From NCBI RefSeq assembly GCF_030268225.1, contig NZ_BSQG01000011.1:19751-83750 (forward strand): 64,000 nucleotides of DNA. The letters are read 5' to 3'. The position numbers were made by a program, and so were the translations under genes. This document shows, piece by piece, positions 1-64,000 of this stretch. The notes below the pieces were generated by a model, which saw only the letters and a list, made by a program, of their open reading frames with translations, was not told the origin of the DNA and made no database searches. Positions within the stretch are counted from its first letter, which is position 1, and each line of letters begins with the position of its first letter. Source of the DNA: Nocardiopsis ansamitocini (GTDB lineage Bacteria > Actinomycetota > Actinomycetes > Streptosporangiales > Streptosporangiaceae).

Positions 1-147
1 CATCACGCCCTGGAAGAGCATGGAGACCGCTCGTCCGACGTCGTGGAGAAAGCGGAAGATATCGCGCTGGAGGACGACCTTGACGACCCTGAGGTCGTGG
101 GAGAACCCGTAGTCCGGTGCCTGGACGGCCGTGTCCGACGATGTCAC
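1..147 (-). CDS. hypothetical protein, N-terminal fragment (gene continues past the window start); GTG start overlaps the lanKC stop codon (GTGA)
   Basis: Minus-strand frame MTSSDTAVQAPDYGFSHDLRVVKVVLQRDIFRFLHDVGRAVSMLFQGVM... has very high GC3, unlike the overlapping plus-strand ORF 43..318. The GTG sits directly on the TGA of the upstream synthetase gene. No family recognised. Confidence 0.3.
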   Translation of the reverse strand, partial: MTSSDTAVQAPDYGFSHDLRVVKVVLQRDIFRFLHDVGRAVSMLFQGVM

Positions 148-2716
148 GCGTTGCCTCCCGCAGAACTCTCGCAGCCCCGCGCGGAGAAGAAGGGCAGGAA
201 CGGCGCCCCCTGTCCGCGCGCTGTGGCCAGGGCCAGGAGTATGCCGGCGCCCCCGGTCGCCAGGTCCATCGACAAACGGATACCACGGCCGCCGGGAAAA
301 GCGACGTGGCCGCGGTAGGGCAGGGTGTAGGCGGCCAACTCGCGGGCGCGCTCCTCGACCGCCTCGGGCGCACCGCCCATTCTGGCCAGGGTGACGAGCT
401 GCCCCGCTTTGCCGAAGAACAGATCGGCCCGCACGGTCAATCGGGCCAGCGCCGAACGGCACAGGCCCGGAACGGCTTCGCGCACCCGGGCGTCCTCCCG
501 GTGGGCCAACAGGTCGCCCGCCACCAGGGCGATCCCCATGCCGCCTGCTTCCAGGTACGGCAGGGCTCGGGCCCCCTTGTCCTTGACCAGCAGGGCATCG
601 TCATCCGACGTCACGCAGTGGTCGAGGTCCCGGTGGATCGCACGGACCGCGGCGTCGAGACAGGCGGGGTCGGCGGTCTGCTCATACATACGGACGAAGA
701 AGAGCGCGATTCCCGACCACCCGCGCATGAGGCCGACGGGCAGGGCTGCGGTCCGCCCGCTGCTCGCCCGCTCCGCGCCCTCCGGGGGACCGTTCTCCAC
801 GAAGCCGGCGAGCCGGTCGGCCAGCGCCACGGCCCGCTCCCGATACCGGGCGTCCCCGTGGCTGTCCGCGAAGTGCAACAGGGTGGCACCGACCCCGGAG
901 AGGCCCGAGAAGAGGGACATGCCCCCGCTGGGAGCATCCGCGTGCCGCTCCAGCAGGTCGGCCGCCTCTTCCCCGTATCCGAGGTGGTCGAGGGCGTAGG
1001 CGAGACCGGCCACACCGTCGTAGAACCCCGGGTTGGGCCGGACCAGTCGCCGCCCCGCGTCGATCAGCCACTGTTCGTGGTCGGGGTGGCGGCCGTGGCC
1101 CGCCGTGTCCAGTGCCCAGAGGACGCCGGCCGCGCCGTGCGCGAAACCGAAGCCACCCGAGACGAACTGCTGGATGTCCCCGGGGAAGAGGCGGTCCCGA
1201 CGCTCGGGGGTCGCCGAGGCGAGAACCCCGGCGGCGATCGCCGCCGGCGACGGGGCCGCGGCGGGCGGCCACTGCCCGGAGGCGGCGGCCGTGCCTTCCG
1301 GCACCATCTCGGCTTCGATCTCGTCCGCCCACTCCGGGGGGACGGGGAAGTTGCGGCGCACGATCGCGACGAACTCCGCGGCCTTGGCCGAGTCAAGGAC
1401 CGTGATCGGACTGAACAGCATGAACACCACCAGGCGCAGGGCGGCCATTCCGTAGTCGTCGATGGCGGTCCCGCGCCGCTGCGCGACGTTGAAGCCGGGT
1501 GCGCCGAGCCCCGGCTTCCATTGGGCGTCCGCCGCGTCGAACGACTGCTCGAAGTCGATGAGCGTCACCGTGTCGTCGGCATCGACGAGCACATTGTTGA
1601 CGTGCAGGTCACCGAAGACCAGGCCGCGCTTGTGCACCTCGCCGACGATCTCCTTGAGCCGGTCCATGATCCGCAGTGCCCTGCGGGTGTAGTCGGCGAC
1701 CTCCTCGTCGTCGGGGTCCGCCTTGTTGACCCACGGGTGGAAGGCCGCACACCAGGAGTAGAGCGGGAGCCCCTCCGCGTACTCCTGCACCAGGAAGCGG
1801 TGCCCGCCCAGGGGGAAACTGTCGAGAAGGCCCGGGACGCCCGAGATCCCGTCGAGTCGGGTGAGCGCCTTCTCCTCGCGTTCCTGCCGGGCGACGGCGT
1901 CGTCGCCGTTCCCGTCCAGACCGGCATGCGGACGGGCCTCCTTCAACACGACGGTCATGCCGTCGGTGAGGCGTTCCGCGAGGTAGACGCCTCCCCCGTT
2001 GGAAAAGTGCAGCGCCTTCAGGACACGGTAGGGCTGTTGGGCCTCGCCGTTCTGCCCGGTGCGCAGGTGCGGTTTCAGGAAGTCCGGCATCTCGACCCAG
2101 GCCGGTGGGGAGAAGGCGGGTTGGCGGAGGTCGGGGACGAGGGCGCCGTCCGGGCGCCGGATCGCGGGAACCAGTTCCCCGTCCGCACCGGTGCACCGCA
2201 TCTCGGCGAACCCGCCGTAGCGAACGTAGAGGGGCCCCTGGCCCCACCGGAGGTCGCTGAGGATGTAGGGGCCCGGTTCGCCGCCGATCTTCTCGGAGAG
2301 CCCGACGAGAATCGATTCCAGTTCCTTCTCGTCACGTGGATAGATCGTGACAAGTTTCCCGCTGGATGCCCGGGGCGCATATTTGGCGGAGAAAACGAAC
2401 TGGATTCTCCGGTTCATCAGATACTTGAACGGAATTCGCCGGGCAACGCAGTACTCTCGGACCGCTTCGCAGATCTCTTCGGCGTTGTCCAGGGTTGCGG
2501 AGACGTGAATCTTCCAGCCCTGTTCCGGAAGGTCTGCGCCCTCTGGAAAGAGGTAGCGCCAGACCCCCTGATCACCGCTTACCCACCCACTGGGACAGTC
2601 AAGGCCGGAGATCGAGAACTCTCCGTCGCCGAGAAAAGCCGGGCCGCCCGTCCACCGGCGCGGGTCTTCATAGAAAAGCGGGTCCGCTTGCGTGTAGACC
2701 TCTACCCGATCGAGCA
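144..2716 (-). CDS. lanKC: class III lanthipeptide synthetase (LanKC-type: N-terminal pSer/pThr lyase, central Ser/Thr kinase, C-terminal LanC-like cyclase lacking Zn ligands)
   Basis: Kinase motifs seen: HKRGLVFGDLHVNNVLVD and LIDFEQSF. The LanC-like C-terminus has GFAHGAAGVLWAL, but the WCxG position reads RGWSGIA (no Cys) and the CHG position reads LATGGAG (no Cys/His). Loss of zinc ligands is characteristic of class III rather than class IV. Start placed at GTG 2716 (GGAGA 6 nt upstream). Upstream of that the frame has low GC3 and is not coding, so the ORF-track start at 3023 is rejected. Confidence 0.85.
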
Positions 2717-2740
2717 CGAGTGTTCTCCATTCGACAAACC

Positions 2741-2767
2741 GAAAACCCCGGCCCCGGAGCGGGGACC
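2741..2767 (-). promoter_or_regulatory. GC hairpin followed by T-tract on the minus strand about 25 nt upstream of the lanKC start (terminator/attenuator-like)
   Basis: Minus-strand reading cggtccccgctccggggccgggg then tttt. It lies between the SHOCT-domain gene and lanKC. Confidence 0.3.
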
Positions 2768-3124
2768 GATCTCTTCGGGTCGGGCACGTGAACAGTGGCC
2801 TCTTTTCAAAGAGGCGGAACGGACCGACGGGTCCTCTTGCGCATAATGCCCGCCGCAGATCCCGCGCATTATCGCCGGGCATCCGTGCGGACACCCTATT
2901 CACGTGTCCGGTGCCGCTCCAGCTCCCGGCAGCAGCCATGGCTCGGACCGGAGGTCGACCGACAGGGGGCAACCGGCCACGACGTCCCCGGAACGGTACC
3001 GGCCGGACGCTTCGGCCGGGCACACGGCGAGGAACGCTTCGCCGTGGAGCATTGCGTCGGGGACGACGACGCCGTTGCAGGGTGGCCCCGAAGGTCTGCT
3101 CCTGCGGGGCGTTCGGCGGACGGC

Positions 3125-4045
3125 TCAGAGCCGGTCGAGCAGCTCGGCCTTCTTGGCGGCGAACTCGTCGTCGGTGAGGAAACCGTCGGCGTGCAGGCGG
3201 CCCAGTCGCTCGATCTGCGCGTAGACAGCGTCCTCCTCGTCACCGTCACCGGTTCCGGGCTCCCCCGCGGGAAGGGCCTCCGGCCCGGCCCCCAACTGGC
3301 GGGCCGGTTGGGCCGTTCCGGCCCAGATGTAGGCGGTGATGGTGGCCGCCATCAGCAGTGTCGCCGCTCCCTCCCGCCCTTCCTCGCACAACAGGCAGGA
3401 GAAGTCGTGCTTGGGCTTGACCGCTTCCTTGGCCGCGAAACCGTGCTCGACCACGCGCAGGTACCCGTATTCCCACCCGTCGGAGGGCACCCATTCGGCT
3501 GCGGCCACGCGGGAGAGGGGGAACTCGCGCCGTTGTTCCTTGCGCTTGCGCGTCGTGGCCGCGGAACCGGACCACACCAGCCGCACCGACGCACCGTCGA
3601 AGGTGGCGGTTCCCTCCTCCGTCGTGATGTGCAGCGGCAGCTTGGGAACGAGGCGGGTGGCCACCTGAGCGGGGTCCGTAGCCGTTGCGTCGTCGAGGGC
3701 GTTCTCGATCGCGAAGGTGATCTGGTCGGAGTAGTACTCGGCCAACAGCTCGGTCTTCGCCGGACCGGTCAGCCGGAAGGGCTGGGCCTTCTCGTTCAGC
3801 ATCGCGCCCGCAGTGGCGTAGGGGTCGGCGTGCTCCCGCAGGTGCAGCTGAAGGACCCACCCCTTCTTCTTCCCGGCTCCTGGCCGAAAATCCACCGAGG
3901 CGATGGCCGCGATCGGCACCTCGCACTGGCCGAGCTTCTTCAACAGGGGGTCTTTGAACCACCCGGTGGCGTAGCGGATGGCGATCGACTCACTGCCAAA
4001 ACGCCAGACGGCCTGTTTCCCGCGCAATTCATCCATCGGCGCCAT
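3125..4045 (-). CDS. DUF4429-like protein with C-terminal SHOCT domain
   Basis: C-terminus GFLTDDEFAAKKAELLDRL resembles the short SHOCT oligomerisation motif; the N-terminal two-thirds resemble DUF4429. High GC3; ATG at 4045. Confidence 0.55.
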   Translation of the reverse strand: MAPMDELRGKQAVWRFGSESIAIRYATGWFKDPLLKKLGQCEVPIAAIASVDFRPGAGKKKGWVLQLHLREHADPYATAGAMLNEKAQPFRLTGPAKTELLAEYYSDQITFAIENALDDATATDPAQVATRLVPKLPLHITTEEGTATFDGASVRLVWSGSAATTRKRKEQRREFPLSRVAAAEWVPSDGWEYGYLRVVEHGFAAKEAVKPKHDFSCLLCEEGREGAATLLMAATITAYIWAGTAQPARQLGAGPEALPAGEPGTGDGDEEDAVYAQIERLGRLHADGFLTDDEFAAKKAELLDRL

Positions 4046-4165
4046 TCTAGAGGGCCACGGGGCGACGGACCGGTCCGTTCGCCGCTTCCCCGCACACCGG
4101 ACCGGCCGGCGCAGCGTCGCCGCACGCCGACCGGCAGCAGTTTCAGGGCCGGACAGACCCTCCGC

Positions 4166-4999
4166 TCATCTGGCCCATTCCGGCCGTCGGGCCACGAGGA
4201 AGGTCTCCGACGGGGCGACCGGGCGAAGCAGGAGAAGGACGAAACCGAGCGTGCCGCGGAGGTTGTGCAGCCAGCTCTCCCGATAGTCCGATGTGTAGCG
4301 CAGGATCCGGGTCCGGGCGGCCGGGTCCTGCTCGTTGAAGCCCCAGTCGACGAGACCTCGGACGCACGCCCAGAGGAAGTTGTCCCACTCCTCGGCCGTG
4401 CTCACCTGGGCGTGGACGGGCATCCATCCCGCCGCGGTGACCTGTTCGAGCACACCGTTTAGGTCGGTGTGGGGGTCCTCGTCGAGGCTGAGCGCGGCGA
4501 GGGTCTGCTCGTTCGGGGGGCGGTGCCAGAAGCTCTCCCCCAACAGGACGTAGCCGTTGGGGAGCACCTGGGCGCGGAGGTGCTTCAAGGTGCCGTCCAG
4601 GCCGCCGAAGACCTCGGTGAGTCCCACACACATCACGAGGTCGCTGGGGTCCTGGGGCGTGAACGCGCGGGCGTTGACGGCGTGTCCGCTGAACCGGTCG
4701 GCCAGACCGCGGCGTTCGGCCTCCCGGGTGGCCCGGGCGATGTGCGCCGCGGAGAGGTCCACCCCGACGCACGAGGAGCCGGGGTGCAACTCCAGTGCGC
4801 GCAGCGACCAGGCGCCCAGACCGCAACCGATGTCGAGCACGGTCGCGTCGGACTTGAGCTCGACCATGCGCAGCAGTCGGTCGATGGTGGCCCCGGACAC
4901 GGGGCCCACCACCGGATGGTCGTCACCCAACCGGTTCCAGATGGCCTCATTGTCGATCCCGGTGTAGTCCATGGCCTGCGTCCTCTCGGGGGAACCCAC
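4166..4999 (-). CDS. class I SAM-dependent methyltransferase
   Basis: Motif I VLDIGCGLGAWS. GTG start directly abuts the TGA of the upstream gene (TGAGTG), with AGGAG 7 nt upstream. Alternative ATG at 4972. Confidence 0.8.
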   Translation of the reverse strand: MGSPERTQAMDYTGIDNEAIWNRLGDDHPVVGPVSGATIDRLLRMVELKSDATVLDIGCGLGAWSLRALELHPGSSCVGVDLSAAHIARATREAERRGLADRFSGHAVNARAFTPQDPSDLVMCVGLTEVFGGLDGTLKHLRAQVLPNGYVLLGESFWHRPPNEQTLAALSLDEDPHTDLNGVLEQVTAAGWMPVHAQVSTAEEWDNFLWACVRGLVDWGFNEQDPAARTRILRYTSDYRESWLHNLRGTLGFVLLLLRPVAPSETFLVARRPEWAR

Positions 5000-6511
5000 T
5001 CATCGCTCCTGGTCTTCGTCGGTGCCGTCGACCCATCGCCGCGCGGCTGCGGCGATCGCGTCGCGGGCCGCGCGCACCTCTGCCGCCAGGGGCCGGTCCC
5101 GGTCCAGCGGTGGGCTGATCTCGGCGAGCTCGGCCCAGAGGCTGTCGGGCTCGGCCTCCTGGCCGACCAGTGCGGCGTACTGGGCGAGGCCCACCCCGAG
5201 CGATCCGATGACGAGCCAGGCGTGCCCGAGCGCCTCGGCCACGGCGTTGGCACCGTTGAGCGCCATCGGGACATGGTCCTGGTTTCCGTTGTTGCAGGGC
5301 AGGGAGGTCAGAGAGGCCGGCACGACCAACTGCCTGATCCGGGAGACGAAAGACGTCGCGCTCACCTGCACACCGGCGAGTCCGCTGCCGGCTCCGGGCC
5401 GTGGGGTGAGCATCGGGGGCAGCCCACCGTTGGTCTCGGAAGCGCACAGCAGCGCGAGCTGCCGGTCGGCCAGGTAGGCCACCTGTTGGAGGCACAGGCC
5501 CAACTGGTCGGAGCACAGACCGACCGGCATGGCATGGAAGTTGCCGCCGTGCAGGACCTCTCCCTCGTAACAGACGGGGTTGTCCGTGGTCCCGCCGGCC
5601 TCACGGACAAGGATCTCCTCTTCCGCGTCCAACCGGTCCTGCACCGCTCCGAGGACCTGGGGGGCGCACCGGAGGCTGTAGGGCTCCTGAAGCGGACGCC
5701 CCGGGCCCCGCTCGGCCCCTTCGGGAAACTGCGACCTGATCCACCGGGCCACCCGTATCTGACCGTGTTGGCCTCTGACCTCGCCGATGCCGTGGTGGTA
5801 GGCCTGCGGATCCGCTCCCAGCAGGCGCGCCATCCTGCCGGTCAGGAGGGCGGACGCGCGCACCAGACGGGAGAGTTGCCGGTGGTTGTCGATGGTGAGT
5901 GCCAGCGAGACCCCGGTGCCGTTGACGAAGGCCAGCGCCTCGCGTGCAGACCACTCGACCGGCTCGGCGCCGACCGCTTCCAGTGCGCGCTCGGCGGGCA
6001 GGCAGACCCAGGCGCCCGCGTCGTCGCGCACCCACGCCTCCCCGCTTCCGCTGAAGGCGAGCGCGGCACTGGCCAGGGGCTGGAGGTCGCCGCTCGCGCT
6101 GACCGTCCCGTCCCGGGGGATCGCCGGGGTGAAACCGCTGTTCCACAACTTGGCGAGAAGCGACCAGAACTCCGGGGAGACCGCCGAGTGGCCCAGTCGC
6201 ATCCCGGACAGGCGCAACCACACCACCAGGCGACACACGTCGGGGGGCAGGGGACTGCCCTGGGCGGTCGCCAGATGGGCGATGAGCCCGCTGCCCTGTT
6301 CCTGGGCCGATTCGGCTGCGGGGAAGGCGACCAGCGGCCCGAATCCGTTCGTGACCCCGTAGACCGGCTTCCCGTCCGCGAGCGTCTTGGCCAGGGTGGT
6401 CATCCCGCCGCGCATCCGAGCGGCGTCCTCCTCTTCGCACTCCGCGAGTTCAGCGTCCCAATCCGCAGCTCGCGCGATCGCGGCGAGATTTCGCCGGGTA
6501 CCCGTCGTCAC
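5000..6511 (-). CDS. MIO-dependent aromatic amino acid ammonia-lyase/aminomutase (HAL/PAL/TAL family)
   Basis: MIO-forming tripeptide in TVSASGDLQPLAS. Also GFGPLV, NGTGVS, QEPYSLRCAPQ, HGGNFHAMPVG and NQDHVPMALNGAN. Start assigned to GTG at 6511, overlapping the stop of the upstream adenylating-enzyme gene (GTGA). Confidence 0.85.
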   Translation of the reverse strand: MTTGTRRNLAAIARAADWDAELAECEEEDAARMRGGMTTLAKTLADGKPVYGVTNGFGPLVAFPAAESAQEQGSGLIAHLATAQGSPLPPDVCRLVVWLRLSGMRLGHSAVSPEFWSLLAKLWNSGFTPAIPRDGTVSASGDLQPLASAALAFSGSGEAWVRDDAGAWVCLPAERALEAVGAEPVEWSAREALAFVNGTGVSLALTIDNHRQLSRLVRASALLTGRMARLLGADPQAYHHGIGEVRGQHGQIRVARWIRSQFPEGAERGPGRPLQEPYSLRCAPQVLGAVQDRLDAEEEILVREAGGTTDNPVCYEGEVLHGGNFHAMPVGLCSDQLGLCLQQVAYLADRQLALLCASETNGGLPPMLTPRPGAGSGLAGVQVSATSFVSRIRQLVVPASLTSLPCNNGNQDHVPMALNGANAVAEALGHAWLVIGSLGVGLAQYAALVGQEAEPDSLWAELAEISPPLDRDRPLAAEVRAARDAIAAAARRWVDGTDEDQER

Positions 6512-7626
6512 GTTTGCACTCCCGTGTTCGAGATCGGTTGCATCTGCACCCGCCGGAGTTTGCCCGTCTCGGAGCGGTCGATCCGGTCGACGGGAACCAC
6601 CTTGCGGGGACGGCATTCCAGTTCCGCCAGGGCGGCGGCCAGGTCGAGATCGGCTCCGGTACGGCCGCCGCCGGGAACGATCAGCAGGTCGAAGTGCTCG
6701 CCGATGAGGGGGTCGGTCACCGGCGTGCAGGCCAGGTCCGCACAGGACACCGAGGACCGCAGCCGTTCCTCGATGAGTTCGAGGTCGATCCTGCGTCCAT
6801 TGACGTTGACGAGCCGGCCGCGCCGACCGGCGAAGCCGAATCTGCGTGCGTCGATGATCCGCACCCGGTCGTCCATCTCCCAGGAATCCGGTGCGCGGCC
6901 GTCCGGAAAGCGAGCCAGCCGTGGACTGCGTACAGTTAGCGGAACTTCACCCTCGGTTGTACTCTCGGGGCGGGGCAGCGCGAACTCGACGTCCGGGCAC
7001 AGCTCCCAGGGCGGGTTCCCGCCGCTCCACCTGCGGGTGGCGATGGCACCGGTCTCCGTGGAGCCGAACAGTTCCAGCAGCGAGGCGGTTTCGGGGAACT
7101 TCGCAAGCAGGTCGGCGGCGGTGGCGGGGAGCACGGACGTGCTGTGGACAACGCTGACCCGTTCGAGAGAACGAACCCAGGAGGCTCGCTGAAGCAGAAT
7201 CCGAAAGGTCCAGGGGATGGCCATGACGGCCCAGCGCCGGTGCGGTTGCGGCGGCATGGCGGCGAACTGCGGGCGGTACCAAACAGGAAGCCCGAGCTTC
7301 GCGGGGACGAGGAGGCTGACGAGTGCCCCGTAGAGATGCCGGGGCGGAGCGAACGACAGGACCGCCTCGGGTCGGTCGGGTCCGATCATGGCCGCCAGGA
7401 GCGACGCTTCCGCCCACAGTTGCTCGCGACTGCGCCGCCAGCGTCGGCGTTCTCCGGTGGTCCCCGACGTGAAGAAGTCCAGTACCGGCGGGAACCGTTT
7501 CATGACGAAGTCCTCGACCGGTTCGTCCAGTTCGTCCCAGCGCACCGTCCAGGGGCGTTCGGTGAACTCGGGCGCCTGGAAGTCGCCGGCCAACAAGTCC
7601 GCCGGCGAGAGTCGGTCGTACGTCAC
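6508..7626 (-). CDS. short adenylate-forming enzyme (AMP-binding/ANL superfamily, PaaK-like size)
   Basis: FFTSGTTGERRRW (A3 core), GSTETG (A5-like), ETGKL (A10 Lys). Only about 372 aa. Start ambiguous: GTG 7626 (GGAGG 8 nt upstream, overlaps the uORF stop) or GTG 7662. Confidence 0.75.
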   Translation of the reverse strand: MTYDRLSPADLLAGDFQAPEFTERPWTVRWDELDEPVEDFVMKRFPPVLDFFTSGTTGERRRWRRSREQLWAEASLLAAMIGPDRPEAVLSFAPPRHLYGALVSLLVPAKLGLPVWYRPQFAAMPPQPHRRWAVMAIPWTFRILLQRASWVRSLERVSVVHSTSVLPATAADLLAKFPETASLLELFGSTETGAIATRRWSGGNPPWELCPDVEFALPRPESTTEGEVPLTVRSPRLARFPDGRAPDSWEMDDRVRIIDARRFGFAGRRGRLVNVNGRRIDLELIEERLRSSVSCADLACTPVTDPLIGEHFDLLIVPGGGRTGADLDLAAALAELECRPRKVVPVDRIDRSETGKLRRVQMQPISNTGVQT

Positions 7627-7703
7627 GCGACCGACCTCCGGTGCGCACGGCCCTTCGCGCACAATCGCGGAACCACCGTCTCCCCTCGGTCGAGGCAGGT
7701 CAT
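7623..7703 (-). CDS. 26-aa upstream ORF MTCLDRGETVVPRLCAKGRAHRRSVA, translationally coupled to the adenylating-enzyme gene
   Basis: ATG preceded by AAGGAGAG at 5 nt spacing. Its TGA overlaps GTG 7626 of the downstream gene (GTGA). No homology recognised. Confidence 0.3.
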   Translation of the reverse strand: MTCLDRGETVVPRLCAKGRAHRRSVA

Positions 7704-7877
7704 GGACTCTCCTTTGTCATATCCGTCGTGCAGTGGTGCCGAGGCGAAAAGCGCAGGCACGGGAGGGGCCACACCCTTCACCGGCCCGCCCGGCGGGAGG
7801 ACGCCGCACCCGCCGAGGTGTCCCGCCAGCGGGACGGTCCCGGATGCGGCCCGGAAGCGATCCCCTGCCGTTCGGCC

Positions 7878-8870
7878 TCAAGCCGAGGTGGAACCCACCC
7901 GCTTCTTCAGCGGTTCCCACCAGCTCCGGTTGTCCACGTACCAGCGCACGGTGTCGGCCAACCCCTGCCGGAAGGGCACCTGGTCCCGGTAGCCCAACTC
8001 GGTGCGGATCCTCGTGTGGTCGAGGGAGTAGCGGTGGTCGTGTCCCTTGCGGTCCTCGACGAAGCGCACCATCGACCAGTCGTGCCCCAGCTCCTTTAGG
8101 ACCAGTGCCGTCACCTGCTCGTTGGTCATCTCCACGGCGCTGCCGATGTTGTAGATCCGCCCCGGGTCACCGTGTTGCGCGACCAGGGCGATACCGGCGC
8201 AGTGGTCGTCGACGTGCACCCACTCGCGCACGTTGCTGCCGTCCCCGTAAAGGGGGACCGTCTCGCCGTCCAGGAGGTTCGTGACGAAGAGCGGGATCAG
8301 CTTCTCGGGGAACTGGTAGGGCCCGTAGTTGTTGCAGCACCGGGTGATGCACACCGCGAGACCGTGCGTCTTGTAGAAGGCACGGGCGATGAGATCGGCC
8401 GCGCCCTTCGTTGCCGCGTAGGGGGAGTTGGGCTCCAGCAGGCCCTGCTCGTCCCAGGACTCCGACGTGATCGTCCCGTAGACCTCGTCGGTCGACACGA
8501 GGACGAATTTGTCGACCTTCGCCCTCAACGCGCTGTCGAGAAGGGCGAACGTCCCGTTCACATTGCTGCGCAGGAACTCCGAACCGTCAGCGATGGAGCG
8601 GTCGACATGCGTCTCGGCCGCGAAGTGGACGACGAGCGAGACACCGGCCATCACCTCGTCGAGCAGAGCGGTGTCACAGATGTCCCCGGAGACGAATCTG
8701 AGCCGGGGGTCCTCCATTACGCGTTCCAGGCTCCCCAATGTTCCGGCGTAGGTCAGCTTGTCCAGGACCACGACCTCGGAGGCGTCCACCCCCGGATACG
8801 CGCCCGCGAGAACGCGTCGGACGAAATTCGATCCGACAAACCCAGCGCCGCCAGTGACCAGCATTCTCAT
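7878..8870 (-). CDS. rmlB: dTDP-glucose 4,6-dehydratase
   Basis: MRMLVTGGAGFVGSNFV Rossmann N-terminus, YAATKGAAD (YxxxK), LVSTDEVYG. Typical RmlB length of 330 aa. Confidence 0.9.
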   Translation of the reverse strand: MRMLVTGGAGFVGSNFVRRVLAGAYPGVDASEVVVLDKLTYAGTLGSLERVMEDPRLRFVSGDICDTALLDEVMAGVSLVVHFAAETHVDRSIADGSEFLRSNVNGTFALLDSALRAKVDKFVLVSTDEVYGTITSESWDEQGLLEPNSPYAATKGAADLIARAFYKTHGLAVCITRCCNNYGPYQFPEKLIPLFVTNLLDGETVPLYGDGSNVREWVHVDDHCAGIALVAQHGDPGRIYNIGSAVEMTNEQVTALVLKELGHDWSMVRFVEDRKGHDHRYSLDHTRIRTELGYRDQVPFRQGLADTVRWYVDNRSWWEPLKKRVGSTSA

Positions 8871-8882
8871 GTGCTCTCACCT

Positions 8883-9764
8883 CTACCGTGTGCCATTCGA
8901 GCGCCGAGCCTTTTCCATCACGTATCGACCGTACGGCGAGTCCTTCATCTCTTCTCCCAACCTGTGACACGCCTCCGCGTCGATGAATCCCATACGCAAC
9001 GCGATCTCTTCGAGGCAGGCGATGCGCTCGCCTTGTCCCTTCAGCACCGAGTGGACATAGCAGGCGGACTCGAAGAGGGACTCCTCCGTTCCCGCGTCGA
9101 ACCACGCGACACTGTCTTCCAGCGTCACGAAACGCGCCCTTTCCTGGGCAAGGTAAGCCCGGTTGACATCGGTGATCTCAAGTTCGCCGCGCGCCGACGG
9201 ACGAACCTCCTTGGCCACCTCGACCGCATCGGCGCCGTAGAAATAGAGCCCCGTCACCGCGTAGTCGGAATCGGGGCGTTCCGGTTTTTCCTCGATCGAG
9301 ATCAACCTCCCGGACCGGTCGAACCCCCCGACCCCGTAGCGGCACGGATCAAAGACCTTGTGTCCGAAGAGGACGCATCCGTCCACCGTGCGTGCGGCCT
9401 CCTGGACGGCTTCCTCGAATCCGGGGCCGTGGAACAGGTTGTCGCCCAGTACCAGCGCACTGGGTCGGCCGTCGATATGACGTTCGCCGATGAGCAGAGC
9501 CTCCGCGATTCCTCGCGGCTCTTTTTGCTCCCGGTAACCGATATCGAGACCGAGCCGCTTTCCGTCTCCGAACACCCGTTGCAGAGGGGAAATCGATTCG
9601 GGGGCGGAGATCACCAGAATTTCACGGATTCCAGCGAGCATGAGAACCGCGATCGGATAGTAGATCATCGGCTTGTCGTAGATGGGAAACAACTGCTTAG
9701 ACGCCGCACTCGTACTCGGCCGGAGACGGCTCCCGTTTCCTCCCGCCAGAACAATACCCTTCAC
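8883..9764 (-). CDS. rmlA: glucose-1-phosphate thymidylyltransferase
   Basis: VKGIVLAGGNGSRLRP at the GTG start, with AGGAG 5 nt upstream. Also EKPERPDSDYAVTGLYFY. The longer N-terminal extension in the ORF track is rejected. Confidence 0.9.
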   Translation of the reverse strand: MKGIVLAGGNGSRLRPSTSAASKQLFPIYDKPMIYYPIAVLMLAGIREILVISAPESISPLQRVFGDGKRLGLDIGYREQKEPRGIAEALLIGERHIDGRPSALVLGDNLFHGPGFEEAVQEAARTVDGCVLFGHKVFDPCRYGVGGFDRSGRLISIEEKPERPDSDYAVTGLYFYGADAVEVAKEVRPSARGELEITDVNRAYLAQERARFVTLEDSVAWFDAGTEESLFESACYVHSVLKGQGERIACLEEIALRMGFIDAEACHRLGEEMKDSPYGRYVMEKARRSNGTR

Positions 9765-10037
9765 AGAAACTCCTGGTCGGACAGAGCGGTGGGTTTCACC
9801 GAACCGTACACGGGGTCTCTCGGGTTTTGTCCAGACTCGGCACCGTTCCTGCACGATGGTATGTTCACCGAGCCAGGGAGCTATACGCCCCCACCCCTTC
9901 CCGACCCACGCGAAAAACCTGGACCGGCAGCCCGAACTCCCCAAGTTAAAGGCGGCAACAACGCCGACGGCACTCAATGGCCGACCTTTTCATTGCGGAT
10001 GACTTTCTCCGAACGCGTACCAGGAAAAGGAAATACC

Positions 10038-11318
10038 GTGCGCATCCTCATAGCGACATACGCAGACAGGTCCTACTTCTTCAGCATGGTGCCACTGGCA
10101 TGGGCGCTGCGGGCCGCGGGTCACGAGGTGCGAGTGGCCAGCCAGCCGGAGCTGACCGACGCGGCCGCAAGCACCGGCCTGACCGTACTCCCGGTCGGCG
10201 AGGACCACATGTCCAGGAAACTGCTGCACTCGCCGGCGACCCAGCAGTACCAGGACTACCAGGAATCCGCCTTCAACCTGGCCGAGGACCGGCCGGAGGA
10301 GCTGACGTGGGACCGCCTCAAGAAGGCGCAACTCCGGTTCGTCGTCTGGTGGTGGAAGGTGATCAACGAACCGATGCTGAAAGAACTCGTGGCCTTCTGT
10401 CGGGAGTGGCGGCCGGATCTGGTGATCTGGGAGCCGATGACCTTCGCCGGGGCAGTGGCCGCCGAGGCGTGCGGTGCCGCCCACGCCCGCTTCCTGTGGA
10501 GCTACGACCTGGTCGGCCAGAATCGCCGGAACTACCTGGAGGCGATGGCGGAGCAGCCCGCGCACGAGCATGCCGACCCGCTGCGCGAATGGCTCACCTC
10601 CCGCGCCGAGCGCTACGACGTCCCCTTCTCCGAGGACCTGATCAGAGGGCAGTTCTCGATCGGCCCCATTCCCGCCTCCCTCAGGGCCGGGGAGCCCGTG
10701 GTCGAGGAGAAGGTGGGCGTGCGCCATGTCCCCTACGAGGGGGCAACCGTCCTGCCCGGATGGCTGCGCACCCCACTCGAGCAGCGACGCGTGCTCGTGG
10801 ACTGGCGGGCGCTGCGGGCCGGTGACCCCGAACGCAGCGAGGCGGTCCTGCGGGAGGTGCTGGCCGGCGCGATCGGCCTGGACGCGGAAGTGCTGCTGGT
10901 CCTTCCGCCGGCGGACCGGGAGACACTCCCCCCCTTCCCCGACCGTGTGCGCGTCATCGAAGAGGGCATCTCCCACATCGTGCTTCCCACGTGCTCCGCG
11001 GTGGTCCACCCCGGAGGGTTCGACACGTACTGCACGTCCTTGCTGCACGGGGTGCCGCAGGTGATCGTCCCCGAGCCGGACCTGTTCGACGCGACGCCAC
11101 TGGCGAGTGCCCTGGCCGACGCCTCCGCGGGCAGCGTGCTCCCCTGGGCGGGGTGCACCGCCGGGGGCGTCCGGGAGCGGCTGGACGAGGTGCTCGGTTC
11201 CGCGGAGATAGCCGCGGGCGTCCGCCGACTCCAGCAGGAGGTACTGGCCATGCCCACACCGGACCTTCTCGTGGCGGAACTGGAACGCCTCACCGTCAAG
11301 CACCGGAAAGAGGACTGA
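10038..11318 (+). CDS. GT1-family glycosyltransferase (antibiotic/macrolide-type)
   Basis: VRILIATYADRSYFFSMVPLAWALRAAGHEVRVAS N-terminal domain and HPGGFDTYCTSLLHGVPQVIVP C-terminal nucleotide-sugar domain. GTG at 10038 with AAAGGA RBS. The remaining upstream part of ORF 8172..11318 is antisense shadow of rmlA/rmlB. Confidence 0.85.
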   Translation: MRILIATYADRSYFFSMVPLAWALRAAGHEVRVASQPELTDAAASTGLTVLPVGEDHMSRKLLHSPATQQYQDYQESAFNLAEDRPEELTWDRLKKAQLRFVVWWWKVINEPMLKELVAFCREWRPDLVIWEPMTFAGAVAAEACGAAHARFLWSYDLVGQNRRNYLEAMAEQPAHEHADPLREWLTSRAERYDVPFSEDLIRGQFSIGPIPASLRAGEPVVEEKVGVRHVPYEGATVLPGWLRTPLEQRRVLVDWRALRAGDPERSEAVLREVLAGAIGLDAEVLLVLPPADRETLPPFPDRVRVIEEGISHIVLPTCSAVVHPGGFDTYCTSLLHGVPQVIVPEPDLFDATPLASALADASAGSVLPWAGCTAGGVRERLDEVLGSAEIAAGVRRLQQEVLAMPTPDLLVAELERLTVKHRKED

Positions 11319-11351
11319 GCCGACCGCGGGCACCCGCTCCGGGGCGAGACT

Positions 11352-12599
11352 TCAGCCGGTGAGGTCGTGGAGGAGGGGGACGAGGTCGGCGGGGGCGGGC
11401 ATGTCCTGCATTTCCCGGCGCAGGCGGTCGGCCGACCGGGCGAACCCCGGCTCCCCGAGCAGCCGTCGTACCCGCTCCCCCACCGTCTCCCCCGTGGCGT
11501 CGGCGGAGTCCAGCGCGAACCCCGCGCCTGCCCGCTCCACCTCCCGGGCCAACAGCGGAGCGTCGAACAACCGGTCCCTTGGGGCGATGACCTGGGGAAC
11601 CCCGTGGGTGAGCGAGGTGAACACGGTCCCCGGCCCGCCCTGGTCGACCATGGCGTGGCAGGTGGGGGTGAGTGCGTGGAGGGGGGCGTAGTCGACGAGG
11701 CGGGTGTTGGGGGGGATGGGTCCGAGGGTGTGGTGGTGGGCGGTGGGGATGGTGGCGATGATTTCGGCGTCGAGGTCGGCGAGTCCGTTGAGGATGTCGG
11801 TGACGGAGACGGTGTAGCCGCCGAAGCGTTCGGAGGCGCTGGTGCCCAGGGTGAGGCAGATGCGGGGTCGGTGGGGTGGGGTGCGCAGCCAGTGGGGGAC
11901 GACGGCGCGCCCGTTGTAGGGGACGTAGCGCATCGGCAGGTACCTGGCGTCGGACAACGGATCGATCCGCAGCGAGGGAGGAACCTGGTCGATGGTGGCC
12001 TGGCCGTGGACGAGTTCTTCGTCATAATCGAGGCCGTAGCGTGCGGCGAGGGCGGTGAGCCAGGCGGCTAGGGGGTCTTCTTGCTGGTCGGGGGGCTGCT
12101 CGCCCATCCGCCGCAGGTACAACCCCCGCATCCGGGAGAACAGGTCGAGGCTCCAGAGGAAGCGGACGTGGGCGGCCCCGCAGGCCCTGGCCGCGATCGC
12201 CCCCGCGAACGTCGTGGGCTCCCAGATCACCAGGTCCGGACGCCACTGGCGGCAGAACGCCACCAGGTCGCCCAGCATCGGCTCGTTGACCATGCGCCAC
12301 CACCAGGTCACCATCTGGCGATAGCCATCCCTCATGTAATCCCAGGTGAGAACCTCGTCGCGGTCTTCACCCATGTCGAAGACCGCGGTCCGGCCGCCGG
12401 CCGCGCGTTTGACCATCCTCGGAAAAGAGTGGTTGCGGCCCACGGGCACGAAGGGCAGTCCGGCACCGGTGACCACACCTTCGAGTTCGGGCTGACTGGC
12501 CACCCGCACCTCGTGCCCGGCCGCCCGCAACGCCCACGCCACGGGAACCATCCCCAGAAAATGCGTCCGCTCGGCCTGGGCCGCGATCACCACGCGCAC
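11352..12599 (-). CDS. GT1-family glycosyltransferase, paralog of 10038..11318, convergent
   Basis: VRVVIAAQAERTHFLGMVPVAWALRAAGHEVRVAS and HAMVDQGGPGTVFTSLTHGVPQVIAP. GTG 12599 with GAGGTGG RBS. Confidence 0.85.
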   Translation of the reverse strand: MRVVIAAQAERTHFLGMVPVAWALRAAGHEVRVASQPELEGVVTGAGLPFVPVGRNHSFPRMVKRAAGGRTAVFDMGEDRDEVLTWDYMRDGYRQMVTWWWRMVNEPMLGDLVAFCRQWRPDLVIWEPTTFAGAIAARACGAAHVRFLWSLDLFSRMRGLYLRRMGEQPPDQQEDPLAAWLTALAARYGLDYDEELVHGQATIDQVPPSLRIDPLSDARYLPMRYVPYNGRAVVPHWLRTPPHRPRICLTLGTSASERFGGYTVSVTDILNGLADLDAEIIATIPTAHHHTLGPIPPNTRLVDYAPLHALTPTCHAMVDQGGPGTVFTSLTHGVPQVIAPRDRLFDAPLLAREVERAGAGFALDSADATGETVGERVRRLLGEPGFARSADRLRREMQDMPAPADLVPLLHDLTG

Positions 12600-12660
12600 G
12601 AATCCCCACCTCTCCCGCACCTGCGCACCGCTTCCCCCGGCGGCTGCGCCCGGCACACGA

Positions 12661-13659
12661 TCATCGCGCGACTGCGCGGGCTTCCCGGCTGTGTTCCGCC
12701 TGCGCCTCGGCCGCACGGATCGTGCTGCCGGTGTACTCCAGGAAGACGTCGTCGAGGGACGGCGGCGTCACCCTGATGGAGCGGACCGGGAACTTCAGGT
12801 CGGCGAACAGGCGCGGAACGAATTCCTCGCCCTCGGCGACCGTGAAGACGACGTTCTCCCCCTCGATCTGCGGAGCGATCCCGAACCGGTCCAGCAGCAC
12901 CGCACCGAGGGCGTCGGCCTCGGCCGAGACCATCTCCACCCGGTCCTTGCCGACGCTCTCCTTGAGCGCCCGGGGGCTGTCCAGCACCGCGATGGAGCCT
13001 TCGTCGATGATGGCGATCCGCTGACAGTTCTCGGCTTCCTCCAGGTAATGCGTCGTCATGAAAACGGTCACGCCGTCGCGCTCGTTGATCTCGCGGATGC
13101 CTTCCCAGATGGCCTGTCTGGTCTGCGGGTCGAGACCGATCGTCGGCTCGTCGAGGAAGAGCACGCGGGGCGAGTGGAGCAGGCCGCGGGCGATCTCCAG
13201 GCGTCGGCGCAGGCCACCGGAATAGGTCCCCACGATCCGGTCCTTGTGGCTGCCCAGGCCGACGGTCTCGATCGCGCGGTCGATCCGCTCCTCCACCAGG
13301 TGCTTGGGAACGGCGTAGATCTCGGCGTGGAACCGGAGGTTCTGCCGTCCGGTCAGGTAGCGGTCGAGGGTCTGCTCCTGGAAGACCAGCCCGATGGTGC
13401 GGCGGACCTCCTGGCGTTGGTGCACGACGTCGTAACCCCCGACGGAAGCGGATCCGCCCGTCGGAGTGAGGAGGGTGCACAGCATCTTGATGACCGTGGA
13501 CTTGCCCGCACCGTTGGGGCCGAGAAAACCGAAGATCTCGCCCGGCTCGACCTCGAAGTCGACGCCCTTGACCGCCTCGACCTCGTCGTAGCGCTTGTGG
13601 AGGCCGCGCGCGGACACGGCAGGGGCGGCGTTTCCTCCGGGCACACCCGAGTGGGTCAC
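12661..13659 (-). CDS. ABC transporter ATP-binding protein (DrrA-like); no cognate permease in the window
   Basis: Walker A GPNGAGKST, signature YSGGLRRRLEIA, Walker B VLFLDEPT. GTG start with GAGGAGG RBS. Confidence 0.85.
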   Translation of the reverse strand: MTHSGVPGGNAAPAVSARGLHKRYDEVEAVKGVDFEVEPGEIFGFLGPNGAGKSTVIKMLCTLLTPTGGSASVGGYDVVHQRQEVRRTIGLVFQEQTLDRYLTGRQNLRFHAEIYAVPKHLVEERIDRAIETVGLGSHKDRIVGTYSGGLRRRLEIARGLLHSPRVLFLDEPTIGLDPQTRQAIWEGIREINERDGVTVFMTTHYLEEAENCQRIAIIDEGSIAVLDSPRALKESVGKDRVEMVSAEADALGAVLLDRFGIAPQIEGENVVFTVAEGEEFVPRLFADLKFPVRSIRVTPPSLDDVFLEYTGSTIRAAEAQAEHSREARAVAR

Positions 13660-13734
13660 CGGGCCAACCTCCTCAAGAGTCGGGCAACAGCTCCGGCCTC
13701 CGGCCGTTTATCGACGTGACCGGCCGTTGCGTGG

Positions 13735-14301
13735 TCAGGACGCGGGCGGACCCGCGGCGAGCGTCCGGACGAACTCAACACCTGCCGTCTCCCACTGCTC
13801 CCGGTAGACGGCGAAGACGTTCGCCGTCCTCAACTGGTCGCCGTCCTTCACGTACTCGGGGAACACGACCTCTTTGACGGCGTCGATCGGGGTGCCGTCC
13901 AGCGCGGCGATCGAGTCGTCGAGCGTCCAGAAGTAGATCTTCCTGATGTTCCACATCGAGAACGCGTAGTTGGCGGTCAGCGCGGTCGCGGCGGTCGCGG
14001 CTCCCGGCCCGCCGCGAGACGGGTCGAGCGCCACGCTGCACTTCACGTAACCGCTGTGCGGGCTGAGTTCGTGCAACGAGGTGTAGCCGACGATCCTCCC
14101 CGACTCCGGGTGCACGATCTCGAACTGGGCGCAGACCTGCTGGTGCGGACCGTTGGGCCAGAGCGACATGGACGTGAAGGCGTCGCGGCTGGGGAGCTTC
14201 TCCAACCCCAGACCGGTCAGTTCCTCGAAAACGGCGCTACCGGTACGGGTCTGAGCGGCGGTGAGCCGGATCCCGAGCGCTTCGGTGTGCGGAATTATCA
14301 C
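13735..14301 (-). CDS. GNAT-family N-acetyltransferase (RimL/acetyltransf_3-like)
   Basis: SRGGPGAATAATALTANYAF matches the acetyl-CoA-binding motif A (R-G-x-G-x-A). GTG start at 14301. The ORF-track 5-prime extension to 14505 overlaps the precursor gene and hairpin and is rejected. Confidence 0.5.
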   Translation of the reverse strand: MIIPHTEALGIRLTAAQTRTGSAVFEELTGLGLEKLPSRDAFTSMSLWPNGPHQQVCAQFEIVHPESGRIVGYTSLHELSPHSGYVKCSVALDPSRGGPGAATAATALTANYAFSMWNIRKIYFWTLDDSIAALDGTPIDAVKEVVFPEYVKDGDQLRTANVFAVYREQWETAGVEFVRTLAAGPPAS

Positions 14302-14348
14302 GTCTGGAAACCCTCGACTACGAAATATTGACTGGCACCAAAGGAGTC

Positions 14349-14378
14349 GGCGTGCGCCGCGCAACCGCGGCGCACGCC
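14349..14378. terminator. perfect 13-bp inverted repeat (GGCGTGCGCCGCG-caac-CGCGGCGCACGCC), 10 nt downstream of the precursor gene stop
   Basis: Read directly. Sits between the precursor peptide and the GNAT gene, like the attenuator hairpins common after RiPP structural genes. Confidence 0.5.
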
Positions 14379-14387
14379 GGTGACCGA

Positions 14388-14489
14388 TCAACCGCAGTTG
14401 AAGTAACTGGCCCCACTGTTGGCCAGAAAAACCTGGTCGGACTCGATTTCCAACTCCTGAAGGGAGAGGATGTCGGAAAGCGTCATCAT
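14388..14489 (-). CDS. lanA1: class III lanthipeptide precursor peptide candidate (33 aa): MMTLSDILSLQELEIESDQVFLANSGASYFNCG
   Basis: Not in the ORF track (below its size cutoff). AAAGAGGTGG Shine-Dalgarno immediately upstream. The leader carries an ILELQ-like motif (DILSLQELEIE). The core carries exactly one Ser-x-x-Ser-x-x-x-Cys motif (SGASYFNC), the labionin/lanthionine-forming pattern of class III substrates. Confidence 0.6.
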   Translation of the reverse strand: MMTLSDILSLQELEIESDQVFLANSGASYFNCG

Positions 14490-15286
14490 GCCACCTCTTT
14501 CTCAATCACTAGGACGCCGCGAAAATCGCCCGCACCCCAGGGTCCGGGCCAATAATCGAAGGCGAAAGGATAAGTTAGGAGCACACCACGCTATCGGAAG
14601 CAGACCCCTTGAGAAACCGAAGAAAGCAGAACTGCCCTTTCAGCTGCCATCAAAAGTAGGCCAATGCGTCCGAACGCGCAAGAATAGGCACCCGAAACGA
14701 AATTGGCCCTCCTCCCGACGGGTCCCGCCGGCGGGACACCCGGTCCGCCCCCGCAGCCGGTGGACCACACGTTGCCCCTGATGTCCCCACGCCTCCCCAC
14801 CAGCGGCTCCGACGCCTGGAGGCCCTTCGTCCCCGCCCGCGCACTACCGCCGGTGACCTGCCCCGAACGGCTCACCCCCGGCACCATCCGACCTTCCCGC
14901 ACACCAGTGGGCCGGCGCCGGTGTCCCCCTATTCTTGGCCACGGCACAGTCGCGTCCGGCACGATCGACGATCGTCGTGCGCACCGCCCATCCGTCCGTC
15001 TCACGTCCCCGGCATGTCCTGCGGAGGCACGCCGGAAAAGAAAGACCGGGCACCGGGGCGGGAGACACCGATCCGCCCCGAGCGCCGGGACGGCGCGGGG
15101 CCGGGAGAGCGACGGGAGACCGCTTCGCGCCGTGGCTCTCGCGGCCAGGAAGCGGGACGACGGCCCCGATGACGCCTGGCCCCGGCGGGCACCTGGTGCC
15201 GGCCTTTGACACTCTTCGGCAGGGGAGACAGCGCACAGACGGTCCTCTTCCGGGCTGACGGACCGATTCGGCAGGGAAGGATATGG

Positions 15287-16609
15287 ATGGTGATGAGCGA
15301 TCAGGCCGCGCGGATCCTCGACGAGGTCCGCGCCTACCACCGGGAGACCCAGCAGGAACAGGAGTTCATTCCGGGTGTCACCGAGATCTGGTCATCCGGC
15401 GCGGTTCTCGACGAAGAGGACCGGGTGTCTCTGGTCGAGGCCGCCCTGGAGATGCGGATCGCAGCGGGCAGGAACTCGCGCAAATTCGAGTCCATCTTCG
15501 CCCGCAGGCTGAACCGGCGCAAAGCCCACCTGACCAACTCCGGTTCGTCGGCGAACCTGCTCTCCCTGTCGGCGCTGACGTCGCACCTGTTGGAAGAACG
15601 CCGGCTCCGGCCCGGCGACGAAGTGATCACGGTCGCCGCGGGGTTCCCCACCACCGTCAACCCGATCCTGCAGAACGGGCTGATCCCGGTATTCGTGGAC
15701 GTCGAGCTGCGGACCTACAACACCACCGCCGATCGGGTGGCTCAAGCGATCGGTCCGCGCACCCGGGCGATCATGATCGCGCACGCGTTGGGCAACCCGT
15801 TCGAGGCCACCGAAATCGCCCAGTTGGCCGAGGACAACGACCTGTTCCTGATCGAGGACAACTGCGACGCCGTGGGCTCCACCTACGACGGGCGACTGAC
15901 GGGTTCCTTCGGCGACCTGTCGACGGTGAGCTTCTATCCGGCCCATCACCTCACCATGGGCGAAGGCGGCTGCGTGCTCACCTCGAACCTGGTTCTGGCC
16001 CGGATCGTGGAGTCGATGCGCGACTGGGGGCGGGACTGCTGGTGCGAACCCGGGGAGAGCAACACCTGCCACAAGCGGTTCGCCTACCAGCTGGGCACGC
16101 TGCCGGCCGGGTACGACCACAAGTACACCTTCTCCCACGTGGGCTACAACCTGAAGGGAACCGATCTTCAGGCGGCTCTCGGTCTGAGCCAACTCACCAA
16201 ACTCGACGGGTTCTCAGCGGCCCGGCGTCGCAACTGGCGCCGGCTGCGCGAGGGTCTCGACGGCCTGCCGTGGCTGCTGCTTCCCGAGGCGACACCGCGC
16301 GGCGATCCGAGCTGGTTCGGTTTCGTTATGACTGTTTCGCCAGCGGCACCGTTCAGCAGAGCGGAACTGGTCGAGTTCCTGGAGAACCGAAAGATCGGTA
16401 CCCGCCTGCTGTTTGCCGGGAATCTGACACGGCACCCCGCGTACATCGACCGCCCCCACCGCGTGGCCGACGACCTGACCAACAGTGACCTGATCACGGA
16501 GCAGACGTTCTGGACCGGTGTCTATCCGGGACTCACCGACGAGATGCTCGACTACGTCATCTCCTCCATCACCGAGTTCGTGAAGACACGCGGGGGCTCT
16601 GGCCATTGA
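15287..16609 (+). CDS. NDP-4-keto-6-deoxyhexose 3-dehydrase (E1/ColD/SpnQ-type, PMP- and [2Fe-2S]-dependent member of the DegT/DnrJ/EryC1 aminotransferase fold)
   Basis: [14 protein letters not shown] has His where aminotransferases have the PLP lysine. Exact C-X57-C-X1-C-X7-C spacing (EDNC ... [13 protein letters not shown]), the E1 iron-sulfur signature. ATG 15287 with GGAAGGA RBS. Confidence 0.85.
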
Positions 16610-16814
16610 ACACGACCGGCACGGCCTGGAAAATGATTCCCCGAGCGGTTAACAGTCGACTTCCCCAGCGGGATAAATACGGCCGGAGAACAACCCGACT
16701 TCCATTTTCGCCGCGTGGCGGGTAATTTCTGTTCACGCTGTCCGGTTAACTCGGGACAGCGACTCGCACACTGGACTATCAGATTTCGAGTAGACCTGAG
16801 GAGGTGATTATTTC

Positions 16815-16934
16815 ATGGCACTCTCGGACGTCCTGCTTCTCCAGGGAATGGAGATCGAGACGGCGGGCAACGATGTCCCCCTTCTCGGAAGTGGTTTGAG
16901 CATTACCGGCTGCACCGTACTGCAGGCCGCATAG
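16815..16934 (+). CDS. lanA2: class III lanthipeptide precursor peptide candidate (39 aa): MALSDVLLLQGMEIETAGNDVPLLGSGLSITGCTVLQAA
   Basis: Not in the ORF track. GAGGAGGTG RBS 10 nt upstream. Leader LSDVLLLQGMEIET parallels the other precursor (LSDILSLQELEIES). Core has a single S-x-x-S-x-x-x-C motif (SGLSITGC). TAG stop. Confidence 0.65.
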   Translation: MALSDVLLLQGMEIETAGNDVPLLGSGLSITGCTVLQAA

Positions 16935-17053
16935 TCCGCGATTATGCGGTCACATTGGGTTCGGACCCGTGATGATCCGTGGCACTGCTTTTCGCGGTTC
17001 GAATAGCAGGGCCGCGGGGAATGAGCGGCGAAGCGGACCCACAGGTGGGGAGC

Positions 17054-17081
17054 GGGGCCTCGCGGACGACCGCGAGGCCCC
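17054..17081. terminator. perfect 12-bp stem hairpin (GGGGCCTCGCGG-acga-CCGCGAGGCCCC) between convergent lanA2 and the hydrolase gene
   Basis: Read directly from the sequence. Confidence 0.55.
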
Positions 17082-17118
17082 GTTGCGTATGCGGGCCCCT
17101 GCCGCGTACGGCTGTGCC

Positions 17119-17979
17119 CTAGAGAAAGGCGCGCAGTGCGGCGTGGAACTCCTCCGGGCGGTCCCGGGGGAGCAGGTGGCCGGCATCCGGGACGCGCAGA
17201 AGATCCGCGCCGGGAATGAGCCGGGCCGTCTCCTCGACGGCGCTCAGCGGAACGACGGAGTCCCGGTCACCGCGCACCACCAGCGTCGGACAGGCGATGT
17301 GCCTGAGCAGTGGGCGCAGGTCGGTGCGCATTCGGCGCCACCCGTACGAGGAGATCTGCCAGTCGTCCATGACCAGTTCTCCGGCCTCGCGTTTGCTCCG
17401 CATCTCCTGCTCGGCAAGTGCGACGATCTCGGCGAAGTCGGGATGGTCCGCGCCTTCGACCAGGGCGGCTCGAAGCGAGACGCGGATCAGGGCAGGACTG
17501 TGGGCGAACAGCGCCGTGGTGAGCCGGAGCAGGCCGGGCGTGCGCAGATAGAGGTACGTCGAGCCCTGTGCCACCCGTCTGCCTTCCATCCCGCCGGGGG
17601 CGACGAGGACCAGGCGTTCGACGCGGTCGGGGTTGCGAGCCGCGAACCCCGCGGCGATACCGCCGCCGAGGGAGAGCCCCACCAGCCTGGCGCTCGCCAG
17701 GCCGCAGTGGTCCATCAGCTCGGCCACCGCCTCTTCCAGACCGGCCTGGCCGGTGGGGCCGTGCCAGGGACGGCTCCCGCCGTGGCGCGGCCAGTCCAGG
17801 GCAAACACCCGGTATCCGTCCTGGAGGGCCGGGATGGCAGCCCCCCAGACGAGCGGGGCGGTGTCGAGCATGGCGCCGTGCAGCAGGATCACAGCGGGGC
17901 CGGTGTTCCCGGCCCGGTAGTAGCGGAGCGGCCCGTGGGCGGTCGTGATGGTGTGTGCGGTCGCGCTTGTCAAAGGCAT
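17119..17979 (-). CDS. alpha/beta-fold hydrolase
   Basis: GLSLGG nucleophile elbow and HG oxyanion motif near the N-terminus (ILLHGAM). Confidence 0.8.
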   Translation of the reverse strand: MPLTSATAHTITTAHGPLRYYRAGNTGPAVILLHGAMLDTAPLVWGAAIPALQDGYRVFALDWPRHGGSRPWHGPTGQAGLEEAVAELMDHCGLASARLVGLSLGGGIAAGFAARNPDRVERLVLVAPGGMEGRRVAQGSTYLYLRTPGLLRLTTALFAHSPALIRVSLRAALVEGADHPDFAEIVALAEQEMRSKREAGELVMDDWQISSYGWRRMRTDLRPLLRHIACPTLVVRGDRDSVVPLSAVEETARLIPGADLLRVPDAGHLLPRDRPEEFHAALRAFL

Positions 17980-17997
17980 GGCTGGGGCCTCCTGGAG

Positions 17998-18684
17998 CTA
18001 CCCGGTGGGTTCGGGGGACTGGGTGCCGTCCCCGGAGAGAGGGGTGGCGATGAAATCGGTGAAAGCGCGCCGGCCCTCGGTCGGATCGGCGTCGGCGTCG
18101 CCCTCGAAGCCTCCGGCCAGCAGTGCGGCAACGGCGTCCAGCGTCGATTCCAACGGAGGCGCCGCCTCGCTGCCGACGGTGGATTCGATGCTGATCAGAC
18201 CGGTGGAGATGATGGCGAGGACGTGCGCGACGGACTGCGCGTCGAGGTCGGTGCGGATCAGTCCGGCTTCCTGCATGCGAACGACGAACGCGACTGCCCA
18301 TCGCTGCCGGGGCGCATAGCGCTCGGGGCCGTACCCGCGCACGAGGTCACCGAGGGTCTGGCTGTCAGCGGTGTAGAGCGCCCGCATGAGGGGGTCCGCA
18401 GCGAGGGCTTCCAGTGCATGCCGGTAGATCGCCGAAAGCCTGCCGCCCTGGGGGTCGGCCGTGACCGCCTCGGTGGTCGTCCGGGCCAACCGGTGGGTCT
18501 GGCGGAGCAGCAATGCCTCAAGGACCGCTTCCTTGCTGGCGAACTCCTGGTAGACGGCGCCCTTGGCGATCCCGGCGGTGCGCGCGATGTCGCTGACGCT
18601 GGTCTTGTCGTAGCCGTAGCGGGCGATCAGTCCCGCTGCCGCATCCAGGATCCGCCCGGCCCGTTCGATCCCTGCCCGCACCAT
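17998..18684 (-). CDS. TetR-family transcriptional regulator
   Basis: N-terminal HTH: YDKTSVSDIARTAGIAKGAVYQEFASKEAV. Confidence 0.85.
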   Translation of the reverse strand: MVRAGIERAGRILDAAAGLIARYGYDKTSVSDIARTAGIAKGAVYQEFASKEAVLEALLLRQTHRLARTTTEAVTADPQGGRLSAIYRHALEALAADPLMRALYTADSQTLGDLVRGYGPERYAPRQRWAVAFVVRMQEAGLIRTDLDAQSVAHVLAIISTGLISIESTVGSEAAPPLESTLDAVAALLAGGFEGDADADPTEGRRAFTDFIATPLSGDGTQSPEPTG

Positions 18685-18694
18685 ATTGACTCCA

Positions 18695-18718
18695 TGACCA
18701 ATTTAGTTTTTCTGGTCA
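18695..18718. promoter_or_regulatory. palindromic operator-like site TGACCA-n12-TGGTCA, 11 nt upstream of the tetR start
   Basis: catgaccaatttagtttttctggtcaca, read directly, in an AT-richer patch. Confidence 0.45.
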
Positions 18719-18786
18719 CAGACTAGCGCACTGTTCGTCGGACCGTCCACGCCTCGACCGGGAACGAGGCGTGGACACTCCCGTGA

Positions 18787-19680
18787 TCAGCGGGAAAGGG
18801 GCTCGCGCACTTCCAGGGTGCAGCACTTGGGGCCGCCGCCCGCCTTGGCGAGCTCGCTGGTGTCCACGAGGACGGGGTGGTATCCCCGCTCGCGCAGGTC
18901 GGCGACGAGGCCGCCGGCCTGGACCGGCAGGACGACGTTGCGACCGTCGCCGACGGCGTTGAGTCCCAGGACCGCGGCGTCTTCCTCCCCGACGGCCAGT
19001 GCATCGGGGAACAGACCGGTCAGTGCCGCACGCCCCTCAGGGGTGAACGCCCCGGGGAAGTAGGCGATGTCGGGCCGGTCCGAGGCGCGACCGTCGTCCA
19101 GGACCGCGATCGCCGTGTCCAGGTGGTAGAACCGCGGGTCCACCAGTTGGAGCGAGACCACGGGACGCCCGAACAGCTCCTGGACCTCCCGGTGTGCGGC
19201 GGGCTCGGTCCGAAAGCCGGTGCCCGCGAGAATGCAGCGCTCGGTGACCAGGAAGTCGCCCTCCCCCTCGTTCACGGCACTCGCCTGCACGGCCCTGGCC
19301 ACCCCGCCGGCCAGCCAAGCGCGATGCGCGAGGGTCTCGGGTGCACGCTCGGGGTGTCGAAAACGCGCCTCGTAGGCGACCCCGTCCACGATGGTCGCAC
19401 CGTTGGCGGTGAACACCATGTCGGGCAGGCCGGACAGTGGCTCCAGGAGACTGACCCGGTGCCCCAACCCCAGGTAGGCGTCGCGCAGCCCGTTCCACTG
19501 CGCGGCGGCGAGCCCCCGGTCGACCGGGATTCCCGGGTCCATCCAGGCGTTGATCGCGTATTGGACGTCGAAGTAGTCGGGCGGGCACATGACGTAGTGG
19601 CGGGCGACGGCGATGCGGTCGGGCGTCTCGACCAGCAGGGACGTTGGGCTCATGAGAGAAAACATAGAATCCGCCGCCAA
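18787..19680 (-). CDS. amidinotransferase-superfamily protein (dimethylarginine dimethylaminohydrolase-like)
   Basis: Length around 290 aa. C-terminal GGGPKCCTLE (catalytic Cys region) resembles DDAH/arginine deiminase-type enzymes. Confidence 0.6.
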   Translation of the reverse strand: MAADSMFSLMSPTSLLVETPDRIAVARHYVMCPPDYFDVQYAINAWMDPGIPVDRGLAAAQWNGLRDAYLGLGHRVSLLEPLSGLPDMVFTANGATIVDGVAYEARFRHPERAPETLAHRAWLAGGVARAVQASAVNEGEGDFLVTERCILAGTGFRTEPAAHREVQELFGRPVVSLQLVDPRFYHLDTAIAVLDDGRASDRPDIAYFPGAFTPEGRAALTGLFPDALAVGEEDAAVLGLNAVGDGRNVVLPVQAGGLVADLRERGYHPVLVDTSELAKAGGGPKCCTLEVREPLSR

Positions 19681-19888
19681 CGCTGAACAATAGCGATATT
19701 AAGCGTCTGACCAGCGTTTTCATGCAATTAATCAACCCAAGCAGCTTGTTCATTGCGCCCATTCGCCCGCATCGCCCCGGAGAAGCGCACCGGTGCCGCG
19801 GGACGGGCGCGACCACCGGCGTCCCCGGTGAATCGCCCGCCCCGCGGCGAACGCGGAAGCGGCCGTAGCCGCACGGGATCGTCCCTGT

Positions 19889-22015
19889 TCAGGCGGGCAC
19901 GGATGCCACGTCGCGATCCCAGACCCGGTGGGCGGCGACCAGTCGGGCGAATGCCTCGTGCAGTTCGCGGCCGTCCCCGCCCCGGAAAGTGGCCACCCCC
20001 TGGTCGACGACGACACCGTCGCCGTCGGCTGCCGTGCGCAGCCGGGGCAGTGGGAGCCGGCCCAACAGGTCGACCCCCTCGTCGAGGGCTGCCACCGGTT
20101 TGGCGTGCTTGAACGCCTCGGTCACGAAGAACAGGGCGCCGCCGTCGCTGCCCAGCGTGGCGACACTGTCGGCCCCGCCCGCCACGAGCACCGCGTCGTA
20201 GAGGACCGAAGCGACGGTACTCATGGCACGGTCCACGGCCAGGGACGAGCCATTGGACGCTCTGACCTGCCCGTCGACAGGTGCGAGCAGTTCCACCACG
20301 GCCCCGCGCCCGGTCATGGCGTCGCGGAAGGCCGCGACCGCGTCGCCGCCCACCCCGTCGGCGACCAACACGGCGATCTGGCGGCCGAACACGGTGTCGG
20401 CCGCTTGGCCGGCCTGGCTGAGCGCGGGTGAGCGGCGACCATGGTTGGTCACCTGGGCCGTGGCCGGCGGGGCGACACCGATTCCCGACGCCACCTGAAC
20501 GGCGAGTCCGTGGTCGACGCGGTTGAGGTTCTCCACGACACGCTCGCGGACCCGGAGGTCCTCGCATTTGCCGAGTTCGAAGCGGAACGCCGCCACCACG
20601 TGCGCGCGCTCCCAGTCGGCCAGGCTGTTGTAGAAGAGGGTCGCCTGCGAGTAGTGGTCCTGGAAGCTGTCGCTGCGCTTGCGGATCTTCACCCCGTCGA
20701 CCCGCTCCTGGTAATGGCGGTAGGCGTTCGCGTCGGCAAGCGCCGGGCATCCGCCGCCCAACGAATTGGGGTGGTAGCTGGTGTGCCCCCGGTGCACCAG
20801 CTGCTGCCCGGATCCGTCCCGCTGGTTGTTGCTGACCTCGTTCACCGGACGGTTGACCGGGATCTGTTGGAAGTTGGGCCCGCCGAGCCTGGTGAGCTGG
20901 GTGTCGAGATAGGAGAAGTTGCGGGCCTGGAGCAACGGGTCGTTGGTGAAGTCGATCCCCGGGACCACATTGGCGGTGTGGAAGGCGATCTGCTCGGTCT
21001 CCGCGAAATAATTGTCGGGGTTGCGGTTGAGCACCATCCTGCCCACCGGAGTGACCGCGACCTCCTCCTCGGGCAGGAGTTTGGTGGCGTCGAGCAGGTC
21101 GAAGTCGAACTTGTGCTCGTCGCTCTCGGGGACGAGTTGGACGCCGAGCTCGTATTCGGGATAGCGGCCCTGCGCGATCGCATCCCACAGGTCGCGCCGG
21201 TTGAAGTCGGGGTCCTTGCCCTGGATCTTCTGTGCCTCGTCCCAGACCAGCGAGTGCGTGCCCAGCACCGGCCTCCAGTGGAACTTCACGAAGGTGCCTT
21301 CTCCCCGGTCGTTCACCAGGCGGAAGGTGTGCACCCCGAACCCCTGCATCGTGCGGTAGCTGCGGGGAATCGAGCGGTCCGACATCATCCACATCATCAT
21401 GTGCATGGTCTCGGGTTGCAGGCCCACGAAGTCCCACAGGGTGTCGTGCGCGGACTGGGCCTGCGGGATCTCGTTGTGCGGCTCCGGCTTGACCGCGTGC
21501 ACGAAGTCGGGGAATTTGATGCCGTCCTGGATGAAGAACACCGGGATGTTGTTGCCGACCAGGTCGTAATTGCCCTCTTGGGTGTAGAACTTGGTCGCGA
21601 ATCCGCGCACGTCACGTACGGTGTCGGCCGAGCCACGGGATCCCGCGACCGTGGAGAACCGGACGAACACCGGCGTCCGCACGGCCGGATCACTGAGGAA
21701 GTGCGCCCTGGTGTGGCGGGAGAGGGACGCGTAGGGCTGGAAGTAGCCGTAGGCGCCGGCCCCGCGCGCGTGCACGACCCGCTCCGGAATCCGCTCGTGG
21801 TCGAAACGGGTCATTTTCTCCCGGAAGTGGAAGTCCTCCAGGAGCGTGGGCCCCCGCTCCCCCACGCCGAGCGAGTTGTCGGTGTCGTCGATCAACACCC
21901 CGTTGTCGGTGGTGAGGTCACCGCGCGAGTCGGTGCGTACCCCGTCGAGCTGGCGGTCCTTGGCGTCGGCGTCGTGGTCACGGAATTCGGTCATGGAGCG
22001 GCCTCGTTTCGACAT
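19889..22015 (-). CDS. katE: large-subunit catalase HPII
   Basis: [33 protein letters not shown] and the distal-His region. 708 aa with a C-terminal flavodoxin-like extension, typical of KatE. Confidence 0.9.
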
Positions 22016-22114
22016 CGTCGCGCCGGCTGCTCTCGACGCGACGGGAACGGCTGGTGCCCCGAGCCTTCTGACCCTGCCTCCGTACGGTGAAACTCCGCTG
22101 GATGCGGGGCACGG

Positions 22115-22745
22115 TCACCTGAGGCCAAGCTCCCGGCGCACCTTGCGGTAGGTGCGACCTGGCAGGGGGGAGACAAGGCCCCAGGGAAGGTGCTCGGGCA
22201 TACGGTTACCGGCCCCACCCAGCACGTACCTGGCCCGGTCGAGGTCACCGCTGTAGTAGAGGGCCGCGCCGAAGAGGTGGGCGGTACCCACGTTCGTGGG
22301 GTGCGCCCACGCCCGGCTCAACCAGCAGTCCGCCGCCCACGCCAGTTCCGCCGCGTGGGCCGGGTGGCCGAAATAGGCACTGGCGCCCTTCGACGCGGGC
22401 TCGGTGGTGTCGTCCAACCGGCGCCGAAGAATCTCGAAGTGGGCGATCGGAAGAACCACGGTCCGGGGATCGCCCGGGGCTGCCGTCTTCACGGTGTGGC
22501 GGGCAAAGCCGAGCAGTTCCCTGTGCGAACCGGCCCACTTCTCGCACTGTTCCCGGGCCCGGGAACAGTGTCCTTCCAGCAGGTGGGGCCCGGTGGCACG
22601 GCTTCGCCCAGATCCGGTCCAGTCATCGATGGCGCCCAAGGCCCAGACGAAAGCTTTTCGCACAAGCGTGAGCTGTATGGTGCGGCGCGCGCACCCTTGC
22701 CCGCACCGTTTCGTCCCGGGCAGCCAACCCAGCAGGCCGAGTCGC
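22115..22745 (-). CDS. hypothetical protein
   Basis: Very high GC3 in this frame. The 5-prime end is truncated to avoid overlap with the downstream PLD gene. No family recognised. Confidence 0.3.
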
Positions 22746-22757
22746 ACCGACCTCGGA

Positions 22758-23996
22758 TCAGAGCAGGGGGCGCAACGGGACGAGGACCAACTCGCTGAAC
22801 TTGGCCACAAGCGGACGCCTGCGCCACTCCTCCTCGGTGAGGGGACGGGCGTTGGCACTGTCCGCGGTGAACACGTCCTCCAGGTGGGAGGCAACGCCGC
22901 TGTCGAAGATCTCGACGTTGATCTCGTAGTTGCCGGTCAGACTCAGCCGGTCGACGTTGGCGGTGCCGATCGTGCTCCACTGCCCGTCGATGGTGGCGGT
23001 CTTGGCGTGCACCATGGCGTCCTGGTAGAGCCACAGGGTCACCCCGCCGCGCAGCAGCGTGGTGTAGAAACCGCGGGACAACCAGTCGGCGACGACGTGG
23101 TTGGAGATCTCCGGCACCAGGATGCGCACGTCCACTCCGCGCCGGGCTGCGGCCAGCAGCGCCCCCAGGATCTCGTGGTCGGGGATGAAGTACGCCTGGG
23201 TGATGTAGATGTGATCCCTGGCGCGGTCGATCGCCTCCAGGTAGAGCGCCCGGATGGGATAGATGAGCAGCTCGGGAATGTTGCGGTGCGCGCGGATCGT
23301 GGGGTTCCAGTCGGCGGCGCCGATCGGGTCCAGCCAGGGCTGTCCGGCTTTTCGGTGCGTGTTCCAGAAATCGGAGAAGGCGTTCTCCAGCTCCCACACT
23401 GCGGGACCGGCCACTCTCAGGTGGGTGTCGCGCCACTGCGTGGCATAGACCGAGCCCACGTTGTAGCCGCCCACGAAACCGGTGCGGCCGTCCACGGTGA
23501 GGATCTTGCGGTGGTCGCGACCGGACTTGCGCACGTTGAACAGCAGAACACCGGGGCGAAACACCGGATAGCAGATGACGTTGACCGGCCGCGGGAAACG
23601 GAAGAACTTCCGCGGCACGACGAGGTTGGCGAACCCGTCGTAGATCACGAAGACGTCGACTCCGCGCTCAGTGGCGTCGATCAGCGCACGCTTGAACTCC
23701 CGGCCCACCGCGTCGTCCTTGATGATGAACGACTCGAACAGGATCCGGCGCTGAGCACCCCTGATCGCGGCGAGCATGTCGTTGTAGACGTCCTCACCGT
23801 AGGTGTAGGTGGTGGCGACGGTCTCGCCCACCGGAAGCGACTTCGGCTTGGTTCGGGGGAAACCTCCGCGCTGCGGACGGAACCGCTTGCGCCAACTGTC
23901 GATGCCGATGAGTCCCGCGATCACTGTGATCTGAGCCGCGAACAAGCCGAGCAGCGCGCGCTTGACAATCGTCTTGATGGTGCTGCGTCTCAGCAT
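22758..23996 (-). CDS. phospholipase D-family protein (cardiolipin synthase-like, two HKD motifs)
   Basis: HRKILTVDG and HAKTATIDG. N-terminal TM helix. ATG 23996 with GGAGG RBS. The ORF-track N-terminal extension to 24623 is rejected. Confidence 0.85.
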   Translation of the reverse strand: MLRRSTIKTIVKRALLGLFAAQITVIAGLIGIDSWRKRFRPQRGGFPRTKPKSLPVGETVATTYTYGEDVYNDMLAAIRGAQRRILFESFIIKDDAVGREFKRALIDATERGVDVFVIYDGFANLVVPRKFFRFPRPVNVICYPVFRPGVLLFNVRKSGRDHRKILTVDGRTGFVGGYNVGSVYATQWRDTHLRVAGPAVWELENAFSDFWNTHRKAGQPWLDPIGAADWNPTIRAHRNIPELLIYPIRALYLEAIDRARDHIYITQAYFIPDHEILGALLAAARRGVDVRILVPEISNHVVADWLSRGFYTTLLRGGVTLWLYQDAMVHAKTATIDGQWSTIGTANVDRLSLTGNYEINVEIFDSGVASHLEDVFTADSANARPLTEEEWRRRPLVAKFSELVLVPLRPLL

Positions 23997-24139
23997 GTGA
24001 AATGACCTCCGGTGCCGCGAATGACGAAACTGCAGCCGTTCTCTGGCTTCACCCGCTCCCGCCGACGGCAGGGAATGGCCAACGCTACCGCGCGGTGACG
24101 ACTCACGGCTGCGGCATGACGGGGGGTGCCCTCCGGGTC

Positions 24140-24574
24140 TCACCCGGGCCCGGCACCGGGAGCGGGCACCGGATCCACCGGGGTTTCGAGGGCGGGTTCC
24201 TCCTGGGGTCCGGGTGCGGGAGCGACAGGAGGCGCCGGGGTCGCTCCGCAGAGCAGCGTCGGCCGTTTGACCCGGTCGCGCAGAGCGCTTGCGCTGACCG
24301 GGTCGTCGGACAGGAGCAGATCGCGCAGATCGTTCAGGTCGGGACCGGTGATCGTGCAGGGTACTTTGCCCCGAGGCGTCCAGACCTCGAACCCCTGACC
24401 GTCCCCTTCCGGTTGGGAAGCGGTGGGCTCGTCGGCCACCGCCTCGCCCGCCTCGGGTCCGGTGGTGTCGGCGGCCACCGGACCCACGCAGCAAAGGGAC
24501 AGGGTCGTCGCAGCCACGGCCGTTGCCGCCGCACCGAAGAGACGACCGGTGGGCCGTACCCGGCGGCCGGTCAC
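24140..24574 (-). CDS. secreted Pro/Ala-rich hypothetical protein (signal peptide)
   Basis: N-terminal hydrophobic signal AAATAVAATTLSLCCVGP. ATGA overlap with the upstream small gene. Confidence 0.45.
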   Translation of the reverse strand: MTGRRVRPTGRLFGAAATAVAATTLSLCCVGPVAADTTGPEAGEAVADEPTASQPEGDGQGFEVWTPRGKVPCTITGPDLNDLRDLLLSDDPVSASALRDRVKRPTLLCGATPAPPVAPAPGPQEEPALETPVDPVPAPGAGPG

Positions 24575-24822
24575 CGGGCAGCGCTCTTGACGCTCGTGAC
24601 GGTCGCGCCGGAGCGACCCGCACGGTAGGTGACCTCGTAGAAGGAGACGGTGCCGTCTGCGGCGACCGAGCTGCGCAGGACGGTCAGCGATGCCCCGTTC
24701 CGGTCCGCTTTGCTGGACTTGGTCTCGAACGACGCTTGGGCCATGGCCGCTGCCGGGGCAACGAAGGTGAAGGTCAAAACGGCGAGGGAAACGGCGAAAA
24801 CCCTGGTCAGGGCTGCGGTCAT
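24571..24822 (-). CDS. small secreted hypothetical protein
   Basis: Signal peptide LAVLTFTFVAPAAAMA. 83 aa. Confidence 0.45.
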   Translation of the reverse strand: MTAALTRVFAVSLAVLTFTFVAPAAAMAQASFETKSSKADRNGASLTVLRSSVAADGTVSFYEVTYRAGRSGATVTSVKSAAR

Positions 24823-24981
24823 GGCTGTCTGCTTTCTACTGGTGCGGCTCGGCCCCGAGAAAAGGTCCCGGAACAGAAAGTCCGGCCGTCGCGGATGCGA
24901 CGGTCGGTAGGGCGATGCAAAGACCGAGCGGACACGGTGACCGACGTGGCGGCCACCGTGTCCGCATCAGTGCTACTTCAG

Positions 24982-25299
24982 TTAACGGGCAAAGCTGGTG
25001 ACACCGAAGGTTGCCGCGCCGCGAGGGCCGGCCTTGGTGCCCGACTCGTGGAAGTAGGATCCGCCGCGGCCGCCACCCCAACGGTCGTTGTCCCAGCCGC
25101 CTCCCCAGCCGCCGCCACCCCAGCTGTTGCCGGACTTGGCGTAGGCGGTGACGTTGTGGGAGTAGGCCCCGCCCCGTCCGGCGCCGGTGGCGTCCTGGTT
25201 GAAGAAGCTGTCGGCCATGGCCAGCGCCGGCGCACCGAAGGCCAGCGTGGGAACGGTGATAGCGGTGAAGGCGATGCGGGCCAGAGTCTTACGGTTCAT
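24982..25299 (-). CDS. secreted Gly/Trp-rich small protein
   Basis: Signal peptide ending ALAMA, then GGGGWGGGWDNDRWGGGRGGSYF. Confidence 0.5.
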   Translation of the reverse strand: MNRKTLARIAFTAITVPTLAFGAPALAMADSFFNQDATGAGRGGAYSHNVTAYAKSGNSWGGGGWGGGWDNDRWGGGRGGSYFHESGTKAGPRGAATFGVTSFAR

Positions 25300-25890
25300 T
25301 ACTGGTGTTTCCCTTCTTTCGCGGGCTGACTATCTGTCATCCCGTTGTGCGCCTCCTGCGCTCCGACTCCACCGGAGCGGTACGGCGGCGATCACCAATG
25401 GAGTAAATGACCTCGAACCGCAGAATTAACCCTTCGCATCCAAGAAAGCACTGAAAGTAATAATTACCTTCGTTGGCGGCTTATTGGACAACCTCGACCC
25501 GAGAGGAAGTGACGCCTGCGCCAGGTCAGGCCACAGTCCTTTGACCTACTGCCTTTTCGACCGATCATGGCCGCCGCCCTCTCGGTCAGGTAGGTGAAAT
25601 GCGAACCATCCGACCGCCCACCGAGAAGCCGCTCCCCCGCCCGCAGGTGACAGCCGCCCGCTCCGCCCCCACTGCCCAGGGGCGATCAGGGGACACCCGC
25701 CAAGGCGCAATCGGGCACCGCAGCCGCCGTCGAATCAGCCGGACCGCACGACCAAAGAAGCAAAGTGATCAGACCAATTGTGGATAGAAGCATGATTTTC
25801 TGCCTGATCATGTGCTTAACTACCAATGTTTTTGATAATGATCCGATGACTTTGCGAAACGCGTCGGTTCCCGCACCGGCGAGGAGGCCC

Positions 25891-26628
25891 ATGCGCATCG
25901 CTCTTTTCATCACCTGCGTCAACGACACCCTGTTTCCCGGAACCGGGAAGGCCGTCGTGCGGCTACTGGAGCGACTGGGCCACGAGGTGGTCTTCCCCGC
26001 TGCCCAGACCTGCTGCGGGCAGATGCACTACAACACCGGCTACCGTCGCGACGCCCAGAGACTGGCCGTGCGTTTCGTCGAGACTTTCGCCGACTACGAC
26101 GTGATCCTGGCGCCGTCGGGCTCGTGCGCGGCGATGGTGCGCGACAACTACCCGCGTATCGGCGCACCGGGCAGTCGCCTGGACACCGCGGCCACGGCTG
26201 TGGCACCACGGGTGCTGGACCTGTCGGAACTGCTGGTGGACGTGCTCGGGGTGACCGACGTCGGCGCCTACTTCCCACACCGCGTCACCTACCACCCCAC
26301 CTGCCACGGCCTGCGCATGCTGGGCCTGGGGGACCGACCGACCCGGCTCCTGCGTGCGGTGCGCGGCCTGGAACTGGTGGAACTGGAGGGGGCCGAGGAG
26401 TGCTGCGGGTTCGGCGGCACGTTCGCGATGAAGAACGAGGCCGTATCAGCGGCGATGGGCTCGGACAAGGCCCGCCACGTCACCGCCACCGGCGCCGAGG
26501 TGCTGTGCGCCGTGGACAACTCCTGTCTCATGCATGTCGGCGGCACCCTCGACCGCCAGCGCGCGGGCGTGCGGGTCATGCACCTCGCCGAGATCCTCGC
26601 CTCGACAGAGAAGGAGCCCGCACTGTGA
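25891..26628 (+). CDS. lutA: L-lactate utilisation protein A ((Fe-S)-binding, CCG domains)
   Basis: MRIALFITCVND, two CCG motifs (TCCGQMHYN; ECCGFGGTF). GAGGAGG RBS. Confidence 0.85.
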   Translation: MRIALFITCVNDTLFPGTGKAVVRLLERLGHEVVFPAAQTCCGQMHYNTGYRRDAQRLAVRFVETFADYDVILAPSGSCAAMVRDNYPRIGAPGSRLDTAATAVAPRVLDLSELLVDVLGVTDVGAYFPHRVTYHPTCHGLRMLGLGDRPTRLLRAVRGLELVELEGAEECCGFGGTFAMKNEAVSAAMGSDKARHVTATGAEVLCAVDNSCLMHVGGTLDRQRAGVRVMHLAEILASTEKEPAL

Positions 26629-28055
26629 GCGGAACGTTCGTCGGCATGCCCGCTTTCCCCGAGGCGGCCTCCGCCGCCACGCAGAACGCCCAACTGCGCC
26701 ACAATCTCCGCAAGGCCACCCACACGATCCGCGGCAAGCGGGCAGCGGTGGTGAGCGAACTCGACGACTGGGCCGAACTCCGCGCGGCGGGCAAGGCGAT
26801 CAAGGACCGCACCCTGCGCCACCTGGATGTCTATCTGGAACAGCTGGAGGAGGCGGTTACGGCCGCCGGCGGTCACGTGCACTGGGCCGCCGATGCCGCC
26901 GAGGCCAACGCCATCGTCACCCGACTGGTCCGGGCGACCGGCGAAACCGAGGTCGTCAAGGTCAAGTCGATGGCCACCCAGGAGATCGAACTCAACGAAG
27001 CCCTGGCCGAAGCCGGGATCACCGCCTACGAGACCGACCTCGCCGAACTGATCGTGCAGCTGGGAGAGGACCGCCCCTCCCACATCCTCGTTCCCGCGAT
27101 CCACCGCAACCGCGCAGAGATCCGGGAGATCTTCAACCGCACCATGGCCGAGTGGGGGGTTCCGGCCCCCGCGAACCTCAGCGACGAGCCACGTGCGCTC
27201 GCCGAGGCCGCACGTGTGCACCTGCGCGACAAGTTCCTCAACGCCAAAGTGGCGGTGTCGGGGGCCAACTTCGCCGTGGCCGAGACCGGAACCCTGGTCG
27301 TACTGGAGTCCGAGGGAAACGGGCGGATGTGCCTGACCCTGCCCGAGACGCTGATCTCGGTGGTGGGAATCGAGAAACTCGTCCCCACCTGGCAGGACCT
27401 GGAGGTGTTCATGCAACTGCTGCCGCGCTCCTCCACCGGGGAGCGGATGAACCCCTACACCTCCACCTGGACCGGGAGCACACCCGGCGACGGTCCCGGC
27501 GACTTCCACCTGGTGCTTCTGGACAACGGACGCACCGACGTCCTGGCCGACGAGGTCGGGCGCCAGTCGCTGCGCTGTATCCGCTGTTCGGCCTGCCTCA
27601 ACATCTGCCCCGTCTACGAACGGGCGGGCGGGCACGCCTACGGCTCGGTGTATCCGGGGCCGATCGGCGCGATCCTCACCCCACAGCTGCGCGGGACGTC
27701 GTCGGAACTGGATGCCTCTCTGCCCTATGCCTCCTCCTTGTGCGGCGCCTGCTACGAGGTCTGCCCGGTTGCCATCGACATCCCCGAGGTGCTGGTTCAC
27801 CTGCGCGGAAAGGTCGTCGAGGGCAAGGGCACCACCGTTGAACGCGTTGCCATGGGAGCGGCCGGGTGGGTTCTCGGCGACGAGAAACGGCTGGGTCTGG
27901 CCCAGCGGGCCGCCGGCAAGGCCCGCGGGCTCGTTCCCAAACGCCACCTGCCGGGACCGGGGGCGGCCTGGACCGACACCCGGGACATCCCCGACATCCC
28001 GGAGGAGTCGTTCCGGGACTGGTGGGCCGGGCGCGGACGGGGGCAGCAGCGGTGA
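26625..28055 (+). CDS. lutB: L-lactate utilisation protein B (4Fe-4S ferredoxin-type)
   Basis: CIRCSACLNICPVY and CGACYEVCPV cluster motifs. DUF162 region. GTGA overlap with lutA. Confidence 0.85.
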   Translation: MSGTFVGMPAFPEAASAATQNAQLRHNLRKATHTIRGKRAAVVSELDDWAELRAAGKAIKDRTLRHLDVYLEQLEEAVTAAGGHVHWAADAAEANAIVTRLVRATGETEVVKVKSMATQEIELNEALAEAGITAYETDLAELIVQLGEDRPSHILVPAIHRNRAEIREIFNRTMAEWGVPAPANLSDEPRALAEAARVHLRDKFLNAKVAVSGANFAVAETGTLVVLESEGNGRMCLTLPETLISVVGIEKLVPTWQDLEVFMQLLPRSSTGERMNPYTSTWTGSTPGDGPGDFHLVLLDNGRTDVLADEVGRQSLRCIRCSACLNICPVYERAGGHAYGSVYPGPIGAILTPQLRGTSSELDASLPYASSLCGACYEVCPVAIDIPEVLVHLRGKVVEGKGTTVERVAMGAAGWVLGDEKRLGLAQRAAGKARGLVPKRHLPGPGAAWTDTRDIPDIPEESFRDWWAGRGRGQQR

Positions 28056-28684
28056 GCGACGGGGCGCGGGAGCGCATCCTGGCCAAGGTGCGTGCGGCGT
28101 TGGCGGACGTGCCGCGCGGGGAGGAACCCGAGGACGTCGTGGTGACGCGCGGATACGTCCGGGCACACACCGGGGGCGAACTGATCGGGCTACTGGTGGA
28201 CCGGCTGACCGACTATCGAGCGGTGGTGCACCGGGTGCCCGCCGCGGAAGTGGCCGAGGCCGTCGCCCAGGCCCTGAAACGCCGGGGAGTGCGGCGGATC
28301 GTGGTCCCGCCCGACCTGCCCACGCGTTGGACGGCCGCCTCGTCGGTCGTCGCTGTCGCCGACGAGGCGCTGGCGGTCGCGGAACTGGACGGGGTGGACG
28401 GAGTGGTCACCGGCTGTGCGCTGGCGGTCGCCGAGACCGGGACGATCGTGCTGGACGCCGGCGTCGCGCAGGGGCGGCGCGCCATCAGCCTGGTGCCCGA
28501 CTACCACCTGTGCGTAGTGCGCGCCGACCAGGTGGTGGGCGACGTACCCGACGCCGTGGCCCTACTCGACCCGGGCAGGCCCCTCACCTGGATCAGTGGG
28601 CCGTCGGCAACCAGCGACATCGAACTGGACCGGGTGGAGGGGGTGCACGGTCCGCGCACCCTGGAGGTGGTGATCGCGGAGTGA
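28052..28684 (+). CDS. lutC: L-lactate utilisation protein C
   Basis: Operon position and LUD-domain-like sequence. GTGA overlap with lutB. Confidence 0.75.
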   Translation: MSDGARERILAKVRAALADVPRGEEPEDVVVTRGYVRAHTGGELIGLLVDRLTDYRAVVHRVPAAEVAEAVAQALKRRGVRRIVVPPDLPTRWTAASSVVAVADEALAVAELDGVDGVVTGCALAVAETGTIVLDAGVAQGRRAISLVPDYHLCVVRADQVVGDVPDAVALLDPGRPLTWISGPSATSDIELDRVEGVHGPRTLEVVIAE

Positions 28685-29120
28685 GGAGGGACGGTTCCCC
28701 GCCACTTCGACCCGACCGCCCCTCCTGTGCCGTCGGGGACGGGTCGTCGTCCTGCGTTGAGTCGACGACCGCGGTGGCTTCGACCTCGGCGAGCATGTCG
28801 GGCTCGGCCAGCGCGGCGACACCCACCCCGGTGAGCGGCGGGAACGCGGTGACGCCCAGCTTCGCCACGGCCCGCGCGGCTCCCTCGACGAACAAGGGCA
28901 TCTTGTCGGGGGTGAGCTCGACGACGTAGACGGTCAGTTTCGCGACGTCGTCGAAGGAGGCACCGACCTCGGCCAGCACGATACCGACGTTGAGGGAGCA
29001 CTGCTCGACCTGGGCGGCGTAGTCGCCTTCGCCGGCTCTGCCGCCGCCGGCATCACGGGCGACCTGGCCGGCGACGAACACCAGCTTCGTTCCGGTGGCG
29101 ACCGACACCTGTCGGTAGAG
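28593..29120 (-). CDS. RidA/YjgF-family protein with an approximately 55-aa C-terminal extension
   Basis: KLVFVAGQVA ... VELTPDKMPLFVEGAARAVAKLGVTAFPPLTGVGVAALAEPDMLAEVEATAVV matches the RidA fold. 5-prime end approximate (non-ATG start). The 3-prime end overlaps the convergent lutC by about 90 nt. Confidence 0.6.
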   Translation of the reverse strand, partial: LYRQVSVATGTKLVFVAGQVARDAGGGRAGEGDYAAQVEQCSLNVGIVLAEVGASFDDVAKLTVYVVELTPDKMPLFVEGAARAVAKLGVTAFPPLTGVGVAALAEPDMLAEVEATAVVDSTQDDDPSPTAQEGRSGRSGGEPSLLTPRSPPPGCADRAPPPPGPVRCRWLPTAH

Positions 29121-29233
29121 GTCGACCTTAGGCAGTTTTTCGCCACCGGACCGGGCTCCGGCGCTACGCCCGAGGATCGGGCACCGGTGAGCAACCGGAG
29201 CACCCCGGGGAAAGGCGGTGCGGCACACCCGCG

Positions 29234-29719
29234 TCAGGAAGGCTGGAGTTCGCGCACGAGATCCTCTTCGTTCTCCTTGCTGAGGTTGGTCTGGATAACG
29301 GCGGGATTCAGCGGCCGGAACGCCTCGACCACCCGGTCGACCGTGGCGGAGCGCGCCAGGAGGAACACCGCGGCCCTGCCCTGATCCAGTTGACCGCCGA
29401 TCTGTTTGATCAGGTCGTCGTTGATCCCGATGTCGGTGAGCCTGCCCGCAACGGCACCGGATGCGGCGCCGACGGCCAGGCCGAGGAGCGGGTTGAGGAA
29501 GAGCAGGCCGATCAGCGTCCCCCAGAGTGCGCCACCGGCGGCCCCCACTCCGGTGGTGTTGAGAGTCTGGTGGACCCGCGGTTTGCCCTTGTCGTCCTTG
29601 AAGACGTAGGCGGCGTCCTCCAACTGGAGCAGTTCCTGCTGGGACAGGTCCCCTGCGATGTCCAGCGCCCGCTCCGCGGTCTCCTTGTCGGCCACGCCCA
29701 ACACGACGAGGTGGGTCAT
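29234..29719 (-). CDS. DUF1269-family membrane protein
   Basis: MTHLVVLGVADKETAERALDIAGDL ... GVGAAGGALWGTLIGLLFLNPLLGLAVGAASGAVAGRL glycine-zipper core. Confidence 0.7.
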   Translation of the reverse strand: MTHLVVLGVADKETAERALDIAGDLSQQELLQLEDAAYVFKDDKGKPRVHQTLNTTGVGAAGGALWGTLIGLLFLNPLLGLAVGAASGAVAGRLTDIGINDDLIKQIGGQLDQGRAAVFLLARSATVDRVVEAFRPLNPAVIQTNLSKENEEDLVRELQPS

Positions 29720-30249
29720 AACGCGGTCCTCCCGTTTGGCGGCCCGGACGGGCCTGATCGGATTTCCTTGAGCGCTCCTGCCCGTCGGCGCACGGGGCTA
29801 GCACCACGGCCTTTCCCCGAACGGGCAAAACCCGTCCCCTCTCCGGACCGGGGCGGCGGTCCGGCCTTCCCAGCGCACGGAGCCTGCGGTGTCCACATGC
29901 CGGCACCGTCCGATGGCCGGCAGGCGTACCGAACTGTGCCGATTTGCCGGCCTTGATCGGATTTACGAAGCAATCTGGATTTTTCCCGGAACCAAGCGGC
30001 ACACTCCGGCGTCATAAGGAGTGTGTAAACGTCACCGAGCAATTCGCGGGGACGGAAAATGCGGGCGCTGTCCGCTCGGTCCGGGGTCGTTGGTTCGATC
30101 GGCCCCGACCGGGCGGATGACCACTTCCACTCCCGGACCGCGGAGCGGTTCTCGGCAGGGACCCCCTTCCCGGGTACGGCCGACCCGGAACTGGAAACGC
30201 GAAAGGCCCAATGGTCCGACCAACGCGGTAGAGGGGCTGACAGGTCTGT

Positions 30250-30891
30250 ATGCGTGACTTCTTCACGGCCGCCCTAGGCTTCCCTACTGTCCTGTTCAGC
30301 TTCGCCCTGCTCGTCGTCATCGGCTATTGGGCACTCGTGGTCCTGGGCGGACTCGGCGTGGACTCACTGGATCCCGACACCGAGGGGTTGGCCGACGGCG
30401 GCCTCACCGGTTTCCTGTCGGGCATCGGCCTCGGAGGGGTACCGATCACCGTGACTTTGTCCCTCGTCATCTCCGTGGCGTGGTTCGCCAGCCTGAGTGG
30501 CACCGCGCTCTTGGACGGCATCGACCTCGGCTCCCCGTTGACGCTGGCCGCCGCGGTACTCGTCCTGGTGATCGCGCTGGTCTGCGCTTGGGCGGCCGCC
30601 GCTGCACTGGGGGTACTGTGGCGACGCTTCGTCCCCGACGGACGCGAACCCTCCAAACGCGACTTCATCGGCCGGATGTGCGTGATCCGCACCGGGCGGG
30701 TGGACCGCGCGTTCGGTCAGGCAGAAGTCACCGCCTCCGATGGCTCCTCGGCCCTGATCCAGGTACGCCAGAACGGCGACGACCCCCTGACCGCCGGCTC
30801 GTCCGCGCTCATCTTCGAGTACGACCGCGAGGGCGCGTTCTTCTGGGTCACGGCCTACGACGCCGAACTCGACCCGCACCGCGCGACCTGA
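30250..30891 (+). CDS. NfeD-like/YqiJ-family membrane protein (partner of flotillin)
   Basis: Multi-TM N-terminus plus C-terminal beta-rich soluble domain. Sits immediately upstream of the flotillin gene, as in yqiJK-type operons. Confidence 0.6.
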   Translation: MRDFFTAALGFPTVLFSFALLVVIGYWALVVLGGLGVDSLDPDTEGLADGGLTGFLSGIGLGGVPITVTLSLVISVAWFASLSGTALLDGIDLGSPLTLAAAVLVLVIALVCAWAAAAALGVLWRRFVPDGREPSKRDFIGRMCVIRTGRVDRAFGQAEVTASDGSSALIQVRQNGDDPLTAGSSALIFEYDREGAFFWVTAYDAELDPHRAT

Positions 30892-30976
30892 GCGCCCCGG
30901 CTTGGCGCGGCCCGCCCACCGCACGGCCCGCCCACCGGCCCCGAAATCCCCTGACCACCGATCGCAAGGACCACGG

Positions 30977-33025
30977 ATGGAAACCATCACCACCGGGATC
31001 GGCGTGCTGATCGCCGTCCTCCTGCTCGTCCTCCTGGGGCTGCTGTTCGCCATCAGCCGACTGTTTCGCAAGGTCGAACAGGGCAAGGCCCTGATCGTCT
31101 CGAAGGTCAAGAAGGTGGACGTCACCTTCACCGGCGCCGTCGTCCTTCCGGTCCTGCACAAGGCCGAGACGATGGACATCTCGGTCAAGACGATGGAGAT
31201 CACGCGCACCGCCCACGAGGGTCTGATCTGCCGGGACAACATCCGCGCCGACATCCGCGTCACCTTCTTCGTGCGGGTCAACAAGACCACCGAGGACGTC
31301 ATCAAGGTGGCCCAGGCGATCGGCACCGAGCGCGCCAGCGACCAGTCCACCCTGCAGGAACTGTTCAACGCGAAGTTCTCCGAGGCGCTCAAGACCGTCG
31401 GCAAGCACCTGGACTTCGAGGAGCTCTACACCGAACGCGGGCAGTTCCGCGACCGGATCATCGAGTTCATCGGCACCGACCTCAACGGTTACAGCCTTGA
31501 GGACGCCGCGATCGACTATCTCGAACAGACTCCGATGGCCCAGCTCGACGCGGCCAACATCCTGGACGCTCAGGGCATCCGCAAGATCACCGAGCTGACC
31601 GCGGCGCAGAACATCCGCACCAACGAGCACAAGCGCCACGAAGAGAAGGAGATCGAGCGCCAGAACGTCGAGGCGCGCGAGGCCATCTACGCGCAGAAGC
31701 GCCGCGACGCGGAGAACGCCGCCAACAGCAAGCGCGACATCGAGACCAAGAACGCCACGACCGAGGCCGAGACCGAGATCGTGCGCGCCGACGAGCAGCT
31801 GCGGGCGCACGGTGCACGCATCCGCTCCGAACAGGAACTCGGCGTGCAGCGTGAGAACCGGGACCGTGAGATCGCGGTGGCCGAGAAGAACCGCGAACGG
31901 GTCATCGCCATCGAGACCGAGCGCATCGAGAAGGACCGCATGCTGGAGGTCATCTCCCGCGAACGCGAAACCGAGCTGTCGCGCATCTCCAAGGACAAGG
32001 AACTGGAGGCCGAGAAGCGCGAGATCGCCGAAGCCATCCGGGAGCGCATCGCGGTCGACAAGACCGTGGCCGAGCAGGAAGAGAACATCAAGAAGCTGCG
32101 GGTCGTGGAGGAGGCCGAGCGCCAGCGCCAGGCCACCATCATCCTGGCCGAGGGCGAGGCCCAGGAGCAGCTGGTGAAGGACATCAAGGCGGCCGAGGCA
32201 GCCGAACAGGCCGCCACACACAAGGCGCGCGAGGAACTCACCCTGGCAGAGGCGCGCCGGCAGGCCGCCGAGATGGACGCCGCAGCCAGTGTCCGCCTGG
32301 CCGAGGGCCGTCAGGCCGAGGCAGCCGCCGACGGACTTGCCGAGGTCCAGGTGCGCGAACGCGACGCCGAGGCCCTTGAGAAGATCGGCCGCGCCGAGGC
32401 CACGGTCAACCGCGAGAAGGCACTGGCCGAGGCGGAGGAGATCGAGAAGGTCGGTCGTGCCCGGGCTGTCGCCGACCGCGAGAAGCTGCGCTCCGAGGCA
32501 GAAGGTATCACCGAGAAGGCCGAAGCCATGGCCACGCTGGACGCCGCCACCCGTGAACACGAGGAGTACCGCCTGCGCCTGGACGCGGAGAAGGAGATCC
32601 GCCTCGCCGGGATCGACGTGCAGCGCCAGGTCGCCGAAGCGCAGGCCGGTGTGCTGGGCAAGGGCCTGGAGAGCGCCGACATCGACATCGTCGGTGGCGA
32701 CGGGATGTTCTTCGACCGGATCGTCAACTCCATCGGCATGGGCAAGGCCGTGGACGGGTTCGTCGCGCACTCCGAGGTCGCCCAGTCCCTGGCCGGCCCG
32801 TGGATGAACGGTTCCGCCGACCTGCCCGCCGACCTTTCCCGGCTACTGGGATCGGTGGACACCGGCGACATCAAGAACCTCACCGTGTCCGCCCTGCTGC
32901 TGAAGCTGATCAACGCGGGCGGCCCCAACACGGACGGGCTCCAGGACCTTCTGAAGTCCGCTCGGCGCATCGGCGTCGCCGATGCGCCCCTGTCCGAACT
33001 CGACACCCGCGCCGTGAAACGGTGA
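30977..33025 (+). CDS. flotillin-family SPFH-domain protein
   Basis: N-terminal TM helix, SPFH domain (ALIVSKVKKVDVTFTGAVVLPVLHKAE...), then a long EA-rich coiled coil with ERQ/AEA repeats. Confidence 0.85.
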   Translation: METITTGIGVLIAVLLLVLLGLLFAISRLFRKVEQGKALIVSKVKKVDVTFTGAVVLPVLHKAETMDISVKTMEITRTAHEGLICRDNIRADIRVTFFVRVNKTTEDVIKVAQAIGTERASDQSTLQELFNAKFSEALKTVGKHLDFEELYTERGQFRDRIIEFIGTDLNGYSLEDAAIDYLEQTPMAQLDAANILDAQGIRKITELTAAQNIRTNEHKRHEEKEIERQNVEAREAIYAQKRRDAENAANSKRDIETKNATTEAETEIVRADEQLRAHGARIRSEQELGVQRENRDREIAVAEKNRERVIAIETERIEKDRMLEVISRERETELSRISKDKELEAEKREIAEAIRERIAVDKTVAEQEENIKKLRVVEEAERQRQATIILAEGEAQEQLVKDIKAAEAAEQAATHKAREELTLAEARRQAAEMDAAASVRLAEGRQAEAAADGLAEVQVRERDAEALEKIGRAEATVNREKALAEAEEIEKVGRARAVADREKLRSEAEGITEKAEAMATLDAATREHEEYRLRLDAEKEIRLAGIDVQRQVAEAQAGVLGKGLESADIDIVGGDGMFFDRIVNSIGMGKAVDGFVAHSEVAQSLAGPWMNGSADLPADLSRLLGSVDTGDIKNLTVSALLLKLINAGGPNTDGLQDLLKSARRIGVADAPLSELDTRAVKR

Positions 33026-33032
33026 CGCGCCG

Positions 33033-36000
33033 GTGACCGACCTCGTCCAGGAGACAAACAACGACGACCGGGCCGGGCTCGACATGGGCACCTTCGAGGT
33101 GCTCCGGGCCCGGCTGGGCGAGCAGGCGGCCGAGCTCGCCCGGCGTGCCGAGTCCCTCAACGAACGACGTCTGGAGGTCTTCGGCGGGACCGAGCTGAAG
33201 CTGCTGGGCACCGAGCGCATCCGCACCGAGCACAACTGCGTGCCGCGCGACATCGTGTCGGTGGGCGGCGGTCTCATGCTGTTCGGCTACAACGTCTACA
33301 TCGGACTCAAGACCGGCACGCACGTCGAGGACGTCTTCTCGCTGCACCGTTTCGAGTCCGGTGCGGACGGCTTCTCCTTCGACGACCCCGGTCCGGGCGA
33401 GATGCCGGAACTGCTCGGCGACGAACGGTTCCGGCGCGACTTCTTCGACCTCTACACCTACTTCCGCGATACCCGACTGATCCAGCTGCGCCAGGTGGAA
33501 GGAAGGCTGCTGGCGGTTTTCCAGACCGGGCCCAGCCGCTCCGACGTCAAGGTGCTGCGGTGGCGCCTGGATCCCGAAGGAGCGGTCTCCTATCTGGACA
33601 ACCAGGGCGAACGCGACCACGTGTTCCCACCCCAGCAGGACTTCTCCTGGGTGGAGGCCACCCGGGAGGACCACGTCACCGGACGGCACCCGCACATCTC
33701 CATCGACGACGAGTTGTTCGTGGAGACGGTGGGGGGCGACCTCACCGTGAAGGTGGAGAACAACACCGAGACCGGCGAGGGCATCTACAGCGAGCCGGTG
33801 GACGAGGCGTTGCAGAGCCTCGCCGACGCCGACGTGTTCCACGCCCGGGTGGGGCCGCTCATCCTGCTGCGGATCCGGCCCTACAAGGAGACCGAGTGGC
33901 GCCACCTGGTGTTCAACACCAGGACCAAGGACGTGGCGCGCCTGGACGGCATCGGGCGGGCCTGCCAGCGGCTCCCCGAGGACCAGGGGCTGATCTTCCC
34001 CGGGGGCTACTACCTGTCCACCGGCCTGGCCCGGACGTTCGACACCGACGTCACGGACCTGGAGTTCAAGCGCCTGATCCGCTCCCCCAACGGGGAGGAC
34101 GTGCTCTACGTCTTCCACTCCCCCGCGGACGGCCGCATCCTGCTGCTGCCCTACAACGTGATCCGCAAAGAGGTCGCCGCCCCGGTCTCCTGCCACGGTT
34201 ACTCGATCTTCGACGACGGCACCATGGTGGTCTTTCGCTCCGCTTCCCAGGAGCCCACCCGGGTGCACCCGATGCAGGTGTGGCAGTCGCCGTACCAGTC
34301 CGACTCCTTTGCCGCGGCGCAGCCCAGCGGCACCGGGCCGCTGGAACGGGTGGGCAACGCCGACCTGGTGCGGGGCATCTCCGACGCCCTGTCGGTCACC
34401 CGCATGGTCGACGACATGGCCCCCTCGACCCCGGTGTTCGAGGGGTTGATCGCGGCCTGTCGGCGCACCGCGGACCAGTACCACTGGCTGGGCGAGGAGG
34501 AACTGCACGATCTCGGCGAACCGCTCGCCGAGGTGCGCACCACCGCCGAGCAGGTGCTGGACGAGTTCGAGAAGGTCCAGACGCTCACCGCGCAGGCCGC
34601 GCAGTCCCTGGAAGCGGCCGAGTCGACGGTCGCCGCCCTCGTGCGCCGCGTACGCGGCGAGGCACCCGCCAGCGCCGACGAATGGGTACGCCGGCTCGCC
34701 GAACTGCGCCGCGCCCAAGGACACCTGGAGACACTGCGCGAACTGCGCTACGTGGACGTCGACCGGCTGGACGGCATGGCCGCCCAACTCACCGGGGACC
34801 TGTCCGCTGCGGGGAAGCGGGCGGTGGAATTCCTGCAGGGCGAGGACGCCTTCACCGGCTACCACCGGGACGTGGATCTGCTCGTCGAGGAGGCGGGAGC
34901 GATCGCGACGGTCGCCGACGCCGCCCCCGTCCAGGAGCGCCTGGCCGAGCAGACCGAGGGCCTGGAGATCGTCACCGAGGTGGTGGGCTCCCTCGACATC
35001 GCCGACGCCACGGCGCGCACGCACATTCTGGAGCGCATCGGGGAGGTCCTGGGGTCGGTCAACCGGGCTCGTGCGACCCTGGCCGCCCGTCGCCGCGAGC
35101 TGCTGTCCACGGAAGGCCGCGCCCAGTTCGCAGCGGAGTTCGCGCTACTGGGCCAGTCGGTCACCGGGGCGATCGCCGCGGCCGACACCCCTGACGCCTG
35201 CGACGAGCAGCTGGGCCGGTTGATGCTCCAGGTGGAGAACCTGGAGTCGCGCTTCGGGGAGTTCGACGACTTCCTCGACGAGTTGGAGGCCAAACGCGAG
35301 GACGTCTACGAGGCGTTCTCCGCGCGCAAGCAGGCCCTGCTGGACGAGCGCACCCGCCGGGCCGACCGGCTCGCGGAGTCCGCCGAACGCATCCTGGGCA
35401 GCGTGGGCCGCCGGGTCGCGGGCCTGGGGTCCATCGACGAGGTGAACACCTACTTCGCCTCCGACGCGATGGTGGCCAAGCTGCGTTCGACGGCCGGTGA
35501 ACTGCGCGCGCTCGGCGACCAGGTACGTGCCGAGGAGATCGAGGGGCGGATCAAGTCGGCTCGCCAGGAGGCCGGGCGGGCACTGCGTGACCAGCTCGAC
35601 CTGTTCACCGACGGTGGGGAGGCGATCCGCCTGGGCAGCCACCGCTTCGCCGTCAACACCCAGCCCCTGGACCTCACGCTGGTCCCGCACAACGGGCGCA
35701 TGGCCTTCACCATCACCGGGACCGACTACCGGTCGCCGGTACGAGCGGAGGGCTTCGACGCGACCCGGCCGTTCTGGGAGCAGCACCTCGTCTCGGAGAC
35801 CCCCGAGGTCTACCGGGCGGAGTTCCTGGCCGCCTCCGTCCTGGCCGACGCCGAGGCAGGAGAGGGCGAGCACGACCTCGCGGCACTGCACGAGGCCGCC
35901 GCGAGCGGCGAACTGGCGGCGGTGGTGCGTCGGGCCGCTGAATCCCGCTACGACGAAGGCTACGAGCGGGGTGTGCACGACCATGACGCCACCGTGATCC

Positions 36001-38012
36001 TGACCGTCCTGCTCGACCTGCACGCCTCGGCCGGGCTGCTGCGCTACCCGCGCGGCGCCAGAGCCGCCGCCCAGCTGTTCTGGGCGTTCGGCACCGAAGA
36101 AACCGTCAGGCAGGGGTGGACGGTGCGGGCACGCTCGCTGGCGCGTGCCCGCGCGGTGTTCGGATTCGGCCGGTCGAACGCCATCGCGGAACTGTCCGCG
36201 GAACTGTCCGCGGCGGTCGAGGTGTTCCTGGACGCACAAGCGCTGACCGGTTACCGCTCCGACACCGCCCAGGCGGGCGAGTACCTGTTCGAGGAGCTGG
36301 CCGCGGACCCGTCCGGGTTCGCCACCGGGACCGGCGCCCGTTCACTGCTGGAAAGGTTCGACCGGGCATTGGGCGGTGCGTCCTCGGCAGCACGGCGGGA
36401 CTACGAGGCCGACCTGGCCTCGCTGGAGTCCGACCTGGCCTCCCGGCATCAGCTGGTGGAGGCGTGGTTGAGCGCCTACCTGGCTGCCAAGGGCGAACCG
36501 GGCGAAGAGGTCGACCTGGCCGAGGCCGTGGCCGTACAGCTGACCGGAGACGCGCTGGAGCGTCATGAGCAGACGGGTGCACTGGGTGCCCGGGCCGAGG
36601 GGCTGCTGGGCGCGCATCCTCGTGTGCACGAGCGGTGCATCGCGCTGCGGTTGGACGAGACGCTCTCCCGCACCCGGGCGTTTCGCACCGAACGGGTCCC
36701 GGCCTACCGTGCCTACCAGCGGCTTCGCAACGAGTTGGTGGCGGCTGAGCGGACGCGGTTGCGCCTGGAGGAGTTCCAGCCCGCTGTGTTGAGCGCGTTC
36801 GTGCGCAACCAGTTGCTGGACGAGGTGTACCTGCCGCTGATCGGCGACAATCTCGCCAAGCAGTTGGGGGCGGCCGGTGACGCCAAGCGCACCGACCAGA
36901 TGGGGTTGCTGTTGCTCATCTCCCCGCCCGGCTACGGCAAGACCACGCTCATGGAGTACGTGGCCAGTCGGCTGGGCCTGGTGTTCGTGAAGGTGAACGG
37001 ACCGTCGCTGGGGTATGCGGTCACCTCGGTGGACCCTGCCGAGGCGCCCAACGCCACGGCGCGCCAGGAGGTCGAGAAGATCTCCTTCGCCTTGGAGGCC
37101 GGCAACAACGTGCTGCTGTACCTGGACGACATCCAGCACACCTCACCGGAGCTGCTGCAGAAGTTCATCTCGCTGTGCGACGGCCAGCGCCGGATGGAAG
37201 GCGTCTGGGAGGGGCGCACCCGCACCTACGACCTGCGGGGCAAACGCTTCGCGGTGTGCATGGCCGGCAACCCCTACACCGAGGCGGGCAAGCGTTTCCG
37301 GGTGCCCGACATGCTCGCCAACCGCGCCGACGTGTGGAACCTGGGCGACGTGTTGAGCGGACGGGAGGAACTGTTCGCGTTGAGTTACATCGAGAACGCG
37401 CTCACCTCCAACCCGGTGCTGGCACCGTTGTCCACCCGAGAGCGCGAGGACGTACGGCTTCTGGTCCGGCTGGCCCGCGGGGACGAGGGGGTGCGCCCGG
37501 ACCGGCTGGCGCACCCCTACTCCTCGGTGGAGCTGGACCAGATCCTTTCGGTACTGCGCAAACTGTTGCGGGTGCAAGAGGTGGTGCTGGCCAACAACCG
37601 GGCCTACATCGCCTCTGCGGCACAGGCCGACTCCGCGCGGACCGAGCCGCCGTTCCAGTTGCAGGGCTCCTACCGCAACATGAACAAACTGGCGGAGCGC
37701 ATCGTGCCCGTGATGAACGACGCCGAGCTGGAGGCGGCGATCGACGACCACTACCTGGGCGAGGCGCAGACCCTGGCCTCGGGTGCGGAGGCCAACCTGT
37801 TGAAACTGGCGGAGCTGCGCGGCCGGCTGGACCCGGAGCAGCAGGCCCGCTGGTCGGAGGTGAAGGCCGGATTCCTGCGCGCGCAGGCCCTGGGCGGCGC
37901 CGAGGACGACCCGATGACCCGCGCGGTGGGCGCGGTGGGTCTGCTGGCCGACCGTGTGGGCGGGGTGGAGACGGCCATCGATCGGGCGTCCCGGCACTTC
38001 AACGCCGAGTAG
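33033..38012 (+). CDS. giant (1659 aa) P-loop ATPase-domain protein, flotillin-associated (often annotated DNA repair ATPase)
   Basis: Walker A LLLISPPGYGKTTLMEYV around residue 1305 and Walker B-like VLLYLDDIQH. GTG start 8 nt after the flotillin stop. High GC3 throughout. Confidence 0.7.
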   Translation: MTDLVQETNNDDRAGLDMGTFEVLRARLGEQAAELARRAESLNERRLEVFGGTELKLLGTERIRTEHNCVPRDIVSVGGGLMLFGYNVYIGLKTGTHVEDVFSLHRFESGADGFSFDDPGPGEMPELLGDERFRRDFFDLYTYFRDTRLIQLRQVEGRLLAVFQTGPSRSDVKVLRWRLDPEGAVSYLDNQGERDHVFPPQQDFSWVEATREDHVTGRHPHISIDDELFVETVGGDLTVKVENNTETGEGIYSEPVDEALQSLADADVFHARVGPLILLRIRPYKETEWRHLVFNTRTKDVARLDGIGRACQRLPEDQGLIFPGGYYLSTGLARTFDTDVTDLEFKRLIRSPNGEDVLYVFHSPADGRILLLPYNVIRKEVAAPVSCHGYSIFDDGTMVVFRSASQEPTRVHPMQVWQSPYQSDSFAAAQPSGTGPLERVGNADLVRGISDALSVTRMVDDMAPSTPVFEGLIAACRRTADQYHWLGEEELHDLGEPLAEVRTTAEQVLDEFEKVQTLTAQAAQSLEAAESTVAALVRRVRGEAPASADEWVRRLAELRRAQGHLETLRELRYVDVDRLDGMAAQLTGDLSAAGKRAVEFLQGEDAFTGYHRDVDLLVEEAGAIATVADAAPVQERLAEQTEGLEIVTEVVGSLDIADATARTHILERIGEVLGSVNRARATLAARRRELLSTEGRAQFAAEFALLGQSVTGAIAAADTPDACDEQLGRLMLQVENLESRFGEFDDFLDELEAKREDVYEAFSARKQALLDERTRRADRLAESAERILGSVGRRVAGLGSIDEVNTYFASDAMVAKLRSTAGELRALGDQVRAEEIEGRIKSARQEAGRALRDQLDLFTDGGEAIRLGSHRFAVNTQPLDLTLVPHNGRMAFTITGTDYRSPVRAEGFDATRPFWEQHLVSETPEVYRAEFLAASVLADAEAGEGEHDLAALHEAAASGELAAVVRRAAESRYDEGYERGVHDHDATVILTVLLDLHASAGLLRYPRGARAAAQLFWAFGTEETVRQGWTVRARSLARARAVFGFGRSNAIAELSAELSAAVEVFLDAQALTGYRSDTAQAGEYLFEELAADPSGFATGTGARSLLERFDRALGGASSAARRDYEADLASLESDLASRHQLVEAWLSAYLAAKGEPGEEVDLAEAVAVQLTGDALERHEQTGALGARAEGLLGAHPRVHERCIALRLDETLSRTRAFRTERVPAYRAYQRLRNELVAAERTRLRLEEFQPAVLSAFVRNQLLDEVYLPLIGDNLAKQLGAAGDAKRTDQMGLLLLISPPGYGKTTLMEYVASRLGLVFVKVNGPSLGYAVTSVDPAEAPNATARQEVEKISFALEAGNNVLLYLDDIQHTSPELLQKFISLCDGQRRMEGVWEGRTRTYDLRGKRFAVCMAGNPYTEAGKRFRVPDMLANRADVWNLGDVLSGREELFALSYIENALTSNPVLAPLSTREREDVRLLVRLARGDEGVRPDRLAHPYSSVELDQILSVLRKLLRVQEVVLANNRAYIASAAQADSARTEPPFQLQGSYRNMNKLAERIVPVMNDAELEAAIDDHYLGEAQTLASGAEANLLKLAELRGRLDPEQQARWSEVKAGFLRAQALGGAEDDPMTRAVGAVGLLADRVGGVETAIDRASRHFNAE

Positions 38013-38027
38013 CTGCCAGTCGGACCG

Positions 38028-38062
38028 CTGGTCCCGCGCCCGTGGCGCGGGCGCGGGACCAG
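38028..38062. terminator. 15-bp perfect inverted repeat (CTGGTCCCGCGCCCG-tggcg-CGGGCGCGGGACCAG) between the convergent ATPase and P450 genes
   Basis: Read directly. Confidence 0.5.
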
Positions 38063-38072
38063 CCGGTGCGAG

Positions 38073-39284
38073 CTAGCGGGAGTAGGTGACCGGAAGGGTC
38101 TGGACGGTGTTGGTCATGATGGAGGCCACCGGGTCCAGGCGGGCGGGATCGCCGTGCAGGGCCAGGTCGGGGAACTCCTCGAAGAGGCGGGGCAGCGCGA
38201 TGGTCATCTCCTTGCGCGCCAGCGGGGCGCCCATGCAATGGTGCGGTCCGCGACCGAAGGCGAGATGGCGGCTAGGCGGCCGGGTGACGTCGAAGGTGTC
38301 GGCGGCGGAGCCGTGGTGCTGCTCGTCGCGTCCGGCCGATCCGTAGCACAGGAGGATGGCGTCGCCCTTGGCCACGTGCACGCCGCCCAGGTCGGTGTCC
38401 TCCAGCGCGTAGGAGAAGGGCAGGGTGAACAGGCTGGTGTCCCAGCGCAGCACCTCCTCCACGACCGCGTCCCAGCCGACCTTCCCGCTGCGGACGAGTT
38501 CGAGCTGTTCGGGATGGGTGAGCAGTGCGCGAACCGTGTTGCAGATCGCGCCCTCCGTGGTCTCGAACCCCGCGGCCACGAACAGGAACAGCATGTCCAC
38601 CAACTCGGCGTCGGTGAGCTGGTCGCCCTCGTCGCGCGCCGCGATGAGGGCGGAGGCGAGGTCGTCGGTGGGCGCGGCCCGACGGGCCTCGATGAGCGAG
38701 CTGAACACGGAATGGATCTCGCCGTAGAAGGCGGCCCCCTCCTCCGGGGTCATCACCGCCGACCCGAACCCCTTGCGTACGAGGGCGACCAGGCGGGGCC
38801 GGTCCTGCTCGCCGATGCCGAACAGTTCCGACAGCACCAGCATCGGCAGCGGGAACGCGAACTCCGCCCGCAGGTCGACCGGACCGTCCGCGGCGCGCAG
38901 CTGTTCGATCAGCCGGGTGACGATGGACTCGATGGCCGGTTCCATCTCCTCGATCCGTCTGGGGGTGAACGCCTTGGCGACGAGACCGCGCAGCCGACGA
39001 TGGTCGAGATTGTCGGAGGTGAGCATGTTGCGCAGCAGGACGTTGCCCATCATCGGCCAGTCCTCGGGGATCTCCCCCTCCTGAAGCGCCCGCCAGTTGT
39101 CCGACGAACGGGAGAAGGACCGACTGGTGAGGACGGTCTCCAGCTCGGCATGGCCGGTTACCGCCCAGACCACCACCCCTGAAGGAAGCTGAACAGGGAC
39201 GAGCGGCCCGAGCTCTCGGAGCTCGCGGGCTTGGGCCTGGATGTCGAGGGAGCGGGTGTCGAGGACGTAGGGGAGGCGTCCCAT
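38073..39284 (-). CDS. cytochrome P450
   Basis: Heme loop FGRGPHHCMGAPLAR, EXXR (EEVLRWD), I-helix AGFETT. ATG 39284. The ORF-track N-terminal extension is rejected. Confidence 0.85.
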   Translation of the reverse strand: MGRLPYVLDTRSLDIQAQARELRELGPLVPVQLPSGVVVWAVTGHAELETVLTSRSFSRSSDNWRALQEGEIPEDWPMMGNVLLRNMLTSDNLDHRRLRGLVAKAFTPRRIEEMEPAIESIVTRLIEQLRAADGPVDLRAEFAFPLPMLVLSELFGIGEQDRPRLVALVRKGFGSAVMTPEEGAAFYGEIHSVFSSLIEARRAAPTDDLASALIAARDEGDQLTDAELVDMLFLFVAAGFETTEGAICNTVRALLTHPEQLELVRSGKVGWDAVVEEVLRWDTSLFTLPFSYALEDTDLGGVHVAKGDAILLCYGSAGRDEQHHGSAADTFDVTRPPSRHLAFGRGPHHCMGAPLARKEMTIALPRLFEEFPDLALHGDPARLDPVASIMTNTVQTLPVTYSR

Positions 39285-40576
39285 TGCTGTTCTCCAGTGG
39301 TTTCTCGGGGGGTGACGGGGGTGAAGGTGACGGGAAGGCTCTGCGGTCCGCGCGAGTACAACGACGGGCCGAGCGTGATCTCCTCCGCGGGGACGGCGAG
39401 CCGGACGTCGGGCAGACGCCGGAGCAGCGCCCAGATCGCCGAGGTGACGATTCCGCGCCCGGTGTCGCGGGCCGGGCAGGCGTGGACGCCCTTGCCGAAC
39501 GAGAGGTACGCCTGGTTGACGCTGTCGAGCTGATGGCTCCCCAGCTTGGGGTCGCGGTTGGCGGCGAGATAGCAGGGCACGAGCCCCTCGCCTGCGCGCA
39601 CGGGCTGGCCGGCGACCTCGACGTCCTTGGTGGGGAAGCGTCCGGGCATGGCCGCGATCGGGGGGTCGCGCCACAGGGCCTGGTCGATCGCCGCCTCGAC
39701 CGGGGTGTAGGCCGAGGCGACCTCGGCGCGGGCCGCGTGGTCGGTGAGCAGCAGGCGCAGCACGCTCGCGGTCAGGTTCTTGACCGGCTCGAAGGCCGCG
39801 CCGATGAGCAGTTCGAGGTCAAAGGCGATTTCGATGTCGCTCAGGCCCTGTGGTGCCGAGATGAGTGCCGCGATCAGGTCGTCGTGCGGTCCCACCTCGC
39901 CCTTGGCCAGTGCGGCGCGTTTGGCTGCGGCGACCTTCGTCCCGTGCTTGACCAGGCGCTGCTGGGCCTGGGTCGAATCGGCTCCGGCGTTCCACTGCTC
40001 GGTCATCGACTGCACGACCTGGCCGAACTCCTGCTCGGTCATGCCGAACCAGCGGTTGAGGATGAGGCCGGGAACGACCGCTGCGAAGTCCGCGACGAGG
40101 TCGGCCTGGCCGCGCTCGCTGAAGGCGTCGATGGCGTTGTTGGCGAGCCGGGCGGCATCGGTGGTGACACGCTTGGGGGTGAGGACCCGCAGTGCCCAGT
40201 CGATCGCTTCGCGGCGGCGTTCGTGTTTGGCGCCGTCCAGGCACAGGGCGTTGAGCCCGCCCCGGTCGGAGAACATCGGGTGGATGGCCATGCCGGGCCG
40301 GAAGCGGCCTTCGACCTGTTCGGTCCACTTTCCCGAAGCGCGGGGGAAGTCGACGTGGTCGCCCAGGACTTGGCTGAGGGCCTCGTAGTCCAGGACGAGC
40401 CAGGCCGCGACGTCATCCTCGAACAGCACGGGGGCGAGGGGGCCGAACGTCGCTCTCAGCCCTTCGACGAAATCGGCGGGGTCACCCCCTTTGGAGAAGT
40501 CGGGCATTGGAACGGCGTTCTGGTGCAGGGGACTGTCGAGGTCCTTTGAAACAGACGATTCGGCATTCTGATTCAT
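39158..40576 (-). CDS. cytochrome P450-like protein with atypical heme-binding loop
   Basis: FGKGVHACPARDTGRGI (Cys present, non-canonical context), ALWRDPP (EXXR-like). The 3-prime end overlaps the start of the downstream P450 by about 126 nt. Confidence 0.65.
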   Translation of the reverse strand: MNQNAESSVSKDLDSPLHQNAVPMPDFSKGGDPADFVEGLRATFGPLAPVLFEDDVAAWLVLDYEALSQVLGDHVDFPRASGKWTEQVEGRFRPGMAIHPMFSDRGGLNALCLDGAKHERRREAIDWALRVLTPKRVTTDAARLANNAIDAFSERGQADLVADFAAVVPGLILNRWFGMTEQEFGQVVQSMTEQWNAGADSTQAQQRLVKHGTKVAAAKRAALAKGEVGPHDDLIAALISAPQGLSDIEIAFDLELLIGAAFEPVKNLTASVLRLLLTDHAARAEVASAYTPVEAAIDQALWRDPPIAAMPGRFPTKDVEVAGQPVRAGEGLVPCYLAANRDPKLGSHQLDSVNQAYLSFGKGVHACPARDTGRGIVTSAIWALLRRLPDVRLAVPAEEITLGPSLYSRGPQSLPVTFTPVTPRETTGEQQWDASPTSSTPAPSTSRPKPASSESSGRSSLFSFLQGWWSGR

Positions 40577-40882
40577 AGAGGAGAGGAGATCCTGTTCGTT
40601 TGGCCGGGGACGGACCCACCTTTCCCTAACTCAGGCTGTTTGACTGCACAGAGTGACCGATTATGGCCGCGTTCGGTCATTTTTCGCCGCATGGGCGATT
40701 ACTGCGATATGGGGCTGAGAAGCGTCGCGATCCGTCCACGAATCCCCCTGTTCAGGGACCTTTGCGGATAAAAGCCGGGGGACGGCTCCATCCCCGGCCC
40801 GGGTTCTCCGGTGCGCTCCCGCCCGAGCGGAGAAGACCCCGCCGCGTGGAAGGGCGGCGGGGTCTCCTGCCGGCGGGGCGGC

Positions 40883-41781
40883 CTACTTGACCGCGCCCAT
40901 GGACAGTCCGCGTACCAGTTGGCGCTGGGCGACCCAGCCGATGACGACGATGGGCAGCGAGGCCAGCGTGGCAGCGGCGGCGAGCTGAGCCCAGAACAGT
41001 CCTTCGCTGGTGATGAAACCGACCATGAAGACCGGAACGGTGGCGGCTTGGGAAGCCGTCAGGTTCACCGCGAAGAAGAACTCGTTCCAGGAGAAGATCA
41101 TGCAAATAAGCGCGGTCGCCGCGACACCTGGCGCCATGATCGGCAGCATGACCGACCACAGCACGCGGGGCAGCCCCGCCCCCTCCAGTTGCGCCGCCTC
41201 GATGATGCCCTTGGGGACCTCGAGGAAGAAGGAGCGCAGCATCCACACCGCGATGGGCAGGTTCATGGCGGTGTAAAGGATGACCAGGGTCCAGACGGTG
41301 TCCAGCATCGAGAGTCGGGCGGCCGCCACGTACAGCGGGACCACCACCGCGACCACCGGCAGCATCTTGGTGGAGATGAAGAAGAACAGCACGTCCTGGG
41401 TCCGCTTCACCGGCCGGATGGAGAGCGCGTAGGCGGCCGGTACCCCCAGCAGCAGTACCAGCAGGGTGGAGACCAACGTCGCGACGAGGGAGTTGCCCAG
41501 ATAGGGCAGGAAGTCCGACGCGAACACCGTACGGAACTGGTCGAGGGTCGGCTCGAAGAAGAACGTGGGCGGATCGGTGGCCGCATCGCTCTCCTGCTTG
41601 AAGGCGGTCAGCACCAGCCACAACGCGGGGGACACGAAAAGCAGGGCGATCGCCCACGTCAGGATGGTCAGAGCTGCTGGGCCCAGGCCGCCACGGCGGC
41701 GCGGCCGGGCCGGGGTCGGCGCGGACGCACCGGACTTCCGGGCCGGCGTCGCGGTGGGCGGAGCGGGAGCGGCGGTCGTCA
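40883..41781 (-). CDS. carbohydrate ABC transporter permease (MalG-like)
   Basis: EAAQLEGAG ... EFFFAVNL EAA-loop region, 6 TM helices. GTG start overlapping the upstream permease stop. Confidence 0.85.
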
Positions 41782-42711
41782 CGAGATCCCCTCCTGTGCG
41801 AACATGAACGAGCGGAAGATGAGCCGCAGTGCGAGCGTGGCCACGATGATGGTGCCCACGACCACGACCACGCCCATGGCCGCCGACTGGCCGATGTCGA
41901 ACCCGAGGAAGGTCCGCTGGTAGATGTAGAAGGGCAGGTTGGCGCTGGCCGTACCGGGACCGCCCTGGGTCATCATGTAGATCGTGTCGAAGGTGTTGAC
42001 CACGTAGATCGAGCCCAGCAGCACGCCCAGCTCGATGTAGCGGCGCAGGTGCGGCAGGGTGATCCCGACGAACATCTGCCACCGGCCCGCACCGTCCACC
42101 TGCCCGGCCTCGATGACGTCGCGCCCCTGGCTCTGGAGTCCGGCCAGCACCAGCAGCATCATGAACGGGGTCCACTGCCAGACCAGGGCGGTGACCACCG
42201 CGACGATCGGATACTGCGACACCCAGTCCACATCACCCAGTCCGAACGGCGTCAGGACGAACCCGATCAGGCCGAAGACCGGATCGAACATGGTGGTCTT
42301 CCACAACAGCGCGGTGGCTACCGGGATGATCAGGAACGGCGTGATCAGCAGGGTTCTGGCCACCCCGCGGCCGAGGAACTTGCGGTCCAGCAGCAGGGCC
42401 AGGCCGATGCCCAGCGCCATGGCGACCAGGACGCAGGCCGACGTGAACACGATGGTGTTGAGCGCCGCACCGAGGAACTGGGCGTCGGTGAAGACCGCCA
42501 GGTAGTTGGCCAGGCCGACGAAGGTCTGGGAGTCGGGGCGCAGCAGGTTCCAGGACTGGAGCGAGTAGAAGATCGTGACCAGGAACGGCAGCTGGGTGAC
42601 CAGGATGGTGAAGATCAGCGCGGGCAGCAGCGGTGCACGCAGCGCCCAGCCCTGGGCTCGCTGGGTGGCGCGGGTCCGCCGGGCGGGCTCCGTGTCGGTC
42701 GCGGCGCTCAT
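41779..42711 (-). CDS. carbohydrate ABC transporter permease (MalF-like)
   Basis: EAGQVDGAGRWQMFVGITLP EAA loop. ATG 42711 with AGGAAGG RBS. ATGA overlap with the SBP gene. Confidence 0.85.
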   Translation of the reverse strand: MSAATDTEPARRTRATQRAQGWALRAPLLPALIFTILVTQLPFLVTIFYSLQSWNLLRPDSQTFVGLANYLAVFTDAQFLGAALNTIVFTSACVLVAMALGIGLALLLDRKFLGRGVARTLLITPFLIIPVATALLWKTTMFDPVFGLIGFVLTPFGLGDVDWVSQYPIVAVVTALVWQWTPFMMLLVLAGLQSQGRDVIEAGQVDGAGRWQMFVGITLPHLRRYIELGVLLGSIYVVNTFDTIYMMTQGGPGTASANLPFYIYQRTFLGFDIGQSAAMGVVVVVGTIIVATLALRLIFRSFMFAQEGIS

Positions 42712-44063
42712 CGGCCTTCCTCCCGGTAGCTGTCGCCCACGGTCTGGGCGTAGCGCTGGCTCTGCTCGAGCGCCTCGTCGACGGTGACGCGTCCGGCGAT
42801 GGCCGCGCTGAGCTGCTGGCTGACCCGGGTGCCCAGGTCCTGGAACTCGGGAATGGCCAGGAAGCCGATGCCGGTGTAGGGAACCGGCCGGACCGACGGG
42901 TTCTCGGGGTCGGCGTTCTCGATGCCCTGAAGCATGGGGTCGGCGTAGGCTGCGGCGACATCCTGGTACTCGGGTGTCTTGAACGTGGAGAGCCGGTTGC
43001 CCGGCGGGACCCGCTGCCAGCCGTACTCCTCGCCGACGGTGCGGATGTACTCCTTGTCGGTCATCCAGGACAGGAACTCCCATGCCTCGTCCTTGTGCTC
43101 GGACGTGGCCGGGATCCCGAGGGACCAGGCGTAGAGCCAGCCGCCGTAGTCGCTCCTGGCCACCGGGGCCGGGACGTAGGCGCTGCGGCCCACGACGGTG
43201 CTGGACGCCTCGTCCTCGACCGTGCTGACCATGGAGGTGGAGTCGTAGAACATGGCGGCCCGCCCCTGGCTGTAGCGGTTCAGGCAGTCGCCGAACCCGC
43301 TGTTGGCCGCGCCGGCCTGGCCGTGGTCGCGGACCAGGTCCACGTAGAAGTTCGCGGCCTCGCGAAACTCCGGGGAGTCGAGTTGGGCGTTCCAGTCCTC
43401 GTCGTACCAGCGTCCGCCGAAGGTGTTGAGCACGCTGTTGAAGGGCGCCAGGACCTCGCCCCAGCCCGACAGCCCGCGCAGGCAGATGCCGGCCACGCCC
43501 GCCTCCGGGTCGTCGAGTTCGGCGGCGAGCGCCGCCACCTCCTCCCAGGTGGGATTCTCGGGCATCGTCACTCCGGCCTCGTCAAAGAGGTCGGTGCGAT
43601 AGGCGACGAAGGAGGACTCCCCGTAGAAGGGGACGGAGTACATGTCGCCCTCGTAGGACAGGTCCTCCCGGATGGAGGGGATGAAGTCGGCGTCGTCGTA
43701 GCCCTCGGTGGCGTCGATTCGGGGCTGGAGGTTCTCCAGCCAGCCGAACTCCGCCCATTGGCGGGTCTCGTAGTTGCTGATCATGACCGCGTCGAACTCG
43801 CCTCCGCCGGTGGCGATCGAGGTGGTGATCTTGGCGCGGGCCTCGTTCTCGGGCAGGCTGACGAACTTCACCGAGACGCCCGGGTTGGCGGCCTCGAACT
43901 CCGACTGCAACGAAATGGCGTCCTGCATCTGCGGGTTGGCGACGATGGCGACGACCAGCGTGGTGCCGTCCGATCCCGCGGAGAGCGCGCCGGCGCCTGC
44001 GCAGCCGGAGAGCAACACGGCTCCGGTGCCCAGCGCGGCGAGCGAGCGCAGCGTGGTGCGCAT
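42708..44063 (-). CDS. ABC transporter extracellular sugar-binding lipoprotein
   Basis: Signal peptide plus lipobox LLSGCAG. Family 1 SBP length. Confidence 0.85.
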   Translation of the reverse strand: MRTTLRSLAALGTGAVLLSGCAGAGALSAGSDGTTLVVAIVANPQMQDAISLQSEFEAANPGVSVKFVSLPENEARAKITTSIATGGGEFDAVMISNYETRQWAEFGWLENLQPRIDATEGYDDADFIPSIREDLSYEGDMYSVPFYGESSFVAYRTDLFDEAGVTMPENPTWEEVAALAAELDDPEAGVAGICLRGLSGWGEVLAPFNSVLNTFGGRWYDEDWNAQLDSPEFREAANFYVDLVRDHGQAGAANSGFGDCLNRYSQGRAAMFYDSTSMVSTVEDEASSTVVGRSAYVPAPVARSDYGGWLYAWSLGIPATSEHKDEAWEFLSWMTDKEYIRTVGEEYGWQRVPPGNRLSTFKTPEYQDVAAAYADPMLQGIENADPENPSVRPVPYTGIGFLAIPEFQDLGTRVSQQLSAAIAGRVTVDEALEQSQRYAQTVGDSYREEGR

Positions 44064-44099
44064 CGGGTACTCCTTCTTCCAGGGGGCGGGCGGTACGGG

Positions 44100-45101
44100 T
44101 CAGCCGGCGAAACCCGGAACGACCTGGACCTTCACGCCGGCCCCGGAACGCATGAGGTCCAGCGCCGCGGGGAATTCGGCCAAGGGCAGGGCGTGGCTGA
44201 GCAGCGGTTCCGCACTCACCTGCCCTGAGGCGAGGAGGTCGCGGGCGGCACCGTAGCTGTGGAGCACGGCCATCGAGCCCACGACGGTGATCTCGTCGTT
44301 GTAGATGCGGAACGGGGAAAGGTCCACGCGCGCGTCGTCGGCGGCGACTCCGAAGATGAGCAGGCGACCGCCGCGCTGGAGCGCGCCGAAGGCGGCCTCG
44401 ATCGCGGGCGGGGCACCCGTGACGTCGACGGCCGCGTCGAAGCGCTCGTCGTGCAGGTCGGCGACGTCGGTGGCGGTCGCGGTTGCGCCGAATTCCGCGG
44501 CGAGCTTGAGGCGGTCGCGGTTGCGGTCCACCATGGTGACATCGGCGCCGCCGCGCTGGAGCAGTTGTTGCAGGAGCAGTCCCATGGTCCCGGCGCCGAC
44601 CAGGAGGAAGCGTTCTCCGGGCCGCACCCCGATGCGGCGCACACCGTGCACCGCGCAGGACAGCGGTTCGATCACCGCCGCCTGACGGTAGGTCATCTCT
44701 TCGGGGATCCGGTAGCAGTTCACCGCGGGAGCGGCGACGTACTCGGCGAAGGCGCCGTCCACGGTGTCCCCGATGGCCCCCCAGTTGGCGCAGAGGTTGC
44801 CGCGCCCCGCCCGGCAGAACGGGCAGTGGCCGCAGAAGAGGGACGGGTCCACCGCGACTCGGTCGCCGATGCGCAGGTCGCCGGGCGCGTGCTCGCCGAC
44901 CGCGACGACCTCGCCGGCGAACTCGTGCCCGGGCACCAGCGGGTAGGGGCTGGGCGGGAACTCGCCGTCCGCGATGTGCAGGTCGGTACCGCAGATGCCG
45001 CAGGCTCCCACCCGCAGCACCACCCCGTCGGGTGCGGGCGAGGGGTCGGGGCGTTCGCCGACCGTGATGGAACCGGGCTGCTGGATGATCGCTGCGCGCA
45101 C
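44100..45101 (-). CDS. zinc-dependent alcohol/polyol dehydrogenase (MDR family)
   Basis: GACGICGTDLH, GHEFAGEV, LFCGHCPFCRAGRGNLC structural-zinc motif, GAGTMG Rossmann. Confidence 0.85.
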   Translation of the reverse strand: MRAAIIQQPGSITVGERPDPSPAPDGVVLRVGACGICGTDLHIADGEFPPSPYPLVPGHEFAGEVVAVGEHAPGDLRIGDRVAVDPSLFCGHCPFCRAGRGNLCANWGAIGDTVDGAFAEYVAAPAVNCYRIPEEMTYRQAAVIEPLSCAVHGVRRIGVRPGERFLLVGAGTMGLLLQQLLQRGGADVTMVDRNRDRLKLAAEFGATATATDVADLHDERFDAAVDVTGAPPAIEAAFGALQRGGRLLIFGVAADDARVDLSPFRIYNDEITVVGSMAVLHSYGAARDLLASGQVSAEPLLSHALPLAEFPAALDLMRSGAGVKVQVVPGFAG

Positions 45102-45119
45102 GTCTACTCCCGACTAGAT

Positions 45120-45135
45120 CCGCTCATATGAGCGG
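45120..45135. promoter_or_regulatory. perfect 16-bp palindrome CCGCTCATATGAGCGG in the divergent adh/sorC promoter region; half-site ATGAGCGG recurs at about 45204 and 45224
   Basis: Read directly. AT-richer intergenic region 45102..45223. Confidence 0.45.
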
Positions 45136-45223
45136 TAGATCACACATATGATTAATGCCATTGAAAACCCATCCGAAACGCGATGTCAACGTATGATTCA
45201 CGAATGAGCGGCTTGGTTAACAA

Positions 45224-46222
45224 ATGAGCGCAACTGATCCACAGCGGCCCGAGCCCCCGGGCGAGCCCGTCCAGAAAGCGGAGAAAGCCAAGGCCAAAGG
45301 CCCGGCGGAGATCATCCAGGTCTCCACGATCGCCCGCCGGTTCTATCTCGACGGACGCTCCAAGGTGGAGATCGCCGACGAGTTCGGGCTGAGCCGGTTC
45401 AAGGTGGCCCGCGCACTGGACATCGCCCGCGAGAGCGGCATCGTGCGCATCTCCATCCAGCTGCCCGCCCAGATCGACGCCGACCTCTCCGACCGGGTGC
45501 GCGCCGCCTACGGCCTGGACCGCGCCATCGTCGTGGCCGGCTCCGACGACCCCGCCCAGACCCACCGGCAACTGGGAAGCGTGGCTGCCGACCTTCTCGG
45601 GGAGATCGTCGAGGAGGGCGACGTCCTCGGTCTGGCCTGGGGACGCACCATCAACGTCATGGGAGCGGAACTGACCCGCCTCGCCCCCTGCACGACCGTG
45701 CAACTCGGCGGGGTCTTCTCCCACCGCACTGGGGACGAGGGTTCGGTGGAGACCGTCCGACGCGCCGCCCAGTTGTCGGGGGGCACGGCCTACCCGATCT
45801 ACGCACCGCTGATCGTCCCCGACGCCACGACCGCCCGGGCCCTGCGCGAGGACCCCGGAATCGCGTCCGCCCTCTCCCGTTTCGCGCTGCTGACCAAGGC
45901 GGTCGTGGCCATAGGCGGCTGGGACGAACAGAGCTCCACGGTCTACCAGAGCCTCGGTCCGCGACTGCGCGAGGAGTACCGGGCCCTCGGTGTACGCGCC
46001 GAGATCTCCGGCCGGCTGTTCGACGCCGAAGGAGCTTCGGTACGCACCGATCTCGAAGACCGGCTGATCGGCGTCAGCGCCGATCAACTGCGTGCCGTTC
46101 CGGAGGTCATCGCGGTGGCCGGCGGGCCGGGCAAGGCCGAGGCGGTCGCGGTGATGCTGCGCAGCGGTCTGGTCTCCACCATGGTGACCGACGCGGCCAC
46201 GGCGCGGACCCTGGTCGGTTGA
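45224..46222 (+). CDS. SorC/DeoR-family sugar-binding transcriptional regulator
   Basis: N-terminal HTH (KVEIADEFGLSRFKVARAL) plus C-terminal sugar-binding domain (LGLAWGRT, AVAGGPGKAEA). Confidence 0.85.
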   Translation: MSATDPQRPEPPGEPVQKAEKAKAKGPAEIIQVSTIARRFYLDGRSKVEIADEFGLSRFKVARALDIARESGIVRISIQLPAQIDADLSDRVRAAYGLDRAIVVAGSDDPAQTHRQLGSVAADLLGEIVEEGDVLGLAWGRTINVMGAELTRLAPCTTVQLGGVFSHRTGDEGSVETVRRAAQLSGGTAYPIYAPLIVPDATTARALREDPGIASALSRFALLTKAVVAIGGWDEQSSTVYQSLGPRLREEYRALGVRAEISGRLFDAEGASVRTDLEDRLIGVSADQLRAVPEVIAVAGGPGKAEAVAVMLRSGLVSTMVTDAATARTLVG

Positions 46223-46390
46223 CGGCCGCGTGCGCGCCGCCCCCGCGCGGCACCGCCCGCGCATCCCCCCGCCGACCTGGGCGGGCGGAAAAGGCAGACA
46301 AACGGGTGGTTCGGCCCCTCGTAATCGGTCCGCGACGCGGGGTAGGTTGATGCGCGCCGGACCCCCACTCGTCGATGGAAATGGTGAGCC

Positions 46391-47782
46391 ATGGCGCTGG
46401 TTGCCGGGGTGGACTCCTCCACCCAGTCCTGCAAGGTCGTGATCCGCGACGCCGAGACCGGCCGGCTGGTGCGCCAGGGGCGGGCGAACCACCCCGACGG
46501 AACCGAGGTCGACCCCGAACTGTGGTGGACCGCGCTGGGCGAAGCACTGGCCGAGGCCGGCGGGATCGAGGACGTCGACGCCGTGAGCATCGCCGGCCAG
46601 CAGCACGGCATGGTCTGCCTCGACGAGCAGGGCCGGGTCGTGCGCCCCGCACTGTTGTGGAACGACACCCGCTCGGCCGGAGCTGCCGCCGACCTCGTCA
46701 CCGAGTTGGGCCCGGAGTTCTGGTCCGGGGCCGTGGGCAGCGTCCCGGTGGCCTCCTTCACCGTCACGAAGCTGCGCTGGCTGGCCGAACACGAGCCGGA
46801 AGCCGCGGCCAGGACCACCGCGGTGTGCCTGCCGCACGACTGGCTGACCTGGAAGCTGTCGGGCTCCACCGACCTCGCCGCCCTCGTCACCGACCGCTCC
46901 GACGCATCGGGGACCGGCTACTTCGACGGGCGCACCAACCAGTACCGCCGTGACCTGCTGGAGCGGGCCTTGGGCCACGACGCCCTGCTGCCGCGGGTGG
47001 CGGGCCCCGTCGCAGCCGTGGGACGTGTCGGCGACGCGATGATCGGACCGGGCGCCGGCGACAACGCGGCGGCCTCCCTGGGCCTGTCCGCCGGCGACGA
47101 CGTGGTGGTCTCGCTGGGGACATCGGGCACCGTCTTCGCCCGTTCGGCGCAGCAGGCCGACGACGCCAGCGGCCTCGTGGCGGGGTTCGCCGACGCAACC
47201 GGCGCGTTCCTGCCCCTGGTGTGCACCCTCAACGCGGCCCGGGTCCTGGACGCTGCCGCGCGGATGCTCGGCGTCAGCCTGGACGAACTCAGCAATCTGG
47301 CGCTGAAGGCCGCGGCCGGCGCGCAAGGAGTGGTGTTCGTCCCCTACCTGGAGGGAGAGCGGACCCCCAACCTGCCCGATTCCTCCGGTGCACTGCACGG
47401 GCTGACCCTGGCCAACTCCACCCGGGAGAACCTTGCGCGGGCCGCGGTCGAAGGGATGCTGTGCGGTATGGCGGCCTGCCTGGACGCGCTGAGCGCGCAA
47501 GGGGTCGCGGTGGAGAAGGTACGCCTGATCGGCGGGGCGGCTCGCTCAGAGGCGGTACGCCAGATCGCGCCCAGCGTGTTCGGGGTACCGGTGCTCGCCC
47601 TGGAACCCGGTGAACGCGTTGCCGACGGGGCGGCCCGCCAGGCGGCATGGGTGCTGAACGGCGACACCGCACCGCCGCTCTGGACCGAACAGTTGGCACC
47701 CCCGAAGTGTTTCGAGGCCCCCGCCAGCCCTTGGGTCCGCGAACGCTACGCGGAGGCGTCGGTGAAGTACCTCAACCGCTGA
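46391..47782 (+). CDS. xylB: xylulokinase (FGGY carbohydrate kinase)
   Basis: [39 protein letters not shown]. Confidence 0.85.
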
Positions 47783-47825
47783 TGCGTGCCCGCCGCCCCG
47801 GCCGCCTCCGTGAACCGGACACCGC

Positions 47826-48680
47826 TCACGGGGCGGCGGTGAAGCTGTGGCGCACGCATTCCAGGTAGACGGCGGAGGCACGCTCGGCGTACTCGGGGCT
47901 GAACCGACTGAAGCGCTCCAACGTGATCATGCTGTTGACCTCCAACACCCGCAGCCCACGCGGAGTACTGACCACGTCCACGGCCGCCAGCCGCAGGTCC
48001 AGCGCGGACATCGCCCGCCCCGCCATCTCCACCAGCGGCGCCGTCTCACCGGGGTCGTCCACGATCTCCGGGTATGCCCCCAGACCGAGGTTGTGGCGCC
48101 ATTCCCCTGCCGCAGCCGCCTCGTCGCGGACCTTGCGGAAGACGAGCCGCACCGACCCGTCGAGCATGACCACCCGGTACTCCTCGGCGATCTCCTCGAA
48201 GGGCGACACCGCGACCGAGCGGTAACGCTCCTGCAGAAGGCTCAATGCCGCGGTGAGCTCCCCGACACCGCCAGCGCGGACGACACCGTTGCCACCGCAC
48301 TCGGAGTTGGGTTTGACCACGACCGGGAAGCGGTCGTCGCCCAGCGCTCGGAGCAGGAACCCGTCCGGTTCGGTCTGGGCGAAACGCAGCAGGCGGTGCG
48401 CAACCGCCGGAACCCCTGCCTCGGCGAGGAGCAGGGAGCACGCCGCCTTGTCCCCGGCGAGCTGGGCGGAGGCGGCGTTGTTGACGGGGAAGTGGTAACC
48501 GATGACGTACCTGGTCGTCCCCTCTGCGCTCAACCGGGCGATCCAGGAGTCGGAGCGCCACTCCAACCGGACTCCCAGCGTGTCCGCGGCCGCCTGGAGC
48601 TGCGCGGTGAACAAGGGGCGGCGCACGGCGGGCGTCGCGGGGCCGCCTGTGCCGGAGGTGTGGGTCGGCTGCGAGGTCAT
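47826..48680 (-). CDS. ATP-grasp domain protein (RimK-like)
   Basis: FPVVVKPNSECGGNGV, EEYRVVMLDG, LEVNS; fold-level call only. Confidence 0.55.
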   Translation of the reverse strand: MTSQPTHTSGTGGPATPAVRRPLFTAQLQAAADTLGVRLEWRSDSWIARLSAEGTTRYVIGYHFPVNNAASAQLAGDKAACSLLLAEAGVPAVAHRLLRFAQTEPDGFLLRALGDDRFPVVVKPNSECGGNGVVRAGGVGELTAALSLLQERYRSVAVSPFEEIAEEYRVVMLDGSVRLVFRKVRDEAAAAGEWRHNLGLGAYPEIVDDPGETAPLVEMAGRAMSALDLRLAAVDVVSTPRGLRVLEVNSMITLERFSRFSPEYAERASAVYLECVRHSFTAAP

Positions 48681-48733
48681 GTCCGCATCATGCAGGGCCG
48701 GTCCGGCCGTGTCGAGGCCGGGCCAGGGCCGGA

Positions 48734-50446
48734 TCAGGCCGCAGGTTCGAACGACCGCGACATCTCGTCGAGCATCTTTGCACCGGTGTCCCAGTCGTCG
48801 TCGGGGTGGACCAGGAACAGCGAATAGCCCTTCTCCTTGGTGTGGAAACCGCGGTTGACGGCGTGCATCCGACCGCCGTTGCCGTTGAAGGTGAACTCCC
48901 AGTCCGAAGCGCTCTCGTAGCGGTCCATGGCGTCCAGGTCCACCCGGCCGATACCGATCTCCTCATAACCGGAGAACCCGCGCGAACCGATCGGCGCGTA
49001 CTCCTCCCAGTCGTCCTGGGCATCGGTCTGCGGGTTGTCCACCTGGGCGACCTGAAGGTAACCGCCGTCGGGGTTGCGGAAGAAGACGTCGCTTCCCCGG
49101 CGCTCCTGTGCCCAGCCTCGGGGCACGTCGACGGCGAAACCGGTCTGGTCGTCATGGCGCACCAGTTCGGGGCCGTCGTAGCCGTCGTCGGGCTCCGCCG
49201 TCCGCTCCGCTTCGGCTTCCCCTTCCTCCCCAGCGGCACTCGCGGGCGGGGACCCCTCGTCGTCCCCCGCAGAGGCCTCCGGCGGCACCCCGGAGGCGTC
49301 GGCCGGGGCCGACACCGACGAACCGGCGGTACCGGGAAGCCCCGCGCCCTCGGGCACGGCGGGGGAACCGCCGTCGGGCACCAGGAACAGGATCGCGGCG
49401 ATGACCCCGGCGACCACGAGCAGGACGAGCACCAGCAGCCCCGTGGTGCGCAGACTGCCGTCGCCTCGCCGGGCGGGCTTGGCGGACGTGGTCGGCTCGA
49501 CCGGCTCGGGCTCCGGCGGCGGGAGCGGCAGGGCCGTGGTGGCCTCGGCCGGCTCGAACGTCACGGGTTCCGCGGCGGGGGCGGGGGCGGGCAGAGGTTC
49601 GGGTTCGTCCCGGGGGGTGCTCTGCACCACCTCCTGAAGGATCTCGGCTGCCTCGTGGACGGTGGGACGGTTGCCCGGGTTCTTGTCCAGCAGCGCCTCC
49701 AGCAAGGGGCGCAGCGGACCGGCGGCGAGCGCGGGCGGAACGTCCTCGGTGACCACGGCGGTGAGCGTGGCCATCGGGCTGCTGCGCTGGAACGGCGGGG
49801 AACCGTGCAGGGCCGCGTACAGCGTGGTGCCCAGCGACCACATGTCGGTGTAGGGGGCGGCCGCCTCCCCACGCGCCTGTTCGGGCGCCAAGTAGCTGGG
49901 GGAACCAAGGAGGTTCCCGGTCCGGGTGAGGCTGCTGGCACCTTCGAGCCGCGCGATGCCGAAGTCCGTGAGAACCGCACGGTCGCCCTTGGCGACGAGG
50001 ACGTTGCCGGGCTTGATGTCGCGGTGCACGATGCCACGCTGGTGGGCGACGGCAAGCGCGGAGACCATCTGCAGACCGATGCCCGCTGCACGCGCGGGAG
50101 AGATCGTGCCGCGCGTCTTGATGATCTCGCTGAGCGAGTTGCCCCGGACCAGCTCCATCACGATCCACGGAAAGCCCTCGTATTCGACCACGTCGAACAC
50201 GGTGATGATCGAGGGGTGGCTGAGCTGGGCCGCACTTCGGGCCTCACGCATCATCCTGGTGCGCAGGATCTCGATCTCCTGCTGCGGCAGGTGCTCGTTG
50301 ATGGTGAGTTCCTTGATGGCGACCGGACGGTCCAGCAGCTCGTCGGTCCCCTCCCAGACACGCCCCATGCCGCCCTCGCCGATGAGCCGGGACAGCCGGT
50401 ACCGACCGACGAGGAGAAGGTCCGGCTCGGGGTGCTCAGTACTCAT
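48734..50446 (-). CDS. Ser/Thr protein kinase with TM helix and extracellular C-terminal domain
   Basis: GEGGMGRVW, VAIKEL, HRDIKPGNVLV, DFGIA, SPSYLAPE. Pro-rich linker, one TM helix. Confidence 0.85.
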   Translation of the reverse strand: MSTEHPEPDLLLVGRYRLSRLIGEGGMGRVWEGTDELLDRPVAIKELTINEHLPQQEIEILRTRMMREARSAAQLSHPSIITVFDVVEYEGFPWIVMELVRGNSLSEIIKTRGTISPARAAGIGLQMVSALAVAHQRGIVHRDIKPGNVLVAKGDRAVLTDFGIARLEGASSLTRTGNLLGSPSYLAPEQARGEAAAPYTDMWSLGTTLYAALHGSPPFQRSSPMATLTAVVTEDVPPALAAGPLRPLLEALLDKNPGNRPTVHEAAEILQEVVQSTPRDEPEPLPAPAPAAEPVTFEPAEATTALPLPPPEPEPVEPTTSAKPARRGDGSLRTTGLLVLVLLVVAGVIAAILFLVPDGGSPAVPEGAGLPGTAGSSVSAPADASGVPPEASAGDDEGSPPASAAGEEGEAEAERTAEPDDGYDGPELVRHDDQTGFAVDVPRGWAQERRGSDVFFRNPDGGYLQVAQVDNPQTDAQDDWEEYAPIGSRGFSGYEEIGIGRVDLDAMDRYESASDWEFTFNGNGGRMHAVNRGFHTKEKGYSLFLVHPDDDWDTGAKMLDEMSRSFEPAA

Positions 50447-50683
50447 GATTTCCTCTACTGGGAGGCCGGGGGGCGCGGCAGCGCTGTGACGACGCCACCA
50501 TCGGAGTGTAAAAGGCCGCAAGGCATGACAAGAGCCCCAGAAGTCGGGACGCCGTCCGCCCGCAGCCGTCCGACGGCTCGGCAGTTAGGCGGTGAACTGC
50601 GACTTTGGCAGCCGAAGAGGTACGGCGGGGAGGACTTCGCGATCCTTAACCAGAGGCGACAACCGACTCCCTACGATGGCGCC

Positions 50684-51013
50684 GTGATTTGTCCCAAGTG
50701 CCAGAACCACATGCGTACCTTTGACCGCATGGGAATCCACATCGACCAGTGCGAGCGCTGTCGTGGGATCTTCCTCGACGCCGGCGAGCTGGAGCAGATC
50801 GTCTCCGCCGAGCAGCGCCACTACACGCCGCCCCCTCCCCCGCCCTACGGCGGAGCGGCCCAGGGGTACCGGCCCGACTCCCCCGGCCCCTACCGCGGAC
50901 GCCCCGACTCCCCCGGCCCCTACAAGGGCGGCGGCTACGGTTACTCCGACTCCCCGCGGCCCTACGGGCACAAGAACCGCCGCAAGGGCTTCCTGGAAAA
51001 CCTGTTCGACTGA
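50684..51013 (+). CDS. zinc-ribbon (zf-TFIIB-like) domain protein with Pro/Gly/Tyr-rich tail
   Basis: VICPKCQNHM ... CERCRGIFLDAGELE. GTG start. Confidence 0.55.
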   Translation: MICPKCQNHMRTFDRMGIHIDQCERCRGIFLDAGELEQIVSAEQRHYTPPPPPPYGGAAQGYRPDSPGPYRGRPDSPGPYKGGGYGYSDSPRPYGHKNRRKGFLENLFD

Positions 51014-51019
51014 CCGATC

Positions 51020-51664
51020 GTGAACCTGTTGATCTGCGCGCGCTGCGGCGCGCGCACCGACATCCCCGTCGTGGATCCGGACGGCCCGGTGGTCTGCTGC
51101 ATCGACTGCGGCCACCGCCAGCCGTTTCTTCGGCGTCCCCTGCATTGTGTGACCGGGCCCAGCGGCACCGGCAAGTCCACCATCGCCCGGTTGCTCACGC
51201 CGTGGCTGGCGGACCGCTACGTCGTCCTCGAACAGGACGTCCTGTGGCTGGGGGGCTTGCGTGATCCGGCCGACGACCACCGGTTGTTCCGCTCGACCTG
51301 GCTGCGGATGATCTCGATGATCCACCAGAGCGGGCGCCCGGCCGTGTTGTGCGGAACGGTCGTCCCCCCGGAGTTCGAGCCATTGCCCGAACGCGCACTG
51401 TTCTCCGAGATCCGCTACCTGTCGTTGACCTGCGACCCCGAAGTCCTGGCCGAGCGGCTGCGGGTCCGCCCCGCCTGGCGTGGCTGGGACGAACCCCGGA
51501 TCGCGGAGATGCTCGACTACGCGGCCTGGATCGACGAGGCCGCAGCGGAGATGGCCCCGCCGATGGCACTGCTGGACACCACGCGCACCCCGGTGGAGGC
51601 CACTGCGGCGGCCGTCTACACCTGGATCACCGGCGAGGACCGGCCCCCTGGTCAATCGGTTTGA
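51020..51664 (+). CDS. P-loop NTPase with N-terminal CxxC...CxxC zinc ribbon
   Basis: CARCGARTD ... CCIDCGHRQ, then Walker [12 protein letters not shown]. Confidence 0.6.
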
Positions 51665-53903
51665 AGCCCCTCAACCGCAGGCTGTTGCTGACCACGAAGA
51701 CGCTGGAGAAGGCCATGGCGGCGCCCGCGATCATCGGGTTGAGCAGCCCGGCCGCAGCCAGCGGCAGAGCCGCGACGTTGTAGGCGAAGGCCCAGAACAA
51801 GTTGCCCTTGATCGTGGCGAGCGTGCGCCGCGCCAACCGGATCGCGTCGGCCGCGGCGCGCAGGTCGCCCCGGACCAGGACGAGGTCACCGGCCTCGATC
51901 GCGACGTCCGTGCCGGTGCCCATGGCCAGTCCGAGATCGGCCTCGGCCAGCGCGGCCGCGTCGTTCACACCGTCGCCCACCATGGCCACGGTCCTGCCCT
52001 CGGACCGCAGCCGCTTGACCACGTCGACCTTGTCGGCGGGGAGAACCTGGGCGATCACCTCGTCGATGCCCACTTCAGCAGCCACCGCACGTGCCACGGC
52101 CTCGTTGTCGCCGGTGAGCAGGATCGGGGTGAGGCCCAGCGCACGCAGCCTCCGCACGGCCTCGGCGCTGGTGGGCTTGACGGCGTCGGCGACCACGAGA
52201 ACGGCACGGGCCCGACCGTCCCAACCGACCGCGACGGCGGTTCGCCCCGCGGCCTCGGCCTCGGCCTTCGCGCGCTCCAGGTCCGCGGGCAGCTCCTGCC
52301 CCGACTCCGCCAGCAACGCGGCGCGGCCGGCGACGACGGCGTGGCCGCGCACCGTTGCCCGCACGCCCAGCCCCTCGATGCCGACGAACTCCTGTACCGG
52401 GCCCAGTTCCCCCGTACGGTCGACCGCCGCCCGGGCGATGGCACGGGCGATGGGGTGCTCGGAGGCGTTCTCCACCGCGCCGGCCAGGGCCAGCACCTCC
52501 TCGGCCGTCTCTCCCCGGGTGACGTGGACGTCGACCAGTGTCATCTGCCCGGTGGTGACGGTGCCGGTCTTGTCCAGCACCACGGTGTCGATACCGCGGG
52601 TGGTCTCCAGGACTTCCGGGCCCTTGATGAGAATGCCCAGTTGGGCACCGCGCCCGGTCCCCACGAGCAGGGCGGTGGGAGTGGCCAGGCCCAAAGCGCA
52701 CGGGCAGGCGATGATGAGGACCGCGACAGCCGCGGTGAACGCGACGTCCGCCGACCCTCCCACCCCCAGCCAGAAACCCAGGGTGGCCAGGGCCAGGACG
52801 ATCACCACCGGCACGAATACGCCCGACACCCGGTCGGCCAGTCGCTGCACCTCCGCCTTGCCGCTCTGGGCGTCCTCGACGAGTTTGGCCATCTGCGCCA
52901 ACTGGGTGTCGGAACCGACCCTGGACGCGCGCACGACGAGCCGTCCGCCCGCATTGACGGTGGCACCGGCGACGGTGGCACCGGGACCGGCCTCGACCGG
53001 GACCGACTCACCGGTCAGCATGCTCATGTCGATCGACGAGGTCCCCTCCTCGACAACGCCGTCGGTGGCGATCTTCTCGCCGGGACGGACCACGAAACGG
53101 TCGCCGACGACCAGGGAATCCGCCGGTACCCGTTCCTCGATGCCGCCGCGAAGAACCGAGACCTCTTTGGCCCCCAGTTCGAGCAGGGTGCGCAGCGCGG
53201 CCCCTGCCCTGCGCTTGGAACGGACCTCGAAGTAGCGGCCGAGCAGGATGAACGTGGTGACGCCGGCGGCGACCTCCAGGTAGATGTTGGCGCTGCCGTC
53301 CGTCCGGGCGACGGTGAACTCGAAGGGGTGGATCATTCCCGGCTCGCCCGCGGTGCCCAGGAAGAGCGCGTACAGCGACCACAGGAACGCCGCGATGGTG
53401 CCCATGGAGACCAGGGTGTCCATGGTCGCCGCGCCGAGCCGGAGGTTCTTCCAGGCGGCGATGTGGAAGGGAAGCGCGCCCCAGACCAGCACGGGCGCGG
53501 CCAGGGTGAGCGACGCCCATTGCCAGTAGGTGAACTGCCAGGCCGGCACCATCGCCATGGCGATGACGGGCACGCTCAGGACGGCGCTGACGATGACACG
53601 GGTACGCAGCGCGTGCGTGGGGTCGTCCTCAGCAGCGGAGGCGTCCGTGTCAGGAGCGGGCGGGCTGGGCAATTCGGCGGTGTACCCGGCTTTCTCGACC
53701 TGGGTGACCAGGTCCCGGGGGGTGATGTCGTCGCCGTACTGCACGCTCGCCTTCTCGGTGGCGTAGTTGACGCTGGCGGTCACCCCGTCGAGCTTGTTGA
53801 GGCGGCGTTCGATCCGGTTGGCGCAGGAGGCACAGGTCATGCCGCCGATCGCCAACTCGATCCGCGTGGCGGGGTGCTGCCGGGTAGCAGAATCGCTGCT
53901 CAT
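51627..53903 (-). CDS. copA: copper-translocating P-type ATPase
   Basis: HMA domain [15 protein letters not shown] motif [28 protein letters not shown]. Confidence 0.9.
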
Positions 53904-54787
53904 CGGCTCTCCTCTGTGTCGGCGGACACCACGAACTCCGCGGTGTGCACCTTGTTCTCGTGCGTGAAGTCCAGGTAGAGCAGGTAGTCGCCGGCAGAGG
54001 GGGCCTGCACGGCCATCGCGATCTCCGGTCCGGGATCGGCATCGGGGCCGGGGTGGACGTGAAGATAGCCGAGGTCCCCGACGCGCAGGGCCACCAGGTG
54101 GCCGTAGGCGCCCAGGTGGGGCTGGAGGTCGGTGACCGGCTCGCCGTCGCGGTTGACGGTGAAGGCAAGCGTGTTCTCGGCATCGGTGGCCAGTTCCCCG
54201 TCCAGTTCGACGGTGTAATCGCCGACGCGCGTCGTAGGAGCGGGTTCGGGCCGGGATGCGGGCCGGTAGTCGCCCGGCAGGGCGAGGTCGGCGCCCAGGA
54301 CGAGGCCTTCGTGACCGGTCGGGCGGAAGTCGGCGAAGACACGGTAGGGGCCGGCCTCTTCCAGGGTCAGCGCAACGCTCCAGACCCCGGAGGGATCGAG
54401 TTCGGGGTGCAGGTGCTGGTAGCCCGTGCCGTCCCTGGCGACGACGACGAGGTGGAGCCGTTTCTCGTGGACCTCGGCGAAATCGGTGACGGGGGCGCCG
54501 TCGGGACCGGTGATCCGGATTTGCAGCGGGGCTGATTCGCCGACCGTGTCCGGAGCTCCGACGAGGTCGAGGGCGTAGCCGTCGACAGCCGTCTGGAGGC
54601 CCACGGCTGCGGAGTGCTCGCCACTGTCGCCCGCGGTGTCGGACTCGACGTGGGAGCCCTGGTGCGCGGGCTCACTCGTGCTGACGGCGGGCAACGCCGG
54701 AGCGAGCAGCCGACCCGCTCCGAACGCCCCGCCGAACGCGACGACGAGCCCCACCCCGTACACCCCCAGTCTGACCGCGACATTCAT
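53900..54787 (-). CDS. membrane-anchored secreted protein co-transcribed with copA (possible copper-handling periplasmic protein)
   Basis: N-terminal TM/signal, His-rich patches ([18 protein letters not shown]). ATGA overlap with copA. Confidence 0.5.
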
Positions 54788-54850
54788 GACGCTTCCTCAC
54801 CCTCTCTGTGCGCAACACCCGGCGACGTCTCATTCATCCGAGTCAACCGT

Positions 54851-54867
54851 ATACCCCCAAGGGGTAT
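54851..54867. promoter_or_regulatory. CsoR-type operator-like inverted repeat ATACCCC-caa-GGGGTAT upstream of the cop operon
   Basis: Read directly. Resembles the ATACCCC..GGGGTAT boxes bound by CsoR-family copper repressors. Confidence 0.5.
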
Positions 54868-54998
54868 TCCAGAAAGAGGGAGGTGCCATGCACCAAATCG
54901 ATCAGGGTACGCAAAACAGCAGGTAGACGCATCGCGCGCACGAAAAGTCAGATTCGGGGCGAGCGGCGGACGCCGCTCCGGGGAACGGTTCCGGGGCC

Positions 54999-55796
54999 TC
55001 ACGCACTCCGGCGCAGCTCGGCCACCTCGGAGCGCAACGCACGCAGTTCGGCGAGGATGGCGTCCTGTTGGTCCTCGGGATCCGCCTCGCGAACGGCCCT
55101 CTTGCGCGGATGGGCTTCGGACTCGTGCTCCAACGCCTCGACGGCGACTGCGATGAACAGGTTGAGGGCGATGAAGGTGGACGCCAGGATGTAGCCGACG
55201 AAGAAGATCCAGGCGAGCGGATGCGAATCGGTCACCGTCTTGGCGATCTCCCCCCAGCTGTCACCGGTCATGATCTGAAACAGCGTGATCAGGGAAGTCG
55301 CGAGGTCACCGAAGTACTCCGGCGAGATGTCGCTGAACAACCGGGTGGCCATCACAGCCGCCACATAGAGCAGGAGCGCCACCAGCAGCGCGATCGAGGC
55401 CATCCCGGGCAGTGCCTTCAGCAGTCCCGCGACGACGTGTCTGAGAGTGGGAATCACGGAGAGCAACCGCAGTACCCGAAGGACGCGCAGCACCCGAAGA
55501 ACCGCGAAAGGACCGGACGTGGGCAGCAGGGCGATGCACACGATGATGAGATCGAACCAGTTCCAGGGATCACGGAAGAAGTCGCCGCGGTAGGCGAACA
55601 TCCGCAGCGCCAGCTCGACGACGAACACCCCGAGGACGAAAAAGTCCACCATGTGCAACAGATCGCCGTGCCTGCCCATTAGCCCGGGCGAGGTTTCGAC
55701 CCCAAGAAGGACCCCGTTGACCAGGATGAGCGTAATAATGCTCGACTGGAACCAGCGCGCATCGACGAGCTTTCGGACACGTTCCCGCGCGGTCAA
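54999..55796 (-). CDS. voltage-gated cation channel family protein (single-domain, NaChBac-like)
   Basis: S4 voltage sensor VLRVLRVLRVLRLL. Pore region TLFQIMTGDSWGEI. Confidence 0.8.
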   Translation of the reverse strand: MTARERVRKLVDARWFQSSIITLILVNGVLLGVETSPGLMGRHGDLLHMVDFFVLGVFVVELALRMFAYRGDFFRDPWNWFDLIIVCIALLPTSGPFAVLRVLRVLRVLRLLSVIPTLRHVVAGLLKALPGMASIALLVALLLYVAAVMATRLFSDISPEYFGDLATSLITLFQIMTGDSWGEIAKTVTDSHPLAWIFFVGYILASTFIALNLFIAVAVEALEHESEAHPRKRAVREADPEDQQDAILAELRALRSEVAELRRSA

Positions 55797-56206
55797 GGGG
55801 TCTCCGCTTCAATATCACCGAAAGTCACCGAAAAAAGCCTACTTGCGCTCTTGACAACCCGATACGCACTTATCCCGAAAAGGCAATTTTCGGCCACTCC
55901 GATATAGGCACCCCGGACCGACCGGCCGGACTCTCGACCCCCTCCGCGCCACCCGCCACACAAGCCCCGTTGGTCTGCAAGGACACGGGAAGCAACAGGG
56001 GACCGGGGCGAACCGGGCCGACCGACACCTTCCAAGAAAGTAACGGATTGCTAACGGTGCCCGGTCCGATGTTAATCGTCGCCACCACCGGGCAGGCGCG
56101 CTCAGCGGTACGCCCCGGTCGTGCTCGGCCCGCCCCGGTCCCCCGTTCCCACCGACGGCGCCACAGCCCGGCGGATGCGCTCCGACCCCCATTGTGACGG
56201 AGGCAC

Positions 56207-57823
56207 ATGAACTACTCCGACTCTTCCAAGACGACTCCTCCGAGCCATGCCAGGGACTCGGTCGACCCGATCGGTCCACGCGTCGACCACGCCCGTCTGG
56301 GAGCCGTAGCCCCCCGCATCCTCAACGAAGTGCTGTCGGGGGTCAGCGACGCGGTCGTTGTGTGCGACCGGCGCGGAGTGGTGCAGAGCCTGCACGGGAC
56401 CGCCCCGGAACTGCTGCCCTCGGTACACATCGGCGGCGACGTGCACCGCAGCCTGCTGGGACACCTCAGCGGCGGCCCGGACGTCTTCCACGGCGTGCTC
56501 GACGGCGTTTCCCTGACCGCACGGCAGCGCCCCCTCAACGGCGGACGCAGCGCCTGGTACCTGCGGGCCTCCGAGTCGCATCGGACCGGACCGCCGAGCG
56601 CGGAGTTCCTGAGCGAGTCCGCCCGTCGCCTCAACGCCTCCCTCCAGTACGAGCGCGTCGTGCAGCACTCCGTACAGATCCCGGTCCCCGAGATCGCCAC
56701 CACCTGCCTGCACTTCACCGTCGAACCCGGTTTCGGCGTCGGCTGGTCGCGCTGGAGCGCCTCGGACACCGCAAGCACCCCGGCCTCGGGACACCTCCGC
56801 GTGAGCGCAGCGGACCGGCTGGAGTGGCTGGCGGCGGTACTGAGCGGTGACGCACCCCTGACCGAGCCGTGGCCCAGCGACACCGCCGACCTGCTCCCCG
56901 AATCCTCCACCCCTCCCGGGGCGATGGTGGCACTGCCGGTGCACGGCAGCACCGGGGTGATCGGAGCAATGCTGTTCGTCCGCGCGTTCGGGCACGCCGG
57001 TTTCGACGACCACGACATCGGCCTGTTGCGCGAGTACTGCGACCGGGTCGGTGCCGCGGTGAGCGCCGCCCTGCTCTACCGTTACCAGTCGCGTACCGCC
57101 GAGACCCTGCGGGCGAGCCTGATCCCGCTCCCCCTGCCCCGGGCCCACGGTGTTTCCCTGGGGTCGGCGTACCGTTGCGCGCTCGGCGCGGAACTGATCG
57201 GCGGCGACTACTACGAGGTCTCCGCCTCGCCCGAAGGCATCGACTTCCTCCTCGGCGACGTGTGCGGCAAAGGCGTCGAGGCCGCCGCGCTGTCCGGCCT
57301 GGTCCGCCAGTCGCTGAACGCCCTCAAACTGGTGGAGCGGCGACCTCGCGCACTCGTGGAAATGCTCAACCAGGTCCTCGTGGACAACGCGAACGAACGG
57401 TTCACCACCCTGGCGCTCGGCCAGGCAACCCACAACGGCTCCGGCGGGCTCGATGTCGTCCTGGCCGGCGGCGGACATCTGCCGGCGCTGGTGCTGCACG
57501 CCGACGCCACCGTGGAGGAGATCGCGGTTCCCGGGATGATCGTCGGCGCGATCCCCGACGCCGTGTTCGCGACCACCTCCTTCACGCTCGCCCCCGGCGA
57601 CATGCTGCTGCTGTACAGCGACGGTGTGACCGAGGCCCGCAACGACCTGCCGGAGCGGGAGATGTTCGGCGAAGAACGTCTGCACGCGCTGTTGGCCGAC
57701 TGCGCCGGGATGCCCGCGGGCGCGGTGGCCGAGCGAATCGAACAGGTCGTCGGGGACTGGCTGCGCGACGGTGTGCACGACGACATAGCGATCCTGGCCA
57801 TCCAGGCGGACGGGACCCATTGA
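56207..57823 (+). CDS. PP2C-type phosphatase (SpoIIE/RsbU-like) with N-terminal PAS/GAF sensory domains
   Basis: GGDYYEV ... GDVCGKGVEAA ... YSDGVTEA ... DDIAILAIQ. Confidence 0.8.
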   Translation: MNYSDSSKTTPPSHARDSVDPIGPRVDHARLGAVAPRILNEVLSGVSDAVVVCDRRGVVQSLHGTAPELLPSVHIGGDVHRSLLGHLSGGPDVFHGVLDGVSLTARQRPLNGGRSAWYLRASESHRTGPPSAEFLSESARRLNASLQYERVVQHSVQIPVPEIATTCLHFTVEPGFGVGWSRWSASDTASTPASGHLRVSAADRLEWLAAVLSGDAPLTEPWPSDTADLLPESSTPPGAMVALPVHGSTGVIGAMLFVRAFGHAGFDDHDIGLLREYCDRVGAAVSAALLYRYQSRTAETLRASLIPLPLPRAHGVSLGSAYRCALGAELIGGDYYEVSASPEGIDFLLGDVCGKGVEAAALSGLVRQSLNALKLVERRPRALVEMLNQVLVDNANERFTTLALGQATHNGSGGLDVVLAGGGHLPALVLHADATVEEIAVPGMIVGAIPDAVFATTSFTLAPGDMLLLYSDGVTEARNDLPEREMFGEERLHALLADCAGMPAGAVAERIEQVVGDWLRDGVHDDIAILAIQADGTH

Positions 57824-58944
57824 GCTCCTCGGGAGCAGCGCTTCACCCATCGGACGGACTCGACGAGGCCGGCCGGCTCTCCGTGCGATACCTGGAACGC
57901 CTGGGCGAGGCCGACGAGGCCGGAGCCCTCGCACTGTTGCGCGACTCCCTGGCACAAGGGTGGCCGATCGAGTCGATCCTGTTGGACGTCATCGCTTCCG
58001 CACAATTGAGCGTGGGCTGGCTGTGGCAGACCAACGAATGGTCGGTGGCCCGTGAACACGCGGCCACTCACGTGAGCGAACGGGTACTCGACACACTCGT
58101 GGCCGAGGTGCTGCACCAGCGCGTGCCGCCACCCAGCCTCGGCCGGATCGTCGTGGCCTGCGTGGACGGCGAGTGGCACGCGCTCCCCGCCCGCTTGGTG
58201 GCCGATGTACTGCGCCTGCGCGGCTGGGAGGTGGCCTTTCTCGGTACGAGCGTTCCGGAGGGAAGGCTCATCACCTACCTCCAGGAACACAATCCGCAGG
58301 TCGTCGCGCTGAGCTGTTCGCTGTCCACCCGGCTGCCCAAAGCGCACCGGATGATCCAGGCATGCCGGCGGATGGGCCTGCCGGTACTGGTGGGCGGACG
58401 GGGCTTCGGTCCCGACGACACCTGGGCCCGCCTGCTGGACGCCGACGCCTGGGCGGGAAGCGCCCGCGAGGCCGCCCAGGTGCTGGAACGGGGCGTGCAT
58501 CCCCGCACCAACGTGCACACCTCCCCCACGGTGCTTCCTTCGCATTCGGAGTACGCCAGTCTGCTGCGCCGCCGCGGCGAGCTGATCGCCCAAACCGTCC
58601 AGCGGTTGACAGAGGACCACCCGGAGCTGGGGCTCCACCGGGTAGAGGCCCGGGACCGCACCGTCGAGGACCTGGGGCACCTCGTGGACTTCCTCGCCGT
58701 TTCGCTCTACGTCGCCAACACCGAGCTCTTCGTGCGGTTCCTGCACTGGATGCACGACGTACTGGAACCCCGGGGCATCCCGTTCACGACGGTGCTGGAG
58801 ACCCTGGGGCACTACGAAACGCTGCTGTACGACTACCCGTTGACCGTGGAAACCCTGCGCGCGGCCCGCTTGCGTATGACCGGGGTGACCCGACCGCGAC
58901 GGACCGGACGCGCCCCTGCCCCCGCCGCCCTCGACAACCATTGA
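57820..58944 (+). CDS. cobalamin (B12)-binding domain protein
   Basis: B12-binding Rossmann region VVACVDGEWHALPARLVADVLRLRGWEVAFLGTSVP ... VVALSCSLS. TTG start overlapping the phosphatase stop (TTGA). Confidence 0.65.
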   Translation: MSSSGAALHPSDGLDEAGRLSVRYLERLGEADEAGALALLRDSLAQGWPIESILLDVIASAQLSVGWLWQTNEWSVAREHAATHVSERVLDTLVAEVLHQRVPPPSLGRIVVACVDGEWHALPARLVADVLRLRGWEVAFLGTSVPEGRLITYLQEHNPQVVALSCSLSTRLPKAHRMIQACRRMGLPVLVGGRGFGPDDTWARLLDADAWAGSAREAAQVLERGVHPRTNVHTSPTVLPSHSEYASLLRRRGELIAQTVQRLTEDHPELGLHRVEARDRTVEDLGHLVDFLAVSLYVANTELFVRFLHWMHDVLEPRGIPFTTVLETLGHYETLLYDYPLTVETLRAARLRMTGVTRPRRTGRAPAPAALDNH

Positions 58945-58983
58945 CACGGCACCCGGGAAGGCCACCGCGCCCACGGCCCGGGA

Positions 58984-59709
58984 TCACCGCAGTTCCGCCG
59001 CGCGCACCAGAACCGCGGCCCGATTGCCCACCCGTATCCGTTCCAGGGCGGCGACGCCTTCGGGAAGGACGATCTTGCGCGTCCGGGCGGTGACGACGAC
59101 GACCGCGTGACCGGGCAGGACGGTGGCGAGCGCACGCAACAGCGCGGTGACGGGGTCGGCACCGGACGGCACCGCGGACCAATGGGTGAGGTCGCCGTAG
59201 GGCACGTCGGTGAGGACCAGGTCCACGGGCCCGCCGGGGGACGGCGGAGCGAAGGCATCCGCCTCGAACACCGTATGTGCGAGATCACCGCCGCGCTCCA
59301 CGAGGTCGCGGGCCAACCGCTCGGCACTCTCGGCGGTGGCCAGGTAACCGGGCTTGTCGAAGGCGGCCGCCCGCTCCCTTGCCTGGGTCGCACGCCGGGC
59401 CAGCCCTTCCTCCGACAGCAGCCCCAGGTTCTCCCCCGCGAGCGCCACAGCGTCGGAAGAGATGTCGGAAGCGAGCACTCGCCCCAAGCGGGCACGATGC
59501 AGTAGACCGGTGACCGTGGCGAGGTAGCCGCCCCCGCAGCAGGGGTCCCACAGCGTCAGCGGGCGCTCCGGCAAGCGGGCCATGGCCCGCTGGGCCAGCT
59601 CCGAGGCCAGCCTCACCGGGAAACCGGGGTAGCCGGGAGCCGAACGGAGAACCCGGCCACCGGCCAGGTCACCGTGGTCGGCGCGCTCGGTCGCATATCG
59701 ATAGCTCAA
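58984..59709 (-). CDS. SAM-dependent methyltransferase (N6-adenine/rRNA-MTase-like, DVPYG motif)
   Basis: LWDPCCGGGYL (motif I), LVLTDVPYG (DPPY-like motif IV). Confidence 0.65.
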   Translation of the reverse strand: MSYRYATERADHGDLAGGRVLRSAPGYPGFPVRLASELAQRAMARLPERPLTLWDPCCGGGYLATVTGLLHRARLGRVLASDISSDAVALAGENLGLLSEEGLARRATQARERAAAFDKPGYLATAESAERLARDLVERGGDLAHTVFEADAFAPPSPGGPVDLVLTDVPYGDLTHWSAVPSGADPVTALLRALATVLPGHAVVVVTARTRKIVLPEGVAALERIRVGNRAAVLVRAAELR

Positions 59710-59842
59710 TTTCCCCTACTCCACCGGTCGTCTGGACACGATGCTGCCCGCTGGCCCGGCCCGGAGCAACCTCGATGCAACCGTTCTGCTGGTCAGGGCG
59801 TCGGAGACAGGTGGAAGCCGGCTACGAGAAAGAACAGGCGAA

Positions 59843-60016
59843 ATGGCGAAGAACCAGGCGCTCGGCGTCGGAATGCTCCTGGGGGTGGCCATCGGGATCG
59901 CCCTGGGAACCGCCCTGGACAGCATCGGCATCGGGATCGCTCTCGGAGCAGGGATCGGTATCGCGCTCGGCGCCGCGATGACCGGGAAGCAGGGCGACGA
60001 CGACCCCGCCGAATGA
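59843..60016 (+). CDS. small glycine-zipper membrane protein (58 aa)
   Basis: MAKNQALGVGMLLGVAIGIALGTALDSIGIGIALGAGIGIALGAAMTGK. Confidence 0.4.
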   Translation: MAKNQALGVGMLLGVAIGIALGTALDSIGIGIALGAGIGIALGAAMTGKQGDDDPAE

Positions 60017-60417
60017 CCGGACCGGCTCGCAGCGCGGCCCCGGTGGGGCCTCCACCCGGAAATGACGACGGCCTCGGAGGGGCCACCGGCCTGTCTGGGA
60101 GTCGCAGGGGACCGTGACGCCGCACCGAGCACGGTGCACCGGAGGACGAGGCAGCCCGACCATCCGGGTATCCGTCCGATGCCCCTCTGCCTCTCGAACT
60201 GACCTCCGAGCTCCTGTTGCCGGGCACGCCACCGCCTGCTCCCCCTCACGAAGGCTCTCTCCTCCCGACCGGTGCCCGCGAATTCGGCTCCGGCCTCCAC
60301 CGCCTCCAACCGTCCGGTTGTGGCCAGGACAGCATGGCGGACGGGACGGGCGCCTGCTCTCAGGTGCCTGTCGCCAGGGACGTGGTTGGATTGTCGAAAA
60401 ACCCGGAAAGGGTGCAG

Positions 60418-60915
60418 ATGGTCAGCATTGAACAGGACGACGTGCAGAGTCCGCAGTTCGACGTGGTGCTGCGCGGCTACGACCGCAACCAGGTCACCAC
60501 CGCCGTCGCCGCGGTTCTGGACTCCCGGAGCAACGAACCCGCCGAATCCTCCGAGTGGGCGCACTATCTCCACGGCCGGATCGAGTTCGACGTAGTGTTG
60601 CGCGGTTTCGACCGCGGCCAGGTCGAAGCGTGGTTCGCCGCCAACACCGGCGCACACGCGACCGAGGAAGAACCAGCCGCGCCGCGCCCGAAACGGGAGC
60701 CCCCGGGCTTCGACGTGGTCCTGCGCGGCTACGACCGCAACCAGGTCGACGAGTTCGTCCAGCGCGCCCAGGACACCGTCGACGCGGCCTCCGACGTCCC
60801 CCCGCTCGGCCGTGCCGAGGCCGCGGACACGACATTCGACGTGGTGCTGCGCGGCTACGACCGTAGCCAGGTCACGACGTGGATCGGCCAGATCTCCGAG
60901 CAGCTGCCCGACTAG
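60418..60915 (+). CDS. protein with four tandem DivIVA-domain repeats
   Basis: FDVVLRGYDRNQV repeated four times (variants RGFDRGQV, RGYDRSQV), each followed by an acidic linker. Confidence 0.65.
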   Translation: MVSIEQDDVQSPQFDVVLRGYDRNQVTTAVAAVLDSRSNEPAESSEWAHYLHGRIEFDVVLRGFDRGQVEAWFAANTGAHATEEEPAAPRPKREPPGFDVVLRGYDRNQVDEFVQRAQDTVDAASDVPPLGRAEAADTTFDVVLRGYDRSQVTTWIGQISEQLPD

Positions 60916-61268
60916 CCCACGGACGCGAGCAGCACCCCCCACAGCCGCACGCGCAAACACCCCGCACCACTGGTGGACACCGACCGCCAACGGTCCCGCC
61001 GCACCACTGCCGCCCCACGCCCGTCCGGCACCGGTACATGCCCCTACCGGCACCGTCGGCGTCCCGGTGGACACGACCACCGCTGCCCGCGCCGACTCGG
61101 CCGGGTTTCCCGGAGGTCGACAGCACTCGGATTCCACGCCCGAAACGGGGTAGGGGACGAGCCGTTGAAACACGACACGACGAGAACCGCGCGGTCGGGC
61201 CCCGGGAGCAGCCTGCGGTGCAGCCGGGACCACGACAGTGGACACCCCCGAAGAAACGAGGAACCGCG

Positions 61269-61736
61269 ATGCCCAGTTCCACGCGCCCCGACCCCGGATA
61301 CCACCTCGCCCATACCGTGTCCTCCGGACCGGGGCCGACCGTCGCCCTACCGCAGCCAGAGATCTGGCCCATCCCCATCACCCGTGAGCCCGGACGGACG
61401 GCACGGGCGGAGGCCACGTGCGGAACCTGCGGGATGACCCTGGAGTACCGACTGTTCAGCACAAGCCGCACCCGGGCCCTTCGCGCGATGTGGGCGGTAC
61501 TCCTCATCGTGACCGCCCTGTGCTGCGCGGTCACCGCTTACCTCGCCCTGGCCCCGGGACCGGACGGCCGACCGAGCGGCGCCCTACTCTTCCTGGGACT
61601 GCTGGCAGCTCCCGGGATCGCCTTCCTCAGCGGTCGCCAGTTCTTCCGGGAGACCGGGCTCAGAGGGCCGGGACGGTGGATCGGGCACAAGGGTCACGCC
61701 CTCCACACCGGGACGATCGCAAAGAACGACACGTGA
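61269..61736 (+). CDS. hypothetical membrane protein with CxxC pair
   Basis: ATCGTCGMTLEY, then two predicted TM helices. Weak evidence. Confidence 0.3.
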   Translation: MPSSTRPDPGYHLAHTVSSGPGPTVALPQPEIWPIPITREPGRTARAEATCGTCGMTLEYRLFSTSRTRALRAMWAVLLIVTALCCAVTAYLALAPGPDGRPSGALLFLGLLAAPGIAFLSGRQFFRETGLRGPGRWIGHKGHALHTGTIAKNDT

Positions 61737-62098
61737 CCGTGGGGCGGCGGTTTCGTCCGAACAGTTCGCCGCCCCACCTGTTACAGACCCAACAAACACG
61801 ATCTGTTCTGCGGAAACCTCCTCATCAGGCGACGATGAGCGTAGTGTCGGAGTAGACAGGAGACGTCGGCGATCCCCGGCTGGGACCCGCCGCACCGATC
61901 CGCTTTGAAGGGGGCGTCATGCTCCACGGTCGCAGGACTTCCCACCGTGGTCCCGCACCCGCGGACGCCCCCACGCACAACCGGCCACCAGGCCCCCGAC
62001 CAGAACCTCCGGGCCACTGGTCTCTCTTCCCCCGTTGGTCGACGACCACAGCGAAGCTGTCCCTGCACGGACAATTTCCAGACGACGGGAGGAACACT

Positions 62099-62662
62099 GT
62101 GAACAGCACAGTCGCAGAACACACGTCAACGGGCTCCGGGCCGGCACCGTCGGCCCCCAGGCTGTGGCTGGAGCCGGCGACATCGCACCGGCCCCTGTTG
62201 GACGGAAGCTGGTGGCCCCGCTCCCGCCGACTGGACACCGAACTCCCCGGCCTTGTGCGCGCCCTGGACGACCGGCTCGATTCGACCACCCACATCCTCG
62301 TGGGCCCCGACGACTGGGACGATCACCCCAAGGTTGTGGAGGTCGCCGGCCACACCGTCCGCGTCTTCTGGTTCACCGGTTTTCCGCACGACCTGTTGAT
62401 CGCGACCTCCCTCTCCGGTGACCGACTCGACCTGATGGTCGTTCCTGCCACCACCGAGCCGGCAACCGCACACGCGGCCGCGGCCATGGCAGGCATGAAC
62501 GGCAACACCGTCCACGCACCGGACATCCTGGCCAACGTCAACCGCCTCCGGGACGCCGCGACCGCAGAAGAGACGGCATGGGAATCCGAAGGCGGACACC
62601 TGGGGAGCAACGGCTCCACCGGAGGTTCGTCGGCCCTACCGCGTCCTCGGGAAGCGCTGTGA
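62099..62662 (+). CDS. DUF5994-family protein
   Basis: LWLEPATSHRPLLDGSWWPRSRRLDTELPGLVRALDDRL matches the DUF5994 signature (LDGAWWPRSRDL). GTG with GGGAGG RBS. Confidence 0.6.
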   Translation: MNSTVAEHTSTGSGPAPSAPRLWLEPATSHRPLLDGSWWPRSRRLDTELPGLVRALDDRLDSTTHILVGPDDWDDHPKVVEVAGHTVRVFWFTGFPHDLLIATSLSGDRLDLMVVPATTEPATAHAAAAMAGMNGNTVHAPDILANVNRLRDAATAEETAWESEGGHLGSNGSTGGSSALPRPREAL

Positions 62663-63111
62663 AGGTCCTCGAATCCACGAAGGGCACCGGGTACTTCTGC
62701 ACGGCGCGGCTGTCGGTCACGCGCCGCCCCGGTCGCACCGTCGCCAGGATCGAAGGAGAGATCGACAACGGCACCGCCCCGGCGCTGCGCAGACGTCTGG
62801 CGAACCTCCTGCGCCCCGACACCGGACTGCTGGTCCTGGATCTGTCCGGCGTGCTGTTCTGCGACGCATCCGGCCTCTCGGTCCTGGTCACCACGCAGAA
62901 CCGCGCCTCCGAACTGGGCGTGCGGCTGCGCCTGGCCGAACCCCCCGCCCAAACGGCCCTGGTCCTGCGCATCACCAATCTGGACCTCAGCCTCTCCGTC
63001 TACCCCACGGTCCGGGCCGCGCTGGCCGACGAGGGAAAGCACCAGCGGGCGGCCCCGGCATATCCGCCGTTCTCGCCGCCCCCGGCCACAAGCACTTCGC
63101 CCTCCCGGTGA
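62659..63111 (+). CDS. STAS-domain anti-sigma factor antagonist (SpoIIAA-like)
   Basis: LLVLDLSGVLFCDASGLSVLV. GTGA overlap with the DUF5994 gene. Confidence 0.75.
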   Translation: MKVLESTKGTGYFCTARLSVTRRPGRTVARIEGEIDNGTAPALRRRLANLLRPDTGLLVLDLSGVLFCDASGLSVLVTTQNRASELGVRLRLAEPPAQTALVLRITNLDLSLSVYPTVRAALADEGKHQRAAPAYPPFSPPPATSTSPSR

Positions 63112-63237
63112 ACGGCGGCTTTTCTCCCGAACCGTCACCGCTGCTCAGCGGGCGTGACCACTCGTCGTCGGCAGTGGGCGCGAGACGCGGCCCCGGCGCA
63201 TTGGGCGACCGTTGCCCCGGGCCCGGTACAGCGCCGC

Positions 63238-63489
63238 TCATGTGTCCGGGAGCGTTGCCTCTTCCCTGAGCGCCCGGGCTTCGCGGCGGTGCCGCTCGGC
63301 TTCGGCTCGGACCTGCTCCTGAACGGCCGGGGGTCCGTAGCGGGCAAGTCGAGTACAGATGTCGACCACCTGGTCGAGGGACCGCGCGCGTTCCTCTGCG
63401 GATGCGGTCTCAACCGGTCGGGTTCTTCGCCACTGACGCAGCTCCAGGAGAGCGGCTTTGGCTTCGGGGGAGAGAGCAGGTGAAGTCAC
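63238..63489 (-). CDS. hypothetical small protein (83 aa)
   Basis: ORF with moderate GC3 only; no family recognised. Confidence 0.3.
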   Translation of the reverse strand: MTSPALSPEAKAALLELRQWRRTRPVETASAEERARSLDQVVDICTRLARYGPPAVQEQVRAEAERHRREARALREEATLPDT

Positions 63490-63669
63490 ATCATCTTTTT
63501 CTGTCGGCGTGATGTGGGGGGAGACTTTACCGATCCGCCCTGAAGGGTGCCAGTGATGCCGTATCCGCCGTCAAGAGACTGGGGCCGGCCCCGCCGCGGC
63601 ACGTGGCCCTGGAGCGGAGCTGCTTCTGCCGGAAACCGGGTACACCCCGGGTTGACCACGCCCTCATCA

Positions 63670-63704
63670 AAAAAGCCCGAGACCGCAATGGTCTCGGGCT
63701 TTTC
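63670..63704. terminator. bidirectional rho-independent terminator (AAAAA-GCCCGAGACC-gcaatg-GGTCTCGGGC-TTTT)
   Basis: Read directly. Lies 3-prime of the minus-strand tRNA pair. Confidence 0.6.
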
Positions 63705-63719
63705 GCATGTTCTTCTGTG

Positions 63720-63793
63720 TGGCCAGGGCCGGGGTCGAACCGGCGACCTTCCGCTTTTCAGGCGGACGCTCGTACCGACTGAGCTACCTGGCC
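63720..63793 (-). tRNA. tRNA-Phe (GAA)
   Basis: Reverse complement GGCCAGGTAGCTCAGTCGGTACGAGCGTCCGCCTGAAAAGCGGAAGGTCGCCGGTTCGACCCCGGCCCTGGCCA: 7-bp acceptor stem, anticodon loop CT-GAA-AA, T-loop GGTTCGA. Confidence 0.85.
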
Positions 63794-63819
63794 TCAGGTA
63801 CACCACACGGTGTATCAAG

Positions 63820-63894
63820 CGGTCCTGACGGGATTTGAACCCGCGGCCTCCACCTTGACAGGGTGGCGAGCACTCCAAGCTGCTCCACAGGACC
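63820..63894 (-). tRNA. tRNA-Asp (GTC)
   Basis: Reverse complement GGTCCTGTGGAGCAGCTTGGAGTGCTCGCCACCCTGTCAAGGTGGAGGCCGCGGGTTCAAATCCCGTCAGGACCG: anticodon loop CT-GTC-AA, T-loop GGTTCAA. Confidence 0.85.
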
Positions 63895-64000
63895 TTGCTA
63901 TTCTTTTTTTCCGCTTTGTTCGCGTTAACCCGATTCTATCAGGTGTTTCGCGTCCTTCGCTCTGTTCTCTATTCTGCCAGACCCTCAGCAGTACTTCGAA

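What the first reader, a model, noticed from the sequence alone, without database searches (positions are those of the whole stretch)
10038..12599. Convergent pair of paralogous antibiotic-type GT1 glycosyltransferases without an auxiliary activator gene
The two GTs share near-identical N-terminal acceptor-domain motifs (MVPLAWALRAAGHEVRVASQPEL) and face each other tail-to-tail with a 33-nt gap.

Many GTs of this clade (DesVII/EryCIII type) need a P450-like helper protein, but none is adjacent. Two GTs with one 3-dehydrase suggest a disaccharide, or the same sugar placed on two acceptors (two core peptides?). The tight convergent arrangement is uncommon.
Basis: partly seen in the sequence, partly recalled or inferred. 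Interest (0 to 1): 0.5.

Follow-up and report, generated by a model that had tools for sequence, protein, structure and literature searches.

The report
Active glycosyltransferase paired with degenerate paralogue
The two tail-to-tail sugar-transferase genes are real and sit in a lanthipeptide gene cluster, but one has lost the residues needed to bind and transfer a sugar yet is conserved across species, so it is probably a non-catalytic partner rather than a second enzyme.

Summary
GT-A (10038-11318, +) and GT-B (11352-12599, -) are 46% identical EryCIII/DesVII-type GT1 paralogues, 33 nt apart tail to tail, in Nocardiopsis ansamitocini. No P450-derived activator is in the window.

The cluster is a class III lanthipeptide BGC. 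It holds LanKC, two LxLQ/Sx2Sx3C precursor genes, RmlA/RmlB, an RfbH-like 3-dehydrase, a TAL-like lyase, a short CoA-ligase-like enzyme and a GNAT-like protein. The same cluster type occurs in at least six other Nocardiopsis/Glycomyces genomes and, more distantly, in Nonomuraea and Streptosporangium, none with a helper gene nearby.

The new point is that GT-A is not an ordinary second transferase. It belongs to a conserved clade that has lost the general-base His13 (Tyr), Gly275, the base-stacking Phe/Tyr326, His342 and Gly346 (always Asp). GT-B keeps all of these except His342 (Gln). GT-A still has an intact ORF, coding-type GC3, dN/dS below 1 and a confident GT-B fold model.

The best reading is a pseudo-glycosyltransferase that partners the catalytic GT(s). 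This rests on sequence and synteny only.

The parts
10038..11318 (+). GT-A: EryCIII-like GT1 paralogue with degenerate catalytic and donor site (Tyr13; VDWRA loop; VHPGGFDT). Proposed pseudo-glycosyltransferase.
   Evidence: TIGR04516 scores 428.7, below the cut-off of 440. Motif tables. AF2 pLDDT 92.8. Foldseek top hits are ElaGT, EryCIII and VinC. GC3 is 0.883.
11319..11351 (.). 33-nt convergent intergenic gap.
   Evidence: The predicted hairpin is no more stable than shuffled sequence (z = 0.20). No terminator-like site was found.
11352..12599 (-). GT-B: canonical EryCIII/DesVII-type GT1, the presumed catalytic transferase. It keeps His13, the TLGTS loop and GGPGT, but has Gln in place of His342.
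   Evidence: TIGR04516 scores 510.4, above the cut-off of 440. Residue table.
8883..9977 (-). RmlA, glucose-1-phosphate thymidylyltransferase. The true start is probably near 9761. It is transcribed divergently from GT-A in every related locus.
   Evidence: TIGR01207 scores 366 bits over residues 73-355. Synteny.
7878..8870 (-). RmlB, dTDP-glucose 4,6-dehydratase.
   Evidence: TIGR01181 scores 409 bits, above the cut-off of 365. Pfam hits.
15206..16609 (+). RfbH/E1-like PLP-dependent NDP-hexose 3-dehydrase.
   Evidence: NF011936 scores 669.8 bits, above the cut-off of 423. Pfam DegT_DnrJ_EryC1.
14388..14489 (-). Class III precursor peptide A1: (M)MTLSDILSLQELEIESDQVFLANSGASYFNCG.
   Evidence: It has the LxLQ leader motif and the Sx2Sx3C core, and homologous precursors occur in L001-L010.
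16815..16934 (+). Class III precursor peptide A2: MALSDVLLLQGMEIETAGNDVPLLGSGLSITGCTVLQAA.
144..2717 (-). LanKC, class III lanthionine synthetase.
   Evidence: NF038151 scores 961 bits, above the cut-off of 575. Pfam RamC_N, LANC_like and Pkinase. It is GLU50032.
13735..14301 (-). GNAT-like 188-aa protein of a family present in 1-4 copies next to precursor genes in all related loci. Candidate peptide N-acyltransferase.
   Evidence: Weak Acetyltransf_3 and Acetyltransf_1 hits. Homologues found. Precomputed Pfam for homologues.
12661..13617 (-). DrrA-type ABC transporter ATPase.
   Evidence: TIGR01188 scores 336 bits, above the cut-off of 312. Pfam.
5000..6415 (-). Aromatic amino acid ammonia-lyase or aminomutase (HAL/TAL-like). 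The true start is probably near 6500.
   Evidence: Pfam Lyase_aromatic, E = 2.7e-106. NCBIfam HAL and TAL models all score below cut-off. The gene is conserved in all related loci.
6508..7626 (-). Short adenylate-forming enzyme resembling the 386-residue 4-coumarate-CoA ligase model.
   Evidence: Pfam AMP-binding. TIGR02372 scores 60.8 bits, far below cut-off. Conserved next to the lyase.
4166..4999 (-). SAM-dependent methyltransferase.
   Evidence: Conserved in related loci.
3125..4045 (-). DUF4429/SHOCT protein, conserved in the cluster family.

Best explanation
The pair consists of one working enzyme and one pseudoenzyme.

GT-B is a canonical inverting GT1. It takes a dTDP-6-deoxyhexose, made by the adjacent RmlA and RmlB and further deoxygenated by the RfbH-like 3-dehydrase, and transfers it onto the matured product of a class III lanthipeptide pathway.

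GT-A descends from an active GT at the same genomic position; the positional homologue in Nonomuraea is still canonical. It has lost the general base and the nucleotide and pyrophosphate contacts. It has been kept as a folded GT-B-fold protein with a better-conserved N-terminal (acceptor and interface) domain.

GT-A most likely acts non-catalytically. It could pair with GT-B, and possibly with the two other canonical GTs of the cluster, in the way EryCIII-type GTs form dimers, either stabilising or activating the partner or presenting the substrate. That would be the role P450-derived pseudoenzymes play for EryCIII and DesVII.

Shown: paralogy, the motif losses, their conservation, synteny, absence of a helper gene. 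Inferred: that GT-A cannot transfer sugar, that it binds GT-B, and what the acceptor is.
For: 1. Residue table in EryCIII numbering, 12 GT-A-clade sequences against 106 canonical homologues:
- His13: Tyr in 11, Cys in 1, against His in 98.
- Gly275: Arg in 8, Gly in 4, against Gly in 105.
- Phe326: no aromatic residue in any, against Tyr or Phe in 102.
- His342: P/M/L/A/G/T, against His in 102 and Gln in 4.
- Gly346: Asp in 12 of 12, against Gly in 105.
- Thr350: variable.
The donor-site roles of G275, F326, H342, G344, G346, S347 and T350 are taken from the EryCIII-EryCII structure paper (PMC3391682). His13 as the deprotonating residue is taken from the review PMC10054333.

2. Of 102 columns at least 90% conserved in canonical members, 12 are lost in the clade, and they concentrate at His13 and the donor site.

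3. The clade is not decaying. ORFs are intact in at least 12 sequences of 41-83% pairwise identity. NG86 dN/dS is 0.33-0.53 for the less diverged pairs, against 0.27-0.43 for GT-B orthologues. GC3 is 0.883. The AF2 model has pLDDT 92.8 and pTM 0.92.

4. The C-terminal (donor) domain is relaxed relative to the N-terminal domain: 0.41 identity against 0.49 in canonical pairs at matched N-domain divergence.

5. The GT divergent from RmlA is degenerate in three different ways in three lineages: HxGGFD, SYGDPG and SHGAPEA, each without His13. This looks like loss of constraint rather than one new chemistry. The Nonomuraea positional homologue P0008 is canonical.

6. GT-A-like and GT-B-like genes are convergent neighbours in five genomes.

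7. NCBI's own model places GT-A below the family cut-off, and the record names it only 'nucleotide disphospho-sugar-binding domain-containing protein'.
Against: - Nothing here measures binding or activity.
- The substituted residues Asp273, Trp274 and Asp346 are invariant within the clade. That could mean a rebuilt, functional pocket rather than a dead one.
- The sugar-binding Asp of the D/E-Q region and the GVPQ motif are retained.
- The strongest linkage of GT-A is to RmlA, as a divergent pair in all loci. Linkage to GT-B is weaker. In the N. trehalosi type (L003, L019-L021) no canonical GT lies within about 4 kb, and in L018 a GNAT-like gene separates the two GTs.
- Related clusters in Nonomuraea and Streptosporangium have neither a GT-A-like protein nor a P450-like helper, so canonical GTs of this subfamily do not generally need such a partner.
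- GT-B itself has Gln at the 'absolutely conserved' His342. Gln does recur at this site in other family members.
Confidence: 0.5

Rival explanations
1. GT-A is catalytically active through a remodelled site. The clade-specific Trp274, Arg275 and Asp346 would replace the lost stacking, phosphate and base functions. Alternatively it uses a different donor, or an acceptor that needs no His base. The pair would then install two different modifications.
For: Asp273, Trp274, Phe345 and Asp346 are invariant or nearly so within the clade. The D/E-Q Asp and GVPQ are retained. GT-A is linked tightly and universally to RmlA/RmlB. The N. trehalosi-type loci show no second GT nearby.
Against: Four donor-contacting positions (326, 342, 347, 350) have become variable within the clade. 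Arg275 is absent from the N. tropica subclade, which has Gly-Ser there. Sister lineages at the same genomic position carry quite different degenerate motifs. The C-terminal domain evolves faster than in canonical GTs.
Confidence: 0.25
2. One reading: two ordinary active GT1 paralogues that add two sugars (a disaccharide), or the same sugar to two different precursor-derived peptides.
For: Both proteins have the complete two-domain EryCIII-like architecture. Two precursor genes are present. In Nonomuraea the equivalent convergent pair is canonical on both sides.
Against: GT-A lacks His13, Gly275, the aromatic residue at 326, His342 and Gly346, and falls below the TIGR04516 cut-off. The number of GTs cannot be matched to sugars from this pair, because two more canonical GTs lie just outside the window.
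Confidence: 0.1
3. GT-A is a decaying, functionless duplicate.
For: Catalytic and donor residues are lost and the protein evolves faster than GT-B. For the N. tropica against N. ganjiahuensis pair, dN is 0.24 for GT-A and 0.15 for GT-B.
Against: Full-length ORFs without frameshifts occur in at least 12 sequences from Nocardiopsis, Glycomyces and metagenomes, down to 41% identity. dN/dS is below 1. GC3 is of coding type. The fold prediction is confident. The position next to RmlA is conserved.
Confidence: 0.03

Closest known systems
EryCIII-EryCII and DesVII-DesVIII (macrolide desosaminyltransferases with P450-derived, Cys-less activators)
   Same: GT-A and GT-B are closest in sequence and fold to this clade (E = 1e-82 to 1e-104; TM-score about 0.9). 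Both match the three-helix auxiliary-protein motif. The proposed mechanism shares the logic of a catalytic GT working with a pseudoenzyme partner that stabilises or activates it (PMC3391682).
   Different: No P450-derived activator gene is present. The candidate partner is a GT-fold paralogue, not a P450 fold. The pathway is a RiPP pathway, not a macrolide pathway. Dependence on a partner is untested.
VinC (vicenistatin) and ElaGT (elaiophylin): solved members of the same clade
   Same: They are the top sequence and structure matches: 7yp3 at E = 4.7e-104 for GT-B, and 3wad. From my own knowledge, these enzymes work without a helper protein. That matches the absence of helper genes in all related loci.
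   Different: They act on macrolactam and macrodiolide aglycones and are not reported with a degenerate paralogue.
GtfA-GtfB of streptococcal serine-rich-repeat adhesin glycosylation (recalled from knowledge, not tested here)
   Same: A catalytic GT-B-fold enzyme works with a non-catalytic GT-B-fold paralogue that helps with substrate binding and stability. This is the closest functional analogy to the proposed GT-B/GT-A pair.
   Different: It is a different GT family with UDP-GlcNAc as donor and a protein acceptor. No sequence relationship was tested.
Glycosylated RiPPs: NAI-112 (class III, AplG N-glycosylates Trp), cacaoidin (class V, three GTs, diglycosylated Tyr), lipoavitides (Tyr-glycosylated and N-acylated)
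   Same: Each is a lanthipeptide-type RiPP with NDP-sugar genes and tailoring GTs (PMC11912497). Lipoavitides combine a GNAT acyltransferase, FabH-type genes and a GT (bioRxiv 10.1101/2023.10.25.564083), as the N. tropica-type loci do.
   Different: Here the cores are very short single-ring Sx2Sx3C peptides with a LanKC. There are three to six EryCIII-type GTs and a TAL-like lyase. No product has been described in the papers I could search.

Membership tests
Activator-dependent family glycosyltransferase (NCBIfam TIGR04516; EryCIII/DesVII type GT1) | Whole-protein score at or above the curated cut-off of 440 bits | tested here: inconclusive
   GT-B scores 510.4 bits and meets it. GT-A scores 428.7 bits and does not.
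Activator-dependent family glycosyltransferase (NCBIfam TIGR04516; EryCIII/DesVII type GT1) | Two-domain EryCIII-like architecture (Pfam PF21036 plus PF06722) and GT-B fold | tested here: met
   Both proteins hit both domains. The GT-A model has pLDDT 92.8, and the best PDB matches are ElaGT, EryCIII, VinC and SpnP at TM-score 0.79-0.91.
Activator-dependent family glycosyltransferase (NCBIfam TIGR04516; EryCIII/DesVII type GT1) | Three-helix auxiliary-protein motif H-X-R-X5-D-X5-R-X12-20-D-P-X3-W-L-X12-18-E-X4-G. The exact wording is recalled from Isiorho et al. 2014. That such a motif exists is confirmed in PMC10054333. | tested here: met
   The regular expression matches GT-A, GT-B, EryCIII and 76 of 120 homologues.
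Activator-dependent family glycosyltransferase (NCBIfam TIGR04516; EryCIII/DesVII type GT1) | Catalytic His13 and the NDP-contacting residues G275, F326, H342, G344, G346 and S347 | tested here: inconclusive
   GT-B keeps all of them except H342, which is Gln. GT-A keeps only G344 and a Thr at position 347; it has Tyr13, Arg275, Glu326, Pro342 and Asp346. The feature is therefore met for GT-B and not met for GT-A.
Activator-dependent family glycosyltransferase (NCBIfam TIGR04516; EryCIII/DesVII type GT1) | A cognate P450-derived activator (TIGR04515, lacking the heme Cys) encoded nearby | tested here: not met
   The two P450-like genes of the window score 124.8 and 67.1 bits against a cut-off of 343 and both keep the heme Cys. 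No P450 appears in the gene tables of L001, L002 and L014-L017. The rest of the genome could not be searched.
Activator-dependent family glycosyltransferase (NCBIfam TIGR04516; EryCIII/DesVII type GT1) | Activity that depends on the activator protein | not testable with these tools
   This needs enzyme assays.
Class III lanthipeptide biosynthetic gene cluster | LanKC synthetase with lyase, kinase and cyclase regions | tested here: met
   NF038151 scores 961 bits, above the cut-off of 575. Pfam RamC_N, Pkinase and LANC_like are all hit.
Class III lanthipeptide biosynthetic gene cluster | Precursor peptides with an LxLQ leader motif and an Sx2Sx3C core | tested here: met
   Two precursor genes are in the window and homologues occur in L001-L010 and L014. 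The motifs are as described in PMC7268733.
P450-derived GT activators (EryCII/DesVIII) | P450 fold without the heme-ligand cysteine | tested here: not met
   GT-A has a GT-B fold. It could work like an activator but is not a member of that family.

The most novel reading that the evidence does not exclude
GT-A-type proteins would be a previously unrecognised kind of auxiliary subunit. They are GT-fold pseudoenzymes, conserved next to the dTDP-sugar genes, that partner EryCIII-type glycosyltransferases in place of the P450-derived activators. The cluster family they mark, found across Nocardiopsis, Glycomyces, Nonomuraea and Streptosporangium, would make an undescribed group of very small class III lanthipeptides carrying several deoxysugars and probably an aromatic or fatty acyl cap.
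Probability: 0.3. Interest if true: 0.7.

Novelty: new variant of a known kind. Interest (0 to 1): 0.55.

Why it matters
Helper-dependent GT1 enzymes are a practical obstacle in glycodiversifying antibiotics, and how their P450-derived helpers work is still debated. A GT-fold pseudoenzyme that serves the same clade of transferases would be a second, independent solution. It would also be easy to test by co-expression.

The result also changes how the cluster should be read. Counting GT genes overestimates the number of sugars, so structure prediction and genome mining for this widespread, uncharacterised family of glycosylated class III lanthipeptides should separate canonical from degenerate GTs.

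If GT-A proves to be active after all, it would show that a GT1 can work without the His base and the HHGGxGS pyrophosphate loop. That would itself be informative.

Tried and rejected
- I looked up contigs encoding P0050, P0053 and the LanKC to see the part of the cluster left of the window. None is on record. Only the order of GenBank accessions could be used.
- I tested a bidirectional terminator hairpin in the 33-nt gap. It is no more stable than shuffled sequence (z = 0.20), and no terminator-like site was found.
- I considered the P450 at 38073-39284, and a divergent P450-like gene found by tblastn at 39158-40576, as remote activators. Both were rejected: the heme Cys is present and TIGR04515 scores are far below cut-off.
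- The genome scan used a C-terminal alignment of the GT-A clade. The tool chose the pattern C[TNA]A..G[VL]PQ, which misses N. ansamitocini itself and also picked up unrelated GTs (L012, L013). Only 8 of the 11 loci were informative.
- dN/dS by NG86 is compromised by saturation and GC3 bias for the deeper pairs. I used only the relative comparison with GT-B and the less diverged pairs.
- The SpnP structure paper (PMC4095934) is not held. The motif wording is from memory, and the role of His13 is taken from a review.
- Searches for a described product or for GT-fold pseudoenzyme helpers in natural-product clusters found nothing relevant. The only 'pseudo-glycosyltransferase' hit, VldE, is an active C-N coupling enzyme and is not comparable.
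- A heterodimer model could not be made with the single-chain structure tool.
Full report
**Observation.** The window is high-GC actinomycete DNA. An exact protein match assigns it to a 143-kb contig of Nocardiopsis ansamitocini. GT-A is at 10038-11318 (+), 426 aa. GT-B is at 11352-12599 (-), 415 aa. The stop codons face each other across 33 nt. The two proteins are 46% identical (E = 7e-109) and both carry Pfam EryCIII-like_N and EryCIII-like_C. Both genes have coding-type GC3 (0.88 and 0.89) and RBS-like sequences upstream. The gap holds no structure beyond what shuffled sequence gives.

**Family placement.** The best solved relatives of both proteins are the elaiophylin GT (7yp3), EryCIII (2yjn), VinC (3wad) and SpnP (4ldp), at E = 1e-64 to 1e-104. 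Aromatic-polyketide GTs score around 1e-20 to 1e-42. OleD-type and glycopeptide Gtf enzymes are barely detected. The AlphaFold model of GT-A is confident (pLDDT 92.8) and superposes on the same four structures. NCBIfam TIGR04516 ('activator-dependent family glycosyltransferase', cut-off 440) scores GT-B at 510 bits and GT-A at 429 bits.

**Context.** On the minus strand upstream of GT-A lie LanKC (144-2717), a DUF4429/SHOCT protein, a methyltransferase, an aromatic amino acid lyase, a short adenylate-forming enzyme, RmlB and RmlA. Beyond GT-B lie a DrrA-type ABC ATPase, a GNAT-like 188-aa protein, an RfbH-like 3-dehydrase, an alpha/beta hydrolase and a TetR regulator. Two unannotated class III precursor genes flank the dehydrase:
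- 14388-14489 (-): MTLSDILSLQELEIESDQVFLANSGASYFNCG
- 16815-16934 (+): MALSDVLLLQGMEIETAGNDVPLLGSGLSITGCTVLQAA

Both have the LxLQ leader motif and the Sx2Sx3C core (motifs as in PMC7268733). GenBank accession order shows that the cluster continues left of the window. Two more canonical GTs, GLU50026 (76% identical to GT-B) and GLU50022, lie 6 and 10 genes beyond LanKC (GLU50032). GT-A and GT-B are GLU50039 and GLU50040.

**No activator.** The window has two P450-like genes 26-27 kb away, among primary-metabolism genes. Both keep the heme cysteine and score 125 and 67 bits against the activator model TIGR04515, whose cut-off is 343. No P450 appears within 10 kb of the homologous GTs in six other loci. 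Both GT-A and GT-B nevertheless match the three-helix motif associated with auxiliary-protein binding (exact motif recalled from Isiorho et al. 2014; its existence is confirmed in PMC10054333).

**GT-A is a conserved degenerate paralogue.** I aligned 120 homologues and found 12 that form a clade with GT-A. In a library of 1.84 billion representatives, three representatives stand for this clade. The table uses EryCIII numbering. Donor-site roles are from the EryCIII-EryCII structure paper (PMC3391682) and the role of His13 is from PMC10054333.

| EryCIII residue | Role | GT-A clade (12) | Canonical (106) |
|---|---|---|---|
| His13 | general base | Tyr 11, Cys 1 | His 98 |
| Gly275 | pyrophosphate | Arg 8, Gly 4 | Gly 105 |
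| Phe326 | stacks on thymine | never aromatic | Tyr/Phe 102 |
| His342 | 'absolutely conserved', pyrophosphate | P/M/L/A/G/T | His 102, Gln 4 |
| Gly346 | pyrophosphate | Asp 12 | Gly 105 |
| Ser347, Thr350 | phosphate/sugar recognition | variable | Thr/Ser 105 each |

GT-B keeps all of these except His342, which is Gln. Gln recurs at this site elsewhere in the family. Twelve of the 102 columns that are at least 90% conserved in canonical members are lost in the clade.

**GT-A is not a relic.** ORFs are intact in Nocardiopsis, Glycomyces and metagenome sequences down to 41% identity. dN/dS is below 1 (0.33-0.53, against 0.27-0.43 for GT-B orthologues). The fold model is confident. The donor domain has diverged more than the acceptor domain: 0.41 against 0.49 identity at matched N-domain divergence.

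**Synteny.** The block of lyase, short ligase, RmlB and RmlA, followed by a divergent GT-A-like gene, is present in:
- N. tropica (two assemblies)
- N. ganjiahuensis
- N. trehalosi
- N. codii
- Nocardiopsis sp. ATB16-24
- Glycomyces fuscus
- several metagenome contigs

A canonical GT-B-like gene converges on GT-A, with gaps of about 19-36 nt, in five genomes. In two loci the contig ends after GT-A. In the N. trehalosi type, a GNAT-like gene, an ACP-like gene and a halogenase-like gene follow instead. In L018 a GNAT-like gene separates the two GTs.

In Nonomuraea sp. SYSU D8015 the same position is occupied by P0008, whose motifs are fully canonical, converging on another canonical GT with 20 nt of overlap. 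Two further lineages at the same position (P0081/P0123 and P0073) have also lost His13 and carry other non-canonical diphosphate loops, SYGDPG and SHGAPEA. Different degenerate solutions at one conserved position point to loss of catalytic constraint with retention of some other role.

**Mechanism.** I commit to GT-B as the catalytic transferase and GT-A as a non-catalytic GT-fold partner, with confidence 0.5. EryCIII-type GTs form homodimers and are stabilised and activated by a pseudoenzyme (PMC3391682). A heterodimer of paralogues in which one subunit has gone catalytically silent is a small evolutionary step, and the Nonomuraea pair shows a plausible ancestral state.

The main rival (0.25) is that GT-A has a rebuilt but functional pocket.

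The acceptor is unknown. The core peptides share no conserved hydroxyl residue apart from the ring-forming serines. A TAL-like lyase, a short CoA-ligase-like enzyme and GNAT-like proteins are conserved throughout. A phenolic acyl cap is therefore as plausible an acceptor as a peptide side chain. That step is inference.

**Comparison and novelty.** Glycosylated RiPPs are known: NAI-112 with AplG, cacaoidin, and lipoavitides. Pseudoenzyme helpers of GT1s are also known: EryCII and DesVIII. I found no description of this cluster family, nor of a GT-fold degenerate paralogue serving EryCIII-type GTs. The paper library is incomplete, so this absence is weak evidence. I rate the finding a new variant of a known kind. 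Interest is 0.55, because the central claim is well supported at the sequence level but functionally untested.

Noticed in passing
window 14388-14489 (-) and 16815-16934 (+): Two small class III precursor peptide genes flank the 3-dehydrase. Both have the LxLQ leader motif and a single Sx2Sx3C core. Related loci carry 1-4 such genes; ATB16-24 has four in tandem. The predicted mature peptides are only about 10-18 residues long.
   Followed up: partly
left of window position 1 (N. ansamitocini proteins GLU50022 and GLU50026): The cluster runs off the window. Two more canonical EryCIII-type GTs lie 6 and 10 genes beyond LanKC: P0050, 76% identical to GT-B, and P0053. The DNA could not be retrieved.
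   Followed up: partly
window 13735-14301 (-); L001 12649-13176, 13666-14211, 19585-20112; L014, L015, L018: A GNAT-like family of about 185-200 aa, with only weak Acetyltransf_3 hits, occurs in up to four copies per cluster and usually sits next to precursor genes. It may be a peptide N-acyltransferase, as in goadvionins and lipoavitides.
   Followed up: partly
window 5000-7626 (-): A HAL/TAL-like aromatic amino acid lyase and a 372-aa adenylate-forming enzyme, about the length of the 386-residue 4-coumarate-CoA ligase model, are conserved in every related locus. This suggests an aromatic acyl unit in the product. N. tropica-type loci add KAS III, acyl-CoA dehydrogenase, acyl-CoA ligase and an ACP-like gene.
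   Followed up: no
window 11352-12599 (-), residue aligned to EryCIII His342: GT-B and its ATB16-24 orthologue have Gln (DQGGPGT, NQGGPGT) where EryCIII has the 'absolutely conserved' His342. The N. tropica and N. ganjiahuensis orthologues have His. Gln recurs in a sizeable subgroup of the wider family (VHQGGxGT).
   Followed up: partly
L016 10001-11260 (P0081), L017 10001-11287 (P0073), P0123: Other lineages of the GT divergent from RmlA are degenerate in different ways: no His13, and SYGDPG or SHGAPEA loops. The Nonomuraea positional homologue P0008 (L014 10001-11248) is canonical.
   Followed up: partly
window 38073-39284 (-) and 39158-40576 (-): There is a tandem of an ordinary cytochrome P450 and a very divergent P450-like protein, 27% identical to it. 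The divergent one has no Pfam hit but keeps the FGxGxHxC heme motif. The two ORFs overlap by about 126 nt. They appear unrelated to the GT cluster.
   Followed up: partly
window 30977-38012 (+): An SPFH/Band 7 protein (682 aa) is followed by a 1659-aa protein with DUF3686, DUF7902 and AAA ATPase regions. This is an unusual large two-gene module of unknown role.
   Followed up: no
window 8883-9977 (-): The RmlA ORF has a 72-codon 5' extension that has no counterpart in orthologues (295-298 aa) and contains two terminator-like hairpins. The real start is probably near 9761, which leaves a divergent promoter region of about 276 bp shared with GT-A. The 8-10 kb segment has lower GC (0.63), and RmlA has a lower GC3 (0.74) than its neighbours.
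   Followed up: no
L014 20684-21248; L003 11727-13073 and L019 8843-10189: Related clusters carry extra tailoring genes that are absent from the window. The Nonomuraea locus has a flavoprotein of the PF02441 family, possibly a LanD-like decarboxylase. The N. trehalosi-type loci have a Trp-halogenase-like FAD enzyme.
   Followed up: no

Follow-up and report, generated by a model that had tools for sequence, protein, structure and literature searches.

The two palindromes that follow the lanthipeptide precursor genes lanA1 and lanA2 of Nocardiopsis ansamitocini are best explained as elements acting in RNA, namely as transcript 3'-end hairpins of the kind usual for this high-G+C actinomycete. In the 64,000-nucleotide stretch of DNA analysed here (the window; G+C content 68.7%), hairpin 1 probably serves as a leaky terminator and 3'-end stabiliser of the lanA1 transcript and hairpin 2 as a bidirectional terminator at the end of two convergent units. 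The hairpins are a further instance of a well-known arrangement.

Hairpin 1 (14348-14379, minus strand) consists of a perfect 14-bp stem, in which 13 of the 14 pairs are G-C, and the 4-nt loop CAAC (GUUG on the lanA1 transcript). Hairpin 2 (17053-17082, plus strand), located between the convergent lanA2 and hydrolase genes, has a perfect 13-bp stem (12 of 13 pairs G-C) and the loop ACGA, and RNAfold lengthens it to 15 pairs (17051-17084) by adding an A-U and a G.U pair. The sequences named in the original prediction lie exactly where it had placed them, but each stem is one C-G pair longer than described; the distance of hairpin 1 from the lanA1 stop codon, given there as 10 nt, is 9 nt for the 13-bp version and 8 nt, counted from the last base of the stop codon, for the 14-bp stem. 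The stems with their 4-nt loops have folding energies of -33.1 kcal/mol (hairpin 1) and -36.9 kcal/mol (hairpin 2), with z scores of -4.4 and -4.9, respectively, when folded in an 81-nt context. With -38.3 kcal/mol, hairpin 2 occupies the second rank among approximately 64,000 sliding 46-nt folds covering both strands, for which the mean is -14.4 kcal/mol and the 0.1 percentile -32.8 kcal/mol; hairpin 1, at -35.7 kcal/mol, comes about sixth. A statistical excess of such structures was observed directly: the window contains six perfect hairpins with a stem of 12 bp or more and a 3-8-nt loop, and none arose in 40 dinucleotide-preserving shuffles, where the longest stem was 11 bp.

The genes preceding the hairpins encode short class III-type precursors of 33 aa (lanA1, 14388..14489, minus strand; MMTLSDILSLQELEIESDQVFLANSGASYFNCG) and 39 aa (lanA2, 16815..16934, plus strand; MALSDVLLLQGMEIETAGNDVPLLGSGLSITGCTVLQAA). 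Both peptides carry an ILELQ-like leader and an S-x2-S-x3-C core, ILELQ being the recognition motif of the class III lanthipeptide leader (PMC8341899). Curated class III peptide models matched lanA1 and lanA2 below their cut-offs only, and look-ups of the exact peptide sequences in public assemblies returned no match. An SD..LQ leader and an SG.S...C core are invariant among five homologous peptides, which come from three lineages; across these five, nucleotide changes in lanA cluster at third codon positions and many codons vary only synonymously. As judged from comparative sequence data, the small ORFs are genuine precursor genes, which is supported far better by the homologues, the codon-level conservation and the linkage to the synthetase gene LanKC than by the hairpins.

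lanA1 is the first of a string of genes that are all on the minus strand, separated mostly by gaps of 0-20 nt, and end with the class III lanthionine synthetase gene LanKC (144..3023; NF038151, E 7e-289). The first gene behind hairpin 1 is a GNAT-like gene (13735..14301; 188 aa, GTG start, ribosome-binding site GAGGG), whose product matches an annotated N. ansamitocini protein with 100% identity. It is followed by genes for an ABC ATPase (12661-13659) and an EryCIII-like glycosyltransferase (11352-12716), an unknown gene (9990-11333), and genes for a glucose-1-phosphate thymidylyltransferase (8883-9977), a dTDP-glucose 4,6-dehydratase (7878-8870), an AMP-binding enzyme (6508-7662), an aromatic amino-acid lyase (5000-6616), a methyltransferase (4166-4999) and a DUF4429/SHOCT protein (3125-4045), all on the minus strand. 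Upstream of lanA2, a DegT/DnrJ/EryC1-type aminotransferase gene is found on the plus strand (15206..16609), and an alpha/beta-hydrolase gene (17119..17979, minus strand) converges on lanA2, with a TetR-family gene (17998-18684) beyond it. The cluster from 144 to 16934 resembles a pathway for a sugar-decorated class III lanthipeptide with an unusual layout: 11-14 kb separate LanKC from the two precursor genes, and this interval holds dTDP-sugar (RmlA/RmlB-like), DegT, EryCIII-like, GNAT-like, lyase, AMP-binding and methyltransferase genes. The GNAT-like family scores barely at or under Pfam thresholds and always adjoins these lanA genes.

The geometry of an attenuator is present at hairpin 1: the stop codon of the precursor gene is followed by the hairpin and, 46 nt after its end, by the GTG start codon of the co-directional GNAT-like gene. 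The annotated 188-aa protein and the alignment of its N-terminus with those of homologues establish this start codon, hence hairpin 1 is intergenic. A longer GNAT ORF (13735-14505), which would place hairpin 1 inside the coding sequence, was rejected on the grounds that the N. ansamitocini annotation has the 188-aa form and that homologues start at the equivalent residue. As no plus-strand genes end near hairpin 1, it can serve minus-strand transcripts only, and the 8 nt 3' of the stem on the lanA1 strand (ACUCCUUU) contain 4 U, as compared to 1 U on the opposite strand (GUGACCGA). Within the string from lanA1 to LanKC, hairpin 1 is by far the strongest hairpin 3' of a gene (-35.7 kcal/mol), the runner-up (-31.6 kcal/mol) being located 3' of the methyltransferase gene. 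A scan for sigma-70 consensus promoters called no sigma-70-like promoter between the lanA1 stop codon and the GNAT-like gene.

Following this, we propose that transcription of lanA1 starts upstream, in the AT-richer region 14490-14700, and that much of it stops at hairpin 1, or that the RNA is trimmed back to it, 8 nt past the stop codon, which would result in a short and stable lanA1 mRNA with a predicted length of roughly 225 nt. A minority of the polymerases would continue past hairpin 1 into the tailoring and export genes, first the GNAT-like gene, then those for the ABC ATPase, the glycosyltransferase and the sugar enzymes, and would eventually reach LanKC, so that the precursor message would exceed the enzyme message. 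If so, removal or retention of hairpin 1 should alter the expression of the downstream tailoring genes, and the hairpins indicate where to cut when this glycosylated class III lanthipeptide cluster is refactored for heterologous expression.

The best-known RiPP attenuator is the inverted repeat that follows nisA in the nisin operon. For RiPPs in general, operons are described in which the precursor gene comes first and is followed by an imperfect terminator or 'attenuator', with reference to Severinov 2007, Foulston and Bibb 2010 and O'Rourke 2017 (PMC7113386). Hairpin 1 is like these systems in its location in a short gap after a precursor that is the first gene of a co-directional string, with a promoter-like region upstream; it differs in that its tail is weakly U-rich and that its role is predicted from the sequence. 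The original prediction had regarded both hairpins as the classic RiPP arrangement. That description suits hairpin 1, the geometry of which corresponds to what is documented for RiPPs (PMC7113386) and recurs in relatives, but not hairpin 2, which has nothing co-directional behind it. A full-text literature search for lanthipeptide-specific terminator papers gave nothing useful.

Both hairpins have the G+C-rich stem and the short loop of a canonical intrinsic terminator; hairpin 1 resembles a canonical Rho-independent terminator also in its position right after a stop codon, and its counterpart in Glycomyces fuscus is fully canonical. By contrast, a canonical U-tract of 7-9 nt 3' of the stem is absent at hairpins 1 and 2, the tails ACUCCUUU and UUGCGUAU being interrupted (4 U of 8), and neither hairpin was called in a consensus terminator scan that required at least five T in 8 nt. 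Purified mycobacterial RNA polymerase did not terminate in vitro without a U-tract; imperfect tracts were tolerated, and NusG helped (PMC3993855). Since there is no contiguous U-tract and no scan call, and since the mycobacterial polymerase needs a U-tract, it is uncertain whether transcription truly terminates in an intrinsic manner at ACUCCUUU or UUGCGUAU. In Streptomyces clavuligerus, a Term-seq analysis found the lowest read-through for the 'highly structured, U-rich' class of 3' ends, for which the fold energy has to be lower than -23 kcal/mol and the 8 nt past the stem have to include three U or more (PMC8269248). Both hairpins, read in the lanA direction, therefore fall into the class with the lowest read-through, as they have 4 U in their 8-nt tails and fold with energies well under this limit. 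They share with the S. clavuligerus sites the G+C-rich stems, loops of 4-8 nt and positions past stop codons, at non-terminal sites within operons and, for bidirectional 3' ends, between convergent genes (PMC8269248); those sites were mapped experimentally in Streptomyces, whereas the Nocardiopsis hairpins are predictions.

The main alternative, which we regard as rather unlikely, is that the hairpins do not stop RNA polymerase but act as barriers to 3'-to-5' exonucleases. They would then define and stabilise 3' ends of transcripts that had been terminated by Rho or cut by an endonuclease further downstream, and the excess of lanA message would be due to differential mRNA stability instead of attenuation. 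The missing real U-tract and the requirement for one by an actinobacterial RNA polymerase in vitro (PMC3993855) speak for such a role, as does the view of the Term-seq authors, who ascribed many highly structured, U-poor 3' ends to protected transcripts terminated by Rho (PMC8269248); moreover, several hairpins are stacked in the lanA2 3' region (z -5.65). However, the presence of 4 U of 8 in the lanA direction groups both hairpins with the efficient class (PMC8269248), the G. fuscus counterpart carries a canonical UUUUCUCU tail, and the 46 nt between hairpin 1 and the next start codon offer little untranslated RNA for the loading of Rho.

The surroundings of hairpin 2 are different from those of hairpin 1. 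Both hairpins had been described as lying immediately downstream of their precursor genes, which is true of lanA1 (8 nt) but not of lanA2, as 118 nt separate the lanA2 stop (16934) from hairpin 2, which is only 36 nt away from the stop of the convergent hydrolase gene (17119). Past hairpin 2, the plus strand holds no co-directional gene, the next gene being convergent; therefore, hairpin 2 cannot set a precursor-to-enzyme ratio by attenuation, and the idea that it is a stoichiometry device was not borne out. The hydrolase gene already accounts for this hairpin. Its location between two convergent stop codons and its perfect Watson-Crick palindrome, usable in both directions, are those of a bidirectional terminator; an A-tract 5' and a U-tract 3' of the stem that would give a U-tail on both strands are absent, the tail being UUGCGUAU with 4 U of 8 in the lanA2 direction (plus strand) and CUCCCCAC with 1 U in the hydrolase direction (minus strand). 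The simplest reading is that hairpin 2 is a terminator shared by convergent units, which marks the end of each unit and is not a stoichiometry device. It would end the lanA2 transcript, with a predicted length of roughly 355 nt, and, from the other side, the hydrolase/TetR transcript, and it may also stabilise the lanA2 mRNA; it would attenuate nothing, because no gene follows on the lanA2 strand.

Hairpin 2 belongs to a stack of structures in the lanA2 3' region (16925-17125). This begins with a weaker hairpin (16925..16951, plus strand; 12 pairs including two G.U, -18.1 kcal/mol, z -2.8) that overlaps the last lanA2 codons and the stop codon, continues with a branched element and hairpin 2, and ends with a 9-bp hairpin (17086..17110; loop GCCCCUG) in tandem with hairpin 2; read on the minus strand, this 9-bp hairpin begins 8 nt past the stop of the hydrolase gene. 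Furthermore, a terminator-like site with a 5-bp stem and the T-rich tail CACTGCTTTT is present at 16967-16982, 33 nt past the lanA2 stop. Hairpin 2 might thus belong to the hydrolase/TetR transcript only, with lanA2 ending at the weaker and nearer structures (16925-16951 or 16967-16982), and the shorter distance of hairpin 2 to the hydrolase stop, the CACTGCTTTT-tailed site and the hairpin over the lanA2 stop codon are in line with this. We consider it improbable, given that the tail is U-richer toward lanA2 (4 vs 1 of 8), that the hydrolase gene has a hairpin of its own at 17086-17110, that a perfect Watson-Crick palindrome is equally usable on both strands, and that the structures nearer to lanA2 are weak (-18 kcal/mol and a 5-bp stem).

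Related loci were sought with the GNAT-like protein and with a peptide alignment. Only four GNAT-like homologues were found among 5.8 billion clustered proteins, and the peptide-alignment scans yielded one genome locus and two metagenome loci. The loci related to that of N. ansamitocini are those in G. fuscus (L005), in the near-identical metagenome contigs L003 and L006 and in the more distant metagenome contig L007. No lanA gene was present upstream of the GNAT-like homologues L001 and L002, and a further homologue (L004, 33% identity) is separated by a 40-nt gap from a divergent gene. The order of lanA and the GNAT-like gene is kept in G. fuscus and in L007. The latter has two tandem lanA genes (lanA-a and lanA-b) and the gene order lanA, GNAT-like, ABC ATPase and DUF4429; the same genes occur in the window. 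In G. fuscus, LanKC (NF038151, E 2e-285) is located on the divergent arm, therefore the hairpin there cannot tune the ratio of precursor to synthetase, and in this respect the family differs from the RiPP attenuators in that the hairpin is no general precursor-to-LanKC ratio device. Two GNAT-like paralogues flank the lanA promoter region in G. fuscus (L005, 3238-3843 and 4177-4740) and in L007 (including 2983-3543). As far as the contigs reach, the lanA/GNAT-like/ABC/DUF4429 core with LanKC is compact in G. fuscus and L007 and lacks sugar genes.

A hairpin at the junction between lanA and the GNAT-like gene was directly observed in all three lineages, 8-11 nt past the lanA stop, with unrelated sequences and in a weaker form in L007. 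In G. fuscus, as well as in L003 and L006, GCGCUGUGGAGAA-AUCCA-UUCUUCACAGCGC follows 11 nt past the stop codon (13 pairs, -20.5 kcal/mol, z -4.1); the canonical UUUUCUCU tail comes next, and the GNAT-like gene starts 35 nt on. In L007, lanA-b has an imperfect 15-pair hairpin 9 nt past its stop (-25.5 kcal/mol, z -1.6), then the GNAT homologue, and the 3' arm of a second hairpin covers the GNAT ribosome-binding site; the stability of these lanA-b hairpins was not above that of shuffled sequence (z -1.3 to -1.8). Approximately 94 nt past the stop of lanA-a, GCCGCCCC-N8-GGGGGCGG with UUUCUCC forms a hairpin whose perfect G+C core stem is 8 bp long, with 12 pairs in total when folded. The positional comparison thus covers three independent lineages, none of them close, in which the relatives keep the position of the hairpin and not its sequence. 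As the position recurs while the sequence differs, an RNA structural element is expected rather than a protein-binding site. The recurrence of a hairpin 8-11 nt past the lanA stop in three lineages with unrelated sequences might also reflect selection for a coupling of its folding to the terminating ribosome, so that it would be a translation-sensitive attenuator, with read-through into the tailoring and export genes set by lanA translation, and not a fixed leaky terminator; this idea is speculative and we give it a small chance. If true, the translation-sensitive hairpin and the conserved upstream palindrome GTCCCGCCGGCGGGAC described below would constitute a dedicated regulatory module of the lanA/GNAT-like/LanKC cluster family.

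The reading of the two palindromes as transcript 3'-end hairpins is in line with the distribution of comparable structures in the window, as the other very strong hairpins are mostly located just 3' of the stops of ordinary genes. These include hairpins 14 nt past a 1665-aa gene (38023-38068, -44.1 kcal/mol), past a minus-strand ORF with its stop codon at 40883-40885 (40827-40872, -36.7 kcal/mol), 3' of a catalase gene (19799-19844, -36.1 kcal/mol) and 10 nt past an amidinotransferase-like gene (18737-18782, -33.7 kcal/mol). The last of these lies 60 nt before the co-directional TetR gene, which is the same layout as at hairpin 1. A hairpin of -33 kcal/mol or below within approximately 150 nt of the stop was found for 7 of 37 well-supported genes vs 2.1% of random spans of equal length, and a strong hairpin raises the odds of a transcript end at that place roughly by about an order of magnitude. 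What it argues for is the end of some transcript, and nothing specific to RiPP precursors. The original prediction took the hairpins as independent support for the small ORFs; given comparable hairpins after ordinary genes, such as the 1665-aa, catalase and amidinotransferase-like genes, that support is weak. More generally, in high-G+C actinomycetes a strong hairpin past a small ORF is weak evidence of a RiPP gene. A 19-pair hairpin with some G.U pairs (20767-20812, -36.0 kcal/mol) lies within the catalase coding sequence and thus away from gene ends; by stability, it is in the top five of the local structures in the window.

It is very improbable that the palindromes function as DNA elements, be it as sites for a dimeric regulator or as copies of mobile or REP-like repeats. 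In favour of this, both are perfect inverted repeats whose arms are 4 bp apart, and the gene of a TetR-family protein is located nearby (17998-18684). However, hairpins 1 and 2 have no common sequence, and they lie at gene 3' ends and not in promoter regions. Their arms did not recur elsewhere in the window above chance, so that the hairpins are unique structures and not repeat copies; on the same ground the idea of a repeated element or shared operator was rejected. The preservation of position and not of sequence in relatives is the opposite of what characterises an operator, and it is another palindrome, upstream of the lanA genes, that is conserved in sequence. Finally, a guanidine-II (mini-ykkC) riboswitch containing hairpin 2, a candidate prompted by its ACGA loop and a weak Rfam match (RF01068, 17058-17099, 21.9 bits, E 0.33), can practically be dismissed as a chance resemblance, as the score does not reach the 32-bit gathering threshold, the loop of the neighbouring hairpin is GCCCCUG and not ACGR, leaving a single ACGR loop so that the defining features fail, and the plus strand has no downstream gene to regulate.

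Upstream of lanA1, a non-coding region of 700 nt is present, the lanA1-proximal part of which drops to 51-55% G+C. The sigma-70 consensus promoter scan gave no match near lanA1 or lanA2, and all promoter-like motifs described here were identified solely by aligning the related loci. TTGTCG, followed after 17 nt by TAnnTT, is found upstream of lanA in G. fuscus (L005, approximately 3925-3955) and in L007 (approximately 2380-2410 and 2680-2710). In the window, the promoter-like element TAACTT (14572-14577) lies approximately 85 nt upstream of the lanA1 ATG. Further upstream, 233 nt from the ATG, the 16-nt palindrome GTCCCGCCGGCGGGAC (14722-14737) was identified as a candidate operator. It is exactly conserved in all related lanA loci (L005, 3874-3889; L003, 6-21; L006, 1269-1284; L007, 2344-2359), and in every locus found, that of N. 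ansamitocini included, it is located 100-230 nt upstream of a lanA gene, with flanks that are not conserved. Judging from this conservation, GTCCCGCCGGCGGGAC is likely the operator of a cluster regulator; for the lanA1 transcript, it indicates on which side the promoter lies. A copy with one mismatch is present at 7820-7835, in the intergenic space preceding the cluster's AMP-binding gene.

For lanA2, the -10-like element TAATTT (16723-16728) directly follows a small terminator-like hairpin with a T-rich tail (16707-16722) that is located 3' of the DegT aminotransferase gene. In L007, the -35-like element of lanA-b sits in the loop of the lanA-a terminator hairpin. The region upstream of lanA2 in the window also contains a palindrome with the centre GTTAAC (GCTGTCCGGTTAACTCGGGACAGC, 16735-16765), located between the -10-like element and the ribosome-binding site; it may serve as a second operator or form a hairpin in the 5' UTR.

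Follow-up and report, generated by a model that had tools for sequence, protein, structure and literature searches.

A probable precursor gene for a small class III lanthipeptide in Nocardiopsis ansamitocini

Gene content of the locus

We analyzed a stretch of 64,000 nucleotides from Nocardiopsis ansamitocini, referred to here as the window, and called its genes from GC3 frame analysis, Pfam, NCBIfam, and tblastn against related loci (Table 1). The small ORF under study, hereafter the short-type precursor, heads a gene row that lies almost entirely on the minus strand, with the gene for a LanKC near the end of the row and then a permease gene cut by the window edge. The second, long-type precursor continues past its Cys with a TVLQAA tail and contains neither Tyr nor Trp. 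Its exact sequence was absent from the protein collection that we searched, so it may be unannotated.

Table 1. Features of the locus, with positions in the window and strand.
Feature	Position	Strand	Remarks
ABC-2 membrane permease	1..147	-	Start only (window edge)
Class III lanthionine synthetase LanKC, 857 aa	2717..144	-	RamC_N lyase, kinase, and LanC-like cyclase domains
DUF4429/SHOCT protein	3125..4045	-	DUF4429 protein also in loci L012 and L013
SAM-dependent methyltransferase	4166..4999	-	
MIO-type aromatic amino acid ammonia-lyase or aminomutase	5000..6502	-	ASG motif
Short adenylate-forming ligase, 370 aa	6508..7620	-	Nearest model PYP-type 4-coumarate-CoA ligase, weak match
NDP-hexose 4,6-dehydratase	7878..8870	-	
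NDP-sugar nucleotidyltransferase	8883..9764	-	
Glycosyltransferase 2, EryCIII-like	10038..11318	+	Opposite strand
Glycosyltransferase 1, EryCIII-like	11352..12599	-	TIGR04516, 510 bits
ABC transporter ATPase, DrrA-like	12661..13659	-	
GNAT-fold protein, 188 aa, SpeG/RimJ-like branch	14301..13735	-	GTG start; 86-nt spacer 3' of precursor
Hairpin GGCGUGCGCCGCG-GUUG-CGCGGCGCACGCC	14378..14349	-	Between precursor stop and GNAT start
Short-type precursor gene (probable LanA)	14388..14489	-	Stop codon included; 33 aa, or 32 aa if the second ATG (14486) is the start
Shine-Dalgarno AAAGAGGTGG	14500..14491	-	1 nt 5' of first ATG, 4 nt 5' of second
E1/RfbH-type NDP-4-keto-6-deoxyhexose 3-dehydrase, Pfam DegT	15287..16609	+	Divergent from precursor
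Long-type second precursor, 39 aa, MALSDVLLLQGMEIETAGNDVPLLGSGLSITGCTVLQAA	16815..16934	+	Just downstream of 3-dehydrase gene

Judged from its sequence, the LanKC is bona fide. It passes the NCBI equivalog model NF038151 (961 bits vs a cutoff of 575), has domain matches to RamC_N, Pkinase, and LANC_like, and gives matches of 1e-107 to 1e-70 to LanKC structures that have been solved. Its closest homologues (57-64% identity) are all encoded in syntenic clusters containing peptides of the kind described below. We measured 11.67 kb from the LanKC start to the precursor stop, in line with the 11.6 kb of an earlier note, which had proposed the ORF as a precursor gene from the letters of the window and a list of its ORFs.

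Several genes of the cluster point to sugar biosynthesis and transfer. The 3-dehydrase matched 3bcx at 1e-148 and NF011936 at 670 bits. We had considered an aminotransferase function for this DegT-family gene, which would have made the GNAT-fold protein an amino-sugar N-acetylase, and dropped it on recognizing the gene as an E1/RfbH-type, PMP-dependent 3-dehydrase; a sugar of the 3,6-dideoxyhexose type, not an amino sugar, is what this assignment makes likely. A 447-aa ORF (9990-11333, minus strand) was discarded for the plus-strand glycosyltransferase gene.

In the MIO enzyme, His-Leu stands in place of the Ser-His of P. putida HAL and SgcC4, and His-Leu at this position is what we take to be a tyrosine ammonia-lyase signature, as in RsTAL. 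Its NCBIfam matches all fell under cutoff, and Tyr, His, or Phe as substrate and lyase or mutase as activity are all compatible with them. A tyrosine-derived acyl donor made by this enzyme and the adjacent 370-aa ligase is a lead that these gene assignments suggest.

The GNAT-fold protein is a candidate for acylating the peptide. Its family profile matches SpeG and RimJ/RimL-type N-acetyltransferases (1.8e-11 to 1e-3). An ORF at 13735-14505, which overlaps the precursor, was ruled out as the GNAT gene, with homologues and RefSeq both starting at the GTG at 14301. In the alignment of this family, conservation of the acyl-CoA pyrophosphate loop (R/Q-x-x-G-x-G/A) appears poor within the subtype of the window protein; this protein has RGGPGA there, and some homologues have no Gly. 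The donor may thus be something other than a simple acyl-CoA. An N. dassonvillei locus (L012) encodes four GNAT-like paralogues (8437-8988, 9357-9938, 15198-15755, and 16692-17294) of two subtypes, one whose genes follow precursor genes and one encoded immediately 5' of LanKC; only the former occurs in the window.

The intergenic stretch between the precursor and the divergent 3-dehydrase gene (14506-15286) is unusually long at approximately 780 bp. Scans for sigma-70-like promoters and for Rfam families gave no match there, and the stretch presumably houses divergent promoters and regulatory sites. Genes for an alpha/beta hydrolase and a TetR regulator (17119-18684, minus strand) adjoin the second precursor and may represent the boundary of the cluster; alternatively, the hydrolase may contribute to processing. 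Farther along the window, a gene for an SPFH/Band-7 protein is followed by one for a 1664-aa DUF3686/DUF7902/AAA ATPase (30848-38012, plus strand), a pair unrelated to the lanthipeptide cluster. Rfam assigned no RNA family near the precursor locus; its sole matches in the window were two tRNA genes at 63.7-63.9 kb (63720-63894, minus strand).

Sequence and class of the short-type precursor

Translation of the ORF gives MMTLSDILSLQELEIESDQVFLANSGASYFNCG, exactly the peptide read in the earlier note, and the Shine-Dalgarno sequence reported there was likewise present. The leader covers approximately residues 1-19 and has the motif ILSLQ at residues 7-11. The core, VFLANSGASYFNCG, carries S25, S28, and C32 in the arrangement S25-G-A-S28-Y-F-N-C32, an exact Sx2Sx3C, so that the Ser-x-x-Ser-x-x-x-Cys motif first described for this peptide fits residue by residue. 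Two consecutive ATG codons directly follow AAAGAGGTGG. Because the orthologues of the peptide are 32 aa long and align from its second Met, the true start may be at 14486 rather than at the first ATG. Purine-rich tracts resembling a Shine-Dalgarno sequence (GGAGG, GAGG, or AAGG) also precede most of the homologous peptide ORFs.

The gene is already recognized by standard annotation. RefSeq lists the identical 33-aa protein as WP_285761587.1, under the name 'SapB/AmfS family lantipeptide [Nocardiopsis ansamitocini]'; the GNAT-fold protein and the LanKC are likewise 100% identical to N. ansamitocini proteins, and the records of all three come from a 143-kb contig. The earlier description of the ORF as unannotated has to be withdrawn; it had merely fallen under the cutoff of the ORF track used at that time.

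The RefSeq name raises the alternative of a SapB/AmfS-type morphogen, that is, a surfactant for aerial growth and not a tailored secondary metabolite. SapB and AmfS are themselves class III peptides, made by LanKC enzymes of the RamC/AmfT type (PMC8341899), and in this respect resemble the window peptide with its RamC-type LanKC. They differ from it, however, in model match, ring number, and cluster content. The SapB_AmfS model NF033212 gave no match to the 33-aa peptide and matched its paralogues under cutoff only; the peptide has one ring motif in a core of approximately 14 residues; and the window contains sugar, glycosyltransferase, lyase, ligase, and GNAT genes. We know of no ram or amf operon with genes of these kinds, and we consider a morphogen very unlikely.

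The motif content of the peptide is instead that of a class III lanthipeptide precursor. In LabA2 the ILELQ motif is essential for LabKC, with Ile and Leu being critical and Glu and Gln tolerating substitution (PMC8341899). The ILSLQ of the window peptide keeps all three hydrophobic positions and has Ser at the acidic third position; the leader motif noticed earlier is thus a recognizable variant, and it is conserved across the family. The ring motif of class III peptides, Sx2Sx2-5C, gives labionin, or lanthionine plus dehydroalanine (Dha) (PMC8341899). A LanKC in the cluster, the leader motif, and the ring motif were all found for this precursor. Comparison with known class III precursors, proposed earlier as a check, gave a mixed outcome: the best and only NCBIfam matches of the 33-aa peptide are class III models, but all lie under the curated cutoffs (lanthi_III_b, 16.5 bits with a cutoff of 30; lanthi_III_a, 13.5 bits with a cutoff of 22).

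Among the closest known systems are LabA2 (labyrinthopeptin) and other canonical class III precursors processed by LanKC, which share with the window an ILELQ-type leader, a Ser-x-x-Ser-x-x-x-Cys core, and a three-domain LanKC. Most characterized members, however, have two ring motifs (PMC8341899), whereas the window precursor has one in a very short core. Ser at the third leader position, a LanKC 11.7 kb away, and a heavy set of tailoring genes are further differences from canonical systems, and the first two of these (Ser at the acidic position, LanKC not adjacent) count against class III identity.

Conservation of the peptide family and its genomic setting

Syntenic clusters were reached through homologues of the GNAT-fold protein and of LanKC, and these loci were scanned in six frames for small ORFs. 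The family collected in this way comprises approximately 45 small ORFs in approximately 30 loci, and the same leader motif with a single SxxSxxxC core recurred in at least 20 other genomes, in LanKC clusters syntenic with that of the window. Such clusters occur in Nocardiopsis sp. ATB16-24, N. dassonvillei, N. ganjiahuensis, N. tropica, N. codii, and N. alba and, beyond the genus, in Glycomyces fuscus, in species of Sinosporangium, Streptosporangium, and Nonomuraea, and on several metagenome contigs. Family peptides and LanKC were found together in loci L012-L015, L017, L019, L034-L039, L042, and L048.

The short type forms an orthologous group in at least seven genomes. Its closest orthologues, all 32 aa, include MVLSDVLALQELDTAVDETVLLNSGVSYVGCS (N. 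ganjiahuensis), MVLSDVLSLQEMDTVLDEAVLLNSGLSYVGCS (N. dassonvillei), and MVHTDVLSLQEMDTVLDEAVLLNSGISYFGCS (N. tropica and N. codii), and each lies directly 5' of a GNAT-like gene, an arrangement shared with the window. The leader motif (I/V)LxLQ, the two core Ser residues, and the Cys are unchanged in all aligned members of the family, and Gly26 is kept in all aligned members from Nocardiopsis. Codon comparisons gave pN/pS values of 0.43, 0.42, and 0.24, with synonymous sites near saturation, and therefore indicate selection on the protein sequence. The precursor ORF is also more than a chance occurrence: the combined leader and core pattern matched twice in the window, once in each precursor, against a mean of 0.04 matches per shuffle in 100 dinucleotide shuffles.

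The family co-varies with a modification enzyme. Across the loci retrieved, LanD-type flavoproteins turned up solely in those with a Cys-ending peptide (L014, L034-L039, L042, L048), the combination needed to form avionin, and loci whose peptide extends past the Cys, including the window, are without LanD. For the window, a tblastn search with the L014 flavoprotein gave no match (best E-value 0.44). Three Nonomuraea loci have Cys-ending peptides and no LanD in the fetched stretch, which also excluded the LanKC region. The pairing of LanD with a C-terminal Cys therefore ties the peptide family to the modification enzymes of its clusters.

With two precursors in the window and the long type present in several tandem copies in other clusters, one might regard the short type as a real class III precursor that has become a redundant or decaying paralogue, giving little or no product while the 39-aa peptide is the substrate that matters. 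Yet the short type is an orthologous group maintained at the pN/pS values given above, no other precursor was found within 10 kb of LanKC in N. ganjiahuensis, and the short-type gene has its own Shine-Dalgarno sequence and a conserved hairpin. A redundant paralogue is therefore very improbable in our judgment.

The hairpin behind the precursor gene has a stem of 13 perfect pairs, or 14 including the closing C-G, and starts 9 nt past the stop codon, which agrees with the perfect 13-bp hairpin described earlier. It folds with z-scores of -4.4 and -3.3, a stability reached in 0 of 200 dinucleotide shuffles. Stems of 13-15 bp with different sequences occupy the same place in L012, L013, L015, L017, and L019; the position is kept and the sequence is not, so the structure is what is conserved. 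A scan for sigma-70 promoters and intrinsic terminators around the ORF gave nothing useful, and the hairpin was missed by the terminator scan because there is no U-run 3' of the stem. We suggest that the hairpin is probably a partial terminator or an mRNA-stabilizing element. Most likely it would raise the ratio of precursor to enzyme transcripts and yet permit read-through into the GNAT gene.

The layout, with a short ORF followed closely by a strong hairpin and, 86 nt downstream of the ORF, by the GNAT gene, also resembles an attenuator. The ORF would then be an upstream ORF regulating the GNAT operon, with the hairpin as part of a leader-peptide attenuator, or would belong to a mere 5' UTR with no stable peptide. 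Neither conservation of two Ser residues and a Cys nor a class III leader motif is needed by an attenuator, however, and tandem paralogues occur with no GNAT gene after them (L001 and L004). The C-terminal Cys of the family co-varies with LanD, and selection acts on the protein sequence. We consider regulation of this kind extremely improbable, the least plausible of the alternatives weighed here.

Taken together, the evidence makes it very probable that 14388..14489 is a genuine lanA gene, its product being the precursor from which Nocardiopsis ansamitocini would make a small class III lanthipeptide. The class III assignment of the earlier note is thereby upheld on four grounds: the LanKC passing NF038151, the recurrence of syntenic peptides, selection at the protein level, and the independent RefSeq label. 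The cluster can now be assigned a substrate, with a sub-cutoff ORF as its structural gene, and indeed two substrates when the 16815-16934 peptide is counted beside that of 14388-14489.

Proposed maturation and relation to known products

By analogy with class III biochemistry, LanKC would bind the amphipathic leader helix, phosphorylate Ser25 and Ser28 with NTP, and eliminate phosphate to leave two dehydroalanines. Cys32 would then add to Dha28, and the resulting enolate would either be protonated, giving lanthionine and one Dha, or attack Dha25, giving labionin. We infer one ring, labionin or lanthionine, and the sequence favors neither. Leaders of class III peptides are usually removed by general endo- and aminopeptidases (PMC8341899), and enzymes of these types would be expected to trim the leader here as well.

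The later steps can be proposed from the gene set only. The single-ring core of approximately 9-14 residues would gain a sugar of the 3,6-dideoxyhexose type. The nucleotidyltransferase, the 4,6-dehydratase, and the E1-type 3-dehydrase would supply this sugar, and one or both glycosyltransferases would attach it. The GNAT-fold protein possibly adds a cap to the core, either acetyl or a tyrosine-derived aryl-acyl group, and export would follow. The leaderless product is thus predicted to be probably glycosylated and possibly acylated.

Tyr29 was proposed early on as a potential site of O-glycosylation or acylation. A Tyr follows the second core Ser in seven of the eight short-type orthologues, but the second precursor has no Tyr or Trp, and therefore Tyr is not the acceptor for every peptide of the cluster. 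A role of Tyr29 as acceptor of a sugar or acyl group is thus only weakly supported.

A more specific product is conceivable for the Nocardiopsis subfamily, and we put it forward tentatively, as less likely to be right than wrong. It would be an undescribed hybrid of RiPP and phenylpropanoid glycoside, in which a single-ring class III peptide bears a tyrosine-derived aryl-acyl cap, added to its N-terminus by the GNAT-fold protein, and one or two sugars of the 3,6-dideoxyhexose type. The cap would be made by the MIO lyase or mutase, activated by the coumarate-ligase-like enzyme, and O-methylated; the sugars would possibly sit on Tyr29 or on the cap phenol.

Known systems share parts of this logic. 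A single ring motif was first seen in lipolanthines (PMC8341899). To date, most of the class III precursors known to have just one motif belong to that group. Lipolanthines (microvionin and nocavionin) and goadvionins resemble the window cluster in being hybrid clusters with a short core and a single Sx2Sx2-3C motif, and a GNAT partner is a further shared feature. Acylation by a GNAT has precedent in GdvG, which N-acylates mature goadvionin, and in LpvE, which acylates the N-terminus of a mature RiPP. In contrast to the lipolanthines, however, whose avionin goes with a C-terminal Cys and LanD, the window peptide ends in Cys-Gly (NCG) and no LanD was found in the window. Avionin is not expected from a peptide in which the Cys is not C-terminal. 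Scanning of the window genes revealed neither a PKS nor a KAS III, but did show a GNAT-fold protein and a ligase. With no LanD, no C-terminal Cys, and no PKS found, we do not class the peptide as a lipolanthine.

NAI-112 is a class III peptide with a cluster glycosyltransferase and a deoxyhexose, the sugar being N-linked to Trp (PMC8341899). The window likewise pairs a probable class III peptide with cluster glycosyltransferases, and a deoxyhexose decoration is predicted. Trp is missing from its core, however, and its sugar genes comprise a 3-dehydrase pathway with two glycosyltransferases of the EryCIII type. The closest tailoring logic is that of the lipoavitides (lpv), which combine KAS III or acyl-forming enzymes, a GNAT acylating the N-terminus, an NDP-sugar pathway, and a glycosyltransferase, with Tyr proposed as acceptor (bioRxiv 10.1101/2023.10.25.564083). 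Lipoavitides, however, have AviMeCys ring chemistry and no LanKC, whereas the window cluster is built on a LanKC scaffold, lacks KAS III, and has an MIO lyase or mutase and a short ligase.

No characterized product of the subfamily was found in the literature covered, which leaves out most subscription journals. A preprint on 'lanthiphage' was set aside as precedent, as its subject is a different set of lanthipeptides and a phage GNAT. Precedents exist for the peptide class, for the enzyme, and for every type of tailoring, and the precursor opens no new biological question; the unusual part is the enzymes that add sugar and acyl groups. In this subfamily, which is conserved in many Nocardiopsis genomes, a single-motif peptide occurs together with genes for deoxysugar synthesis, glycosyltransferases, a putative tyrosine lyase with a ligase, and a GNAT. 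Its probable glycosylated, possibly aryl-acylated single-ring product is a reasonable target for genome mining, of moderate interest.

The more distant relatives in Sinosporangium, Streptosporangium, and Nonomuraea (L014, L034-L039, L042, L048) are peptides of 31-33 aa ending in Cys, such as MDLSNILELQEIDVAPEYAELPSSTISSSTC. Like avionin peptides, they combine a C-terminal Cys with LanD, and their genes adjoin those of a GNAT-like protein, the LanD flavoprotein, and LanKC. By their sequences and gene neighborhoods, these Cys-ending relatives look like an avionin-type, possibly glycosylated and acylated, and apparently uncharacterized group. In Streptosporangium they have KAS III, glycosyltransferase, and sugar genes alongside.

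What the first reader, a model, noticed from the sequence alone, without database searches (positions are those of the whole stretch)
15287..16609. E1-type [2Fe-2S] 3-dehydrase with textbook C-X57-C-X1-C-X7-C spacing but no E3 reductase partner in the window
The active-site Lys of the aminotransferase fold is replaced by His ([14 protein letters not shown]), and the four Cys have exactly the E1 spacing. E1/ColD/SpnQ-type enzymes need a reductase (E3-like) or a general ferredoxin/flavodoxin reductase.

None is encoded among the 60+ genes here. Neither is a 2,3-dehydratase, a 4-ketoreductase or an epimerase. The sugar pathway in the window is therefore incomplete (rmlA, rmlB and the 3-dehydrase only). 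That implies either a very short route to a 3,6-dideoxy-4-keto sugar or dependence on genes elsewhere in the genome.
Basis: partly seen in the sequence, partly recalled or inferred. Interest (0 to 1): 0.55.

Follow-up and report, generated by a model that had tools for sequence, protein, structure and literature searches.

The report
Deoxysugar 3-dehydrase inside a lanthipeptide cluster
The gene is a well-conserved, ordinary actinomycete sugar C-3 deoxygenase of the E1/SpnQ type; having no dedicated reductase gene is normal for that type, the "missing" pathway genes lie just outside the window, and the unusual point is that it sits between two lanthipeptide precursor genes in a sugar-rich class III lanthipeptide cluster.

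Summary
Window 15287-16609(+) encodes a 440-aa E1/RfbH-type PMP-dependent 3-dehydrase. It has His220 in place of the aminotransferase Lys, and Cys193/251/253/261 give C-X57-C-X1-C-X7-C. It is 54% identical to Yersinia E1 and 82% to LanQ.

- **No E3 gene.** This is the documented norm for the actinomycete SpnQ type, which uses general ferredoxin or flavodoxin reductase pairs.
- **Incomplete pathway.** This is a window-edge effect. The source is Nocardiopsis ansamitocini. Its NDP-hexose 2,3-dehydratase (GLU50023) and a third glycosyltransferase (GLU50026) are on the same 143-kb contig. They lie 9 and 6 genes left of the LanKC gene (GLU50032) that ends at window base 144. E1 is GLU50043.

E1 is flanked by two unannotated class III lanthipeptide precursor genes (14388-14486(-) and 16815-16934(+)). 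The cluster also holds LanKC, rmlA, rmlB, two GT1 glycosyltransferases, a GNAT, an aromatic ammonia-lyase and an acyl-AMP ligase. Sister Nocardiopsis clusters place a 2,3-dehydratase, a Gfo-type reductase, E1 and an aminotransferase (a SpnO/N/Q/R-like set) around the same precursor family.

The enzyme is ordinary. The cluster may encode a new deoxysugar-decorated lanthipeptide.

The parts
15287..16609 (+). E1/SpnQ-type NDP-4-keto-hexose 3-dehydrase gene (440 aa, GLU50043.1; RefSeq start at 15293, 438 aa)
   Evidence: ORF; PDB 3bcx E=1.2e-148; NF011936 RfbH 669.7 bits against a cut-off of 423; 100% identical to the N. ansamitocini protein
15944..15946 (+). Codon of His220, which replaces the aminotransferase Schiff-base Lys
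   Evidence: Motif SFYPAHH at residues 215-221; aligns to H220 of E1 and to K220 of the 3bb8 mutant; invariant in 121/121
15863..16069 (+). Stretch holding the four [2Fe-2S] ligand cysteines: C193 (15863-15865), C251 (16037-16039), C253 (16043-16045), C261 (16067-16069)
   Evidence: Positions and spacing 57/1/7; each Cys invariant in 121/121
14388..14486 (-). Unannotated class III lanthipeptide precursor gene: MTLSDILSLQELEIESDQVFLANSGASYFNCG (an extra Met codon lies at 14487-14489). It heads the operon precursor-GNAT-ABC-GT2
   Evidence: Six-frame motif scans; ribosome-binding site GAGAAAGAGGTGG upstream; LxLQ leader and SGxSxxxC core invariant across 6 homologues
16815..16934 (+). Second unannotated precursor gene, 205 nt downstream of the E1 stop: MALSDVLLLQGMEIETAGNDVPLLGSGLSITGCTVLQAA
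   Evidence: (site GAGGAGGTG 8 nt upstream). GenBank numbers E1=50043 and alpha/beta hydrolase=50044 show it is not annotated
13735..14301 (-). GNAT-family protein (GLU50042.1). Paralogues accompany precursor genes in all sister loci; candidate peptide N-acyltransferase
   Evidence: No Pfam hit at 1e-5; weak NCBIfam GNAT hit; NCBI name 'GNAT family protein'; paralogues in L004, L005, L009, L020, L084
12661..13659 (-). DrrA-type ABC transporter ATP-binding protein (GLU50041.1); no permease gene beside it
   Evidence: Pfam ABC_tran + DrrA1-3_C
11352..12599 (-). GT2, activator-dependent-family GT1 glycosyltransferase (GLU50040.1, 415 aa)
   Evidence: Pfam EryCIII-like_N/C; TIGR04516 507 bits against a cut-off of 440
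10038..11318 (+). GT1, GT1-family glycosyltransferase (GLU50039.1)
   Evidence: Pfam EryCIII-like_N/C; TIGR04516 428.7 bits, just under the 440 cut-off
8883..9761 (-). rmlA, glucose-1-phosphate thymidylyltransferase (start approximate)
   Evidence: Pfam NTP_transferase; TIGR01207 366.4 bits against a cut-off of 360.65, with the match starting at residue 77 of the 8886-9989 translation
7878..8876 (-). rmlB, dTDP-glucose 4,6-dehydratase
   Evidence: Pfam GDP_Man_Dehyd/Epimerase; TIGR01181 409.3 bits against a cut-off of 365.1
6508..7662 (-). Acyl-AMP ligase (weak 4-coumarate-CoA-ligase-like)
   Evidence: Pfam AMP-binding; TIGR02372 at 60.7 bits, far below its cut-off; conserved next to the lyase in L004, L009, L028
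5000..6511 (-). Aromatic amino acid ammonia-lyase or aminomutase (GLU50035.1)
   Evidence: Pfam Lyase_aromatic 363.8 bits; HAL/TAL/aminomutase models all below cut-off
4166..4999 (-). Class I SAM methyltransferase (GLU50034.1)
   Evidence: Pfam Methyltransf_23/12/25; a similar gene sits in the N. ganjiahuensis cluster at L088 12561-13385
144..2717 (-). Class III lanthionine synthetase LanKC (GLU50032.1); the cluster continues to its left, outside the window
   Evidence: Pfam RamC_N + LANC_like; NF038151 961 bits against a cut-off of 575

Best explanation
The gene encodes a functional SpnQ/LanQ-type TDP-4-keto-hexose 3-dehydrase.

Proposed mechanism:
- PMP forms a Schiff base with the 4-keto sugar.
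- His220 abstracts the C4' proton and the 3-OH is expelled.
- The resulting 3,4-glucoseen intermediate is reduced by two single electrons passed through the enzyme's own [2Fe-2S] cluster (Cys193/251/253/261).
- Those electrons come from housekeeping ferredoxin/ferredoxin-NADP reductase or flavodoxin/flavodoxin reductase, not from a dedicated E3.

Proposed pathway:
- RmlA and RmlB (in the window) make TDP-4-keto-6-deoxy-D-glucose.
- A 2,3-dehydratase (GLU50023, just left of the window) and a 3-ketoreductase (not located) would make TDP-4-keto-2,6-dideoxyglucose.
- This enzyme would convert that to a TDP-4-keto-2,3,6-trideoxyhexose.
- After reduction or transamination, the GT1 glycosyltransferases of the cluster would attach the sugar.

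The cluster is a class III lanthipeptide cluster, so the likely acceptor is the single-ring lanthipeptide or an aromatic acyl group on it.

Shown: enzyme family, catalytic residues, gene neighbourhood, and the existence and relative position of the off-window 2,3-dehydratase.
Inferred: electron donor, exact substrate, acceptor.
For: - **Family and catalytic residues:**
- **Close relatives:** 82% identity to the landomycin LanQ homologue Q9ZGC6 (P0052) and 81% to SaqQ (P0069), among 8000 hits at E<=1e-50.
- **TDP-sugar context:** rmlA and rmlB pass their equivalog cut-offs.
- **Selection:** Nei-Gojobori dN/dS is 0.16-0.21 against three sister genes, compared with 0.13-0.16 among the sisters.
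- **Electron donor:** SpnQ uses general reductase pairs instead of E3 (PMC8987622). No E3-like gene appears in the window or in the sister loci.
- **Off-window genes:** 2,3-dehydratase P0255 and glycosyltransferase P0138 are from the same contig and absent from the window. GenBank numbering is collinear with gene order: LanKC 50032, MT 50034, lyase 50035, GT1 50039, GT2 50040, ABC 50041, GNAT 50042, E1 50043, hydrolase 50044, TetR 50045.
- **Sister clusters:** N. tropica (L087) and N. ganjiahuensis (L088) hold a 2,3-dehydratase (PF03559), a Gfo/Idh/MocA reductase next to E1 (the L088 locus ends just before where E1 would lie), a 370-aa DegT aminotransferase, several GTs and a 34-aa precursor of the same family.
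- **Lanthipeptide context:** two precursor genes flank E1. The LanKC clade closest to the window's (53-59% identity) is linked to GT or sugar genes in Nocardiopsis, Glycomyces, Nonomuraea and Sinosporangium. More distant LanKC loci carry two-ring SapB-like precursors directly downstream and no GTs.
Against: - No 3-ketoreductase or 4-ketoreductase of N. ansamitocini was located. The Gfo/Idh/MocA gene that sits next to E1 in all sister loci is absent here, with no remnant.
- I could not read the contig outside the window. The content of GLU50024-50031, other than the glycosyltransferase GLU50026, is unknown.
- The 2,3-dehydratase is only 58% identical to the N. tropica one, so it could serve a different sugar.
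- Substrate specificity cannot be read from the sequence. The family is about 80% identical across very different clusters.
- Nothing here shows that the cluster is expressed or that the sugar ends up on the peptide.
Confidence: 0.72

Rival explanations
1. Short 3,6-dideoxy route. The enzyme acts directly on the RmlB product TDP-4-keto-6-deoxy-D-glucose and gives TDP-4-keto-3,6-dideoxyglucose. That product is transferred as such, or after reduction by an unlinked reductase.
For: Within the window, only rmlA, rmlB and this gene are sugar-tailoring genes. The Gfo-type reductase that accompanies E1 in the sister loci is missing here. Yersinia E1 does exactly this chemistry on the CDP-linked sugar. 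From memory, and unverified here, SpnQ was reported to tolerate the 2-hydroxylated TDP substrate.
Against: A 2,3-dehydratase is encoded 20 genes upstream in what is most likely the same cluster. The closest relatives sit in clusters with a 2,3-dehydratase plus a Gfo-type reductase or in known 2,3,6-trideoxysugar clusters such as the LanQ and SaqQ ones. No 4-ketoreductase is present in the window to finish a 3,6-dideoxyhexose.
Confidence: 0.15
2. Stranded gene in a reduced cluster. N. ansamitocini has a cut-down, rearranged version of the large sister cluster. On this view the 3-dehydrase no longer has a working pathway and persists only because the loss was recent.
For: The window cluster has 2 GTs, whereas at least 7 GT genes are seen across the N. 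ganjiahuensis loci L004 and L088. It lacks the UDP-glucose dehydrogenase, C-methyltransferase, 370-aa aminotransferase and Gfo reductase of the sisters. No ACP gene is found in the window. The ABC ATPase has no adjacent permease. dN/dS is slightly higher than among the sisters: 0.16-0.21 against 0.13-0.16.
Against: The ORF is intact and all 5 catalytic residues are kept. dN/dS is far below 1. Some of the 'missing' genes (the 2,3-dehydratase and a third GT) are simply outside the window, so the apparent reduction is at least partly an edge artefact.
Confidence: 0.08
3. It works in vivo as a 4-aminotransferase rather than a dehydrase, as SpnQ does in vitro when no reductase is supplied.
For: SpnQ shows transamination with PLP and glutamate in the absence of a reductase (PMC8987622). 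No 370-aa DegT aminotransferase like that of the sisters is present in the window.
Against: His, not Lys, is at position 220, and all four cluster cysteines are retained under purifying selection. General ferredoxin reductase systems are normally present in actinomycetes (general knowledge).
Confidence: 0.05

Closest known systems
SpnQ (Saccharopolyspora spinosa forosamine pathway) and its uncharacterised homologues LanQ, UrdQ and SaqQ: TDP-4-keto-2,6-dideoxy-D-glucose 3-dehydrases
   Same: Actinomycete origin and TDP-sugar context (rmlA/rmlB). His in place of Lys. The same four-Cys [2Fe-2S] motif. No E3 gene in the cluster. 82% identity to the LanQ homologue and 81% to SaqQ. Sister clusters carry a set of 2,3-dehydratase, Gfo-type reductase, E1 and aminotransferase that resembles SpnO/N/Q/R (pathway as I recall it and as outlined in PMC8987622).
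   Different: It sits in a class III lanthipeptide (RiPP) cluster between two precursor genes, not in a polyketide cluster. The Gfo-type reductase is not adjacent in this genome. I had no SpnQ sequence, so identity to SpnQ itself was not measured.
E1 (AscC/DdhC/RfbH), CDP-6-deoxy-L-threo-D-glycero-4-hexulose 3-dehydrase of Yersinia/Salmonella, PDB 3bcx
   Same: 54% identity over 422 residues with identical residue numbering of H220 and C193/C251/C253/C261. Passes the NCBIfam RfbH equivalog.
   Different: E1 works with the dedicated [2Fe-2S]/FAD reductase E3 and on a CDP sugar within an O-antigen locus. Here there is no E3 gene, the nucleotide context is TDP, and the locus is a secondary-metabolite cluster.
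ColD, GDP-4-keto-6-deoxy-D-mannose 3-dehydratase (PDB 2gms, 3gr9)
   Same: Same fold and the same His-for-Lys replacement; E=2.4e-48.
   Different: ColD has no Fe-S cluster and regenerates PMP with glutamate. The window protein keeps all four cluster cysteines and is far closer to E1.
NAI-112 (class III) and cacaoidin (class V), which a 2025 paper counts as the two glycosylated lanthipeptides known
   Same: Lanthipeptide clusters that encode glycosyltransferases and attach 6-deoxyhexoses.
   Different: For NAI-112 a single glycosyltransferase and a 6-deoxyhexose are described; cacaoidin carries a two-sugar unit on a Tyr. The papers read here mention no C-2/C-3 deoxygenation genes for either. 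This cluster family carries E1 and a 2,3-dehydratase. Sister clusters add a Gfo-type reductase, an aminotransferase, a C-methyltransferase and at least 7 GT genes. The precursors are very short and have a single ring.
Lipolanthines and goadvionins (N-acylated RiPPs; a GNAT transfers an ACP-bound acyl group in goadvionins)
   Same: A GNAT sits next to each precursor gene. There is also an acyl-AMP ligase, and sister loci have a 94-aa protein that I read as a carrier protein from its DSFS motif.
   Different: There is no PKS or FAS. An aromatic amino acid ammonia-lyase suggests an aromatic (cinnamoyl or coumaroyl type) acyl group instead. This is inference only.

Membership tests
E1/SpnQ-type NDP-4-keto-hexose 3-dehydrase (PMP, [2Fe-2S]) | DegT/DnrJ/EryC1 (fold-type I aminotransferase) homology | tested here: met
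   PF01041 288.4 bits; PDB 3bcx E=1.2e-148 over the full length
E1/SpnQ-type NDP-4-keto-hexose 3-dehydrase (PMP, [2Fe-2S]) | Catalytic His replaces the Schiff-base Lys | tested here: met
   H220 aligns with E1 H220 and with K220 of the H220K structure 3bb8; invariant in 121/121
E1/SpnQ-type NDP-4-keto-hexose 3-dehydrase (PMP, [2Fe-2S]) | Four-Cys motif C-X57-C-X1-C-X7-C | tested here: met
   C193, C251, C253, C261; each invariant in 121/121
E1/SpnQ-type NDP-4-keto-hexose 3-dehydrase (PMP, [2Fe-2S]) | Curated family model above its trusted cut-off | tested here: met
   NF011936 RfbH equivalog 669.7 bits against 423
E1/SpnQ-type NDP-4-keto-hexose 3-dehydrase (PMP, [2Fe-2S]) | Bound [2Fe-2S] cluster and PMP-dependent C-3 deoxygenation | not testable with these tools
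   Needs UV-vis/EPR and an enzyme assay
Enterobacterial E1/E3 two-component system | Dedicated E3 reductase (Fer2 + FAD/NAD-binding) encoded with E1 | tested here: not met
   No Fer2/FAD_binding_6/NAD_binding_1 gene among about 51 window genes, nor in sister loci L001, L084, L086, L087, L088
Enterobacterial E1/E3 two-component system | CDP-glucose pathway context (CDP-glucose pyrophosphorylase and CDP-glucose 4,6-dehydratase) | tested here: not met
   The neighbours are the dTDP-specific equivalogs rmlA (TIGR01207) and rmlB (TIGR01181). The CDP_4_6_dhtase model scores only 81 bits against a cut-off of 278
SpnQ/LanQ-type TDP-2,6-dideoxy-4-ketohexose 3-dehydrase | High identity to cluster-assigned actinomycete members | tested here: met
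   82% to the LanQ homologue Q9ZGC6 and 81% to SaqQ. SpnQ itself was not compared
SpnQ/LanQ-type TDP-2,6-dideoxy-4-ketohexose 3-dehydrase | Co-occurring NDP-hexose 2,3-dehydratase that supplies the 2-deoxy substrate | tested here: met
   Absent from the window but present on the same contig as GLU50023.1, 20 gene numbers before E1. Adjacent in the sister clusters
SpnQ/LanQ-type TDP-2,6-dideoxy-4-ketohexose 3-dehydrase | Co-occurring 3-ketoreductase (Gfo/Idh/MocA type) | tested here: inconclusive
   Adjacent to E1 in all sister loci. No gene or remnant in the window. The off-window part could not be read
[quoted passage not shown] | LanKC synthetase plus precursors with an LxLQ leader and an SxxSxxxC core | tested here: met
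   NF038151 961 bits; two precursors in the window and homologues in sister loci

The most novel reading that the evidence does not exclude
The 3-dehydrase may be part of an uncharacterised family of class III lanthipeptide clusters. The family occurs in Nocardiopsis and Glycomyces, with related loci in Nonomuraea and Sinosporangium. Its very short single-ring peptides (core ...NSGxSxxxC) would be decorated with highly deoxygenated TDP-sugars, 2,3,6-trideoxy or 4-amino-tetradeoxy, made through a SpnO/N/Q/R-like route. They may also be N-acylated with an aromatic acid by the GNAT that accompanies each precursor gene. That would be the first lanthipeptide, and as far as I know the first RiPP, carrying polyketide-style di- or trideoxysugars.
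Probability: 0.4. Interest if true: 0.65.

Novelty: new member of a known kind. Interest (0 to 1): 0.3.

Why it matters
As stated, the finding does not matter much. An E1/SpnQ-type dehydrase without an E3 gene is textbook for actinomycetes, and the pathway gap comes from where the window was cut.

What could matter is the setting. According to a 2025 paper, only two glycosylated lanthipeptides were known, NAI-112 and cacaoidin. The sugars described for NAI-112 are 6-deoxyhexoses, and I recall the same for cacaoidin.

A conserved lanthipeptide cluster family with C-2/C-3 deoxygenation genes and many GT1 transferases would join RiPP and deoxysugar chemistry. It would also supply peptide-acting glycosyltransferases for engineering.

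The two precursor genes are absent from the GenBank annotation, so automated mining may miss the link between the sugar genes and the peptide.

Tried and rejected
- **Extending the window leftwards.** The look-up of encoding contigs has no record for the N. ansamitocini proteins P0001 and P0255, or for the 440-aa form. The single genome-contig scan, run with LanKC, showed N. ansamitocini is not in that collection; the best hit was 59%. I used GenBank accession order as a substitute.
- **A decayed Gfo/Idh/MocA reductase upstream of E1.** I searched the 985-nt gap with tblastn using the sister proteins and with blastn using the sister loci. Nothing was found.
- **An ACP gene in the window.** None was found.
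- **The class I LanB/LanC cassette next to E1 in N. dassonvillei and G. fuscus.** I considered whether it belongs with E1 and rejected that. N. tropica has the same E1 locus without the cassette.
- **LanKC as an unrelated SapB/ram morphogen operon.** Rejected. SapB-like loci have two-ring precursors directly downstream of LanKC and no GTs. The window's clade has single-ring precursors interleaved with GT and sugar genes.
- **Precursors in the Nonomuraea loci.** My regular expressions found none in L007, L008 or L010. This is unresolved.
- **Primary papers.** The SpnQ and E1 primary papers (PMC2515268, PMC2782820) and a further review (PMC2796923) are not held. The SpnQ statements therefore rest on the review PMC8987622.
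- **Promoter scan.** It found no sigma-70-like sites around the gene. It found only a weak terminator-like hairpin at 16707-16722 between E1 and the downstream precursor.
Full report
**1. The observation**

The ORF at 15206-16609(+), read from the ATG at 15287, gives a 440-aa protein. [14 protein letters not shown] is at residues 215-228. Cysteines are at 193, 229, 251, 253 and 261, so the spacing C-X57-C-X1-C-X7-C is exact.

The best solved relative is Yersinia E1 (3bcx, E=1.2e-148, aligned 10-432 against 10-433). The H220K mutant 3bb8 identifies the first His of 'AHH' as the Lys replacement. Identity is 54.3% over 422 positions.

The protein passes the NCBIfam RfbH equivalog with 669.7 bits against a cut-off of 423. 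C193, H220, C251, C253 and C261 are invariant in the window protein and its 120 best homologues.

**2. Source and family**

The protein is 100% identical to 'RfbH' of Nocardiopsis ansamitocini. The RefSeq form is WP_285761588.1 (438 aa) and the GenBank form is GLU50043.1 (440 aa). It lies on a contig of 143,237 bp.

The family is very large and very conserved in actinomycetes. The search scored 8000 proteins at E<=1e-50. The top 120 are 79-83% identical and include the landomycin LanQ homologue Q9ZGC6 (82%) and SaqQ (81%). As an enzyme it is one more member of the SpnQ/LanQ group.

**3. The missing E3**

I called about 51 genes with a codon-usage model and scanned them with Pfam. No gene has the Fer2/FAD_binding_6/NAD_binding_1 architecture of E3. 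The sister loci in N. dassonvillei, N. tropica, G. fuscus and N. ganjiahuensis have none either.

This is expected. For SpnQ, the electron transfer uses ferredoxin/ferredoxin reductase or flavodoxin/flavodoxin reductase pairs instead of the E1-specific E3 (review PMC8987622). The absence of E3 separates the gene from the enterobacterial E1/E3 system and fits the SpnQ type. It is not an anomaly.

One limit applies. Very small ferredoxin ORFs that I did not call could have been missed.

**4. The incomplete pathway**

Inside the window the sugar genes are rmlA (about 8883-9761, -), rmlB (7878-8876, -) and this gene, plus two GT1 glycosyltransferases at 10038-11318(+) and 11352-12599(-). No 2,3-dehydratase, epimerase or further ketoreductase is present.

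From about 17.1 kb to 64 kb the genes appear unrelated to the cluster. They include an alpha/beta hydrolase, TetR, catalase, PLD, LutABC, an SPFH/AAA pair, a sugar ABC importer, a kinase, a P-type ATPase and others. The cluster therefore ends on the right just after the gene.

On the left the window ends 143 nt beyond the stop codon of a class III lanthionine synthetase, LanKC (144-2717, -; NF038151, 961 bits).

A search with the N. tropica 2,3-dehydratase returned an N. ansamitocini NDP-hexose 2,3-dehydratase (P0255, 465 aa, 58% identity) from a contig of the same length, 143,237 bp. A glycosyltransferase search returned a third N. ansamitocini GT (P0138) from that contig. Neither maps in the window.

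Their GenBank identifiers are GLU50023.1 and GLU50026.1. I checked that GenBank numbering follows gene order using nine window proteins:
- LanKC 50032
- methyltransferase 50034
- lyase 50035
- GT1 50039
- GT2 50040
- ABC 50041
- GNAT 50042
- E1 50043
- hydrolase 50044
- TetR 50045

The 2,3-dehydratase therefore lies 9 genes, and the extra GT 6 genes, beyond LanKC, just outside the left edge. The incompleteness is a window-edge effect.

The 'very short route' is unlikely. A 3-ketoreductase and a 4-ketoreductase or aminotransferase remain unlocated, because the off-window sequence could not be fetched.

**5.

Two short ORFs with good ribosome-binding sites flank the gene:
- 14388-14486(-): MTLSDILSLQELEIESDQVFLANSGASYFNCG
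- 16815-16934(+): MALSDVLLLQGMEIETAGNDVPLLGSGLSITGCTVLQAA

Both carry the LxLQ leader motif typical of class III precursors (PMC7268733) and one SxxSxxxC motif. Homologues in the sister loci align with invariant L-x-L-Q and S-G-x-S-x-x-x-C. Neither ORF is in the GenBank annotation, because E1 (50043) is followed directly by 50044 and preceded directly by 50042.

As a control, the same scan over 80 LanKC loci finds the classical two-ring SapB/AmfS-like precursors immediately downstream of LanKC in most of them. The single-ring 'SDVLxLQ...NSGxSxxxC' family occurs only in the loci closest to the window's LanKC.

Those closest loci (53-59% LanKC identity) are the ones carrying sugar-related genes:
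- N. ganjiahuensis, N. tropica, N. codii, G. fuscus, three Nonomuraea species: GT genes
- The two loci that reach far enough (N. ganjiahuensis, N. tropica): rmlA/rmlB, the ammonia-lyase and the AMP-ligase
- Nonomuraea and Sinosporangium siamense: UDP-glucose dehydrogenase homologues

In N. ganjiahuensis the LanKC locus (contig positions 377-400 kb) is 6 kb from a second block (406-427 kb). That block holds, in order: GT, UDP-glucose dehydrogenase, an SDR, a sugar C-methyltransferase, GT, a 205-aa protein with no family hit, a 370-aa DegT aminotransferase, a 2,3-dehydratase, GT, a 94-aa putative carrier protein, a GNAT homologue, a methyltransferase, a 34-aa precursor, two ABC-2 permeases, an ABC ATPase, GT, GT and a Gfo/Idh/MocA reductase. 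By comparison with N. tropica, E1 would follow.

E1 is thus a constituent of a conserved, sugar-rich class III lanthipeptide cluster. N. ansamitocini has a rearranged version of it.

**6. Mechanism**

- **Shown:** the family, the catalytic His, the cluster ligands, the TDP context, purifying selection (dN/dS 0.16-0.21 against sisters), and the presence of a 2,3-dehydratase close by.
- **Established for the family (PMC8987622):** PMP Schiff base; His-mediated proton abstraction with loss of the 3-OH; two one-electron reductions through the [2Fe-2S] cluster; general reductase pairs as donors in SpnQ.
- **Inferred:** the substrate is TDP-4-keto-2,6-dideoxyglucose. The product is further reduced or transaminated. 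The sister clusters have a SpnO/N/Q/R-like set, which suggests a 4-amino-2,3,4,6-tetradeoxy or a 2,3,6-trideoxy sugar. The GT1 enzymes then transfer it to the lanthipeptide.

The GNAT next to each precursor, the AMP-ligase and the aromatic ammonia-lyase suggest N-acylation with an aromatic acid. This is by analogy with the GNAT/ACP acylation of goadvionins (PMC8784127). It is a lead, not a result.

**7. Rivals**

- **Direct action on TDP-4-keto-6-deoxyglucose (3,6-dideoxy route).** Supported by the absence of the adjacent Gfo reductase here. Weakened by the nearby 2,3-dehydratase and by the sister clusters.
- **A stranded gene in a reduced cluster.** Weakened by the intact residues and the low dN/dS.
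- **In vivo aminotransferase activity.** Weakened by the conserved His and Cys residues.

**8. Comparison and novelty**

The enzyme is a new member of a known kind (SpnQ/LanQ type). It fails the defining features of the enterobacterial E1/E3 system, having no E3 and no CDP context, although it works like E1.

The cluster context appears undescribed in the literature I could search. Reviews list only NAI-112 among class III lanthipeptides as glycosylated. A 2025 paper counts two glycosylated lanthipeptides in all, NAI-112 and cacaoidin. Searches combining lanthipeptide, LanKC, deoxysugar and Nocardiopsis found no description of this family. The library lacks most subscription journals, so prior description cannot be excluded.

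**9. Verdict**

As stated, the finding is ordinary and partly an edge artefact, so interest is low.

The surrounding cluster deserves its own follow-up, and I put the overall interest score at 0.3. The most novel reading not excluded is a deoxysugar-decorated, possibly acylated, class III lanthipeptide family. I give that a probability of about 0.4 and an interest of about 0.65 if true.

Noticed in passing
window 14388-14486(-) and 16815-16934(+): Two class III lanthipeptide precursor genes (LxLQ leader, single SxxSxxxC core) flank the dehydrase gene. Both are missing from the GenBank annotation, where the numbering jumps directly 50042-50043-50044.
   Followed up: yes
window 13735-14301(-); paralogues at L009 8334-8861, 9385-9909, 15371-15910, 16923-17276: A divergent GNAT-family protein with no Pfam hit at 1e-5 accompanies precursor genes. 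Up to four paralogues occur per locus in sister species. Together with a 94-aa ACP-like protein (DSFS motif), an AMP-ligase and an aromatic ammonia-lyase, it suggests aromatic N-acylation of the peptide.
   Followed up: partly
L001 11775-20947 and L086 3673-12831, compared with L084 11323-12127: In N. dassonvillei and G. fuscus a complete class I lanthipeptide cassette is inserted right after the E1 gene. It holds a 59-aa precursor, a luciferase-like oxidoreductase, LanB, LanC and an ABC exporter. N. tropica has the same locus without the cassette, so it looks like a separate insertion.
   Followed up: partly
window 12661-13659(-): A DrrA-type ABC ATPase has no ABC-2 permease gene next to it. 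The sister loci have two permease genes beside their ATPase. The partners may lie off-window or may be lost.
   Followed up: no
window 58984-59709(-): There is a full-length match to the AviRa rRNA methyltransferase family (PF11599, 246 bits; avilamycin-type resistance). It is far from any visible antibiotic cluster.
   Followed up: no
window 30977-38012(+): A 682-aa SPFH/Band-7 protein is followed by a 1659-aa DUF3686/DUF7902/AAA ATPase ('ATPase involved in DNA repair'). It is a large conserved pair of unknown role.
   Followed up: no
window 10038-11318(+) and 11352-12599(-): Both glycosyltransferases match the 'activator-dependent' GT family TIGR04516 (GT2 above the cut-off, GT1 just below). 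No P450-like activator gene of the DesVIII/EryCII type is adjacent. The only P450 in the window is 26 kb away, at 38073-39284.
   Followed up: no
L007, L008, L010 (Nonomuraea LanKC loci): These loci carry GT, ACP, GNAT and UDP-glucose dehydrogenase homologues next to LanKC, but my motif scans found no precursor gene there. Their precursors may have a different leader or core.
   Followed up: partly
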